From Hormiphora californensis (taxonomy: Eukaryota > Animalia > Ctenophora), in assembly GCA_020137815.1 (NCBI GenBank), contig CM035351.1, positions 248,001 through 312,000 of the forward strand: 64,000 bases of DNA. Direction: 5' to 3'. This document shows, piece by piece, positions 1 to 64,000 of this stretch (the first letter of the stretch is position 1; every line of letters starts with the position of its first letter). The position numbers and the translations under genes were made by a program. Below the pieces are notes generated by a model. That model was not told where the DNA came from. It ran no database searches and worked only from the letters and a program-made list of their open reading frames with translations.

Positions 1-320
1 CTTTGGTTGATCTCTGTCACTGATGAGAACCTCCTGCACTTGAAAAGACTTAAACTTTGTCTTCACTGGGCACTGTCGAAGGACTATACCGTCCCGAAAA
101 AGAATTCCTATTCCTCCACCTCCTCTGTCTCCTCGTGGACATGATAAAATATCCCATCCATTATCCCTAATCTCCTGGAGTTTCCCAGTATCCGTAGACT
201 TCAAAAAGGTTTCCTGTACGAGACAGATATCACAATCCTCTTCTTCCAGATGAGAAATAACACCTCCAGTTTTGTTAACAAGAGAGCGAATGTACCAAAA
301 GTTTTCAGGACCTGACGGTA
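1..320 (-). pseudogene. Decayed LINE ORF2 N-terminal APE endonuclease fragment
   Basis: Minus-strand translation gives IRSLVNK, DICLVQETFL and WDILSCPRGDRGGG (APE-type motifs), interrupted by stops; runs off the window edge. Confidence 0.65.
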
Positions 321-411
321 ATATCGCACACGCTGCTCGACCTCTCACCCTTGTTTCTCACCCTTGTCTCGACAAGTTTCCTGCCACCCCAGTCCCCAGT
401 ACCCCACTCTC

Positions 412-782
412 GGTAAGCGGTAAAGGTTGACCCGTCTCCTGAGAATTATATTTTTATTTGGCCATAACTCAGCCATTTCTTGACTAATTTGCAAAATATT
501 GGGCACGTTGGAAAGAGGACATTGAGCTCTTTCAGATGAGCCCAAGAAAATCAAAATCGGCGCAAATTGCGCGGCTTTGCGCGGCGCAATGGCGCAAAAT
601 GCGCGTTTTCGCCACTACGCCGCGCAATTTGCGCCAATTTTCATTTTATTGGGCTCATTTTAAAGATCTTAATGTATTCTTTCCAATGAGCCCAAGATTT
701 TGCAAATTGGTCAAGAAATGGCTGAGTTATGGCCAAAACAGTTTTAAATTCTCAGGAGACGGGTCAACCTTTACCGCTTACC
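412..782. mobile_element. MITE with long TIRs and 9-bp TSD (Mutator-like)
   Basis: Ends GGTAAGCGGTAAAGGTTGACCCGTCTCCTGAGAATT and its reverse complement; CCCACTCTC at 403-411 and 783-791. Confidence 0.85.
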
Positions 783-1879
783 CCCACTCTCACCCTTGTT
801 TCTCACCCTTGTTTCTCACCCTTGTTTCTCACCCTTGTCTCGACGAGCCCGAGGCCAGGTGTAGGGAGTGTAAACTCAGGATCGTAGTAAGCGTCTTTAT
901 ACAAGTTGAGAACTGAAGATTTGCCAACACCACAATCCCCAACACAGGTAAACTGAATGAGGGGATTTGATGAAATAAAGGGGGATCTAAAGGGACCTTG
1001 TCACTTGACATATATGTCATAGACCATGGTAAATATTTCACAAAGAGATATCATTATTATTATCATTATTACCTTCCACAGGTAATCGTATTGGACATCC
1101 CTGAGATATTCATCACTGCCATTGACATAGCTGAGGGGGGCCTTGACAAATGTCAAATTGTCAGGCCCAGATAGAGTGTTGTAGTTTTGAGGTTTCTTAA
1201 CTTTCTTTCTCTTTTGGCTGGCAATGAGCCCGTAACTGGAGTTAAAAGATTCCGCATCGGATACAGTGCTCATGATGTAGCTATAAGGAGGGGAATTTGG
1301 ATGAAATTAAAACTAATAATACGATTAAATACGATCATTAGTTTTAGTAGGTTGATCACAACACTGTATTGATTGATATAGTACACTACAGTACAACAAG
1401 AAATAACAGAGCAGTGAGCTATAAGGCTCTGAGGTATATCTTGAGGGTAGGAATGTTAGAATGCCAGATTTGTAAAGTTCGTACACGTGAGAAGAATCTT
1501 TGAAAAAAGAAAAAACTGGAAAACAAATAAGGCCATGGTTTCAAAACAGTAGATAAAAAACAAAATGAATGGACAGTAAAATATCAATATAAGGGAGCAA
1601 AGGAAGCTAGTTAAGTAGAGCTAAGTAGATAGAACGGGAGCTGCATGGCTTGACAAAAGGTGGTCTGCAAATGACGCACATAGCATGTACATGTGGGATC
1701 TCCCAATATGAGCGAGATACTGTTCAACAGATCTGAATATCTTTATCTGAAAATAGAGTCAGTAGTCACCCGAGTTTGGGTAGAAACTGGTACAAGTCAC
1801 ATGCCTAAACCTCGAATTTTAGAATGTTTAAAGAATCTGACTTTACCCTATTGGGTATTATTCTCCATGTTTTGAGTTC

Positions 1880-2074
1880 TCTCTCTCCAAGTTACTCTCA
1901 CTTCTCTTCTTGTTGAGTAAGGAGTGGTCTCAACAAATCTCTCCAAGTAACTCTCTATCTCCTCCTCTCTCACTTCTCTTCTTGTTGAGTAAGGAGTGGT
2001 CTCAACAAATCTCTCCAAGTAACTCTCTATCTCCTCCTCTCTCACTTCTCTTCTTGTTGAGTAAGGAGTGGTCT
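1880..2074. repeat. Short tandem repeat (~70 bp unit, ~3 copies) interrupted by the L2 insertion
   Basis: CTCTCACTTCTCTTCTTGTTGAGTAAGGAGTGGTCT repeated; a related unit resumes after ~3393 (AATCTCTCCAAATAAC). Confidence 0.75.
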
Positions 2075-3393
2075 ATAATAATAATAATAATAATAACTGG
2101 AGCTTATATACCGCCCATATTTAACAGTATCAGAGTAATATAATTAACACTGAACTGTCAAATCATCAGAGCGGTATATCCTAGGTGTAATATATAATGC
2201 TTCACACAAAACAACACTGGGTAGAAAAAAAACGTTTAAAGTAGACTAATACAGGTGACTATGTAATGGTAACTGAGAAAATAATCGGGTCTCATAAACC
2301 TGTCGATATAAATTTAACACACTCTATACTCACACCAGCTTGAAAACAAGGTACTAGGTAATGAAAGCCGAAATGAAATAAAAGGGATGACACCAATTGC
2401 CCACGGCCAAGTACCTATACCAGAACCGTGGGAACCTCGCCGAATGCCACAGTGAACAGATGAGTCTTTAACCGAGATTTGAAGGTGTCCACATTAGGAA
2501 TAGATCTTAGTTGGAAGGGAAGTTCATTCCACACCGTTGGCAGGAACACAGATATCCTCCTCCGTCTTAGCTTTGAGTTAGCATTGATACTGGACATCTT
2601 AGGGTGTTTGAGCCTGTAGGGATCAAGAACCCCTGTCATCCGTGTAGTTCTAGATGCTCCCCAACAATCATCAAGAGGTACCAAATCTTGAAGGTATTCC
2701 GGTGCTGTACCGCTGACTATCTTGTAGGCTATTAAGCAAGCTTTGAAAGTAAGTCTCTGAGTGATCGGAAGAATATGGCACTGCCGGAAGAAATCCATGT
2801 AGTCTTCCTGGTGCCCACGGAGGTTATAGATGAAGCGAATACAGGAATTGAGAACTTTCTGGAGCCCATCCAAGATCTTTCTAGGTAGTCCACAATACAG
2901 TATGTTACTGTAATCAATCTTAGATATCACCAACTGCTTTACTAGCATAATCTTCGTTGAAACATCGAAACATTTGTTCAGTTGCCAGAGATTCCTCAAC
3001 ACCAAGCCACACTGTTTCCGCACGTTGTTGACCTGCCTCTCCATTGTCAGATTATGATCCAAAAGAACACCAAGAGTTTTACCATCCGTTCCACTACACT
3101 CCGTTGGGTAAATATCTTCGCCTCCAAAGTTGATGACCGGTTCAAATGACATCTTACTGATTGAGCTGCTCTTGCCAACTAGAATGAACTCCGTCTTTGC
3201 CTCATTGCACTTCAGCCACTGTTCCACCATCCACTTCTTCAGCTTAGCAAGGCATTCTTCAATGTCCGCCTTCGTCCTCATCCATCCTATAGGGTCCGTG
3301 GGTACAAGACTGACATATAATTGGGAGTCGTCTGCATACACCTTAATCCGTAGTCCATAAGGTTTCACAATGTCCTGTATAGCCTCGATGTAA
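2075..3393 (-). mobile_element. 5'-truncated L2/CR1-group LINE (RT C-terminus, 3'UTR, (TAT)n tail)
   Basis: ORF 2415-3368 has YADDSQLY, LKCNEAKTEFI, LGVLLDHNLTM, SKIDYSNILYCGLP and FKSRLKTHLF; (ATA)n at 2075-2095 is the 3' tail. Confidence 0.9.
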
Positions 3394-4198
3394 ATCTCTC
3401 CAAATAACTTTCTCTATCTCTCATCTTGTTGGGTGGTCTCACGCCCTCTCATTGTACCCACAAAAGGGTTACAATCTAATATAATCAGGGGCTGGTAGTG
3501 AGACCGCAGAATCTGCTGTGTGCTCCGCACAAAAGACTAGCAAATTTGAGTGAGTTGTACGGAAAAGCTTGCCGAGAGAGCAAATAACGGAATTTTTCCA
3601 AATTTTTTTCACTGTGGGATTCACAAGACCGTCACCTATAGCCCAGTGAAATCCCCGTGAAAAACGGTTAATTACAAGGTTCGCAGTGATCAAAACCGTA
3701 AACAACTTCATTTTTCAGTTTTCTTCATTTTTGAGAGGGTAGAGCTCTTTACCAGACTGTCACTCAAAATTGAGATAGAAAATCGAAAAAAATCGTCAAG
3801 TGTGTATCTCAAAATTGTCCATTCTTTCGATTCCCGGGTTTTTTGAAACTCCTAGGGCAACCGTCTAGGGTGCAACCTCAAAAAACTTTGAAAACACCGT
3901 TTTTTTGAGCGCCGGATGAATTCTGCGGTCTCACTCAAAGTCACGTGACTTAGGACTAATTAGGCAAGTGAGAGCTGGGTTGTGAGACCGCAGAATGTGT
4001 TGTAATTCGTATATTCATATGAATCTCTCTCCCTCCCTCTCTTCAACACCACATTCTCTCCTTTTGAGTGTAGAAACACACCAAGGGGGGGGGGGAGTCT
4101 TTGGCCTTTCCTCGATCGAGTTGATCAGAAACTGGGAGAGTGCAGTGGGCAGTGGCTGTAAAAATGAAAATATAGTCAAAGCTTTCATCATCATCTGC

Positions 4199-4275
<77 letters not shown>

Positions 4276-4364
4276 CTAGTCTCTCGATAAATCATAAGGC
4301 TGTAAAAAGCCTGGATATCTATCTCAATCTCTGATTTTTCAAGGGTAACTTATTCCTGTTCGTT

Positions 4365-4407
<43 letters not shown>

Positions 4408-4727
4408 AGAATGAGAGAGAGACTGAGAATGAGAGAGGGTTGGAGAGAATGAGAGAAGTGCTGACAATATAGTGGTACTGGGCACTTGCGTCTCCTTCGG
4501 TTATTATAATAACACGGTGCCAACAGTAGTTGGCTCCATTGCAACCTATTCTCGCTCCGTGTGAGATCGATCTCGGTCGCTGTGCGACCTCGATCTCACT
4601 CAGGTATCAATGTGACCAACAACAGTAGCTGGCTGCTTAGTGGCTATACCGTAATCCTACCAAACCAAACCAGAGAATGAGAGAGAATGAGAAAGAGAGG
4701 GAATAACGACTAAGAAGATCTAGGTAC

Positions 4728-6191
4728 CGGGGGGGGGGGGGGGATCACCCTAACTGTATCAGACATCCATGCCCCTAAATGCCCCTAACTGTCCCAGGTG
4801 AAGAAAAAAACCACCCCACCCCCCTTGATTATGACAGTTAGGGTCATCCTCTAACTGTCTCACAACCCAAATTTTGGGACCCACCCCCCTATTTTCCGAA
4901 AAATGCCACTTTTTTGAGGTTTTGGGGAACATCTATCTGCCACAGACACCCAAAAGTTGGGACCCACACCTATTTTTCCAGAAAATTTCAAATTTTTGAC
5001 AGTTAGGGGTCCTCCTCTAACTGTCTCCTTACCCAAATTTTTGGACCCACCCCCAAAAATAGTTCGCACATAACCCCAAATTTTCAGTGTGATGCCTGAC
5101 CAAAATCGTAGCGTGCAAAAATATTTCACTGTGGTGCCTTCAGGACCTAAAATTCCCAAATTTTGACCCAAATTTCCAAAATTTTGACAGTTAAAATGCC
5201 ACTGTCCGGGAAAATCGGGGGGGGGCCGGCTGAAGTTTTTGAAGTTTTTGAAGTCAACTTCAAAAACTTCAAAGAGAAACTTAGGGTGGAAAACTTCAAA
5301 AACTTCAAAAACTTCAAAAACTCATATCTCCTAAACCGTTGGAGATAGGCCCTATGTTGCTTCATAACTCTTATATAAACTTGCATATTCCGAACAAGAT
5401 GCACCCCTTTAAAAAGCCTATAGTCACTCATAAACCATTAAAACTGGTCTAGCCCAAAAAAAGTCATGCGCACACACAAAATTATGAAAATATCCCATTA
5501 TCCCTCGAATTAGATGAGGTGGAGACTTCATTTTGGCACGTACCCCCACTAACTCGAGGCCGCTGATGATTTTGGTGACCATATTTTTTTCACTGCTCCC
5601 TTCATAAAAAATTTGCATTTTGTGAAACTGGCAAAAAGGGTGTGGCCCCAAAAAAATTTTGAAAATTTACTTCATATTTTTTAAACACTTTCTTAGCATT
5701 TTCTAGGCAATATTTTGAGTTATAGAATGAAAATAAAATCTGTTTTTACAAAAAATTTAAATTTTTTACACCAAATTGTGTCATGGATTTCATGGTTAGG
5801 AATCATTGTAAATATCCTAATTTGTGGTAGAAAAAGTGCAGACAAGTACGGATAACCTTGCCACAATATGTATTAAGCATGAAACTAACCTAAACAAGTG
5901 TAATAATAGTCACTGATAGCATAAAAAAGTAGTTTAGAGTTTTTGAAGTTTTTGAAGTTTTTGAAGTCAACTTCAAAAACTTCAAAAACTCAAAAAGTAG
6001 GGTGGAAAACTTCAAACTTCAAAAACTTCAGCCGGCCCCCCCCCGGAAAATCCTAACTGTCCGGGTCCCTTCGGGACCCCTACACCCCCAAAATTTTGAC
6101 AGTTAGGGGAAACCCCTAACTGTCTGCCGACTGGGTCCCTTCGGGACCCACCCACCCTAACCACCATAGATGTCTGATACAGACCCCCCCG
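4728..6191. mobile_element. Nested TIR element with many CTAACTGTC/GACAGTTAG subterminal motifs
   Basis: G-run + CTGTATCAGACATC (4754) versus GATGTCTGATACAG + C-run (6169-6190); TSD unclear. Confidence 0.55.
5217..6044. mobile_element. Nested MITE with G9-CCGGCTGAAG TIRs and 8-bp TSD GGAAAATC
   Basis: TIR pair seen directly; GGAAAATC at 5209-5216 and 6045-6052; AAAAACTTC subrepeats. Confidence 0.85.
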
Positions 6192-6511
6192 TAGGTAGGT
6201 ACTAGTATTATAGGTCTGGGTTGATCCTCAGAAATTGTCCTCATTTATGGCCACCCAGTGTTATACCATCTTCTCTTCGAGGTGATGATAGAAATAAGAG
6301 ATGAACCACATACACGGTGCTGAGAATGTCAACATAGCGTGGACGGGTCTCGGGTACTGGGCAATAGTTATTATCAACCTCTTGGGCATCTCGCACCCCT
6401 CTGACCTCTGTTTTGTACAGGGCTTGGCCGCTACACAGCCAACTCAAGTTCCTTCTCTTTCTCTATCCTTTGGCTGATCGCAACTAGATGAGAGAGACCC
6501 CCCTCTCTCTC

Positions 6512-6604
<93 letters not shown>

Positions 6605-6647
6605 CTCTCTCCCTCTCTATCTCTCTCTCTCTTTCTCTCTCGATCTC

Positions 6648-6734
<87 letters not shown>

Positions 6735-6867
6735 GTCTCTCTCGATCTCTTTCAATAAAACTTCAAGAAAAACAAAGTATGATTTCAGAGATATCCAGGC
6801 TTTTTACAGCCTTACGATTTATCGAGAGACTAGAAGAGACTAGAGAGAGAGAGATATAGAGAGAGAG

Positions 6868-6939
<72 letters not shown>

Positions 6940-7889
6940 GCAGATGATGATGAAAGCTTTGACTATATTTTCATTTTTACAGCCACTGCCCACTGCACTC
7001 TCCCGGTTTCTGATCAACTCGATCGAGGAAAGGCCAAAGACTCTCCCCCCCCCCCCTCCTTGGTGTGTTTCTACACTCAAAAAAGAGAGAATGTGGTGTT
7101 GAAGAGAGGGAGGGAGAGAGATTCATATGAATATACGAATTACAACACATTCTGCGGTCTCACAACCCAGCTCTCACTTGCCTAATTAGTCCTAAGTCAC
7201 GTGACTTTGAGTGAGACCGCAGAATTCATCCGGCGCTCAAAAAAAACGGTGTTTTCAAAGTTTTTTGAGGTTGCACCCTAGACGGTTGCCCTAGGAGTTT
7301 CAAAAAACCCGGGAATCGAAAGAATGGACAATTTTGAGATACACACTTGACGATTTTTTTCGATTTTCTATCTCAATTTTGAGTGACAGTCTGGTAAAGA
7401 GCTCTACCCTCTCAAAAATGAAGAAAACTGAAAAATGAAGTTGTTTACTGTTTTGATCACTGCGAACCTTGTAATTAACCGTTTTTCACGGGGATTTCAC
7501 TGGGCTATAGGTGACGGTCTTGTGAATCCCACAGTGAAAAAAATTTGGAAAAATTCCGTTATTTGCTCTCTCGGCAAGCTTTTCCGTACAACTCACTCAA
7601 ATTTGCTAGTCTTTTGTGCAGAGCACACAGCAGATTCTGCGGTCTCACTACCAGCCCCTGATAATGAACCCAAATAAGGGCACCCATGTGTAACACACCC
7701 GTGGCACTAGTCCACTAGACATATAGTAGTAGTAATGATTTGGTACTGATATATCACACTGTGCACTCAGTGTAGGCATTGCGCTGACCCATTGCGCTGA
7801 CCCTAAGAGGAGCGAGGGGAGTGTGTAGGCATTGCGATGACCCTTTCTCGTGCCCTTAGCCAGGAGCAAGGGGAGTGGTCAGTGACCAG

Positions 7890-10838
7890 TTGTCACTGAC
7901 AACTGGTCACTGACAACTGGTCACTGACAACTGGTCACTGACAACTGGTCACTGACAACTGGTCACTAAGAACTGGTCACTGAGAACTGGTCACTGACAA
8001 CTGGTCACTGACAACTGGTCACTGACAACTGGTCACTGACAACTGGTCACTGACAACTGGTCACTGACAACTGGTCACTGACAACTGGTCACTGACAACT
8101 GGTCACTGACAACTGGTCACTGACAACTGGTCACTGACAACTGGTCACTGACAACTGGTCACTGACAACTGGTCACTGACAACTGGTCACTAAGAACTGG
8201 TCACTGACAACTGGTCACTGACAACTGGTCACTGACAACTGGTCACTGACAACTGGTCACTGACAACTGGTCACTGACAACTGGTCACTGACAACTGGTC
8301 ACTGACAACTGGTCACTGACAACTGGTCACTGACAACTGGTCACTGACAACTGGTCACTGACAACTGGTCACTGACAACTGGTCACTGACAACTGGTCAC
8401 TGACAACTGGTCACTGACAACTGGTCACTGACAACTGGTCACTGACAACTGGTCACTGACAACTGGTCACTGACAACTGGTCACTGACAACTGGTCACTG
8501 ACAACTGGTCACTGACAACTGGTCACTGACAACTGGTCACTGACAACTGGTCACTGACAACTGGTCACTGACAACTGGTCACTGACAACTGGTCACTGAC
8601 AACTGGTCACTGACAACTGGTCACTGACAACTGGTCACTGACAACTGGTCACTGACAACTGGTCACTGACAACTGGTCACTGACAACTGGTCACTGACAA
8701 CTGGTCACTGACAACTGGTCACTGACAACTGGTCACTGACAACTGGTCACTGACAACTGGTCACTGACAACTGGTCACTGACAACTGGTCACTGACAACT
8801 GGTCACTGACAACTGGTCACTGACAACTGGTCACTGACAACTGGTCACTGACAACTGGTCACTGACAACTGGTCACTGACAACTGGTCACTGACAACTGG
8901 TCACTGACAACTGGTCACTGACAACTGGTCACTGACAACTGGTCACTGACAACTGGTCACTGACAACTGGTCACTGACAACTGGTCACTGACAACTGGTC
9001 ACTGACAACTGGTCACTGACAACTGGTCACTGACAACTGGTCACTGACAACTGGTCACTGACAACTGGTCACTGACAACTGGTCACTGACAACTGGTCAC
9101 TGACAACTGGTCACTGACAACTGGTCACTGACAACTGGTCACTGACAACTGGTCACTGACAACTGGTCACTGACAACTGGTCACTGACAACTGGTCACTG
9201 ACAACTGGTCACTGACAACTGGTCACTGACAACTGGTCACTGACAACTGGTCACTGACAACTGGTCACTGACAACTGGTCACTGACAACTGGTCACTGAC
9301 AACTGGTCACTGACAACTGGTCACTGACAACTGGTCACTGACAACTGGTCACTGACAACTGGTCACTGACAACTGGTCACTGACAACTGGTCACTGACAA
9401 CTGGTCACTGACAACTGGTCACTGACAACTGGTCACTGACAACTGGTCACTGACAACTGGTCACTGACAACTGGTCACTGACAACACTGGTCACTGACAA
9501 CTGGTCACTGACAACTGGTCACTGACAACTGGTCACTGACAACTGGTCACTGACAACTGGTCACTGACAACTGGTCACTGACAACTGGTCACTGACAACT
9601 GGTCACTGACAACTGGTCACTGACAACTGGTCACTGACAACTGGTCACTGACAACTGGTCACTGACAACTGGTCACTGACAACTGGTCACTGACAACTGG
9701 TCACTGACAACTGGTCACTGACAACTGGTCACTGACAACTGGTCACTGACAACTGGTCACTGACAACTGGTCACTGACAACTGGTCACTGACAACTGGTC
9801 ACTGACAACTGGTCACTGACAACTGGTCACTGACAACTGGTCACTGACAACTGGTCACTGACAACTGGTCACTGACAACTGGTCACTGACAACTGGTCAC
9901 TGACAACTGGTCACTGACAACTGGTCACTGACAACTGGTCACTGACAACTGGTCACTGACAACTGGTCACTGACAACTGGTCACTGACAACTGGTCACTG
10001 ACAACTGGTCACTGACAACTGGTCACTGACAACTGGTCACTGACAACTGGTCACTGACAACTGGTCACTGACAACTGGTCACTGACAACTGGTCACTGAC
10101 AACTGGTCACTGACAACTGGTCACTAAGAACTGGTCACTGACAACTGGTCACTGACAACTGGTCACTGACAACTGGTCACTGACAACTGGTCACTGACAA
10201 CTGGTCACTGACAACTGGTCACTGACAACTGGTCACTGACAACTGGTCACTAAGAACTGGTCACTGACAACTGGTCACTGACAACTGGTCACTGACAACT
10301 GGTCACTGACAACTGGTCACTGACAACTGGTCACTGACAACTGGTCACTGACAACTGGTCACTGACAACTGGTCACTAAGAACTGGTCACTGACAACTGG
10401 TCACTGACAACTGGTCACTGACAACTGGTCACTGACAACTGGTCACTGACAACTGGTCACTGACAACTGGTCACTGACAACTGGTCACTGACAACTGGTC
10501 ACTGACAACTGGTCACTGACAACTGGTCACTGACAACTGGTCACTGACAACTGGTCACTGACAACTGGTCACTGACAACTGGTCACTAAGAACTGGTCAC
10601 TGACAACTGGTCACTGACAACTGGTCACTGACAACTGGTCACTGACAACTGGTCACTGACAACTGGTCACTGACAACTGGTCACTGACAACTGGTCACTG
10701 ACAACTGGTCACTGACAACTGGTCACTGACAACTGGTCACTGACAACTGGTCACTGACAACTGGTCACTGACAACTGGTCACTGACAACTGGTCACTGAC
10801 AACTGGTCACTGACAACTGGTCACTGACAACTGGTCAG
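7890..10838. repeat. 14-bp minisatellite (CTGGTCACTGACAA)n, roughly 210 units
   Basis: Near-perfect tandem units with occasional CTGGTCACTAAGAA variants. Confidence 0.98.
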
Positions 10839-12302
10839 GAGCAAGGGGAGTGGTCACTATGACAACTAGTCAGGAATCGTGCTGACAGATCATCTTACTA
10901 CCAGCTGAGTTGATCCCTATATAAGGAATGAGAGAGATCGTGATACTGTAGCGACATTGCAGTACATATTATTAAGTCGCCTGACACTGTGCTCCGCACA
11001 ATTCATAGTACATAGGAGAGGTTGCCGAGCTGTGATATAACGCACTTAGAACACGCGTTGGTACTGACAGGAGTACTGTATAAGTTATACCTCCCTTATA
11101 AGCTGCTGGAACGGACTACTACTACTAAGCTATACCTCCCCGCAATCACTCTCAGGTCCCCCCGTAGAGAGAGAAAGAGAGTCAAATATACCGCACAAGT
11201 TAGTACATGCAACCATTACAAAACTGGAATGACACATGCGGGCACGGTGTACCCTCTCTTGTGAACATGTGAGAGGACAGCGCAGGAGGGAGAGAGGGGA
11301 GTAGAGGGGATATCAAGAATGACACATGGGGGAACTAAACTCATTTTACCAAGGAATTCTTCAGAGAGTAGGCACTTAGTTGAAATGTTTTAGATTCACA
11401 ATACTATGAGTGGTAAAATAGGGATCATATAGTACATAACTCCCTCCCGCGCGGGCATCTATTCAATAGACGCACTGCAGAGCAGTGCGTCTATTGAGCT
11501 GTAATGCACGGGTCCCGAAGGGACCGTGCATTACAGCCCTGTAAATCCCGAGCGTCAGCGAGGGGTTTACAGGTATATCTGCACGCAAGGGAGGGAGTTG
11601 TGTTCTATAGACCCCGCTGGCGGGCACCTAGAAGCAAAACAAGCACAAATTAGGTGGTTTTCGAACAGAGAGCTCACACAAAACGGGTCAAACAGTTGGA
11701 AATGAAGCTACAGAGTGCCTCTCTACATTCCTACACACTCGTAACAATCGTCGTAACAGTTTCAAAGGGTGGAATGCAGAGAGAGATTACAGTTAATTGT
11801 GGGTCATGAGCAACAGTTGCAACAGACTGGCGGGCGCCAAATCTAGACAGAGAGCGTTGTAGGTTGTACACATACTCCCTCTTGTGTTACCAAGTCATTT
11901 TATCTTGTTTCCAGTGATTCTTTGTGATCTTTACACAAATCTGTCAGAGGGCGTGCGTCTAGATCGAGACACAAACTCACGGCAGTGCACGGCCCAATAG
12001 ACCAGTGCAAATTGTTTGAGCGCGCCGTGCGTCTATTTGAGCCGGCGGGGTCTATATAATGCTAAATTTAATGGGCCTCAACCAATGGTGCTACTAAGTT
12101 GTTGGGGTGCCCAGGTGCCGTCATTTACCACACAATGCCTCGACCAAGCGTGACACCAAACAAATGAAGGACATCTTGCCAGAGAGAGAGAGAGAGGAAA
12201 TAAAGAGGGGGGGGGGGTGAACACAATATATCAATTTGTTTGGCACAACAAGCATCATCAACAACACATTTCCTTCTTTTCTCTCTCCCTCTCTCTCTCT
12301 CC
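10836..12302. repeat. Segment duplicated at 14349-~15180
   Basis: Near-identical sequence (same 80-aa pseudo-ORF at 11022 and 14535); the second copy lacks the 11428-12057 insertion. Confidence 0.95.
11428..12057. mobile_element. Non-coding TATA-ended insertion with cloverleaf and internal inverted junction copy
   Basis: Absent from the paralogous copy (GGGATCATATAATGCTAAA at ~14934); hairpins at ~11465-11575; internal GGGAGGGAGTTGTGTTCTATAGACCCCGCTGGC is complementary to both ends. Confidence 0.85.
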
Positions 12303-14350
12303 CTCACTGACAACTGGTCACTGACAACTGGTCACTGACAACTGGTCACTGACAACTGGTCACTGACAACTGGTCACTGACAACTGGTCACTGACAACTG
12401 GTCACTGACAACTGGTCACTGACAACTGGTCACTGACAACTGGTCACTGACAACTGGTCACTGACAACTGGTCACTGACAACTGGTCACTGACAACTGGT
12501 CACTGACAACTGGTCACTGACAACTGGTCACTAAGAACTGGTCACTGACAACTGGTCACTGACAACTGGTCACTGACAACTGGTCACTGACAACTGGTCA
12601 CTGACAACTGGTCACTGACAACTGGTCACTGACAACTGGTCACTAAGAACTGGTCACTGACAACTGGTCACTGACAACTGGTCACTGACAACTGGTCACT
12701 GACAACTGGTCACTGACAACTGGTCACTGACAACTGGTCACTGACAACTGGTCACTGACAACTGGTCACTGACAACTGGTCACTGACAACTGGTCACTGA
12801 CAACTGGTCACTGACAACTGGTCACTGACAACTGGTCACTGACAACTGGTCACTGACAACTGGTCACTGACAACTGGTCACTGACAACTGGTCACTGACA
12901 ACTGGTCACTGACAACTGGTCACTGACAACTGGTCACTGACAACTGGTCACTGACAACTGGTCACTAAGAACTGGTCACTGACAACTGGTCACTGACAAC
13001 TGGTCACTGACAACTGGTCACTGACAACTGGTCACTGACAACTGGTCACTGACAACTGGTCACTGACAACTGGTCACTGACAACTGGTCACTGACAACTG
13101 GTCACTGACAACTGGTCACTGACAACTGGTCACTGACAACTGGTCACTGACAACTGGTCACTGACAACTGGTCACTGACAACTGGTCACTGACAACTGGT
13201 CACTGACAACTGGTCACTGACAACTGGTCACTGACAACTGGTCACTGACAACTGGTCACTGACAACTGGTCACTGACAACTGGTCACTAAGAACTGGTCA
13301 CTGACAACTGGTCACTGACAACTGGTCACTGACAACTGGTCACTGACAACTGGTCACTGACAACTGGTCACTGACAACTGGTCACTGACAACTGGTCACT
13401 GACAACTGGTCACTGACAACTGGTCACTGACAACTGGTCACTGACAACTGGTCACTGACAACTGGTCACTGACAACTGGTCACTGACAACTGGTCACTGA
13501 CAACTGGTCACTGACAACTGGTCACTGACAACTGGTCACTGACAACTGGTCACTGACAACTGGTCACTGACAACTGGTCACTGACAACTGGTCACTGACA
13601 ACTGGTCACTGACAACTGGTCACTGACAACTGGTCACTGACAACTGGTCACTGACAACTGGTCACTAAGAACTGGTCACTGACAACTGGTCACTGACAAC
13701 TGGTCACTGACAACTGGTCACTGACAACTGGTCACTGACAACTGGTCACTGACAACTGGTCACTGACAACTGGTCACTGACAACTGGTCACTAAGAACTG
13801 GTCACTGACAACTGGTCACTGACAACTGGTCACTGACAACTGGTCACTGACAACTGGTCACTGACAACTGGTCACTGACAACTGGTCACTGACAACTGGT
13901 CACTAAGAACTGGTCACTGACAACTGGTCACTGACAACTGGTCACTGACAACTGGTCACTGACAACTGGTCACTGACAACTGGTCACTGACAACTGGTCA
14001 CTGACAACTGGTCACTGACAACTGGTCACTGACAACTGGTCACTGACAACTGGTCACTGACAACTGGTCACTGACAACTGGTCACTGACAACTGGTCACT
14101 AAGAACTGGTCACTGACAACTGGTCACTGACAACTGGTCACTGACAACTGGTCACTGACAACTGGTCACTGACAACTGGTCACTGACAACTGGTCACTGA
14201 CAACTGGTCACTGACAACTGGTCACTGACAACTGGTCACTGACAACTGGTCACTGACAACTGGTCACTGACAACTGGTCACTGACAACTGGTCACTGACA
14301 ACTGGTCACTGACAACTGGTCACTGACAACTGGTCACTGACAACTGGTCA
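12303..14350. repeat. Second (CTGGTCACTGACAA)n array, roughly 145 units
   Basis: Same unit, similar spacing of TAAG variants, same right flank as the first array. Confidence 0.98.
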
Positions 14351-16580
14351 GGAGCAAGGGGAGTGGTCACTATGACAACTAGTCAGGAATCGTGCTGACA
14401 GATCATCTTACTACCAGCTGAGTTGATCCCTATATAAGGAATGAGAGAGATCGTGATACTGTAGCGACATTGCAGTACATATTATTAAGTCGCCTGACAC
14501 TGTGCTCCGCACAATTCATAGTACATAGGAGAGGTTGCCGAGCTGTGATATAACGCACTTAGAACACGCGTTGGTACTGACAGGAGTACTGTATAAGTTA
14601 TACCTCCCTTATAAGCTGCTGGAACGGACTACTACTACTAAGCTATACCTCCCCGCAATCACTCTCAGGTCCCCCCGTAGAGAGAGAAAGAGAGTCAAAT
14701 ATACCGCACAAGTTAGTACATGCAACCATTACAAAACTGGAATGACACATGCGGGCACGGTGTACCCTCTCTTGTGAACATGTGAGAGGACAGCGCAGGA
14801 GGGAGAGAGGGGAGTAGAGGGGATATCAAGAATGACACATGGGGGAACTAAACTCATTTTACCAAGGAATTCTTCAGAGAGTAGGCACTTAGTTGAAATG
14901 TTTTAGATTCACAATACTATGAGTGGTAAAATAGGGATCATATAATGCTAAATTTAATGGGCCTCAACCAATGGTGCTACTAAGTTGTTGGGGTGCCCAG
15001 GTGCCGTCATTTACCACACAATGCCTTGACCAAGCGTGACACCAAACAAATGGACATCTTGCCAGAGAGAGAGAGGAAATAAAGAGGGGGGGTGAACACA
15101 ATATATCAATTTGTTTGGCACAACAAGCATCATCAACAACACATTTCCTTCTTTTCTCTCTCCCTCTCTCCCTCTCCCTAGAGGAAGGGAGAGAGTGAGG
15201 ACCCTCTCTCTCCCTTCCTCGAACCCAAGGAGAAGGAAAAGCACGTGCCTAAATAGAGGTCTAAATAGAGGGGACACGGAAACGAATGAGATGAGCTGAT
15301 GAAAGGAGGTGCGAAAAGGACAACGAATGAGATGAGCGAGAGAAAAGTGCAAAAGAAGGTGAGGAAAGAGGGAAAGATAGTAGAGAGAGAAAATAAAGAG
15401 TAAGGAGAGAGAAAGGGATGTAGAGGAGCAGAAGAGAGTGGGTGGAGAGAGAAACAGGCCGATGGACAAGATAATTAGACGTATATTAGGGAAAATGTAC
15501 ATTAGTGCGGAATAAGGCCCAATAGAGCACATTCGATAGTTTTATAGCCGAATCAGGGTAAAGGAATAGCATTATCAACGGGAGTCTTTTTCTGGGACAT
15601 AATGGATTGGAATTAGGCTGAGTGAGAGGCGGGAAATAGAGGCCAGAGTATCGAAGAAATATAAGGCCATACATTACAGCACGAAATATGATAAAATTAG
15701 GTTAACGTCAAGACCACACACCCTGAAAGATAATTCCGTTCGTTAGTTGTCTTGAACTGTTCAGAAATATTTGCATATTGGCTATACACGGGACATAGGA
15801 AATTGATCAAAGTTACAGTATCCTCTTCTGAGGAGGCAAAGTTGGGAATGATAGAAAGTATTTAGGGAGAGCTTTAGAAGATGAATGGAGGGGAGGAATA
15901 AAGATAGTAGATGAGAGTGGAAGAGCAGCATCTAGTCTCAACATTCAACACATTCAGAGGATATAGTGAGTGAATTGCAATTAGAATGGGCATAGAATTT
16001 TCAATTCGAAAGGAGGATAGAAGGAGGAGAGATATTATATTGATACAATGGACGGAGAATGAGGGAAGGCAGAGAGAGGAGGGGAGAGATCTAGAAGAAA
16101 TGAAACAGTAGGAGGAAAGATAGAGAGTGATAGATAATGATAGATATCTAAGTCAAAAGCAGGAATGAGGAACATTTGTTCATGGGAACTTATGAGAGGA
16201 AATTGGCAGATCAATATCACGGTGTGTATTTTCATTGCGGAAAGGGGATAATTTACAGGCTTCTTATTTCAATATATAATTATTATCTGAAGACTGATTA
16301 GGAAAATTTAATTAGGCAGCGTAATCATCACGTGTCGATTATTAGATTGTGATGCGGATGGGATTTGATGGCCCTGTTACATTGGATTTGATGCTAGATA
16401 TTGTGAGTGTGAAATGTGAAAGGTTAGATTGGGCAAGCTGATTATGATTCAAGAGAACTAGATCACACATACACGTTGAATCATGACTATGTGTGTGTGT
16501 ATGGCAGGATGTGAAGACGCTAGAAGCCCAAACAGTAGTTTCATTAGCAGCTGTGTGGGAGAGGGAGAGAGGGAGAGAGG

Positions 16581-16653
<73 letters not shown>

Positions 16654-17339
16654 TTTAGTCTATAGTGTTGATGTATGATGTATGCAATACGCACTCAGCA
16701 CGCACTCAGCACCATTCGTCATGTGAACTGCATCTACTGAGACCACGAATTTTAAAGTAGTTATTAAGTAGTAGCTATTATTAATTAGTTATTAAGATAC
16801 TTGCAACCAGCAATCAACTGATTGTAACCTCAAATCGAAACCGCATGGCCACCACCAATAACACGAAATTAGCACTCGATTTCATGTTTCGTCAATTGGT
16901 TTGGCTCAGATTGGGTAGGCAATGTTCAAATTGGAACCAAAAACTGAGACGGAGTACGTCATAAATTTTACATAAGTCTAAAAATATTTGAGTCAAGGAC
17001 ATTATATGTACGAGTTGTTATGTAGGAATAGAAAATGAGAGAGTGGTTTGAGTGTGTGTGCACCTGCCGACCAACTCCTCCTCCTTCCCCTCCTCCTCCT
17101 CCCCCTTACTCAATTCAACCTCCTCCTCCTCTAGCTGCTGCGGGGTACTGCTCATTGTTTCTCGTCCCTTTCTTTCCATTCCCTTTCTCTCTCTCTCTGA
17201 TCTCTTTCTCTCTGATCTCCTTCTTTCCATTCCTTTCTATCCATTCCCTTTCTCTCACTCTGATCTCTTTCTCTCCATTCCCTCTCCCAGATGTTTCTTT
17301 TGTCCTTTGGCGCTATTATTTCATAAAATATATGCAATG

Positions 17340-19310
17340 TACTTACTTGTACTTGTACTTACTTAGGGCGGATTCCACGTGTGGTATTTCCGAACTCCAT
17401 GAATAACACTTCTCCACCCGTCACGATCAGACATAACAGTAGCTATCTCGGAGGTCTCCCTGAGTCCCGTGTCCCGCCTGAGTACATCCACAAAGGTCTG
17501 CTTTGGTCGCCCTCGCCTGGAATTTCCATGGAGAGGCTCCCAGAGTATGACCTTGTTGAGCGTAAGTTCAGGATGACGCACAGCGTGACCGGCTAGACGG
17601 AGTCTCCTTTCCGCTATTTTGGTGCTAAGGATAGGTAGATTTCCGATACCGTACAGCGTGGCATTGCTCATTTGAAGGAGGTACTGGTTTTTATTTAGTG
17701 CCATCCGTAGCATCCTCGTGTAGGTACCGTTAAGACTCCTTTCCATGTCTTTGGTGAGCGTCCAGCTTTCGCACCCGTACAAAAGGACTGTTTCAACCGT
17801 TGCTACAAAGAGTCTGGCCTTGATCTTGTCGTTCAGCTTTGAATTCCAAATAGTCCTAAGCCCGTGACACGCATTCCATGCCTTAGCCTTCCTAACCTTA
17901 ATGTCCCTTTTAGAGTCCCTTACCCATGATCCAAGATATTTAAAGTCCTCGCTCAACTTTATCCTAGTGCCATCGATGCTGTGGAGAGGACCGGGGTCTG
18001 GTATACCCTCAACCATGAACTCTGTCTTCGCCCGGTTTATCTCGAGACCCACCTCCTTACAGACACTCTCTACCTCCCGCATGATAACGCCAAGATCTTC
18101 CACTGAGTCAGCTAGGAGAGCCACATCATCAGCAAAGTCTGTGTCAGTAACCCTCTCCGCTCGTACTCTTCTACTCCGGGCTGGCTTCAGTGTGAATCCT
18201 ATATCAGGGTGCCTCTCCAGTGCTGTTCGCATACAATAATCAAGAACGATTATAAATAGGTAGGGCGCTAGAGTATCTCCTTGCAACACCCCGGCAACTA
18301 TTTCAAATATATCCGTGAGGCCGTCTGGAGTGAGGACCTGAGCTCTTGTATTACTGTACATCCACTGGATGAGGTCGACGATCTTCCCTGGGATGCCATA
18401 AGCCCTGAGTACTTTGATCATGCGCTTCCGGTTAATGGAGTCGAAGGCTTTAACAAAATCCAAAAAGGCTACTGCCAGTGGTAGTTGTTTGGCAGTAGCT
18501 CCTTCGATGAGTCTCCTAATGGTGAGGATGTGGCTCACCGTGGACCGCTCCTCCCTAAAACCGTTCTGTGAATCGAGTAAAACAGTCTCGATGTAAGGCC
18601 GTATCCGGTGAAGAAGCATACGGTTCATGGTTTTGGCAACTATAGAAGTAAGTGAGATGCCCCTATAGTTTCCGGGTTGAGAGAGGTCGCCCTTTTTCGG
18701 GACAGGGACAATATTACTCAGGGTCCACTGTTCCGGAATTCCCTTTCCGCTCAAGGCATCGTTGCAAAAGGTAAGCACGTGGTCATCAATGTCACATCGC
18801 TTCAAGATCTCGGGTGCGATGGCATCATTTCCATAGGCCTTATCCTCCTTTATCCGATCCTTCGCCTTCTTGAATTCCTCTTCAGTAAAGGGGCCATCGT
18901 AGATATCTGCTCGGGGAAACACTTCCGGGATGTCTTGATCTACTTCATCCGGTGGTTCTGTCCCGAGGAGCGACTGGAAGTGGCTGAACCATTTGGCTTT
19001 CCGATCGTCTGGGGACGCTCCTTCAATTTGGATGGGGTGTTTGTCCTTCCTCCCAGAGATTTCGTTTACTAGCCTCCATGATTCCTTCGTCTTCGCGTTC
19101 CGAGTGGCTCTCTCTACACTCTTGATTTTCCTATCGAGATGCTCTTCCTCGACGGCCAGGTACGCTTCCGTGAGTGCCTCTTTTCCTTCATTTACAGTGG
19201 AACGTGTTTCTTCTGAAGGTGAGGTGTGGTACCTAGCACTGGCAGACTCAAGATCCTCTCTTGCCCTCTTCACCCGGAAGTCCTCAGCCACCCGGAAGTC
19301 CTCAGCCACA
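17340..19310 (-). mobile_element. 5'-truncated RTE-clade LINE with uninterrupted RT domain
   Basis: ORF 17363-19426 has PVPKKGDLS..NYRGISL, QNGFR, FLDFVKAFDSI, GVLQGDTLAPYLF, FADD, FKYLGS, LLYGCESWTL, RRLRLAGH; tail of AAGT/AAGTAC repeats at 17340-17365; no APE domain. Confidence 0.92.
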
Positions 19311-19599
19311 ATATCCTTTAATATGCAATGGCGAGAACGATACTGTCGATTAACAAGAACTACTACTTCCCAAAATCTCAAAGCCCATTTAACTGAAAGT
19401 TTCTTTTCTTGCCTTTTCAATGACATGGCAAGAAATCAAAATTAGAAAGAAAATAGGAAAGGGATCGGAAATACAGGAACGGTAGTTGCAAGAAAGAGAA
19501 AGAGAGATCAGGTGTTCCTAGCGACATTTCTCCAGGTGCATGGGTCAGCACACAGTACTCGACAATCATATTGTACCGAGACTTGATGAGAATGGCCCC

Positions 19600-20195
19600 A
19601 TAAAGTAGAGATCTAGTTCCCATGGAAACACTAGTAGAGATCTAGTTCCCATAAGGAACCATAATAAAGTTCAAGAGCGCACCCCATCCAAGAGCGTACC
19701 ACTTCCAAAAGACACCACTCCAAGAGCTCACCACATCAAAGAGAGCTCCCCGTCCAGAAGATACCGCGCGCAGGGGACACCACGCGCAAAAGAGACCGCA
19801 CGCGCAAATACAACGCCGCGCTGGTCTCTTCTGCGCGTGGTGTCCCCTGCGCGTGGTATCTTCTTGATGGGGAGCTCTCTTTGATGTGGTGCGCTCTTGA
19901 AGTGGTGTCTTCTGGAGGTGGTGCGCTCTTGGATGTGGTCTCTTTTGGGTGTGGTGCGCTCTCAGGTGTGGTCTCTCTTCGATAGGGTGCGCTCTCAGGT
20001 GTGGTCTCTCTTTGATTGGGTACGCTCTTGGGTGCTCTTGGAGGCTCTTGAACTTTATTATGGTTCCTTATGGAAACACTAGTAGAGATCTAGTTGCCAT
20101 GGAAACACTAGTAGAGATCTAGTTGCCATGGAAACACTAGTAGAGATCTAGTTCCCATGGAAACACTAGTAGAGATCTAGTTGCCATGGAAACAT
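19600..20195. repeat. ~30-bp tandem repeat (GAAACACTAGTAGAGATCTAGTTGCCATG) split by a MITE
   Basis: Units lie on both sides of 19653-20069. Confidence 0.85.
19653..20069. mobile_element. Palindromic MITE with AT TSD
   Basis: AAGGAACCATAATAAAGTTCAAGAG and its reverse complement; the uninterrupted repeat unit CCCATGG becomes CCCAT[element]ATGG. Confidence 0.8.
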
Positions 20196-20951
20196 TGAGA
20201 GCGACAGAGCGTGCTGTTTGTAGTAGGACGGTACTAGCAGTACACGGTAAAAAACATGCTGTTATGATATACCTATTGGGTGGCGGCCCTGATTTGATGG
20301 GAGGTCCAATCATATTAAGTAGGGGAAGTGTTTGTACTGATGGAAGTGTTTGTAGTACTCCTGATGATGATGATAGTAAACATCTAGCATACAGCTGCTG
20401 TGTGTTGGTCCTTGGAAGACGCCATGGCCCCCCTCATAAATCATAATACAAAATCATCTATATTACTAGTAAGCTAGGAAGTATAACAGGGGGTAGGCCA
20501 AAGGCAGAAGCCTGATACATAAAACATCAACCGGTACACCTTTCCAAGTTTGACTTGCAACCTGCTTCTAACACAATAACACATGTGACATGGCTGAGTG
20601 AATTGTCAGGACCATCTAACAGACTTTATCATATAATACTGAAGTCGGCACCTCAAACATTCGTCTCTACCAGATTCAGGATTCGCGTGGGAACAAAGAC
20701 GGTCGCGACGTGCCCAAGATTCTGGACGAGACTGATTATTCTAAGAATTCATGAAGACCCGACTGGGATTAGTTTGGAGCTCTGTGGCCGGCATAGATAA
20801 ATAATGAACGGGTTACGACTTACGGGCCTTGAGTGATTGGAAATTGGACCATTTTTTTTTAATTTTTTTTAAAAGGGGGGAGGGTGGCGGCCAACATCGG
20901 CCTGAATATAAATACGTGTAGACACTTGACAATGATAAAAACTGTAATAAA

Positions 20952-21135
20952 TTAAATATAAAATGAGTCTATTGCCCCACTTGATATAGCTGCTCGTCCC
21001 TGTTGCCCTCGCCCCTCGCCCCTCAATCTACCCCGATGCCCCCTGATGGAAACAGTTATTGATCGCACCATGGCGAATGATAGTCTGAGTCGAAGATAAC
21101 GGATGCATTGGTCGTAGGTGTATCCCGTTTGGCAA
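20952..21135 (-). pseudogene. C-terminal fragment of a CRE-type RLE nuclease
   Basis: YDQCIRYLRLRLSFAMVRSITVSIRGHR resembles the C-termini of the RLE ORFs at 45226 and 46155. Confidence 0.65.
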
Positions 21136-21813
21136 ACGTTGCTGGCAGCGCGGGATAAGGCAGCGCTTTTCAAGTATCCCGTTTTCTTGCAAAAAAACGT
21201 CTGAAAATCCGTCGTGTTTTTGGTTTTACATTTTGAAACGCGCGCATGATCACGGCGCGTCATAAATCCGCAGACTATTTTACTTGATTCTGCGCCCGTC
21301 AGATAATAATAGTTAGGGGCGGGAAGGAGATTTTTGGCCTCGAATGGGAAATTGAACGCAACCAGCCGATTTCTTCACCAATGTGTCCCTAAGGGTCCCC
21401 TATAACAACTAATAAACCGATCTTAGGCCGATCCAGGTTGAAAAGTGATTCATTATCATACTTTAAAAAAATCAGTTAAAATTAAAACACTCATCTCATT
21501 ATCTTCAAACAGAATTAAATACCAATACAGAAATTTGTAGCAGACTTTTCAAACGTTAAATTTAATTAACATTTAAGATTCTAATAATAAGATTATTATT
21601 ATAACAATAACAGATCATAATCATTCTAATTCATAGTTATTAAGAAAGTTCCATTTGTGAAGCCTAAACAGTCAGTAAACTAGAAAATATTTGCATGATA
21701 TTTCAGTGAGTAAAACTGGCCTCAAAAACCATGGTTGAAAATAAGAATTTGTCAAACAGAGCGTCTTCAGAAAAAACAATCTCACACACTCACACGTCCA
21801 CTAAATCGTCCAT

Positions 21814-22652
21814 CTACTTGCCCTTCACCTCGATGGCAAGAGACCGTATCCAGGAAGATTTGCCCTCCAAGCACTCAATAAGGTGGCCCATGGGCGTGGG
21901 GACAACACGGAGAGTTTCCACTGCACTGTTCACCTTGTTCTTCATATTCCGTGCCCGCAGGGAGGCATGCACAAACGTGACTGAAAATAGAACATCATCA
22001 ACAATAATAATCTGATTATTATAATACTTATATTAATCACCAGCTGCAGCATATTAGTGGGCCAGAAAAATAAGGAGCTCCCCCCCCCCCCCCAAAAAGG
22101 AACAGGCAGGCAGAAACACAAGTATCTAGTTACTTACAAATAATGGGAATAACAAAAGAACAGAGGGTGTAGAGGATAGCAGGTCCATGGCCCATGAGCC
22201 CAGCTCCAATGCCAATGGCCAGGGCAGGGGCAGGTCCGTATTGGGTTCTATCTCGGAAGGAGATGGCGCCAAGTAGTAGACTTAGAATGAACATTCCGGT
22301 TAGGTACTTGTGGAGATTCATCGCACTGGGGATGGGATTGTTGGGAGTTGTTTAGGAGATGTTAGGGAGTTGTTGAGTAAGAGATGGGACGGGAGTGTGG
22401 ACACAACACTATCAAGAGAGTGGGAATCTAATATCAGGTTCTTGCTCTTCTACATATAATTTACAATTACCTGTAGCAGACGGTAATAAAAGCGAAGATT
22501 ATGAAATAGTTGGTCTGGTAATAGAGGAGGTTTTGTTTCACTCTGTTATACCATCGAGAGCTGTCTCCCACAGCAGGACTAGTGAAATTAGCATCGGAGA
22601 TGAAGTCAGCGACAGTCCGAAATGGCGCTATCTCAACACGGGGTCCTTCCAT
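21814..22652 (-). CDS. PRA1-family protein (PRAF2/PRAF3-ARL6IP5-like); 3 exons 22652-22471, 22325-22138, 21980-21814
   Basis: RWYNRVKQNLLYYQTNY, hydrophobic middle, HASLRARNMKNK..TPMG; GT-AG introns with consistent phases. Confidence 0.88.
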
Positions 22653-22959
22653 GGCTATTATAATACAGGGGGATAGGGGTTAATAAAATGGATATCAGGG
22701 GGCAATATAGGGGAAATAGGGGGTCAATAAAATGCGGAAATGAGGTCATATTATGGGGAGAGAGTCAAACAATTTGAATATATGAAGTTCATAATAGAAA
22801 CGGCCTAACAAAACACTATTTACACACTCTATAATACATTTGATTTACATATACTGCATACAAAAACACATGTTTGGTATAAAATGAGATATAAATATGG
22901 TGGAGATATGAATATATTCTGCAAAGTAGGAGGAGAATGGAGACTCCAATTATCGTGAC

Positions 22960-23225
22960 TCTCCCATCCACCGATAGATTAGCGGGACTCTCCCACTCCC
23001 ATCCATGACCCACTGGTAGATTGGCGGGACTCTCCCATCCAAAACACACTGGTAGATTGGCGGGACTCTCCCATCCAAAACACACTGGTAGATTAGCGGG
23101 ACTCTCCCATCCAAAACACACTGGCAGATTAACGGGACTCCCCCACTCCCATCCATTACCCACTGGTAGATTAGCGGGACTCCCCCACTCTGAGGACGCT
23201 GATTACATCCATTACCCACTGGTAG
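22960..23225. repeat. ~36-42 bp tandem repeat overlapping the end of the EFCAB5-like gene
   Basis: CACTGGTAGATTAGCGGGACTCTCCCATCCAAAACA variants. Confidence 0.8.
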
Positions 23226-25026
23226 AGGAGGTAGGTTGGCATACTGCCACCCTTCTTGACATCCTTGGCAGTGAGGCCCTTTAGTCGGTCGTTAACCTTG
23301 TGGATATCAATATTCTGATCTTTTGAGAGAGGATCGAACCTGGATAACTTCCTCAGTAGCTCACCATTGATGAACTGAAAACATGGGTGGTTAGATCTTC
23401 TAATAACTTGAATCAGATGGGGGCCGGGGTGAGGGGTGGTTAGATATTCTAATAACTTGAATCAGTTATTAAATATATGGGTGGTTAGATTGTCTAATTT
23501 GTAGGTTAGAACATGGATTCAACTCAGGCCCAGTGGCACTAATTAATCAGAAGTTTTACATTAACTTGTTGAGTACTGGCCACTAGGGGGGGGGGGGTAC
23601 TAAATAGTTACCGTTTTGATTTTAGTCCACTAGGGGGGGGGGGTACTAGATAGTTACCGTTTTGATTTTAGTCCACTAGGGGGGGGGGGGTACTAAATAG
23701 TTACCGTTTTGATTTTAGTCCACTAGGGGGGGGGGTACTAAATAATTACCGTTTTGATTTTAGTCCACTAGGGGGGGGGGGTACTAAATAGTTACCGTTT
23801 TGATTTTAGTCCACTAGGGGGGGGGGGGTACTAAATAATTACCGTTTTGATTTTAGTCCACTAGGGGGGGGGGGGTACTAAATAGTTACCGTTTTGATTT
23901 TAGTCCACTAGGGGGGGGGGGTACTAAATAATTACCGTTTTGATTTTAGTCCACTAGGGGGGGGGGGGGGGTACTAAATAATTACCGTTTTGATTTTAGT
24001 CCACTAGGGGGGGGGGGGGTACTAAATAATTACCGTTTTGATTTTGGTCCACTAGGGGGGGGGGGGTACTAAATAATTACCGTTTTGATTTTAGTCCACT
24101 AGGGGGGGGGGGTACTAGATAATTACCGTTTTGATTTGGTCCACTAGGGGGGGGGGTACTAAATAATTACCGTTTTGATTTGGTCCACTAGGGGGGGGGG
24201 TACTAAATAATTACCGTTTTGATTTTAGTCCACTAGGGGGGGGGGTACTAAATAATTACCGTTTTGATTTTAGTCCACTAGGGGGGGGGGGTACTAAATA
24301 GTTACCGTTTTGATTTTAGTCCACTAGGGGGGGGGGTACTAAATAATTACCGTTTTGATTTTAGTCCACTAGGGGGGGGGGGGGGGTACTAAATAATTAC
24401 CGTTTTGATTTTAGTCCACTAGGGGGGGGGGGGGTACTAAATAATTACCGTTTTGATTTAGTACACGGGGGGGGGGTACTAAATAATTACCGTTTTGATT
24501 TTAGTCCACTAGGGGGGGGGTACTAAATAGTTACCGTTTTGATTTTAGTCCACTAGGGGGGGGGGGTACTAAATAATTACCGTTTTGATTTTAGTCCACT
24601 AGGGGGCTAGGGGGGGGGGGGTACTAAATAATTACCGTTTGTTTAGTCCCCTAGGGGGGGGGGGGGGATACTAATAATTACCGTTTGATTTTAGTCCATA
24701 GGGGGGGGGGTACTAAGATAATTACCGTTTTGATTTAGTCCACTCGGGGGGGGGGTACTACAAGATACCCTTAATTTTAGTCCACTAGGACACAGGGTAG
24801 GGGGGGGTACTAAATAATTACCGTTTTATTTCAGACAGGGGGGGGTTTTTAAATAAGAGGGACTGTTGAGTTTAGTCCATAGGGGGGGGGTACAAATAAT
24901 ACGTTTGATTAGTAGCACTAGGGGGGGGACTGAAGTTACCGTTGGATTTTTGTCCACTAGGGGGGGTTATATTACTTTTTGCAGGGTGGGGGGGTCTAAA
25001 TAATTACCGTTTGATTTTAGTCCATA

Positions 25027-25107
<81 letters not shown>

Positions 25108-28100
25108 TTACCGTTTTGATTTTAGTCCACTAGGGGGGGGGGTACTAAATAATTACCGTTTGATTTTAGTCCACTAGGGGGGGGGGGTACTAAAATATTA
25201 CCGTTTGATTTTAGTCCACTAGGGGGGGGGGGGTACTAAATAAGTTACCGTTTTGATTTTAGTCCACTAGGGGGGGGGGGGTACTAAATAATTACCGTTT
25301 TGATTTTAGTCCACTAGGGGGGGGGGGGTACTAAATAATTACCGTTTTGATTTTAGTCCACTAGGGGGGGGTACTAAATAGTTACCGTTTTGATTTTAGT
25401 CCACTAGGGGGGGGGGGTACTAAATAATTACCGTTTTGATGTTAGTCCACTAGGGGGGGGGGGTACTAAATAATTACCGTTTTGATTTTAGTCCACTAGG
25501 GGGGGGGGGTACTAAATAATTACCGTTTTGATTTTAGTCCACTAGGGGGGGGGGGGGTACTAAATAGTTACCGTTTTGATTTTAGTCCACTAGGGGGGGG
25601 GGGGTACTAAACATTTACCGTTTTGATTTTAGTCCACTAGGGGGGGGGGGGTACTAATTAATTACCGTTTTGATTTTAGTCCACTAGGGGGGGGGGGGTA
25701 CTAAATAGTTACCGTTTTGGGGGGGGGGGTACTAAATAGTTACCGTTTTGATTTTAGTCCACTAGGGGGGGGGGGGTACTAAATAATTACCGTTTTGATT
25801 TTAGTCCACTAGGGGGGGGGGGGGTACTAAATAATTACCGTTTTTATTTTAGTCCACTAGGGGGGGGGGGGTACTAAATAGTTACCGTTTTGATTTTAGT
25901 CCACTAGGGGGGGGGGGTACTAAATAATTACCGTTTTGATTTTAGTCCACTAGGGGGGGGGGGTACTAAATAGTTACCGTTTTGATTTTAGTCCACTAGG
26001 GGGGGGGGGGTACTAAATAATTACCGTTTTGATTTTAGTCCACTAGGGGGGGTACTAAATAATTACCGTTTTGATTTTAGTCCACTAGGGGGGGGGTACT
26101 AAATAATTACCGTTTTGATTTTAGTCCACTAGGGGGGGGGGGGTACTAAATAATTACCGTTTGGGGGGGGGGTACTAAATAATTACCGTTTTGATTTTAG
26201 TCCACTAGGGGGGGGAGGTACTAAATAATTACCGTTTTGATTTTAGTCCACTAGGGGGGGGGGGGGGTACTAAATAGTTACCGTTTTGATTTTAGTCCAC
26301 TAGGGGGGGGGGGGGTACTAAATAGTTACCGTTTTGATTTTAGTCCACTAAGGGGGGGGGGTACTAAATAGTTACCGTTTTGGGGGGGGGGGGGGGGGGG
26401 GGTACTAAATAATTACCGTTTTGATTTTAGTCCACTAGGGGGGGGGGGGGGGGTACTAAATAATTACCGTTTTGATTTTAGTCCACTAAGGGGGGGGGGG
26501 GTACTAAATAATTACCGTTTTGATTTTAGTCCACTAGGGGGGGGGGGTACTAAATAATTACCGTTTTGATTTTAGTCCACTAGGGGGGGGGGGGTACTAA
26601 ACATTTACCGTTTTGATTTTAGTCCACTAGGGGGGGGGGGGTACTAAATAATTACCGTTTTGATTTTAGTCCACTAAGGGGGGGGGGGGGTACTAAATAA
26701 TTACCGTTTTGATTTTAGTCCACTAGGGGGGGGGGGGTACTAAACATTTACCGTTTTGATTTTAGTCCACTAGGGGGGGGGGGGGTACTAAATAGTTACC
26801 GTTTTGATTTTAGTCCACTAGGGGGGGGGGGTACTAAATAATTACCGTTTTGATTTTAGTCCACTAGGGGGGGGGGTACTAAATAATTACCGTTTTGATT
26901 TTAGTCCACTAGGGGGGGGGGTACTAAATAATTACCGTTTTGATTTTAGTCCACTAGGGGGGGGGGGGTACTAAATAGTTACCGTTTTGATTTTAGTCCA
27001 CTAGGGGGGGGGTACTAAATAATTACCGTTTTGATTTTAGTCCACTAGGGGGGGGGGGGGTACTAAATAATTACCGTTTTGATTTTAGTCCACTAGGGGG
27101 GGGGGTACTAAATAATTACCGTTTTGATTTTAGTCCACTAGGGGGGGGGGGTACTAAATAGTTACCGTTTTGATTTTAGTCCACTAGGGGGGGGGGGGGT
27201 ACTAAATAATTACCGTTTTGGGGGGGGGGGGGTACTAAATAATTACCGTTTTGATTTTAGTCCACTAGGGGGGGGGGGTACTAAATAATTACCGTTTTGA
27301 TTTTAGTCCACTCGTGGAGGTCTGCCTCTCCACAGATGCCCAACATCAACATTACTACTTGGATCACAGTAGCAATAATGGGAGGAGGTTCATTGTAACT
27401 CTTTATCTCAGACAGGGCACTAGGATGAGGTTATTATATGTTAGAGAGGGCACTGATATGAGGTTATAGATTGTCAAAAGAAGTTGGGAGAGATATGGGT
27501 AGGTGAAAGTAATAGTACTATGATATATCTGTGATGAGAGTTGGATCCGGTTGGATCATGCAGCCCCTTCTCAGTTCTTACTTGACATCCATTGATCTTC
27601 TTCTTGAGGGAGGGGCAGGGTGGGGTATAACAAGGGAGGGGGTTATAACAGGGGTCGGGGAGAGGGGGTTGTAGCCCCGTTCTAACTAACTTGACATCCA
27701 TTGATGACATCCATCTTGAGGGAGGGGGGGCGGGGTGGGGTATAACAAGGGAGGGGGTTACAGGGAGAGGGGAGAGGGGGTTGTAGCCCCGTTCTAAACT
27801 AACTTGACATCCATTGATGACATCTTCTTGAGGGAGGGGGCGGGGCGGGGTATAACAAGGGAGGGGGTTACAGGGGTCGGGGAGAGGGGGTTGTAGCCCC
27901 GTTCTAACTTACTTGACATCCATTGATCTTCTTCTTGAGGGGGTGGGGTGGGGTGGGGTATAACAAGGGAGGGGGTTATAACAGGGGTCGGGGAGAGGGG
28001 GGTTGTAGCCCCGTTCTAACTAACTTGACATCCATTGATGACATCTTCTTGAGGGAGGGGGCGGGGCGGGGTATAACAAGGGAGGGGGTTACAGGGGTCG

Positions 28101-30802
28101 GGGAGAGGGGGTTGTAGCCCCGTTCTAACTAACTTGACATCCATTGATGACATCTTCTTGAGGGAGGGGGCGGGGCGGGGTATAACAAGGGAGGGGGTTA
28201 CAGGGGTCGGGGAGAGGGGGGTTGTAGCCCCGTTCTAACTAACTTGACATCCATTGATGACATCTTCTTCTTGAGGGAGGGGGTGGGGTGGGGTATAACA
28301 AGGGAGGGGGTTACAGGGGGAGAGGGGGTTGTAGCCCCGTTCTAACTTACTTGACATCCATTGATCTTCTTCTTGAGGGAGGGGGGCGGGGTGGGGTATA
28401 ACAAGGGAGGGGGTTACAGGGGGCGGGTTGGGGTATAACAACAACAAGGGAGGGGGGTTACAGGGGTCGGGGAGAGGGGGTTGTAGCCCCGTTCTAACTT
28501 ACTTGACATCCATTGATGACATCTTCTTGAGGGAGGGGGGGTGGGGTGGGGTATAACAAGGGAGGGGGGTTACAGGGGTCGGGGAGAGGGGGTTGTAGTC
28601 CCGTTCTAACTAACTTGACATCCATTGATGACATCTTCTTGAGGGAGGGGGGCGGGGTGGGGCGGGGTATAACAAGGGAGGGGGTAACAGGGGTCGGGGA
28701 GAGGGGGTTGTAGCCCTAACTTACTTGACATCCATTGATGACATCTTCTTCTTCAGATCCTCCAGAACGCGTTTCTCAAATCTCAGTGCAAACCTCAAGT
28801 CATCAGGAAGCGGCTCTTCCCAATCTATTGGAAATAATGAATTAGGTGATAATTATCACCTTTAATTAGCGATTACAAATTATATAAGTTGTATGGTCTA
28901 ATAAAATTACCATTTTCGTATTTCTTCTCGTCTGTAGTGTACTCATCAAGTAGTTCGTAGAACACAGCAGTCAGCTTGTTATACAGGCTCTTGATAGATC
29001 GCACCTGCAATACAACAACCAATACAATCCCAATAAAATGTGACTGCAGAAGCAATAAAATGTTTAGCTGGAGCTGACTAGTTTTGTTGAAAACACGAAG
29101 ATGGGACTGTGTAAGTAAATAGTGTCTTTCAACAACCATGGCCCCCTCTCAGGGGCTGAAGGTACTACTGACCTGTACTGGTTTCAGGATGTTTGCCTTG
29201 TCCTTCCCAGTATCCAGGTCCATAACAAATAGTGGAAGTGACTCCTTGCCTACGATACAAGATGCAAAGTGATCAGTTCCATAGGCTCTATTTTGAATAT
29301 CTTCCTTCTTCTCCAGACAGTCGAACAGATAGTCTCTACAGTGGGGAGGGGTGTTAATAATAATGTACTGTGGGGCAACTATATCTGTTGCATTGCTCAA
29401 CCCTATCACAGGGTTTGAACAAAACAAGCTATTGTTGGCTAAAAGTGGGCTAAAAGAAATCATGCTCAAAAGGGCTGGTCTAGTCTTCTACAGTATGTAC
29501 TCTGATAAATGCTTGAAAATTCCTGCTCCCGATTTTACTACAGAACTAAATTTTTGATTGGTGTGAAATATTTGCAAGGCCAGATCTAAAGTTTTAGAAA
29601 AGAGTTATTGAGAGATAGAAAAGTGTTAGAAAAGAAAAGTATTAGTTGCCATGCGACGACTTACGACTTCTTATTATCCTCCTCGGGACTGATGTCGATT
29701 GGTTAAATTAAAATTCATTATTAACTCATGTTAGCTTATTATATCTTGTATTATATATGCAATTATAAACACATGTTCCATGGGTTATACACAAAAGATG
29801 CAGCTATGATCGCTATAGGGTTCCATGCAAGAAGGGGTATGTGTAGATTTAAAGATATATTTCATGCTCTGTGTGCGACAGGAACCGACCGAAACAAGAA
29901 ACACTGGTCCCTGATTGGCTGATAACCAGTCACGTGACCTAAATAACGAGTTCTGATTGGTCGGTTCCTGCTATGTGCGACAGCTATAATATTACCTTTT
30001 ACCGCTCATGTTAGAGTGCTCCAGAGTGCTACTTTCACTGTACCTAAAACTGCTATCACTTCTCCTGATGATGGCCCGCTGGCTCCCTGCCAGGGAATCC
30101 ACACACGCTGTTTTGGGGTTCAGGATGAGAATGGGACGGAGGACCCACTCATCAACTGCTTCCGGCTCCTGGGGACCTGATGGAACCTGGGACACAGACA
30201 ATGTTAGATTGACAGAACCTGACGTACACAGACAATGTTAGATTGATGGAACCTGACGTACACAGACAATGTTAGATTGACAGAACCTGACGTACACAGA
30301 CAATGTTAGATTGACAGAACCTGACGTACACAGACAATGTTAGATTGATGGAACATGATACAAACTGAGATTGTTTAAAGTTTCAGCTAGAGGTGCTAAT
30401 AACTAAACTGAAGTAAACAAACTGACAGACCCGTGACAACTTTGAAACAACAACCACTCACATGGGGTATGGGTTCAACAACGTAACAAGTGCATGTCAC
30501 CACACCCGCCTCCTTCCTGGGAATGGTCTCCATCAGTGAGATCAGGGTCCTTTGGAACTTGTGTCTGGCATCAATAAAGGAGAAACCAGAGGAGAGCTGT
30601 TTGACAATGTTCTGAAGGAGGAGGGGATGATAGCAAATCTTACGCAGCCTGGGAGCTTTGAAATTGTGCACTAAAAATTGTAGAATTGCAGAATACAATA
30701 CACAAAAGCTGCATGCAACGGTAATGTATACTGCAGCAGCAGTAATTGCTATCTGCAGAGGAAGTCTAGAGATGATGTGAAAGTATACATTCTGAATCTA
30801 TC

Positions 30803-30833
<31 letters not shown>

Positions 30834-33800
30834 CTCACTCGAATACACACACACTGACCACTGGCGGGGGTGAGTCTGCCATAGGACAGGTAAGTTCCTT
30901 GAACTCAGGATGCTATAATAGTGCACCTAAGGAGTCAAGGGAACCGGAGAAGTTACTACTTTGGGACCCTCAAGGACGAATGAGTACATCATGGATACAA
31001 GGACTGGAGTCTGGAAACTAATCTCTCTTATTACCTGTTAAGGAAAGACACCTCTCTCTCTCTCCCTCTTCTATTACCTGTAGGAAGGACACTTCGTGGG
31101 GCAGGAACTGTGTTGGAGTGGGACTGAGTAGGGTGTCAACTCCCACAACTCCAACCACCTTGCCGGTATCACTTTTTAGTGGTAAAACCAGGAACGCACC
31201 ATCCCGATCCTCATCTACTGCCCATCTGGGTGAAATAGTGTGGGGTATTAGGGTACTGAGGCAAGGGTGGGGTATTGGGGGGCATCTGAGGGAAATAGTG
31301 TGGGGTATTAGGGTACTGAGGCAAGGGTGGGGTATTGGGGGGCATCTGAGGGAAGTAGTGTGGGGTGTTAGGGTACTGAGGCAAGGGTGGGGTATTGGGG
31401 GGCATCTGAGGGAAGTAGTGTGGGGTATTAGGGTACTGAGGCAAGGGTGGGGTATTGGGGGGCATCTGAGGGAAGTAGTGTGGGGTATTAGGGTACTGAG
31501 GCAAGGGTGGGGTATTGGGGGGCATCTGAGGGAAGTAGTGTGGGGTATTAGGGTACTGAGGCAAGGGTGGGGTATTGGGGGGCATCTGAGGGAAGTAGTG
31601 TGGGGTGTTAGGGTACTGAGGCAAGGGTGGGGTATTGGGGGGCATCTGAGGGAAGTAGTGTGGGGTATTAGGGTACTGAGGCAAGGGTGGGGTATTGGGG
31701 GGCATCTGAGGGAAGTAGTATGGGGTATTAGGGTACTGCCCATCTGAGGGAAGTAGTATGGGGTATTAGGGTACTGCCCACCTGAGGGAAGTAGTGTGGG
31801 GTATTAGGGTACTGCCCACCTGAGGGAAGTAGTATGGGGTATTAGGGTACTGAGGCAAGGGTGGGGTATTGGGGGGCATCTGGGGGAAGTAGTATGGGGT
31901 GTTAGGGTACTGAGGCAAGGGTGGGGTATTGGGGGGCATCTGAGGGAAGTAGTGTGGGGTATTAGGGTACTGAGGCAAGGGTGGGGTATTGGGGGGTATC
32001 TGAGGGAAATAGTATGGGGTATTAGGGTACTGCCCATCTGAGGGAAGTAGTATGGGGTATTAGGGTACTGCCCACCTGAGGGAAGTAGTGTGGGGTATTA
32101 GGGTACTGCCCACCTGAGGGAAGTAGTATGGGGTATTAGGGTACTGAGGCAAGGGTGGGGTATTGGGGGGCATCTGAGGGAAATAGTGTGGGGTATTAGG
32201 GTACTGAGGCAAGGGTGGGGTATTGGGGGGCATCTGAGGGAAATAGTGTGGGGTATTAGGGTACTGAGGCAAGGGTGGGGTATTGGGGGGCATCTGAGGG
32301 AATTAGTGGGGGGTATTTGCTATTAGATCTGACTTCTGAGGGACAGCTATTTAGCAGTTCTTCCGTATGTGTAATCCTTATTGTACCTGTATTACTGTCC
32401 GTGTATTTGTTTGTCTGTCCGTTAGTTTACCTGTCCATTGACCACAAGTGTACTTGATTGTTGTTGCGGATCTGGTTAATATACACTGCCTTACCCGTCC
32501 TTCCTTACTTGGTTACTATGGGATTAAATGGGTTATCATAAAGTATACATAACTGAGGCGGAGATAGGGAGGCTACCCCTCTCCTACCTAGTCTTTTCAT
32601 GAAGTGAGATTAGTTACATGAGGTTGTATAATACCTGATACATTTCTGGTTGGCGTACAGGGTCCGACCCATGACAATGCTCTGATCGTTAGCGGTAGAG
32701 GCTACATAACGGAGGAGGGTCTTGTCCTCGTCCTCCTCCTCTGCATCAGGATCCTTCTCAACCAGGGCTATGTAGGCATTGATCAGCCTCCCTGCACCGT
32801 GATGTGCAAAGTCCTGCAGGGGCGGTAGTGGTTACCATGGTTACCGTGGTGGGGAGGGTTACCATGGTTACCGCGGGGGAGTTAGTGGTTACCATGGTTA
32901 CCGTGGGGGGAGGTAATGGTTACCATGGTTACCGTGGGGGAGGTAGTGGTTACCATGGTTACCGTGGGGGAAGTAGTGGCTATCATGGTTACCGTGGGGG
33001 AGGAGGTATAATACTGGTTACAGGTTACCATGGAAACATAACTTCATTTGTGTGAAAACTTTAGTAACCATGTCAACCACAATTGATAAAGTGTTGTGTG
33101 TACCTTTTCAAGGATATCAAAGAAAGATCGGAAGTAGAGAGTGTGGTCAGAGCCGGATATCTTGGGCAGAAGTGTCATTACCTCCAGCCACCTCCTCCTC
33201 TTTCTCTCTCGTCGGAGATCACCTTGTTGCGTCTAAAAGTGAGTCCAGTGAATTAGGGTACAAGAGATAGTATTATTAGGGCATTACGTTAGGGCACAAG
33301 AGGGGGAATTGGGAGAGAACTGAGATGGTCGTGGTGAGAGATGACATACCTTCACTACAAGTTGCACAAAGTTGAGTAGACGATCCATGAAATCATCACT
33401 GTCTAGCAGCTTGTGGAAAGAAAGACATAGAGTCTTGAAATGGTCCCTTAGAATGTCTTTCGTGTCTGTCTTTTCCACTGCTTCACAAATCTGTTTCGCT
33501 GCAAAAGTTCATTGTATACAACTACTCGAATCTGAGACCTCAGCAGAATGCAGAATGCATATGGTATTTTATTCTGATTAGTGAGTAATGGATAACCTAC
33601 ACATTTCAATGTTATAAGACTTGGTAGAGGTTTTCTGCCACTGTGAGAGCACGGCCAGCATCTCAGTTTTGTCGATAAACCCGAGTTTATCAGTGTCCCA
33701 CTCATCAAACAGATCGTTAATCCTGGAGAGAGAGAGATTTGTTATTGATTGCTGTCGTACAAAGTCGTCACTACATTCCATTAGCAAATCTTAGCTTACA

Positions 33801-36800
33801 TCTGGTTCACTTGAAAGTTGGTATCCATCCTTACTTGATGAGCATAGAGTGTCGTTTAGCGGCAAGTTTCTCATCCAGTTGGCGGATTTGGCGCTGTTGC
33901 GGAGTTTCCTGGAAACTGTCTTCCAAGAATTCTGAGAGGGCCGTCAACGCCCGCCTGATAAGGGGGTGATTGGAAAATAGTTGCCCCTGCAACAACACTG
34001 GAATCATCAAATACATGCTAGTTGGCATGGCTCAGAGTGGTCGGGGTTTGAGGGGGGGGGGGTGTGTTTGGTGGGGGAGGGATGTTTGAGGGGGGGGGGG
34101 GTGGTCTGGGACAACTCACGGGTGAGGATCCTCTCCAAGAAGCTTCTCCGTGACAAATAGGAACTGATCAATGCTCAGTCGCGGGTCAATTTCCACTGGT
34201 CGTGCTTGGGACATGGGAGAGGGGTGAACCGCACCAATTAGTTCGATATCGTGCTTCAACTGTTCATCTGCATCCCCGTCTACAGGAGGAGAGAGATAAG
34301 GAGGGATTGGGAGATAGGAAGACGGGGATTGGGAAAAGGGAGATGCTGATTAATTGGCGAGAATAATCATTATAGTGGTGAGAGAGGGCCGGGCTGTTTA
34401 CCGAAATCAAATGGAGATTCGCTGTGTTGTGAGTGATAATCAGTTTGATCGTCTTGTTCAGTGGCTTGATCTTTAGGGGGTGATTTCCCACCGTCCACAG
34501 GTGATTCACCCACTTTCTCAGGTGATTTACCCCCGTCCTCAGGTGATTCACCCCGTTTCTCAGGTGATTTACCCCCTTTCTCAGGTGATTCACCCCCTTT
34601 CTCAACTCCTTTCTCAGATGGCGGTTGTGAATCTACAGCTGGTTGTGAAGCATCAATTTCTGATGGTGTGATATCTCGTGGAGGAGGTGGCTCTTCAGTA
34701 GTTGGTGACGTTTCAGGTGTAGGAGATTCTAATGGCTGTACTACTGCTGCAGGTGATGACGGGTTTTCTTCCTCCTTCTTACCTATAGTTAATCCGTCCT
34801 CTTCCTCTTCTTCAGCAGGTTTCTAAAAAGATATGATAAGTTTAATAGCATACTGAATAGAGGAGGTGCTCTCCGAGCCAACTTCCATCCAGTTCGGCCC
34901 GGGTGGATGCCAGTGGTTACCATGCGTGCGCGCGCGACGACAACCGACCGCGCGAACAACCACTCCTCTGAACCTATTTGGTGGTCTCGCGCCCTCCTGC
35001 AAGTTTACCTCAGATGGGTTCGGTTCGGGGCTGGGAAGGGTGATAGGAATGGACTGGGAAGTTGTACACTGAATTGAGGTTGGCGTTGGGGAATACACCG
35101 TGTCCTTATCTGACCCTAGGAGAGATTTGTGTCAACGAACCCGATATGAGAAAGTTCAAAATACCCAAAACATGGCCCACTTTTGACACGTCACAACAAG
35201 CTGCTGGAGGACACAGGATGGTAGTTTAACTTCTAAACTCACAATCGAGTGGGTTGTTGATGTATTTCTTCATATTGACAGGCATAGCTCCATAGAAATC
35301 CTTGATAAGTGTAAGGATGTGACCTCTATCAAGTGTCTCCGAGTGATCCTTGTCAATTGCCCGGAACAGACTCTTCAGGGACGACCTGTCAGAGAAAGAA
35401 ATGTAATTATGATGTTGATTAAAGACGTGATGTTGTATCTGACACAGCACTGAGCAGTGATAGCTACTACTACTAGAGAGCTGATGAGTGATGGTGTGTG
35501 TGTGTAATTTCATGTCAATTTCCACTCACTGTATTCTCTGTCTCTGATCTCCGATCGGTACCGCCTTTGCGCACTGTTCAGTGTGACTGATGAACGCTTG
35601 GAACGCCCCAATTGGCCAGCCCTCAATATGATCCATAATGAACGTTATGTAGCCGCTCACACCCACACTCTCCTTCAGGTCATCGTGGGACAGGGACCTC
35701 ACGTACTTGCAAACTGAGGGAGGGAGGGGATTAGTGTGGGACAGGGACCTCACGTACTTGCAAACTGAGGGAGGGAGGGAGGGAGGGTCAGGACATTCAA
35801 GATAACACTAGTAATATATGTTACATTTTCTGGGTTGGGGTCAATGTAATATGTTACATTTTCTGGGTTGGGGTCAATGTAATATGTTACATTTTCTGGG
35901 TTGGGGTCAATGTAATATGTTACATTTTCTGGGTTGGGGTCAATGTAATATGTTACATTTTCTAGGTTGGGGTCAATGTAATATGTTACATTTTCTGGGT
36001 TGGGGTCAATGTAATATGTTACATTTTCTGGGTTGGGGTCAATGTAATATGTTACATTTTCTGGGTTGGGGTCAATGTAATATGTTACATTTTCTGGGTT
36101 GGGGTCAATGTAATATGTTACATTTTCTGGGTTGGGGTCAATGTAATATGTTACATTTTCTGGGTTGGGGTCAATGTAATATGTTACATTTTCTGGGTTG
36201 GGGTCAATGTAATATGTTACATTTTCTGGGTTGGGGTCAATGTAATATGTTACATTTTCTGGGTTGGGGTCAATGTAATATGTTACATTTTCTGGGTTGG
36301 GGTCAATGTAATATGTTACATTTTCTGGGTTGGGGTCAATGTAATATGTTACATTTTCTGGGTTGGGGTCAATGTAATATGTTACATTTTCTGGGTTGGG
36401 GTCAATGTAATATGTTACATTTTCTGGGTTGGGGTCAATGTAATATGTTACATTTTCTGGGTTGGGGTCAATGTAATATGTTACATTTTCTGGGTTGGGG
36501 TCAATGTAATATGTTACATTTTCTGGGTTGGGGTCAATGTAATATGTTACATTTTCTGGGTTGGGGTCAATGTAATATGTTACATTTTCTGGGTTGGGGT
36601 CAATGTAATATGTTACATTTTCTGGGTTGGGGTCAATGTAATATGTTACATTGGGTTGGGGTCTCTATATTGAGTAGATAGTGGGGGGATAGTGGGGTGC
36701 ACATGTGAGTAACATTAGGAGATGGAAAACACACACAACACATAGGGCAATGTCATGAATGTAGCAGGTTACCTTGCAGCACATTAGTCATCTCTCTCTT

Positions 36801-38936
36801 GCTACAAGACATGGACCCATATCTAATGACTCTCTCTAAGTGAACCCTTTAAAAATTTTACCCGGGGGGCAAGAAAAGGGGGGAAAAAGAGAAAAAGGGG
36901 GGAAAAGGGGCAAAGGGAAAATGAAAAAAAACCCCTTTTTTTAAGGGAAGAAAGGTGGGGGACGGAAAACCCCCCCCCAAACCAGAAAAACCCAAAAATC
37001 CCAAAAAACCCCAAAAACCCTCCCAAGGGGGAAAACCCCACAAAAAAGGGCTCCCCCCCCCAAAAAAGGCTCCAAAAACCAACAAGGGGGGGAAAAAAAG
37101 GAAATTTTGAAAATCAAGGAAGCGAAGAGGGAAAAAGGGGAAGAGGGGAAAGGGAAGGGGGAAAAAGGGGGGGAAAAGGGGGGGAAAAAAACGAACAAAC
37201 CCAAAGGGGGGGGAAAAAAAAAACAGGGGGAAAAGGGGGGCCCCCCCCCCCCCCCCGGGGGGGGGGAAAGGGGGAAGGGGGGGGGGGGAGGGGGGAAACC
37301 CCGGGGGGGGGGCCGGGGTTAAAAAAAGGGGGGGTTTAAAAAAAAAATTAGGGGATATGGAAAATTGGGGACCAAAGAAAAAAAAGGGGGAAAATTTTAA
37401 AATTTTTTTTACCTTCCCAAAAAAGGAAAAACCCCCAATTTCAAAAAAAACCCCCAAAAAATTTTAAAAAGGAAATTTTTAAATTTCCCCCCTTTTTTTC
37501 CCCCCCCCCCCCCCCCCCCCCTTTTTTTCCCCCCCCTTTTTTCCCCCCCTTTTTTTTTCCCCGAACCCAAACTTTGGATTTTTTCAGGGCCCCCTACCCC
37601 GTGAAAAAGGGGAAGAAAAAAAAGGTTTATTTCTTCCCCGGGGGAAAAAAGTAGAGAAGAAGCATGTGTTAGTTCATTGCCCGCTGAATCTGTAAAGGAG
37701 CATGTGTTAGTTCATTGCCCGCTGAATCTGGAGAGATGAAGGAGCATGTGTTAGTTCAAATAAATTACACGCCACTCCATCTGGTGGAGTGGTGGGTCCT
37801 CATTTGTCAATTCACAATTAACCAGAACACAAACAGAACATCAAAAAGTAGTTACAGAGAGAAGAACTAAACAACATCGAACCTTAAAGAGGGGAATCAG
37901 CTCGTCCCCAAATGCCCAGCTATCGAATGTTTCTGTCAGTGTTGCCATTCTTCTATCTCGTCTCCTCAGGGGTCAGGGCATCTTTGGCCTGTCGGGCATA
38001 TCGCCTCTTTCTCGCTTCAGAGGTTATCTTCGCGGACTCGCTCAATCTTAACTGGGCTACCATCTTCCTCAAATCATCTTTCACCTGTAAACATAGGATC
38101 ATTCGCCTACTGCAATGTACGGGGTTGAATCATGAGAGATACACCAATACGGGTACAAAGCAACACACTATGTACCTTTACCTTACTCGGCCCTATCTAA
38201 ACTAGGGGTTGCGACAACCCTCCCAACCTCCCACCCAAAAGTGTGTTACCTCATTGAGCCCCTTCATGTAGGATGTTTTCCCGATATGATGGCTGTATCG
38301 TGGATTGTTCCTCATCAAGTGTTGAGCCAGGTAGTTTAGTGAGTTGAACTTCTCCTTGTTACTACTCCTGTCAATCTGAGAACACGTCAGTTGGTAACTA
38401 AAACAGTTAATTAATTGTTAACTTAAGTGTCTAATTATTAATAATCAAACCTCGACAAGAAGTGATTCCAAGCCAAGTATAACAGAGGGCAGACAGTTTT
38501 CTATCAGATACACTCTCAGTTCGTCTGTAGCCCCTTTGTTGTACAACCAATCCTTGGTCAGCTGATCAAGTGGAATCTTCTTATTCCGTTTAAACTCAAC
38601 AGCTTTACACAACAAACTGGCTTCCTTTTTGGCCCTGAATTAGCCAAGCAGAGAATTAGTGATCACAAAGCAAACAAGGCATGGGAGAGATTGTTACATT
38701 AACTAAGGAGAGAGCGAACTTTACCTTAGAACGAGGCATGGGAGAGATTGTTACATTAACTAAGGAGAGAGCGAACTTTACCTTAGATTTCTCCTGATCC
38801 GTTCGGCGATCACCTTCTCGTTTTGCACCCTCCAGCGGCGTAGAGCGATGGCATGGTTTGGAAGGATTTGAGAGGGTGACATGACGTGGAGAAGCTCAGC
38901 TCCAGCTCCCTCCCTTGGGAGTGAGGCGACAGACAT
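23171..38936 (-). CDS. EFCAB5: EF-hand calcium-binding domain protein 5-like, multi-exon (ends approximate)
   Basis: Exons encode ELRVYLIENCLPSVILGLESLL and FNSLNYLAQHLMRNNPRY (EFCAB5 N-terminus), EF-hand-like DKDHSETLDR and DTDKLGFIDK, GAF-like GKVVGVVGVDTL, and C-terminal ALSEIKSYNEPP; GT-AG boundaries. Confidence 0.75.
23578..27312. repeat. ~50-bp poly-G minisatellite containing an exon end and splice donor, ~70 units
   Basis: CCACTAG(G)nTACTAAATAATTACCGTTTTGATTTTAGT; degraded around 24600-25110. Confidence 0.95.
27575..28750. repeat. ~120-bp minisatellite containing an exon end and splice donor, ~10 units
   Basis: Each unit has ACTTGACATCCATTGATGACATCTTCTT (minus strand KKMSSMDVK followed by GT). 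Confidence 0.92.
29879..29970. mobile_element. Tiny MITE, CAGGAACCGACC...GGTCGGTTCCTG
   Basis: 12-bp TIR related to the hAT-like element at 61934; flanks CTGTGTGCGA / CTATGTGCGA. Confidence 0.65.
30185..30355. repeat. ~31-bp tandem repeat at an exon acceptor
   Basis: ACACAGACAATGTTAGATTGACAGAACCTGACGT repeated about 5 times. Confidence 0.85.
31218..32300. repeat. 60-bp G-rich minisatellite with shorter acceptor-containing variants
   Basis: GGAAGTAGTGTGGGGTATTAGGGTACTGAGGCAAGGGTGGGGTATTGGGGGGCATCTGAG units. Confidence 0.95.
32820..33040. repeat. ~27-bp repeat with GTTACCATGGTTAC core
   Basis: About 7 units seen directly. Confidence 0.85.
35812..36660. repeat. 33-bp minisatellite, ~25 units
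   Basis: GTAATATGTTACATTTTCTGGGTTGGGGTCAAT. Confidence 0.97.
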
Positions 38937-39420
38937 AATCCTGGCTACGCTAGGAAAATAACATGATATTGCATATAAAATTGAGCTTTAAAATAAGAAA
39001 AGGAGATTACAGAGAGAACTGTGAAGTTGTCCCACCATCAAAATATCTCAGCGATAATGGGTCTTTTGAGACCGGGGGAAAGAAAAATGCTCTGAGACCT
39101 GAGACCTCAACAGTCAACAGTCAACAATCTTCTCCGTTCTGTCCACTCTCACTTTAACAGTTAAATCTTGTCAAAACTAGAACAGTCGTGAGAAGAAGCT
39201 TTAGAATACAGATAGTGAATGGAAGGGGCCGAGCCAGTTCCGAAAGATGGTGACGGGAGAACCAGATATTTATTATTTACTGGAAAGTGTTTTTTCTGAA
39301 TTCACTAACCCCAACACCGATTGGCATCACTTTCCGACAGCCGAAGAGAAGCTGCCGAAGAGAGAAAGGGGGTAACCGTATGAAGAGTTAATCGCAATGA
39401 CTAATGAGTCTCATTCACAT

Positions 39421-39568
39421 GAGGCCCCTCGGAAATGTTCAAGTCATGCACAATCAAGTCACGCCCACCAATCACAGCTCAGAAAGCGTGGAGTGCTTCG
39501 CGCGTTCTGAGCTGTGATTGGTGGGCGTGACTTGATTGTGCATGACTTGAACATTTCCGAGGGGCCTC
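39421..39568. mobile_element. Palindromic MITE with AT TSD
   Basis: GAGGCCCCTCGGAAATG...CATTTCCGAGGGGCCTC; the empty site CATTCACATTGGGTTCGA is seen in the paralogous segment at ~46045. Confidence 0.85.
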
Positions 39569-40250
39569 ATTGGGTTCGAAAGTGTTGGAAAAATGAAAAT
39601 CGCTAAAACGTTTCGAAAATTTGAAAAAATCTCGCGAGCTGATAGTGTAGTGGAAGCTCTTACGGTAATTCCCACTGTGGGGGGAGTCAGATGACTGGAT
39701 TACTGACTCCTTGTGGCAGCCCATTGTCTATCTCAGGGGGTATGGTAGTCCCGCGGGGGACTAGGGAGGGGGCAGGGGGAGGGTATCTCTCGGGGAAAAA
39801 CTAGGGAGTGGTCCCACAGCCGCGGTCCTGGGGCCTGATGGACCAATACGGGTGCGGTCAACCTGCAATAAATCGGCATTGCCCAAACAGAGGGAATCCA
39901 GCCCTATGACCTTATACCACAACACTCAAGTCTATTTAACAGAACTTAGAGTGCCAACATTGCTAATACGCCAGGGCTCCTGTTGCCATCCTTAAACAGG
40001 CACCGGCAGGTCCAAATCAATTGGCCGGGTGTTCCAAAAAACACGTATAACACATATGTAGCTTATACACCATTGCTTACACGCCAGGGCTCCTGTTGCC
40101 ACCCTAAAACAGGCACCGGCGGGTCCAAATCAATTGGCCGGGTGTTCCCTTCCTAAAAACCGAGTAGGGGCATGGTGCCCCTGGGGAACCCCTGCCCAAT
40201 TTTCAAATAGCGGCACAGGACAAGTATATCTGAATTGCACTGGAACCAAC

Positions 40251-40320
40251 AGCTCCGTGGCCGAATGGCCACAAGTTGGGCTAAGAAACACAAGATCCCA
40301 GGTTCAAATCCCGGTCAAGA
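40251..40320 (+). other. Degenerate tRNA-like / SINE-head segment
   Basis: A-box-like TGGCCGAATGG and B-box GGTTCAAATCC at tRNA-like spacing; the acceptor stem does not pair. Confidence 0.45.
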
Positions 40321-41354
40321 GATTTATAATATTAGACATCTTTTTTCACTTTTGCTTGATATTGAAGCATTTAAGTTTCCGATTATACCGGCGATTTAAC
40401 ACGATAAATACCGAATACTAGACAGGGAGACTAGGTGAACCTACCCTTACCATCGTACCTGAACCAAAAGAAGAACCCTACACCGAACAAAGTCAAGATC
40501 TAACTAAACTAACTACTTAATTTGACCACGAAATCCGGGTTTTTTAGGTGAGCCAAAGCCGACCTCCAAAAGAAAATCGATTCATTACAAGTAGCGTGAC
40601 GCGTCCATATGTGAGGACCCGGCGCTATCGTTCGGCAAAAACCAATTCTGGGAAAACCCCAGTACCGTAAGACATACACTCTTTGGATTTCCAGATGATC
40701 AAAGAAAATAGTAAATACCTATGACAATAAACAAAACCTAAAAACGGGGCACCGCTATATTAAACGGTAACCCCAAAAACGGGGCACCACGTTGGTAACG
40801 AAGTTACCCCTCTGTCGAGGGGTAACAGAACCGCCTACCCGTTTTTAAGTAAATTCCTTAAAAAGTATCGCTGACACGTCCAGGCATGGCACCCCACCCC
40901 ACAATTACTATACTTTACGTAGGGCGTGATGGCACGCCAGGACATGATATGTCACTAGTCCAAGATTTTAGCCTCCGAATCTGCTGTTTTTTACCAACTT
41001 TGTCGAATTTTCACGGCCAAACTATAACTTAATTTGAATTGATTTTATCACAATTGTCCTAGGTATAGTCCACAGCACCATCTCACCGAATATGAAGTTT
41101 CAAAAACGCGATCTCCATCGAAATTCAACTTCAAAAACAGTGTTAATGATGAAATAACATCAAAATTAACATACTACACAATTCTTGAGACAATTTCATG
41201 GCTGTAGAAAAAGGATTTAGCCAAATCTGTTTTATGGTTGAGGCGGTATTAATTTTTGAAAAATATGAAACCGATTCTGTTACCCCTACATAGGGCATTG
41301 CGATAGTAAGGTACGTTTTAGCGTGCCCGCAATGTAGGGGGAACTGCGTTACCA

Positions 41355-42830
41355 AGGCACCACGGCAACCTAAAATCGGGGCGCCACTGCACTATTATAC
41401 GGCAACCCCAAAAACGGGGCACCACTGCATTATACGGCAACCCAAAAACGGGGCGCCACTGCACTATACGGCAACCCCAAAAACGGGGCACCACTGTCTC
41501 ACGCGGCAACCCCAAAAACGGGGCACCACTGCATTATACGGCAACCCAAAAACGGGGCGCTACTGCACTATACGGCAACCCCAAAAACGGAGCACCACTA
41601 CATTATACGACAACCCAAAAACGGGGCACCACTGCATTATACGGCAACTCTAAAAACGGGGCACCACTGTCTCACGCGGCAACCCCAAAAACGGGGCACC
41701 ACTGTCTCACGCGGCAACCCCAAAAACGGGGTACTACTGCATTATACGGCAACCCAAAAAACGGGGCACCACTGCATTAAACAGCTACTCTAAAAACGGG
41801 GCACCACTGTCTCACGTGGCAACCTCAAAAAAGGGGCACCACTGCATTATACAACAACCCCAAAAACGGGGCACCACTGCATTATACGGCAACTCTAAAA
41901 ACGGGGCACCACTGTCTCACGTGGCAACCTAAAAAAAAAGGGGCACCACTGCATTATACAACAAACCCAAAAACGGGGCACAACTGCATTATACGGCAAC
42001 CCACTGCACTATACGGCAACCCCAAAAACGGGGCACCACTGCATTATACGGCAACTCAAAAACGGGGCGCTACTGCACTATACGGCAACCCCAAAAACGG
42101 AGCACCACTACATTATACGACAACCCAAAAACGGGGCACCACTGCATTATACGGCAACTCTAAAAACGGGGCACCACTGTCTCACGCGGCAACCCCAAAA
42201 ACGGGGCATCACTGTCTCACGCGGCAACCCCAAAAACGGGGCACCACTGCATTATACGGCAACCCAAAAAACGGGGCACCACTGCATTAAACGGCTACTC
42301 TAAAAACGGGGCACCACTGTCTCACGTGGCAACCTCAAAAAAGGGGCACCACTGCATTATACAACAACCCCAAAAACGGGGCACCACTGCATTATACGGC
42401 AACTCTAAAAACGGGGCACCACTGTCTCACGTGGCAACCTCAAAAAAGGGGCACCACTGCATTATACAACAAACCCAAAAACGGGGCACAACTGCATTAT
42501 ACGGCAACCCAAAAACGGGGCGCCACTGCACTATACGGCAACCCCAAAAACGGGGCACCACTGCATTATACGGCAACCCAAAACGGGGCGCCACTGCACT
42601 ATACGGCAACCCCAAAACGGGGCACCACTGCACTATACGACAACCCAAAAACGGGGCACCACTGCATTAAACGGCAACTCTAAAAATGGGGCACCACTGT
42701 CTCACGCGGCAACCTCAAAAAAGGGGCACCACTGCATTATACAACAACCCCAAAAACGGAGCACCACTGTCTCACACGGCAACACAATAACATGGCACCA
42801 CTGCAATATATGTAACGGCAACCCCAGCAA
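41355..42830. repeat. ~35-bp divergent minisatellite with higher-order blocks
   Basis: GGCAACCCCAAAAACGGGGCACCACTGCATTATAC variants. Confidence 0.92.
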
Positions 42831-43794
42831 AACTGATTACGAAGTCTGGATTACTCCGATGAGTCACTAAAGGCTACCTCCCCCCGGCCCCCTCCCTAAA
42901 AAACCGATCCGTCACAGATAGCCTCAACAACAGCCAAGTCGCAAAGCCCTGAGCATAACAGGTCGGATCTGAAACCAAACGGTATGCAACAGTACCGGAA
43001 ACGGTAATCACAACTGCAAAGTCGCCAGCCACTAGAGATATGGTATTGGTACCCCTATTCTAGATGGAACCCAATAACAAACAGTGCCACATGGGCCGAC
43101 TCCTCTTCAAATGCAAATGCATGCGAACGACTCGGTGGACCGACCCCTCCCGCTATACCCAAACCATAAGGTATTAGCCATAACAAGGCAATGCGGGAGT
43201 GAAAAAATAGTGAGACGCTCTAGTTATGGAGACGTCGCTATCGTTCGGCAACTACCTACACCTGGGACAACCCAGGAACGTAAGACTGACACGCTTGTGT
43301 TAGTGCATCCGCTGTCGTAGGTAGGATTTATGCAAGAACTTATTAAGTAGGATCGTCTGTCGGTCTGCATCTCTAAGGTCATCGCTGTCGGAGGGGACAA
43401 CGGGGTAACCCGTTTGAACACTGAAGGCGGCTTTGACCTGGGGGTGTGGGTCGGCGCTCGGGTTGTCGGTGTGTGGGCGCCAAGGGGAGATCCTACGGAA
43501 ATAAGGGCTAGCTGATCCCCAACGTCAGCAGTGTGGATGGAAGTACGGAGGTACATATACACACACACACACACACGGTAATTCCCAGTTTTCGAGCGTG
43601 GGAAAGTTTTCAAACCGTGGGAAAAGAGAGATACATACAATAACTAAGAAAAAACAATTTATTTTTTATAGTTATTGTATGTATCTCTCTTTTCCCACGG
43701 TTTGAAAACTTTCCCACGCTCGAAAACTTTCCCACGGGGCGTGGGAATTACCGTAAGAGCTTCCACTAGTGGAAGCTCTTACGGTAATTCCCAC

Positions 43795-45139
43795 TACGGT
43801 GGCAGATTCCGGCCAAGTGTTTTTTTAGTCAAGTGAAATATTTTTGCTTGAAGTTTTATAAAAAATTTATTTCAAAATAAAAATAAACATGTCCTTAAAA
43901 TTATTGGCCGGAATCTGCCACGCGAGTGGCAGATCTCGGCCAAGATTCTAAAAAAACCTTGGCCAGAATCTGCCAACCACGTGGCAGATTCCGGCCAACA
44001 AACTGAAACTTACTTATATCAAAGCGAAAACCGCTGTACCCGACTAATTTTGATACGCTGAATCACGTAAGCAACTTTTCCAATCCCTCAGAGGTCGGGA
44101 AAGTATCCTAATTGAGCATAATAGGGTCTAATTGACCCCACTTACAACTTTTCACCTGGAAACGATAGACGCTTATGTGAAGGCACTTTTCCGACTAATT
44201 TTGATAAGCTGAATCACGTAAGCTATTTTTCAAAGCCCCCGAGGTCGGGAAAGTGCCCTAATTGAGCAATTAAGGCCAATTAGACCTAATTATACTTAAT
44301 TAGGCCAAATTCCCGACCTCGGAGGGCTTGGAAAAGTTGCTTACGTGATTCAGCGTATCAAAATTAGTCGGAAAAGTGCCTTCACATAAGCGTCTATCGT
44401 TTCCAGGTGAAAAGTTGTAAGTGGGGTCAATTAGACCCTATTATGCTCAATTAGGACACTTTCCCGACCTCTGAGGGATTGGAAAAGTTGCTTACGCGAT
44501 TCAGCGTATCAAAATTAGTCGGGTACAGCGGTTTTCGCTTTGATATAAGTAAGTTTCAGTTTGTTGGCCGGAATCTGCCACGTGGTTGGCAGATTCTGGC
44601 CAAGGGTTTTTTAGAATTTTGGCCGAGATCTGCCACTCGCGTGGCAGATTCCGGCCAATAATTTTAACGACATGTTTATTTTTATTTTGAAATAAAATTT
44701 TTATAAAACTTCAAACAAAAATATTTTAGTGGAAGCTCTTACGGTATTCCCACGGCCGTGGGAAAAGGGAGATAAATAGAAATACTAAGTGAGAGAAATT
44801 TCTCTCTCTTAGTATTTCTATCTATCTCTCTTTTCCCACGGTCGTGGGAATACCGTAAGAGCTTCCACTATTTTAGTGGAAGCTCTTACGGTATTTCCCA
44901 CGCCCCGTGGGAAAGTTTTTGACCGTGGGAAAGTTTTCAAACCGTGGGAAAAGAGAGATACATACAATAACATACAAAAAATAATTATTTTTTTATAGTT
45001 ATTGTATGTATCTCTCTTTTCCCACGGTTTGAAAGCTTTCCCACGGTCAAAAACTTTCCCACGGGGCGTGGGAAATACCGTAAGAGCTTCCACTATTTCA
45101 CTTGATTGAAAAAACTCTTGGCCGGAATCTGCCACCGTA
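43795..45139. mobile_element. Foldback element with 7-bp TSD TTCCCAC, itself carrying two Academ-like MITEs
   Basis: TACGGTGGCAGATTCCGGCCAAG and its reverse complement; arms invert around ~44280; TSD at 43788-43794 and 45140-45146. Confidence 0.85.
44727..45095. mobile_element. Two tandem Academ-like MITEs (44727-44870, 44874-45095) separated by TTT
   Basis: TTT before, between and after; the empty site is shown by the opposite foldback arm. Confidence 0.88.
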
Positions 45140-45225
45140 TTCCCACGCCCCGTGGGAAAGTTTTCGACCGTGGGAAAGTTTTCAAAGCGTGGGAAAAGAG
45201 AGATACATACAATAACTAAGACACC

Positions 45226-45756
45226 ATGGCCGAGTTGTTCAGGTATGCAGGATTGAAACCGGTGAATACAGAACAGCTGCTTCTACCGTGTGAAGGACAT
45301 ACATTTCCTGTCAGTGCCAACACCAGGGACGATGCCCGAATGGACATAGTATGCCGAGGTCTATGGCGGGATATGGAGGCATCCTACCTCGATGTGCGGG
45401 TGTTTCACCCTAATGCTCCCTCCTACCAGAAAACATCAATCGCTCAGCTACACAGAACTCACCAGAACCAGAAGAAAATGGCCTATTTGAGGAGGGTTCT
45501 AAACGTAGAGCAGGGTAGCTTCACTCCTCTTGTGTTTGCTACTTCAGGAGGCTTCGCACCAGAGGTTAAACGAGTTCTGGAATGCGTTGGACACAAAATC
45601 TGCTCCAAGCACCAAGAAGGACTCAGTGAGACGATGTCTTTTATAAGACAAAAGCTCAGATTTAGCCTGTTGAGATCAACCTTAGTAGCATTGAGGGGCA
45701 CTAAGAGGCGTGTGGTACCATTTATGCCGAGCGAAATTGATTTCAGAGTGACGTAA
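45226..45756 (+). CDS. Stand-alone restriction-like endonuclease (RLE, PD-(D/E)XK) of CRE-type non-LTR family, 176 aa
   Basis: ARMDIVCRGLW..YLDVRVFHPNAPSY..KKMAY..FTPLVFATSGG..LRFSLLRS; ATG in CACCATGG context; no RT or CCHC finger upstream. Expression unknown. Confidence 0.75.
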   Translation: MAELFRYAGLKPVNTEQLLLPCEGHTFPVSANTRDDARMDIVCRGLWRDMEASYLDVRVFHPNAPSYQKTSIAQLHRTHQNQKKMAYLRRVLNVEQGSFTPLVFATSGGFAPEVKRVLECVGHKICSKHQEGLSETMSFIRQKLRFSLLRSTLVALRGTKRRVVPFMPSEIDFRVT

Positions 45757-46154
45757 TTTATTCTGTGTTTACCTTTATAAATCGCTAGGGACGTGCGTGG
45801 TGTACCAGGAGTGGTGAATTATGCAGCCATTCTTTATTGTGTCTCTACCTCTTTTCTCCGTGTCCTAACACAATATACCTATGGTACACCCGCACACGTG
45901 TTCCTTTTTTTTTAAAACATTTTCCCAATAGACGAGAAAATTCACTAACCCCAACACCGATTGGCATCACTTTCCAACAGCCGAAGAGAAGCTGCCGAAG
46001 AGAGAAAGGGGGTAACCATATGAAGAGTTAATCGCGATGAGTCTCATTCACATTGGGTTCGATCATTTGCCCCCGGTGTTGGGGTTAGTAATAAATAAAT
46101 CTTAAAATCACTCAAATATTACTATACATAAATAAATAAAATCTCACACATGTT

Positions 46155-46695
46155 TCAAATATTGAAGTCCATGTTTTCCAATCCTGTTGGGGCGTACTTT
46201 GTACGGCATCCTCTCAGCGACCTCAGGGTGGCTACCAGTAGGCAGAATCTGAGCCGCCTTCTGATTGCCGCCAAAGCCTCATTGTAGATTTCTCCGTGTT
46301 TCTTTTCAATTAGTTTGGCTGTCTTCTTAATCGCTTTGTCCATTTCAGGGCCAACACCACCTGTTGTGGTAAACACTAGTGGAGAAAAGGTCCCGCCCTC
46401 GACAATCTGGACTCGTCTCATGTAACATGTCTTCTTGGACTTCTCGTGGTTTTTGTACAGAGATGATGGCTTGATGTTGAGATAAGAAGCTGCCATCGGG
46501 TGACAGACTCTGACATCCATGTAGGACATCTGGTCAGGAGCCCACAATCCCATGCACACGATGTCCATACGGGCGTCTCTATCTGTATTTGCCCACGGAT
46601 ATTGCTGCATTTCTTGGTCGTAATCCTCACATGGTTGTAGGAGTTTTTCAGTTTCTATAGACCTGACACCAGCATAGGATAAGATATCCCAATAG
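46155..46695 (-). CDS. Second, divergent stand-alone RLE frame (ATG at 46610; frame open to ~46695)
   Basis: DILSYAGVRSIETEKLLQPCED..ARMDIVCMGLW..YMDVRVCHPMAASY..KKTCY..FSPLVFTTTGG..LRFCLL; may be a truncated fragment. Confidence 0.7.
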
Positions 46696-46999
46696 ACTCA
46701 TTTTATATTTAATTTATTATTTATTTTTTGTAGTTATTGTATGTATCTCTCTTTTCCCACGCTTTGAAAACTTTCCCACGGTCAAAAACTTTCCCACGGG
46801 GCGTGGGAATTACCGTAAGAGCTTCCACTATGAGATTTCGTTTCATATCAGTTTTGCTTCTGCCAAAAGGAACAATTAAATGTAACGCGCCAAAGATTAC
46901 ACAATGCGTTGCAAAATTGAACTTTGCATATATGCGCGCGCTGCGATTTGAAAAATATGAAAAAATTTAAAAGTTTTAAAAACTAAAAAGTTCAAAAAA

Positions 47000-47295
47000 T
47001 AGGGATCCCTAAAAAAGTTCAGTATTTACACAGAGTTTACACAGTCTTTACACAGTCGTTACACCCAGAGCGGCGCGTGCTGCGTTTTGCGGCTTTTTCT
47101 AAGAAAATATTGGATTGTGTGCTGCACAATTGGGTAAATTGAGCGCTGCGGCGAAAAAAGTTTCCGAAAACGCTGCAAATCGAGTGCGAAAGACGCAGTC
47201 TTTACACCCAGAGCGGCGCGGGCGCTCTGGGTGTAACGACTGTGTAAAGACTGTGTAAACGCTGTGTAAATACTGAACTTTTTTAGGGATCCCTA
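47000..47295. mobile_element. MITE
   Basis: TAGGGATCCCTAAAAAAGTTCAGTATTTACACAG and its reverse complement. Confidence 0.8.
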
Positions 47296-47318
47296 TAAAA
47301 ATTTGACCAAATCTACCC

Positions 47319-47473
47319 TAAAGTCGGATTTTTTGAAGTTGTCACCCCCCTTCTCGTGCGCGGAATGTTTTTGCGCGTCACATGACATGTTAACGTGTGG
47401 TGTGCGCGTCAAAATTGATAAATTTCACACGCGCAGTCGTTTTGGGGTGACAACTTCAAAAAATCCGACTTTA
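47319..47473. mobile_element. MITE
   Basis: TAAAGTCGGATTTTTTGAAGTTGTCACCCC and its reverse complement. Confidence 0.75.
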
Positions 47474-47567
47474 TTCAGTATTATTCTGGCACCTGATTGG
47501 TTAACCTAGCCCCGCTAGATGTTTTCCGATTCGTTCACTTGTTACTAGCAAAACTTTACATGTGATA

Positions 47568-48191
47568 ATGACCGAATTACACGAAGCCTGTGCAATCGGG
47601 GACGAAGAAGTGGTACAGGATTTAATTTTCAAAGGTTGATAATCAAAGGAATTAATTTCTTACTTGCTGAATAGCTTACCCAATAGCTAGAAAGAGGTAT
47701 TGAAATAATTCAACTCTCAATTTCAGGATCTAATTTGAACGAAAAGGACCAAGAATGGGGCGGAAGGTCACCACTACATTGGGCAGTCAGTAACTGTCAT
47801 TTCTACGTAACTCAACTTCTTATAAACTCTGGTAAGTGGAAAGGGGAGCAGGGGACTCACCTACATCCCTGCCAATACCTCCATTTTTCCCTAAATCACA
47901 ACTTCTTTAGGAGCGAGTGTCAATGCAAGGATGAACAATGGCTGGACTCCACTTCATTGTGCGGCAGAGGCAGGCAGTAAGAAGATAGTGAAACTATTGC
48001 TAGACCACGGCTCTAACCCCTGGGCAAGTGATCGGTACGGTGACACACCCCTTGAAGTGGCACGCGTTTATCACAAAGTCGAGGTGGTGGAGGTTCTCGA
48101 GAGTTTTGTGAACTCCAACGCCCCTGATTGCACTCTGGAGGAGGAGGAGAAGCTGCTGGAGCTTGAGGAGCTACAACTTGATACCGGGTGA
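47568..48191 (+). CDS. ANKRD66: Ankyrin repeat protein, ANKRD66-like; exons 47568-47634, 47727-47831, 47911-48191
   Basis: MTELHEACAIGD..NEKDQEWGGRSPLHWA..GWTPLHCAAEAG..DRYGDTPLEVARVY; phases consistent; AATAAA at ~48312. Confidence 0.78.
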
Positions 48192-48603
48192 CATTCTCAC
48201 AGCAGAATCTTATTCAGAAAGTTTCAAATGATATTATTTGAGACATGATTATTATAACTAAGTTTGACCTACTGAAACTGTTTAAAGTTGTAAAGAACTG
48301 TATATTATGTTAATAAAGTGTTAATTTGCTAATCACACAGACAGCCCAACTTCATGTTTATTACTACGTGTGGTAGATGCACGTGAATAGTGTCTAATCA
48401 ATCAGACAAACTTTTATCAGCACACCTACTGTCAGTATAGAGGCAAGAGAGAAGAGAGAAGAGACTCTACATGAATGATTTTAATTTTATTTTCTACGAA
48501 TTCCGTTTGAACTTATCTTGGCTTCAAATTACAACACCCTTGTTTCTTCTCTCCAATTCTCCCCATCACTCTCTCTCTCTCATTTTATCTTATCTCCAAA
48601 GCC

Positions 48604-51600
48604 ATGGTACGAAACGGGGAACCCTCTGCAAAGAAGCGCAAGTCTGTGAAAGTGTGTCCTTCCGAGGTATCTGACATGACCAAGGTAGCTAGTTTTGTAC
48701 ATTTGGTTGTTTGATATAGTTGCATGACCAAGGTAGCTAGTTTTGTTGTGTTGTAGTACGTTACTAGTAGTAACCAAGGTAGTAATTCTTTGTTGTGTTG
48801 TAGTAACCAAGGTAGTAATTCTTTGTTGTGTTGTAGTAACCAAGGTAGTAATTCTTTGTTGTGTTGTAGTAACCAAGGTAGTAATTCTTTGTTGTGTTGT
48901 AGTAACCAAGGTAGTAATTCTTTGTTGTGTTGTAGTAACCAAGGTAGTAATTCTTTGTTGTGTTGTAGTAACCAAGGTAGTAATTCTTTGTTGTGTTGTA
49001 GTAACCAAGGTAGTAATTCTTTGTTGTGTTGTAGTAACCAAGGTAGTAATTCTTTGTTGTGTTGTAGTAACCAAGGTAGTAATTCTTTGTTGTGTTGTAG
49101 TAACCAAGGTAGTAATTCTTTGTTGTGTTGTAGTAACCAAGGTAGTAATTCTTTGTTGTGTTGTAGTAACCAAGGTAGTAATTCTTTGTTGTGTTGTAGT
49201 AACCAAGGTAGTAATTCTTTGTTGTGTTGTAGTAACCAAGGTAGTAATTCTTTGTTGTGTTGTAGTAACCAAGGTAGTAATTCTTTGTTGTGTTGTAGTA
49301 ACCAAGGTAGTAATTCTTTGTTGTGTTGTAGTAACCAAGGTAGTAATTCTTTGTTGTGTTGTAGTAACCAAGGTAGTAATTCTTTGTTGTGTTGTAGTAA
49401 CCAAGGTAGTAATTCTTTGTTGTGTTGTAGTAACCAAGGTAGTAATTCTTTGTTGTGTTGTAGTAACCAAGGTAGTAATTCTTTGTTGTGTTGTAGTAAC
49501 CAAGGTAGTAATTCTTTGTTGTGTTGTAGTAACCAAGGTAGTAATTCTTTGTTGTGTTGTAGTAACCAAGGTAGTAATTCTTTGTTGTGTTGTAGTAACC
49601 AAGGTAGTAATTCTTTGTTGTGTTGTAGTAACCAAGGTAGTAATTCTTTGTTGTGTTGTAGTAACCAAGGTAGTAATTCTTTGTTGTGTTGTAGTAACCA
49701 AGGTAGTAATTCTTTGTTGTGTTGTAGTAACCAAGGTAGTAATTCTTTGTTGTGTTGTAGTAACCAAGGTAGTAATTCTTTGTTGTGTTGTAGTAACCAA
49801 GGTAGTAATTCTTTGTTGTGTTGTAGTAACCAAGGTAGTAATTCTTTGTTGTGTTGTAGTAACCAAGGTAGTAATTCTTTGTTGTGTTGTAGTAACCAAG
49901 GTAGTAATTCTTTGTTGTGTTGTAGTAACCAAGGTAGTAATTCTTTGTTGTGTTGTAGTAACCAAGGTAGTAATTCTTTGTTGTGTTGTAGTAACCAAGG
50001 TAGTAATTCTTTGTTGTGTTGTAGTAACCAAGGTAGTAATTCTTTGTTGTGTTGTAGTAACCAAGGTAGTAATTCTTTGTTGTGTTGTAGTAACCAAGGT
50101 AGTAATTCTTTGTTGTGTTGTAGTAACCAAGGTAGTAATTCTTTGTTGTGTTGTAGTAACCAAGGTAGTAATTCTTTGTTGTGTTGTAGTAACCAAGGTA
50201 GTAATTCTTTGTTGTGTTGTAGTAACCAAGGTAGTAATTCTTTGTTGTGTTGTAGTAACCAAGGTAGTAATTCTTTGTTGTGTTGTAGTAACCAAGGTAG
50301 TAATTCTTTGTTGTGTTGTAGTAACCAAGGTAGTAATTCTTTGTTGTGTTGTAGTAACCAAGGTAGTAATTCTTTGTTGTGTTGTAGTAACCAAGGTAGT
50401 AATTCTTTGTTGTGTTGTAGTAACCAAGGTAGTAATTCTTTGTTGTGTTGTAGTAACCAAGGTAGTAATTCTTTGTTGTGTTGTAGTAACCAAGGTAGTA
50501 ATTCTTTGTTGTGTTGTAGTAACCAAGGTAGTAATTCTTTGTTGTGTTGTAGTAACCAAGGTAGTAATTCTTTGTTGTGTTGTAGTAACCAAGGTAGTAA
50601 TTCTTTGTTGTGTTGTAGTAACCAAGGTAGTAATTCTTTGTTGTGTTGTAGTAACCAAGGTAGTAATTCTTTGTTGTGTTGTAGTAACCAAGGTAGTAAT
50701 TCTTTGTTGTGTTGTAGTAACCAAGGTAGTAATTCTTTGTTGTGTTGTAGTAACCAAGGTAGTAATTCTTTGTTGTGTTGTAGTAACCAAGGTAGTAATT
50801 CTTTGTTGTGTTGTAGTAACCAAGGTAGTAATTCTTTGTTGTGTTGTAGTAACCAAGGTAGTAATTCTTTGTTGTGTTGTAGTAACCAAGGTAGTAATTC
50901 TTTGTTGTGTTGTAGTAACCAAGGTAGTAATTCTTTGTTGTGTTGTAGTAACCAAGGTAGTAATTCTTTGTTGTGTTGTAGTAACCAAGGTAGTAATTCT
51001 TTGTTGTGTTGTAGTAACCAAGGTAGTAATTCTTTGTTGTGTTGTAGTAACCAAGGTAGTAATTCTTTGTTGTGTTGTAGTAACCAAGGTAGTAATTCTT
51101 TGTTGTGTTGTAGTAACCAAGGTAGTAATTCTTTGTTGTGTTGTAGTAACCAAGGTAGTAATTCTTTGTTGTGTTGTAGTAACCAAGGTAGTAATTCTTT
51201 GTTGTGTTGTAGTAACCAAGGTAGTAATTCTTTGTTGTGTTGTAGTAACCAAGGTAGTAATTCTTTGTTGTGTTGTAGTAACCAAGGTAGTAATTCTTTG
51301 TTTGTTCTACTTGATATATTTGCCTTCTCAATTCCTCAACAGTCAACACTACTACATGATGGCTCTCCTCCCCCCAGGAACGAGAGATATTCAGTACGAT
51401 GGAGTATATGGAGTCTGCACCGGACTCGGATGGTCCTGTGAAATCCTGGATTGCTAACCAGACCGAGGGTAAAGTGGGAGACTTTGTAGATAATAAGATG
51501 GTGTTAGGAGAGGTGGTAAAGGAGGTGGTTAGTGCTGTGACGGGAGAAGTTCTTGCAACAGTATATTGTGCGGTTGATTCTACTGCAATTGTTTCATGTA

Positions 51601-53915
51601 GATCAGCCGCTCAGTCGTGGGGTAAATCAGGAAATGGATTTCAGCGTTCTAAAGTGTTATACAGGTGAGGAAACAGTTTATTGTTATCTAGGACATAATA
51701 ACAAGTAAACCTATAGGTACTTAATATTATTGTGTATCTCTCTCTCTCTCTGATTGGTATGATTAGAAGATAGGTACTTAATACATGTATTATCTCTCTG
51801 ATATCTCTTCTCCTTGCAGTATAACACGTGAGGTCCAGAAACAAAGCAAGCTCCTCGCTCTCACGGAGTCCATGTCAACTGGTGTCCATATAAGGGAAAC
51901 TAAGGAGGCAGTGACGTCACTAATCCAGGCTCTCTACCACTACACGGGTGTCACCCAGCCCGGCACCCCACTTGGAGTGGTGACTGTCATACTACCACCT
52001 ACTGACACCCTATTAGTCCTCGCTAAACACGCTGTTCCAGCCCTGGCAGCCGGGAACACTATCATCCTACAACCATCCCAACCCCTTCCCGCTCTACTCT
52101 TTGCACAGCTGTGTGCTGGTGCTGGGGTGCCGCCAGGTGTTGTGAATGTCGTGTGTGACAGAGAAACCTCTCTTGCCGTGGATGGGGTGTTTGGTGTTGG
52201 GGATCTGTCAGCAGGGGACCTTGCCAGCCCTGTTGTGGGGATGTCACCACCCCCTGGGAGGAGCAGTATGGTAGTGTTTGCAGCTAGTGATGTTGATAGT
52301 GCTGCCCAGACTTGTCTTGACAAGGCATTCACTGGATATGGTAAGTAGTAGTCCGTGGTAGTAGTGGTGGTAGTGTTACTAGTTACTAGTAGTGTTAGTA
52401 GTAGTGTGAGGATGTCACCACCCCCTGGGAGGAGCAGTATGGTAGTGTTTGCAGCTAGTGATGTTGATAGTGCTGCCCAGACTTGTCTTGACAAGGCATT
52501 CACTGGATATGGTAAGTAGTCCGTGGTAGTAGTGGTGGTAGTGTTACTAGTTACTAGTAGTGTTAGTAGTAGTGTGAGGATGTCACCCCCCCCCCTGGGA
52601 GGAGCAGTATGGTGGTGTTTGCAGCTAGTGATGTTGATAGTGCTGCCCAGACTTGTCTTGACAAGGCATTCACTGGATATGGTGAGTAGTAGTCCGTGGT
52701 AGTAGTGGTGGTAGTGTTACTAGTTACTAGTAGTGTTAGTAGTAGTGTGAGGATGTCACCACCCCCTGGGAGGAGCAGTATGGTAGTGTTTGCAGTTAGT
52801 GATGTTGATAGTGCTGCCCAGACTTGTCTTGACAAGGCATTCACTGGATATGGTAAGTAGTAGTCCGTGGTAGTAGTGGTGGTAGTGTTACTAGTTACTA
52901 GTAGTGTTAGTAGTAGTGTGAGGATGTCACCACCCCCTGGGAGGAGCAGTATGGTAGTGTTTGCAGCTAGTGATGTTGATAGTGCTGCCCAGACTTGTCT
53001 TGACAAGGCATTCACTGGATATGGTAAGTAGTAGTCCGTGGTAGTAGTGGTGGTAGTGTTAGTAGTTACTAGTAGTGTTAGTAGTAGTGTGAGGATGTCA
53101 CCACCCCCTGGGAGGAGCAGTATGGTAGTGTTTGCAGCTAGTGATGTTGATAGTGCTGCCCAGACTTGTCTTGACAAGGCATTCACTGGATATGGTAAGT
53201 AGTAGTCCGTGGTAGTAGTGGTGGTAGTGTTACTAGTTACTAGTAGTGTTAGTAGTAGTGTGAGGATGTCACCACCCCCTGGGAGGAGCAGTATGGTAGT
53301 GTTTGCAGCTAGTGATGTTGATAGTGCTGCCCAGACTTGTCTTGACAAGGCATTCACTGGATATGGTAAGTAGTCCGTGGTAGTAGTGGTGGTAGTGTTA
53401 CTAGTTACTAGTAGTGTTAGTAGTAGTGTGAGGATGTCACCACCCCCTGGGAGGAGCAGTATGGTAGTGTTTGCAGTTAGTGATGTTGATAGTGCTGCCC
53501 AGACTTGTCTTGACAAGGCATTCACTGGATATGGTAAGTAGTCCGTGGTAGTAGTGGTGGTAGTGTTACTAGTTACTAGTAGTGTTAGTAGTAGTGTGAG
53601 GATGTCACCACCCCCTGGGAGGAGCAGTATGGTAGTGTTTGCAGCTAGTGATGTTGATAGTGCTGCCCAGACTTGTCTTGACAAGGCATTCACTGGATAT
53701 GGTAAGTAGTAGTCCGTGGTAGTAGTGGTGGTGGTAGTGTTAACCTCTGCAGTTGTAGAGACCATTGTGCGACATAATAGCGCCTAGATGAATAGGCAGA
53801 GACAAACATCTTAGATTAAAGTTCTTCAATTTCATGGCTGACACCAGACACAAACATCTTTCTTTAAAACTCTTTAATTTCCACGGTGACACTCGACACG
53901 CACACACACACACTT

Positions 53916-53948
<33 letters not shown>

Positions 53949-56900
53949 ACAAACCTACGGACTGAGTAAATGTGATCTTTTGTAATTCGAGTGGTAAGGT
54001 GATTCGGTTTGGTGGGTAAAATAATCCCATACTCTGAGGGAGGCTCCCTTTATAACATTGGGTGGGTAAAATAATCCCATACTCCCTGTGAGGGAGGCTC
54101 CCTTTATAAACCACCCCCCCTGCTGATATTTCCCGCAGTCTACTGTGGTATATCAGATAATTCCCTCCCTCTGTTGTCAGTGCCCATTCACACCTCATAA
54201 TTCCGGGGGTCGGTTTATAAGAAATAACCACGGCTAGTAAAGTGATGAAATTTGATAATCCCCTACGGGGATTATCACACGTTCTTCCCCTCGGTCGCTT
54301 CGCTCCCTCGTGGAGAACTAGTGATAACCCCCTCCTGCGTCGGGGGTTATCAAATTTCATCCCTGCACTAGCCGGGGTTATCTATATTATAACATTGGGT
54401 GGGTAAAATAATCCCATACTCCCTGTGAGGGAGGCTCCCTTTACAGCTGCATACACAGACACGTCTGTTACACACACTCTGTCGGGGTGTGTGTACAGAT
54501 CTACTGTTACTATATGATACCCGGAAGGCGTGTTATACCCTCCCCTCCCTTCAACTCACACCTCTCATATAATATAGATAACCCCGGCTAGTGCAGGGAT
54601 GAAATTTGATAACCCCCGACGCAGGAGGGGGTTATCACTAGTTCTCCACGAGGGAGCGAAGCGACCGAGGGGAAGAACGTGTGATAATCCCCGTAGGGGA
54701 TTATCAAATTTCATCACTTTACTAGCCGTGGTTATTTCTTATAAACCGACCCCCGGAATTATGAAAGGTGTGAATGGGCACTGACAACAGAGGGAGGGAA
54801 TTATCTGATATACCACAGTAGACTGCGGGAAATATCAGCAGGGGGGTGGTTTATAATACCCTCCCCACTCGCACCCTCTACTTCCTATTTAACAGCTGTG
54901 TATTCTCAGCAGCATAGATCCCCACATCATTCCCACTACACATAGAGTTGCTACATCTCGTCCCCCACCATTCCCACTACACATAGGAAGCTACATCTCG
55001 TCCCCCACCATTCCCACTACACATAGGAAGCTACATCTCGTCCCCCACCATCCCCACTACACATAGGAAGCTACATCTCGTCCCCCACATCATTCCCACT
55101 ACACATAGGAAGCTACATCTCGTCCCCCACCATTCCCACTACACATAGGAGTTGCTACATCTCGTCCCCCACCATTCCCACTACACATAGGAAGCTACAA
55201 CTCGTCCCTCACCATTCCCACTACACATAGGAAGCTACAACTCGTCCCTCACCATTCCCACTATACATAGGAAGCTACATCTCGTCCCCCACCATTCCCA
55301 CTACACATAGGAAGCTACATCTCGTCCCCCACCATCCCCACTACACATAGGAGTTGCTACATCTCGTCCCCCACCATCCCCACTACACATAGGAAGCTAC
55401 ATCTCGTCCCCCACCATTCCCACTACACATAGGAAGCTACATCTCGTCCCCCACCATTCCCACTACACATAGGAGTTGCTACATCTCGTCCCCCACCATT
55501 CCCACTACACATAGGAAGCTACATCTCGTCCCCCACCATTCCCACTATACATAGGAGTTGCTACATCTCGTCCCCCACCATTCCCACTACACATAGGAGT
55601 TGCTACATCTCGTCCCCCACCATTCCCACTACACATAGGAAGCTACATCTCGTCCCCCACCATTCCCACTACTACACATAGGAGTTGCTACATCTCGTCC
55701 CCCACCATTCCCACTACACATAGGAGTTGCTACATCTCGTCCCCCACCATTCCCACTACACATAGGAGTTGCTACATCTCGTCCCCCACCATTCCCACTA
55801 CACATAGGAAGCTACATCTCGTCCCCCACCATTCCCACTACACATAGGAAGCTACATCTCGTCCCCCACCATTCCCACTACACACAGGAGTTGCTACATC
55901 TCGTCCCCCACCATTCCCACTACACATAGGAGTTGCTACATCTCGTCCCCCACCATTCCCACTACACATAGGAAGCTACATCTCGTCCCCCACCATTCCC
56001 ACTACACATAGGAAGCTACATCTCGTCCCCCACCATTCCCACTACACATAGGAGTTGCTACATCTCGTCCCCCACCATTCCCACTACACACAGGAGTTGC
56101 TACATCTCGTCCCCCACCATTCCCACTACACACAGGAGTTGCTACATCTCGTCCCCCACCATTCCCACTACACATAGGAAGCTACATCTCGTCCCACACC
56201 ATTCCCACTACACATAGGAAGCTACATCTCGTCCCCACACCATTCCCACTACACATAGGAGTTGCTACATCTCGTCCCCCACCATTCCCACAACACATAG
56301 GAAGCTACATCTCGTCCCCCACCATTCCCACAACACATAGGAAGCTACATCTCGTCCCCCACCATTCCCACTACACATAGGAGTTGCTACATCTCGTCCC
56401 CCACCATTCCCACTACACATAGGAAGCTACATCTCGTCCCCCACCATTCCCACTACACATAGGAGTTGCTACATCTCGTCCCCCACCATTCCCACAACAC
56501 ATAGGAAGCTACATCTCGTCCCCCACCATTCCCACTACACATAGGAAGCTACATTCCCACTACACATAGGAAGCTACATCTCGTCCCACATCATTCCCAC
56601 TACACACATAGGAGTTGCTACATCTCGTCCCCACACCATCCCCACTACACACAGGAGTTGCTACATCTCGTCCCCACACCATCCCCACTACACACAGGAG
56701 TTGCTACATCTCGTCCCCACACCATCCCCACTACACACAGGAGTTGCTACATCTCGTCCCCCCACCATCCCCACTACACACAGGAGTTGCTACATCTCGT
56801 CCCCACACCATCCCCACTACACACAGGAGTTGCTACATCTCGTCCCCACACCATCCCCACTACACACAGGAGTTGCTACATCTCGTCCCCACACCATTCC

Positions 56901-59900
56901 CACTATAACACATAGGAGTTGCTACATCTCGTCCCCACACCATCCCCACTACACATAGGAAGCTACATCTCGTCCCCACACCATCCCCACTACACATAGG
57001 AGTTGCTACATCTCGTCCCCCACCATTCCCACTACACATAGGAGTTGCTACATCTCGTCCCCACACCATTCCCACTACACATAGGAAGCTACATCTCGTC
57101 CCCCACCATTCCCACTACACATAGGAGTTGCTACATCTCGTCCCCCACCATTCCCACTACACATAGGAGTTGCTACATCTCGTCCCTCACCATTCCCACT
57201 ACACATAGGAAGCTACAACTCGTCCCTCACCATTCCCACTATACATAGGAAGCTACATCTCGTCCCCCACCATTCCCACTACACATAGGAAGCTACATCT
57301 CGTCCCCCACCATTCCCACTACACACAGGAGTTGCTACATCTCGTCCCCCCACCATTCCCACTACACATAGGAGTTGCTACATCTCGTCCCCCACCATTC
57401 CCACTACACACAGGAGTTGCTACATCTCGTCCCCCCACCATCCCCACTACACACAGGAGTTGCTACATCTCGTCCCCACACCATCCCCACTACACACAGG
57501 AGTTGCTACATCTCGTCCCCACACCATCCCCACTACACACAGGAGTTGCTACATCTCGTCCCCCACCATTCCCACTACACACAGGAGTTGCTACATCTCG
57601 TCCCCCAATAACACCACTCTCTCTCTCTTAGGGAAGACCTCAGCAAGTATTGGTCGAGTGTTGGTTCAGCAGCCTGTGTATGATCGGTTCTGTAAGGTCC
57701 TCAAGGAGCGTGCACCCCGTCTAGTGGTGGGATCTCCCCTGGACGGTTGTGTGGATGTGGGCTGCTCTGTCCAGGACACTTCTGATGTGTTGGAGGGGAT
57801 GGTTGCTGATAATGGGCACTTGGAGAAAGTTGTGGTGAGTGTGGATTGAGGTGTTTTAAAAAGTTGTGGTGAGTGTGGATTGAGGTGTTTTAGAAAGTTG
57901 TGGTGAGTGTGGATTGAGGTGTTTTAGAAGTGTGGTAAATGAGAAAGTTGTGGTGAGTGTGGATTGAGGTGTTTTAGAAGTGTGGTAAAGTTGTGGTGAG
58001 TGTGGATTGAGGTGTGTGGTAAATTCAGACACTACTTAGCTACCATAGCAACCCGGCTGAAAGGGGGGTACACTGCCGATAATTTACTGGCCGCCATGGG
58101 GCAAATAATTTAGGAGAAATGCCATCTGGTGACTTACTTGTACACAGTACACACACATATGGCCCTAGAGTGTTATTAGTGATCTTATATGACATGTGTG
58201 TATTTAGAATCTAGATATATGACGTCATAATTACCCCTCTAATTATCCCCAGTCAGAAAGAAAGGGGTCTACCATGCCCTGCACGGTTGTGTTCGGTGTT
58301 CAGCCCAGTTCCAGCTTGTGGTCTAATGACCCCCTTGGACCTGTTCTGTGTGTGGCCCCGTTTAGGACGGCTAAAGAGGCCACCGCTCTGCTAAACCACT
58401 CCCCCAGAAATAGTGGTGTATCGGTTTGGAGCGAGTCTAACTCTCTTATAATGCAGGTAACATGACCATATTAGGTAATGACCATATTAGGTAATGACCA
58501 TATTAGGTAATGAATATGGTAAAGGTGGAGTAGCTTATGTAGACACAGCTCCCACAATATTGTATGATAGCTAGAGTGAGAATAAGGGCGGTGTTAATAT
58601 GCAAGCTGTGTATAAGTTAATGTGAACTAGCACGGAACAGAATATATGTGACATGAGCTTACTGATCCCTCCGCGCTATAATATTACTTATGTTACTGAT
58701 ACTTTCTAGCGTGTATATCATAGACCGCTCGGGGCTTGGTAATGAAATTACCTCTCCGCGCTATAATATGCAATATGCTTAATAACAGGGGTGACTTCGT
58801 AACCAAGCCCGGGGCCTTCTTCCATATTACAATATCATTACAATAATATTCAATGTTCCATTTCCCCTCAGTTGGTCAAGTCTTGCATATTGTAATACAT
58901 ATTAGTTCACAATAATATTCCATGTTCCATTCCCCCCTTCTCAGTTGGTCAAGTCCCTCAATTCGGAGATAATATGGGTCAATACACACGGAGGAGCAGG
59001 ATCACTGAATGGAGCAGAGGCCCTGAGGGCATTTACCAAGGCACCCTCAGGGGTTAGATTGGTCCTGGACCTGCAACCAACAAACATAGCTAAACCTGTT
59101 GTAGGAGAAAGGTGAATTCCATCAACTTTGGCGTGTTTTCTGATTTCTGAAAGTTGATCGAACTATAACTTAGCTTCACCCTCCCTCACCCAAACCTCAC
59201 CCAAACCTCACCCTCCCTCTGTTCAGTGTAAATGAGACAGTGAAGATGCTGATTGGCGGTGCCCTAAAGAGGTCGTGTGGGGAGACGTATCGTGACGTGT
59301 ACAACAGTAGTGGAGACAAGATTGCATCAGTACCAGATGCCAATAAGAAGGATCTGAGAGATTGTGTTGAAGCAGCGGCAAAGGCTCAGCCTGGGTAAGT
59401 GCAATTGTTAGAGGGAGATCAGGGAAATACTTCCCTTGTTCGACCCTCTCACATAACTCTCACAACTCTCATAAAGGAGGAGGATTAGATAATCGGCCCG
59501 TGTTTATAACTCTTTATATCTCTCAGGTGGGCAGGTAAATCAGCGTTCAACCGATCTCAAATCCTGTATTTCTTTGCTGAGAATCTGAGCTCACGAAAAG
59601 GGGAATTCGTTTCTCTCATCGAGAAATGCGATCCGGGATTAACTAATGCATCAGAACAAGTTAGTTGGCATACAATCACTAGATCCAAAAACCAAACAAG
59701 TTTGGTGGATAGCCGGGGCCGCAGAAATTAAAAAACGTGCGAAAGTTTTGATACATGAACTTTCGGGGCCTGGGGTGCTGTTAAATTCGCGTTTCCATGA
59801 TCATAACCAGCAACACTTTCAAACTATACGCCAGGAAAACTATTGCAATGATCAAATTATCATTATTAATTTATATAACACATTTTCATACATACAGATC

Positions 59901-62900
59901 CACAAATATCACATATAATGTACTGCACATAGTGGGTCGTTTCAGAGTCTGGTTTATACAGAATCATAGTGTGTTTTGAAAGAACGGCTGACTATTGCAT
60001 GGAAACGCGAATTTAACAGCACCCCAGGCCCCGAAAGTTCATGTATCAAAACTTTCGCACGTTTTTTAATTTCTGCGGCCCCGGCTATCCACCAAACTTG
60101 TTTGGTTTTTGGATCTAGTATCAGGCATTTTGTTATTTTAATACTTGTACTATGACATGCATTTTGTAATTCTTAATAAACGCAGATTGGGGATTCACGG
60201 ACTTTTACAATTGTAGGTAGCCTCATAACAATCGCAGATATAGATATCCAATATCGGATATCAATTGCGAATCACTAATATGATATGTAGTAATCGCAGA
60301 CAACCAATTGCGGATAACTGATCACGAATCCGTTATAAGATATCGCAATCAGTTATCGCAATATCGCGATCTTAGCTATCTGCGATTAGCTACCCGCGAT
60401 TGGTTACTACTTACTATATTACTTGTTTGCAATAAGTTATCGTGATTAGTTATGTGCGATTACTATTATTTATTAGTTATCAGCGATTGATTATATCCGC
60501 GATTGGTTCTCCGCGATTATTCTATGATTTTGATTATTAGTCACGGATAATGATCACGGATACGCATTGATAGTCAGATATATCTGATACAATCAGGTTA
60601 GGTACTAATTCGCTTTTTTCTCGGATGTTTTTAAAATCGTCTTATATTAAAGACAGTCATAACTCTAGATATGACTACCAATTATAACTGAAAATGCGAC
60701 AGTAAACCTAATTTTATATAATAAATCTGATTCAATGTTAATTTAGACTATGAATCCCTTCTTTCTATGTGTTTTTTAAATCGTCTTAAATTTAAGACAG
60801 TCATAAATCTAGATATGACTACCAATTATATCTGAAAATACAGCAGTTGACCAACGTTGGCAAAATATAAATCATAAAATCATGATTTATAGTTTAATTT
60901 GCTCATTTCTAGGTTTTTTTGAAAATCGTCTTAAATCTTAATACAGTCAGATGCCCGTAACTGAAGAACCGTACCTCGGATTTGCTTGAAATTTCGAACG
61001 TGTGTTCAAGATGTCAAGGCAACACCACGTACCAAGCGACGTGTTCGTAGAACGGCGGGAAGGCCGTCTTAAACGCCAAACAAAACTTAAGACAGTCATA
61101 ACTTTTGTTACGACTGTCTGTTTTCTCTGTCCAAGCTTTAATACAAGGTACACCACTAGACCTACCGACTCCCAAAGTTTCATGGTGATAGCTTTTAAAC
61201 TGTGGCCCCCATCGTGTACGCAAAAAAGTCGTTACTTTACGGTGGTTCGTCACGCTAAAAACGGACATTTTGTCTAAAATACGACCATCTGTAGCGCAAA
61301 AACCGTAACTCCGATTTGCATGAAATTTTAAACGTGTGCTCTAGGTGTCAAGGCAACACGAACTACCAAGCGGCATGTTCGTAGGACAACGAGAAGGTTG
61401 TCTAAAACTAAGTTGAAATCGCCGATTTCAGACAATAAGTATAGTAGCGCTGTCAGAATTTTCAAAAATTTTCAAAAATTTTCAAAAATTTTCAAAATTT
61501 TTTTTTCGCAATTTCGATTTTCCTTTAACTGGAAGGAAAGATGCTTGGAAGAGGGACATTTTTAGGGGAAGGATGGTTGGGGGGAGGGAGGATTGGGCCC
61601 CGGGCGCTTGCCAGCGCTATGACATCTATTATTCCGCAATGTGTTTTGAACTTCATATAACGAAACCCCAATTATTGCAGGTAGATAGGGCTATACAAGT
61701 CCTATTTGAGTGTGCGGGACGATGTGACAAGTTAGGTAGCCATGCCACACCCCTTGGAGTTATTGGCGTTGTGCCAAGTTCACCTGACCTCCCTGATATG
61801 GTTAGGATGATTGTTGGTCCCATCGTGGCTGGCAATGTGGTCATTGTGGTACCAAGACTGATAAGTTCCCCTATCGCTGCCCATCTAGCTCAGGTTTGAA
61901 ACACTTTCTGAATCGGCAACTAATTCTTGTTACCAGGAAGCGACCGAATATTCGGTTCGGTTCGGTTCGGTTCGGAGATTCGGTGTTTTTTCGGCGGTTC
62001 GGTTCGGTTCGGTTCGGTGGAAAATTTTGGCCGAACCACCGAATTTTTTGTTCAAAAAATGGCCAAAAATCGGGCTTTTTCAGCCATCATTTTTCAATTA
62101 TTTCACAAATTTTTTCATGGATTTCAATGTTTATTTCGCCGTATGAACCCTATTTCGAATCGGTGGTGCTATGTGGAAATGATTTCGCTAGTTAGCGGGT
62201 TCGATATGGATTGATTTGATACGTGACTTCCCGTCGAATCGTGTCCTCATGAGATGTCAACAAATTCAGAAACTATTTTTTTCAAAAAAGTCATGGAGAG
62301 CACCGATCAAGGTATTGAGAATCATTCTCTGAAATTTTGTTAAAAAAGTTTGAAAAAATTTTGTGAAAAATTTTCTAAGTCAATTTTATGGAAAATTTTC
62401 TATGTCAATTTTTGCGTACGAATCGTGTTTCGAATCGGTATTGCTAAGCGGCAGTGATGTTGCTAATTAGTGGGTCCGAGATGGATTATGCTGATACGTG
62501 ATCCCCCATCAAATCTAATTAGGAAGTTTAGGGGAACGATTCATGTTTCGATAAATCCTGCTAATTAGTGAGAGCACTGCCGCATAACATCACCGATTCG
62601 CAACACGATTCGTACGGCAAAATTGACATATAATTTTTTTCGAAATCGACTTTTGAAATATTTTACAAAGTTTTTTCACAAAATTTAATGTTTTTCTAAA
62701 AATTTATGGAGAGCATCGATCAAGGTATTGAGAATCATTCCCTGAAATTTTGTGAAAATTTTTTTAGTGAAAAATATTTTAAGTAAATTCTGGTATACGA
62801 ATCGTGTTTCGAATCGACAATGCTAAACGGGAGTGATGTTGCTAATTAGTGGGTCCGAGATGGATTGTGCTGATACGTGATCCCCATCAAATCTAATTAG

Positions 62901-63951
62901 GAAATTTAGAGAGGCACGATTCATGGTTCGTTTAATCCTGCTAATTAGCAATACCATTCCCGTATAGCATTGCCGATTCGAAACACGATTCGTACGCAAA
63001 AATTGACATAGAAAATTTTCCATAAAATTGACTTTGAAAATTTTTTCCCAAAATTGACTTTGAAATTTTTCCAAACTTTTCAGAGAATGATTCTCAATAC
63101 CTTGATCGGTGCTCTCCATGACTTTTTAGAGAAACATTTATACAGAAAAAGTTTGGTATGGTTCGGTTCGGTTCGGTTCGGTTCGGTTCGGTAAAAAAGT
63201 TTTTCAAATTCGGTTCGGTTCGGTTCGGTGGAAAAAAACCCGGTTCGGTCGTTTCCTGCTTGTTACTTTACACAATAACATATTTTCTTGGTTGCCTTGC
63301 TCGACCTCCGCTCCCTGGGTTTGAAAAAAGATAATTTACAGGTGATCAGTGTTAGTGATATTCCCGGTGGGGTTATCAACATTATGTATGGGTCGCAGGA
63401 GACTCTTGGAATGTCCATGTCTCAACACCCTGTCATCAGTGGGTTATGGTACCCTAACTCTTTTAAAGGTACACAATCGAGCAGCTGTGATTGATTGAAT
63501 GATTGAGTCTGGCTTCGGACCAGTTGGTAACAATTGGCACATCGGTCACATTGTTGCGCCGAATAATACGAGAACTACAACGTCGCGCGTATTTGATCTA
63601 TATAAAGTTTAATCGCGCGCATTGTCAGCAGTTATTATGCTGTGCTTTTGAACCACGCTGCGTATCATGATCATCCTAAAATGAATTTAAATTACGGTGA
63701 TAATCCGATACTGATACCGCCACGGATTAAACTTAACTTATTAATACAATTCCAATTCCAATCCTGCATGTCTGTGTCAATGCCTCACTCCCACCCTCGT
63801 TTCAGATTGTGCTACTGTCCAGAAGGAAGTTACAAGGACCCCTAACAAGCTATCATGGGTTGATGAGTGCAATGACATCCAAACTGTTGTAAAGAGATGT
63901 CTCTTTAACAAAAATGTTGTGATGCCTGCCGGGAACAGCTTCGCTAATTAA
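48604..63951 (+). CDS. ALDH16A1: Aldehyde dehydrogenase 16A1-like; exons 48604-48666, 51378-51664, 51820-52340, 57632-57834, 58253-58456, 58945-59111, 59227-59394, 59527-59659, 61681-61893, 63342-63468, 63806-63951
   Basis: EREIFSTMEY, PLGVV..PALAAGNTII, GVPPGVVNVV, LGPVLCVAPFRTAKEA; a second Rossmann-like repeat (WAGKSAFNRSQILYFFAENL, IPGGVINIM); C-terminal PAGNSFAN; GT-AG with consistent phases where checked. Confidence 0.85.
48766..51300. repeat. 33-bp minisatellite in intron 1, ~77 essentially identical units
   Basis: GTAGTAACCAAGGTAGTAATTCTTTGTTGTGTT. Confidence 0.98.
52240..53740. repeat. ~170-bp tandem repeat (9 copies) of the exon 3' end, donor and intron start
   Basis: GATGTCACC...ACTGGATATG|GTAAGTAG starts at about 52240, 52411, 52580, 52752, 52923, 53094, 53265, 53433 and 53601. 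Confidence 0.95.
54105..54391. mobile_element. Non-coding TATA-ended element with cloverleaf and internal inverted junction copy
   Basis: Inserted in a ~55-bp repeat whose empty unit reads CCCTTTATAACATTGG; near-identical inverted copy at 54568-54855. Confidence 0.85.
54568..54855. mobile_element. Second, inverted copy of the 54105-54391 element
   Basis: Reverse-complement match from end to end, bounded by TATA. Confidence 0.85.
54920..57606. repeat. ~40-43 bp minisatellite
   Basis: CCCCACCATTCCCACTACACATAGGA(A/GTT)GCTACATCTCGT variants. Confidence 0.96.
57824..58020. repeat. Donor-containing tandem repeat, ~5 copies
   Basis: AAAGTTGTG|GTGAGTGTGGATTGAGGTGTTTTA. Confidence 0.88.
59678..60119. 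mobile_element. MITE with ~120-bp TIRs and 3-bp TSD ATC
   Basis: ACTAGATCCAAAAACCAAACAAG and its reverse complement; ATC on both sides. Confidence 0.85.
61934..63258. mobile_element. hAT-like non-autonomous element with 8-bp TSD CTTGTTAC
   Basis: CAGGAAGCGACCGAA...TTCGGTCGTTTCCTG; (CGGTT)n subterminal repeats; TSD at 61926-61933 and 63259-63266. Confidence 0.88.
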
Positions 63952-64000
63952 GAACTGTGTTTTAGAAGGGACTTTTAGTAGAGGGTTTCAAAATGAAAAG

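What the first reader, a model, noticed from the sequence alone, without database searches (positions are those of the whole stretch)
43767..46830. TIR-bounded DNA element carrying two convergent RT-less RLE nuclease cassettes
Seen: after removing the nested foldback (43795-45139), ~100-bp TIRs (TAGTGGAAGCTCTTACGG...CATACAATAACTA) enclose two tail-to-tail, mutually divergent RLE frames. Both keep R-x-D..DV..KKxxY and FxPLVFxTxGG without internal stops, and the first ATG lies ~8 nt inside the TIR. Established: this domain is normally the C-terminal nuclease of CRE-type non-LTR ORFs, following the RT and a CCHC finger. Inference: a cut-and-paste (Academ-like) vehicle has captured RLE nucleases as cargo, either as an active homing/drive-like accessory or as a packet of passive fragments.
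Basis: partly seen in the sequence, partly recalled or inferred. Interest (0 to 1): 0.8.

Follow-up and report, generated by a model that had tools for sequence, protein, structure and literature searches.

The report
LINE tails nested in miniature transposon
Two cut-off tail ends of ordinary retrotransposons sit back to back inside a small non-coding DNA transposon, likely a passive pile-up of insertions at one site rather than a captured nuclease cassette.

Summary
The layout is real; the captured-nuclease reading is not supported. Each frame is the 3' end of a different reverse-transcriptase-bearing, CRE-like LINE family: RLE-A is 91% identical to a 630-aa RT protein, RLE-B 85% to a 958-aa one, and a tree rejects grouping A with B. 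The 'start' ATG is internal Met455 of the LINE; B has no in-frame ATG near its TIR. Both are cut just after the RH motif, which R2 needs for full DNA binding and cleavage. In three public runs of the best-matching organism, RLE-A continues without a mismatch into the LINE zinc finger and no contig joins it to the TIR; the TIR pair occurs empty. The outer element really starts at 39643, has a 3-bp TSD (TGA) and holds further nested insertions. Verdict: most likely a rare or single nest of 5'-truncated LINEs in a non-autonomous TIR element. No genome was held, so copy number was not counted directly; one 98%-identical 176-aa record could not be placed.

The parts
39640..39647 (+). Left 3-bp TSD (TGA, 39640-42) and true first five bases (TAGTG) of the outer TIR element
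   Evidence: same TGA at 46831-33
39648..43768 (.). Nested element of the same TIR family, inserted 5 nt inside the outer left end; TSD GTG (39645-47, 43769-71); itself split by a 3.9-kb insert (39675-43574, ends in a CA run, 13-nt duplication)
43769..43794 (+). Outer left TIR, second piece
43795..45139 (.). Foldback element of another family, 7-bp duplication at 43788-94 and 45140-46; arms 97% complementary over 410 nt
44727..45095 (.). Two empty (non-coding) copies of the TIR family, 44727-44870 and 44874-45095, each with TSD TTT; the empty site survives in the other foldback arm
45140..45221 (+). Outer left TIR, third piece; last two bases overlap the LINE fragment (2-nt microhomology)
45220..45756 (+). 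RLE-A: 5'-truncated 3' end of LINE family A, residues 453-630 of the RT protein P0123; ATG 45226 is its Met455
45757..45915 (+). Likely 3' UTR of LINE A with a long stem-loop (z -4.3); exact 3' end not fixed
45926..45933 (+). 8-nt word (10 nt with chance or LINE bases) repeated at 46690-97; likely TSD of the LINE B insertion
45936..46154 (-). Likely 3' UTR of LINE B with a long stem-loop (z -5.5); other copies carry a poly(A) tail at 45936, this one does not
46155..46689 (-). RLE-B: 5'-truncated 3' end of LINE family B, from about residue 783 of the RT protein P0183; no in-frame ATG until 46610
46690..46719 (.). 30-nt spacer, exact match to window 20945-20974; origin unresolved
46720..46833 (-). 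Outer right TIR (to 46830) and right TSD TGA

Best explanation
The region is a non-coding TIR element with 3-bp target duplications whose centre holds the 5'-truncated tails of two different RT-bearing LINE families, likely gathered passively by successive insertion at one locus. Inferred order: the empty TIR element inserted (TSD TGA); a LINE A copy integrated in its AT-rich centre, cut short at codon 453 with 2-nt microhomology and loss of about 7 central bases; a LINE B copy inserted in the opposite direction into A's tail, duplicating 8-9 bases; a foldback and a second copy of the TIR family landed in the left arm. The frames are likely open only because the copies are young and come from active families. 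Neither is predicted to work as a free nuclease, as both lack the zinc knuckle and the RH motif.
For: RT-bearing parents at 91% (158/173) and 85% (153/179). A and B each group with their own parent; held together p-AU 1e-52. 64 of 67 longer homologues have a CCHC finger and 59 of 67 an RH-type motif just upstream. In runs X1, X5, X6 the only cover of 45222-45233 is one contig per run that goes on into finger codons with 0 differences, and TIR contigs stop at 45217-45221; X3 gives the same picture. Empty TIR pair seen as joint 45221-46719 and as copies in the window. RLE-B runs on into finger-adjacent codons in a second organism. Poly(A)-type flanks at 45936 in 4 of 4 runs. A tail-to-tail pair of such LINEs without TIRs exists in 1 of 80 foreign loci (L013). 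RH mutations lower binding and cleavage in R2Bm (PMC4838377, passages).
Against: Both frames are stop-free and break within four codons of each other, which chance explains only moderately well. P0196 (176 aa, 172/176 identical, same start, 1799-nt contig) and P0003 could be further composite copies; their DNA could not be read. LINE A has no TSD and this LINE B copy has no poly(A). Only the left junction was tested at fine scale; contigs drop rare variants. The 30-nt spacer is unexplained. No genome, so no direct copy count.
Confidence: 0.85

Rival explanations
1. Passive capture and limited spread: the tail-to-tail pair formed elsewhere or here, was copied into the TIR element by gap repair, and the loaded element has moved as a Pack-type unit a few times, without any use of the frames.
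For: Cargo replaces about 7 central bases without a TSD, with 1-2 nt microhomology; 30-nt spacer matches a site 25 kb away; arms 99/100 identical; P0196 unplaced.
Against: No junction contig in X1, X5, X6 or X3; the 8-nt duplication fits insertion of B in place; the left arm is now broken by two inserts.
Confidence: 0.08
2. Active accessory nuclease: the TIR drives RLE-A from its native Met and the protein helps the element spread, as proposed for KolobokP or Fanzor.
For: Open frame with ATG 5-8 nt from the arm; confident PD-(D/E)xK model (pLDDT 89); catalytic D40, D56, K83, Y87 kept; two breaks at nearly the same codon.
Against: ATG is a LINE-internal Met present in 6 of 12 close relatives; no divergence from the LINE parent; B lacks a start; RH motif and finger missing; no transposase frame (longest stop-to-stop frame in 39643-46830 is 180 aa); junction not seen in other samples.
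Confidence: 0.03
3. Assembly artefact: repeat-rich reads were mis-joined at the palindromic centre of the TIR element.
For: Junction absent from the best-matching runs; very repetitive window.
Against: Four nested levels each close with their own duplication; the junction shows microhomology typical of real insertions.
Confidence: 0.04

Closest known systems
5'-truncated copies of RLE-type (CRE-like) non-LTR retrotransposons
   Same: RT, CCHC knuckle and C-terminal RLE in the parents; fold closest to R2; 3' ends with UTR and, in other copies, poly(A).
   Different: Nothing essential; here two families lie tail to tail inside a TIR element. The clade name CRE is recalled from motif pattern, not tested by an RT tree with named members.
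Non-autonomous Academ (AcademX-type) elements / MITEs
   Same: 3-bp TSD at three independent sites; AcademX makes 3-4 bp TSDs (PMC10045372, passage); TAG..CTA ends (Academ terminus recalled).
   Different: No transposase found, so the superfamily is not proven; Zator also makes 3-bp TSDs (same paper).
KolobokP (His-Me homing nuclease) and Fanzor1-carrying transposons
   Same: A nuclease frame between transposon ends (abstracts of PMC9587614 and PMC3627910).
   Different: Those are recurrent families with whole nuclease genes; here the domains are clipped, undiverged from LINE parents and not seen as a repeated unit.
Pack-type TIR elements with captured fragments (recalled)
   Same: Foreign fragments between intact TIRs.
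   Different: No second loaded copy shown; cargo looks inserted in place.

Membership tests
RLE-type non-LTR retrotransposon (parents) | RT domain upstream in the same ORF | tested here: met
   RVT_1 in P0123 and P0183; absent from the window copies
RLE-type non-LTR retrotransposon (parents) | CCHC knuckle then C-terminal RLE | tested here: met
   64 of 67 with finger, 65 of 67 C-terminal; same-organism contigs run into finger codons
RLE-type non-LTR retrotransposon (parents) | PD-(D/E)xK fold like R2 | tested here: met
   Z 11.0 and 9.6 to R2 structures, next 6.6; Foldseek E 6.5e-4
RLE-type non-LTR retrotransposon (parents) | 3' poly(A) or simple tail and TSD | tested here: inconclusive
   Family B has poly(A) in other copies and an 8-9 nt duplication here; A has no TSD and an unclear end
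CRE clade | RT phylogeny with named CRE members | not testable with these tools
   No named references on hand; atlas gives only RVT_1 clusters
Academ (AcademX type) | 3-4 bp TSD | tested here: met
   TGA, GTG, TTT; criterion from PMC10045372
Academ (AcademX type) | TAG...CTA termini | tested here: inconclusive
   Termini are TAG..CTA, but the criterion is recalled; the defining paper was not held
Academ (AcademX type) | Academ DDE transposase in an autonomous partner | not testable with these tools
   No genome; TIR pattern found nothing in two collections
TIR transposon with accessory nuclease (KolobokP / Fanzor type) | Loaded element is a repeated family | tested here: inconclusive
   No junction contig in 4 runs, which speaks against a common unit; rare copies can be dropped
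TIR transposon with accessory nuclease (KolobokP / Fanzor type) | Complete, independently evolving nuclease gene | tested here: not met
   Starts after RH motif; 0 differences to LINE contigs; B without start

The most novel reading that the evidence does not exclude
CRE-like LINEs break preferentially just after the RH motif, next to a native Met, so that truncated copies yield a finger-less 176-aa nuclease frame; a TIR element that has picked up such a frame transcribes it and spreads in some populations as a young TIR-RLE-RLE-TIR family, the birth stage of a Fanzor-like accessory nuclease. Hints: two breaks within four codons, about four more foreign loci starting at profile positions 100-119 (not significant), and P0196.
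Probability: 0.05. Interest if true: 0.7.

Novelty: new member of a known kind. Interest (0 to 1): 0.12.

Why it matters
As found, it matters little: it is a clean example of nested insertion, and it points to two young RLE-LINE families and one 3-bp-TSD TIR family, probably in a comb jelly (close relatives are labelled Pleurobrachia bachei by their source). If the loaded element proved to be a transcribed, multi-copy unit, it would be a rare look at a DNA transposon recruiting a retrotransposon nuclease.

Tried and rejected
Own genome: none held. Pfam: no family for either frame. PDB sequence search: nothing under E 0.5. Rfam 39500-47000: 36 matches, all hairpin-type and below gathering score, none in the cargo. 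TIR pattern scans: 0 in metagenome and viral contigs. RNA run X7 laid 0 records on the left junction: no evidence either way. Summed depths are not used as copy numbers; X5 and X6 show far higher RLE depth than X1 and X3 and their kind is only guessed as DNA. Origin of the pair by inverted duplication of one arm: rejected. TA-type TSD with GTGG ends: rejected by the empty site. Breakpoint hot spot after RH: about 4 independent of some 11 truncated foreign loci fall in one of six bins, on loci chosen by score; inconclusive. Variants in coding parts are 26 of 36 synonymous (taken from the 40 rows shown of 173); this reflects the LINE families, not the composite. Earlier scan notes: nothing. Literature searches listed no paper on a TIR element with RLE cargo; only listings were seen and Repbase is not searched. 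The 3.9-kb insert was not classified (one search failed on stop codons; one search found no other copy in the window).

Full report
What is in the sequence. Two stop-free frames converge at 45220-45756 (+, RLE-A) and 46697-46155 (-, RLE-B). They are 43% identical, have no Pfam family, and a confident model of A (pLDDT 89) matches the R2 retrotransposon endonuclease best (Z 11.0, rmsd 3.4, 135 aligned; Foldseek E 6.5e-4). They lie between arms that are 99 of 100 identical once nested inserts are skipped.

The boundaries need correcting. The bases at 43767-68 end a second copy of the same TIR family (39648-43768) that inserted five bases inside the outer left end and duplicated GTG. The outer element starts at 39643 and is flanked by TGA on both sides. 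Two more copies, without coding frames, sit in the foldback with TTT duplications, and the empty site survives in the foldback's other arm, which fixes the ends as TAG..CTA with a 3-bp TSD. A 3-4 bp TSD fits AcademX (PMC10045372, passages); the TAG terminus is my recall, as the defining paper was not held. No transposase is present: the longest frame in 39643-46830 is 180 aa.

Each frame is a LINE tail. Searches for longer relatives gave P0123 (630 aa, 158/173 identical to A) and P0183 (958 aa, 153/179 identical to B), both with an RT domain. In a 34-row tree A and B each pair with their own parent, and holding them together is rejected (p-AU 1e-52), so they are not two halves of an old inverted duplication. 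Of all 67 longer hits, 64 have a CCHC finger and 59 an RH-type motif just upstream. Of 80 metagenome loci, 63 of 73 with room show finger or linker upstream and 28 of 38 with room show RT; none has this TIR. The ATG at 45226 is Met455 of P0123, and 6 of 12 close relatives have Met there. B has an out-of-frame ATG at 46701 and no in-frame one until 46610. The name CRE rests on recalled motif pattern and was not tested with named references.

The domains are clipped. Both start after the RH motif (profile positions 110 and 112 against RH at 104). In R2Bm this motif is helix 1 of the endonuclease, and mutating it lowers DNA binding and cleavage (PMC4838377, passages); the knuckle lies just upstream in RLE LINEs (PMC5678591, passages). 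Loss of activity here is inferred from that homologue, not measured.

Is the loaded element a family? No genome was held, so I used public runs. On 45190-45290, runs X1, X5 and X6 (two samples) laid 16, 16 and 17 records. The depth over 45222-45233 equals a single record in each run, and that record continues into the LINE's finger codons with no differences; TIR records stop at 45217-45221 and go on as the empty centre (26 rows were not listed, but the depth table counts them). X3 shows the same single record and an empty joint 45221-46719 with seven letters between; a second organism continues B into finger-adjacent codons; all four runs show poly(T) flanks before 45936, the poly(A) end of family B. 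Limits: contigs drop rare variants, only the left junction was examined finely, the kind of these runs is guessed, and the one RNA run laid nothing.

How it likely formed. Shown: the TSDs, the 2-nt overlap at the left junction, the missing seven central bases, an 8-nt word on both sides of fragment B (chance about 4e-4 over 25 offsets) and UTR stem-loops (z -4.3, -5.5). Inferred: LINE A integrated, truncated, into the AT-rich centre; LINE B then inserted the other way into A's tail; the foldback and the second TIR copy broke the left arm. A foreign contig (L013) holds two such LINEs tail to tail with no TIR, one with poly(A) and one with a TSD of about 15 nt, so this pairing needs no vehicle.

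Results against this reading. The two breaks fall within four codons. About four independent foreign loci also start at positions 100-119, which is not significant on a score-selected set. P0196 (172/176 identical, same start, 1799-nt contig) and P0003 cannot be placed; any copy truncated between the previous Met and Met455 would give the same prediction, but a second composite is not excluded. A has no TSD, this B copy has no poly(A), and the 30-nt spacer matching 20945-20974 is unexplained. Listed variants are mostly synonymous (26 of 36), but they describe the LINE families.

Comparison. True accessory nucleases in DNA transposons exist: KolobokP (PMC9587614, abstract) and Fanzor1 (PMC3627910, abstract). 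This locus lacks their marks: no whole gene, no divergence from the donor, no repeated unit seen. PMC5751038 and PMC10294476 (passages) added nothing. Eight literature searches (listings only) showed no TIR element with RLE cargo; supplements and Repbase were not seen.

Verdict. Ordinary nested transposon debris, probably in a comb jelly; confidence 0.85, interest 0.12. The boldest reading not excluded, a nascent transcribed TIR-RLE family, has about 5%.

Noticed in passing
window 39675-43574: 3.9-kb insert in the nested TIR copy, ending in a CA run with a 13-nt duplication and holding a 35-bp satellite (41362-42810); not classified.
   Followed up: partly
window 39299-39420: 92% copy of the LINE B 3' end (45939-46053), followed by a hairpin-type insert.
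   Followed up: partly
window 20945-20974: Exact 30-nt match to the spacer at 46690-46719, lying between two 7-nt direct repeats; donor or short insertion unclear.
   Followed up: partly
window 45774-45908 and 45936-46095: Both 3' UTR stem-loops are matched by many more contigs than the coding parts, with varied flanks in two organisms; may be short truncated copies or SINE-like partners.
   Followed up: no
runs X5, X6 on window 45220-45290: LINE A contigs have depth 2,657-6,281 against 66 in X1; either RNA runs with a highly transcribed LINE or a recent expansion.
   Followed up: no
L013 1-2470: Two different CRE-like LINEs tail to tail without TIRs in another organism.
   Followed up: yes
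L001 650 and L008 350: CRE-like copy cut just after the RH position and joined to a TTA microsatellite.
   Followed up: partly
window 17363-19435 (-) and 2415-3413 (-): Other RT-bearing frames (RVT_1), not matched by the CRE-like parents.
   Followed up: no
window 46999-47296 and 47319-47473: Two further small inverted-repeat elements right of the finding, then an ankyrin-like exon pair near 47687-48191 (label recalled from motif).
   Followed up: no
window 7876-14350, 23580-27220, 48767-51306, 54919-57607: Long tandem arrays of 14, 46, 33 and about 41 bp.
   Followed up: no
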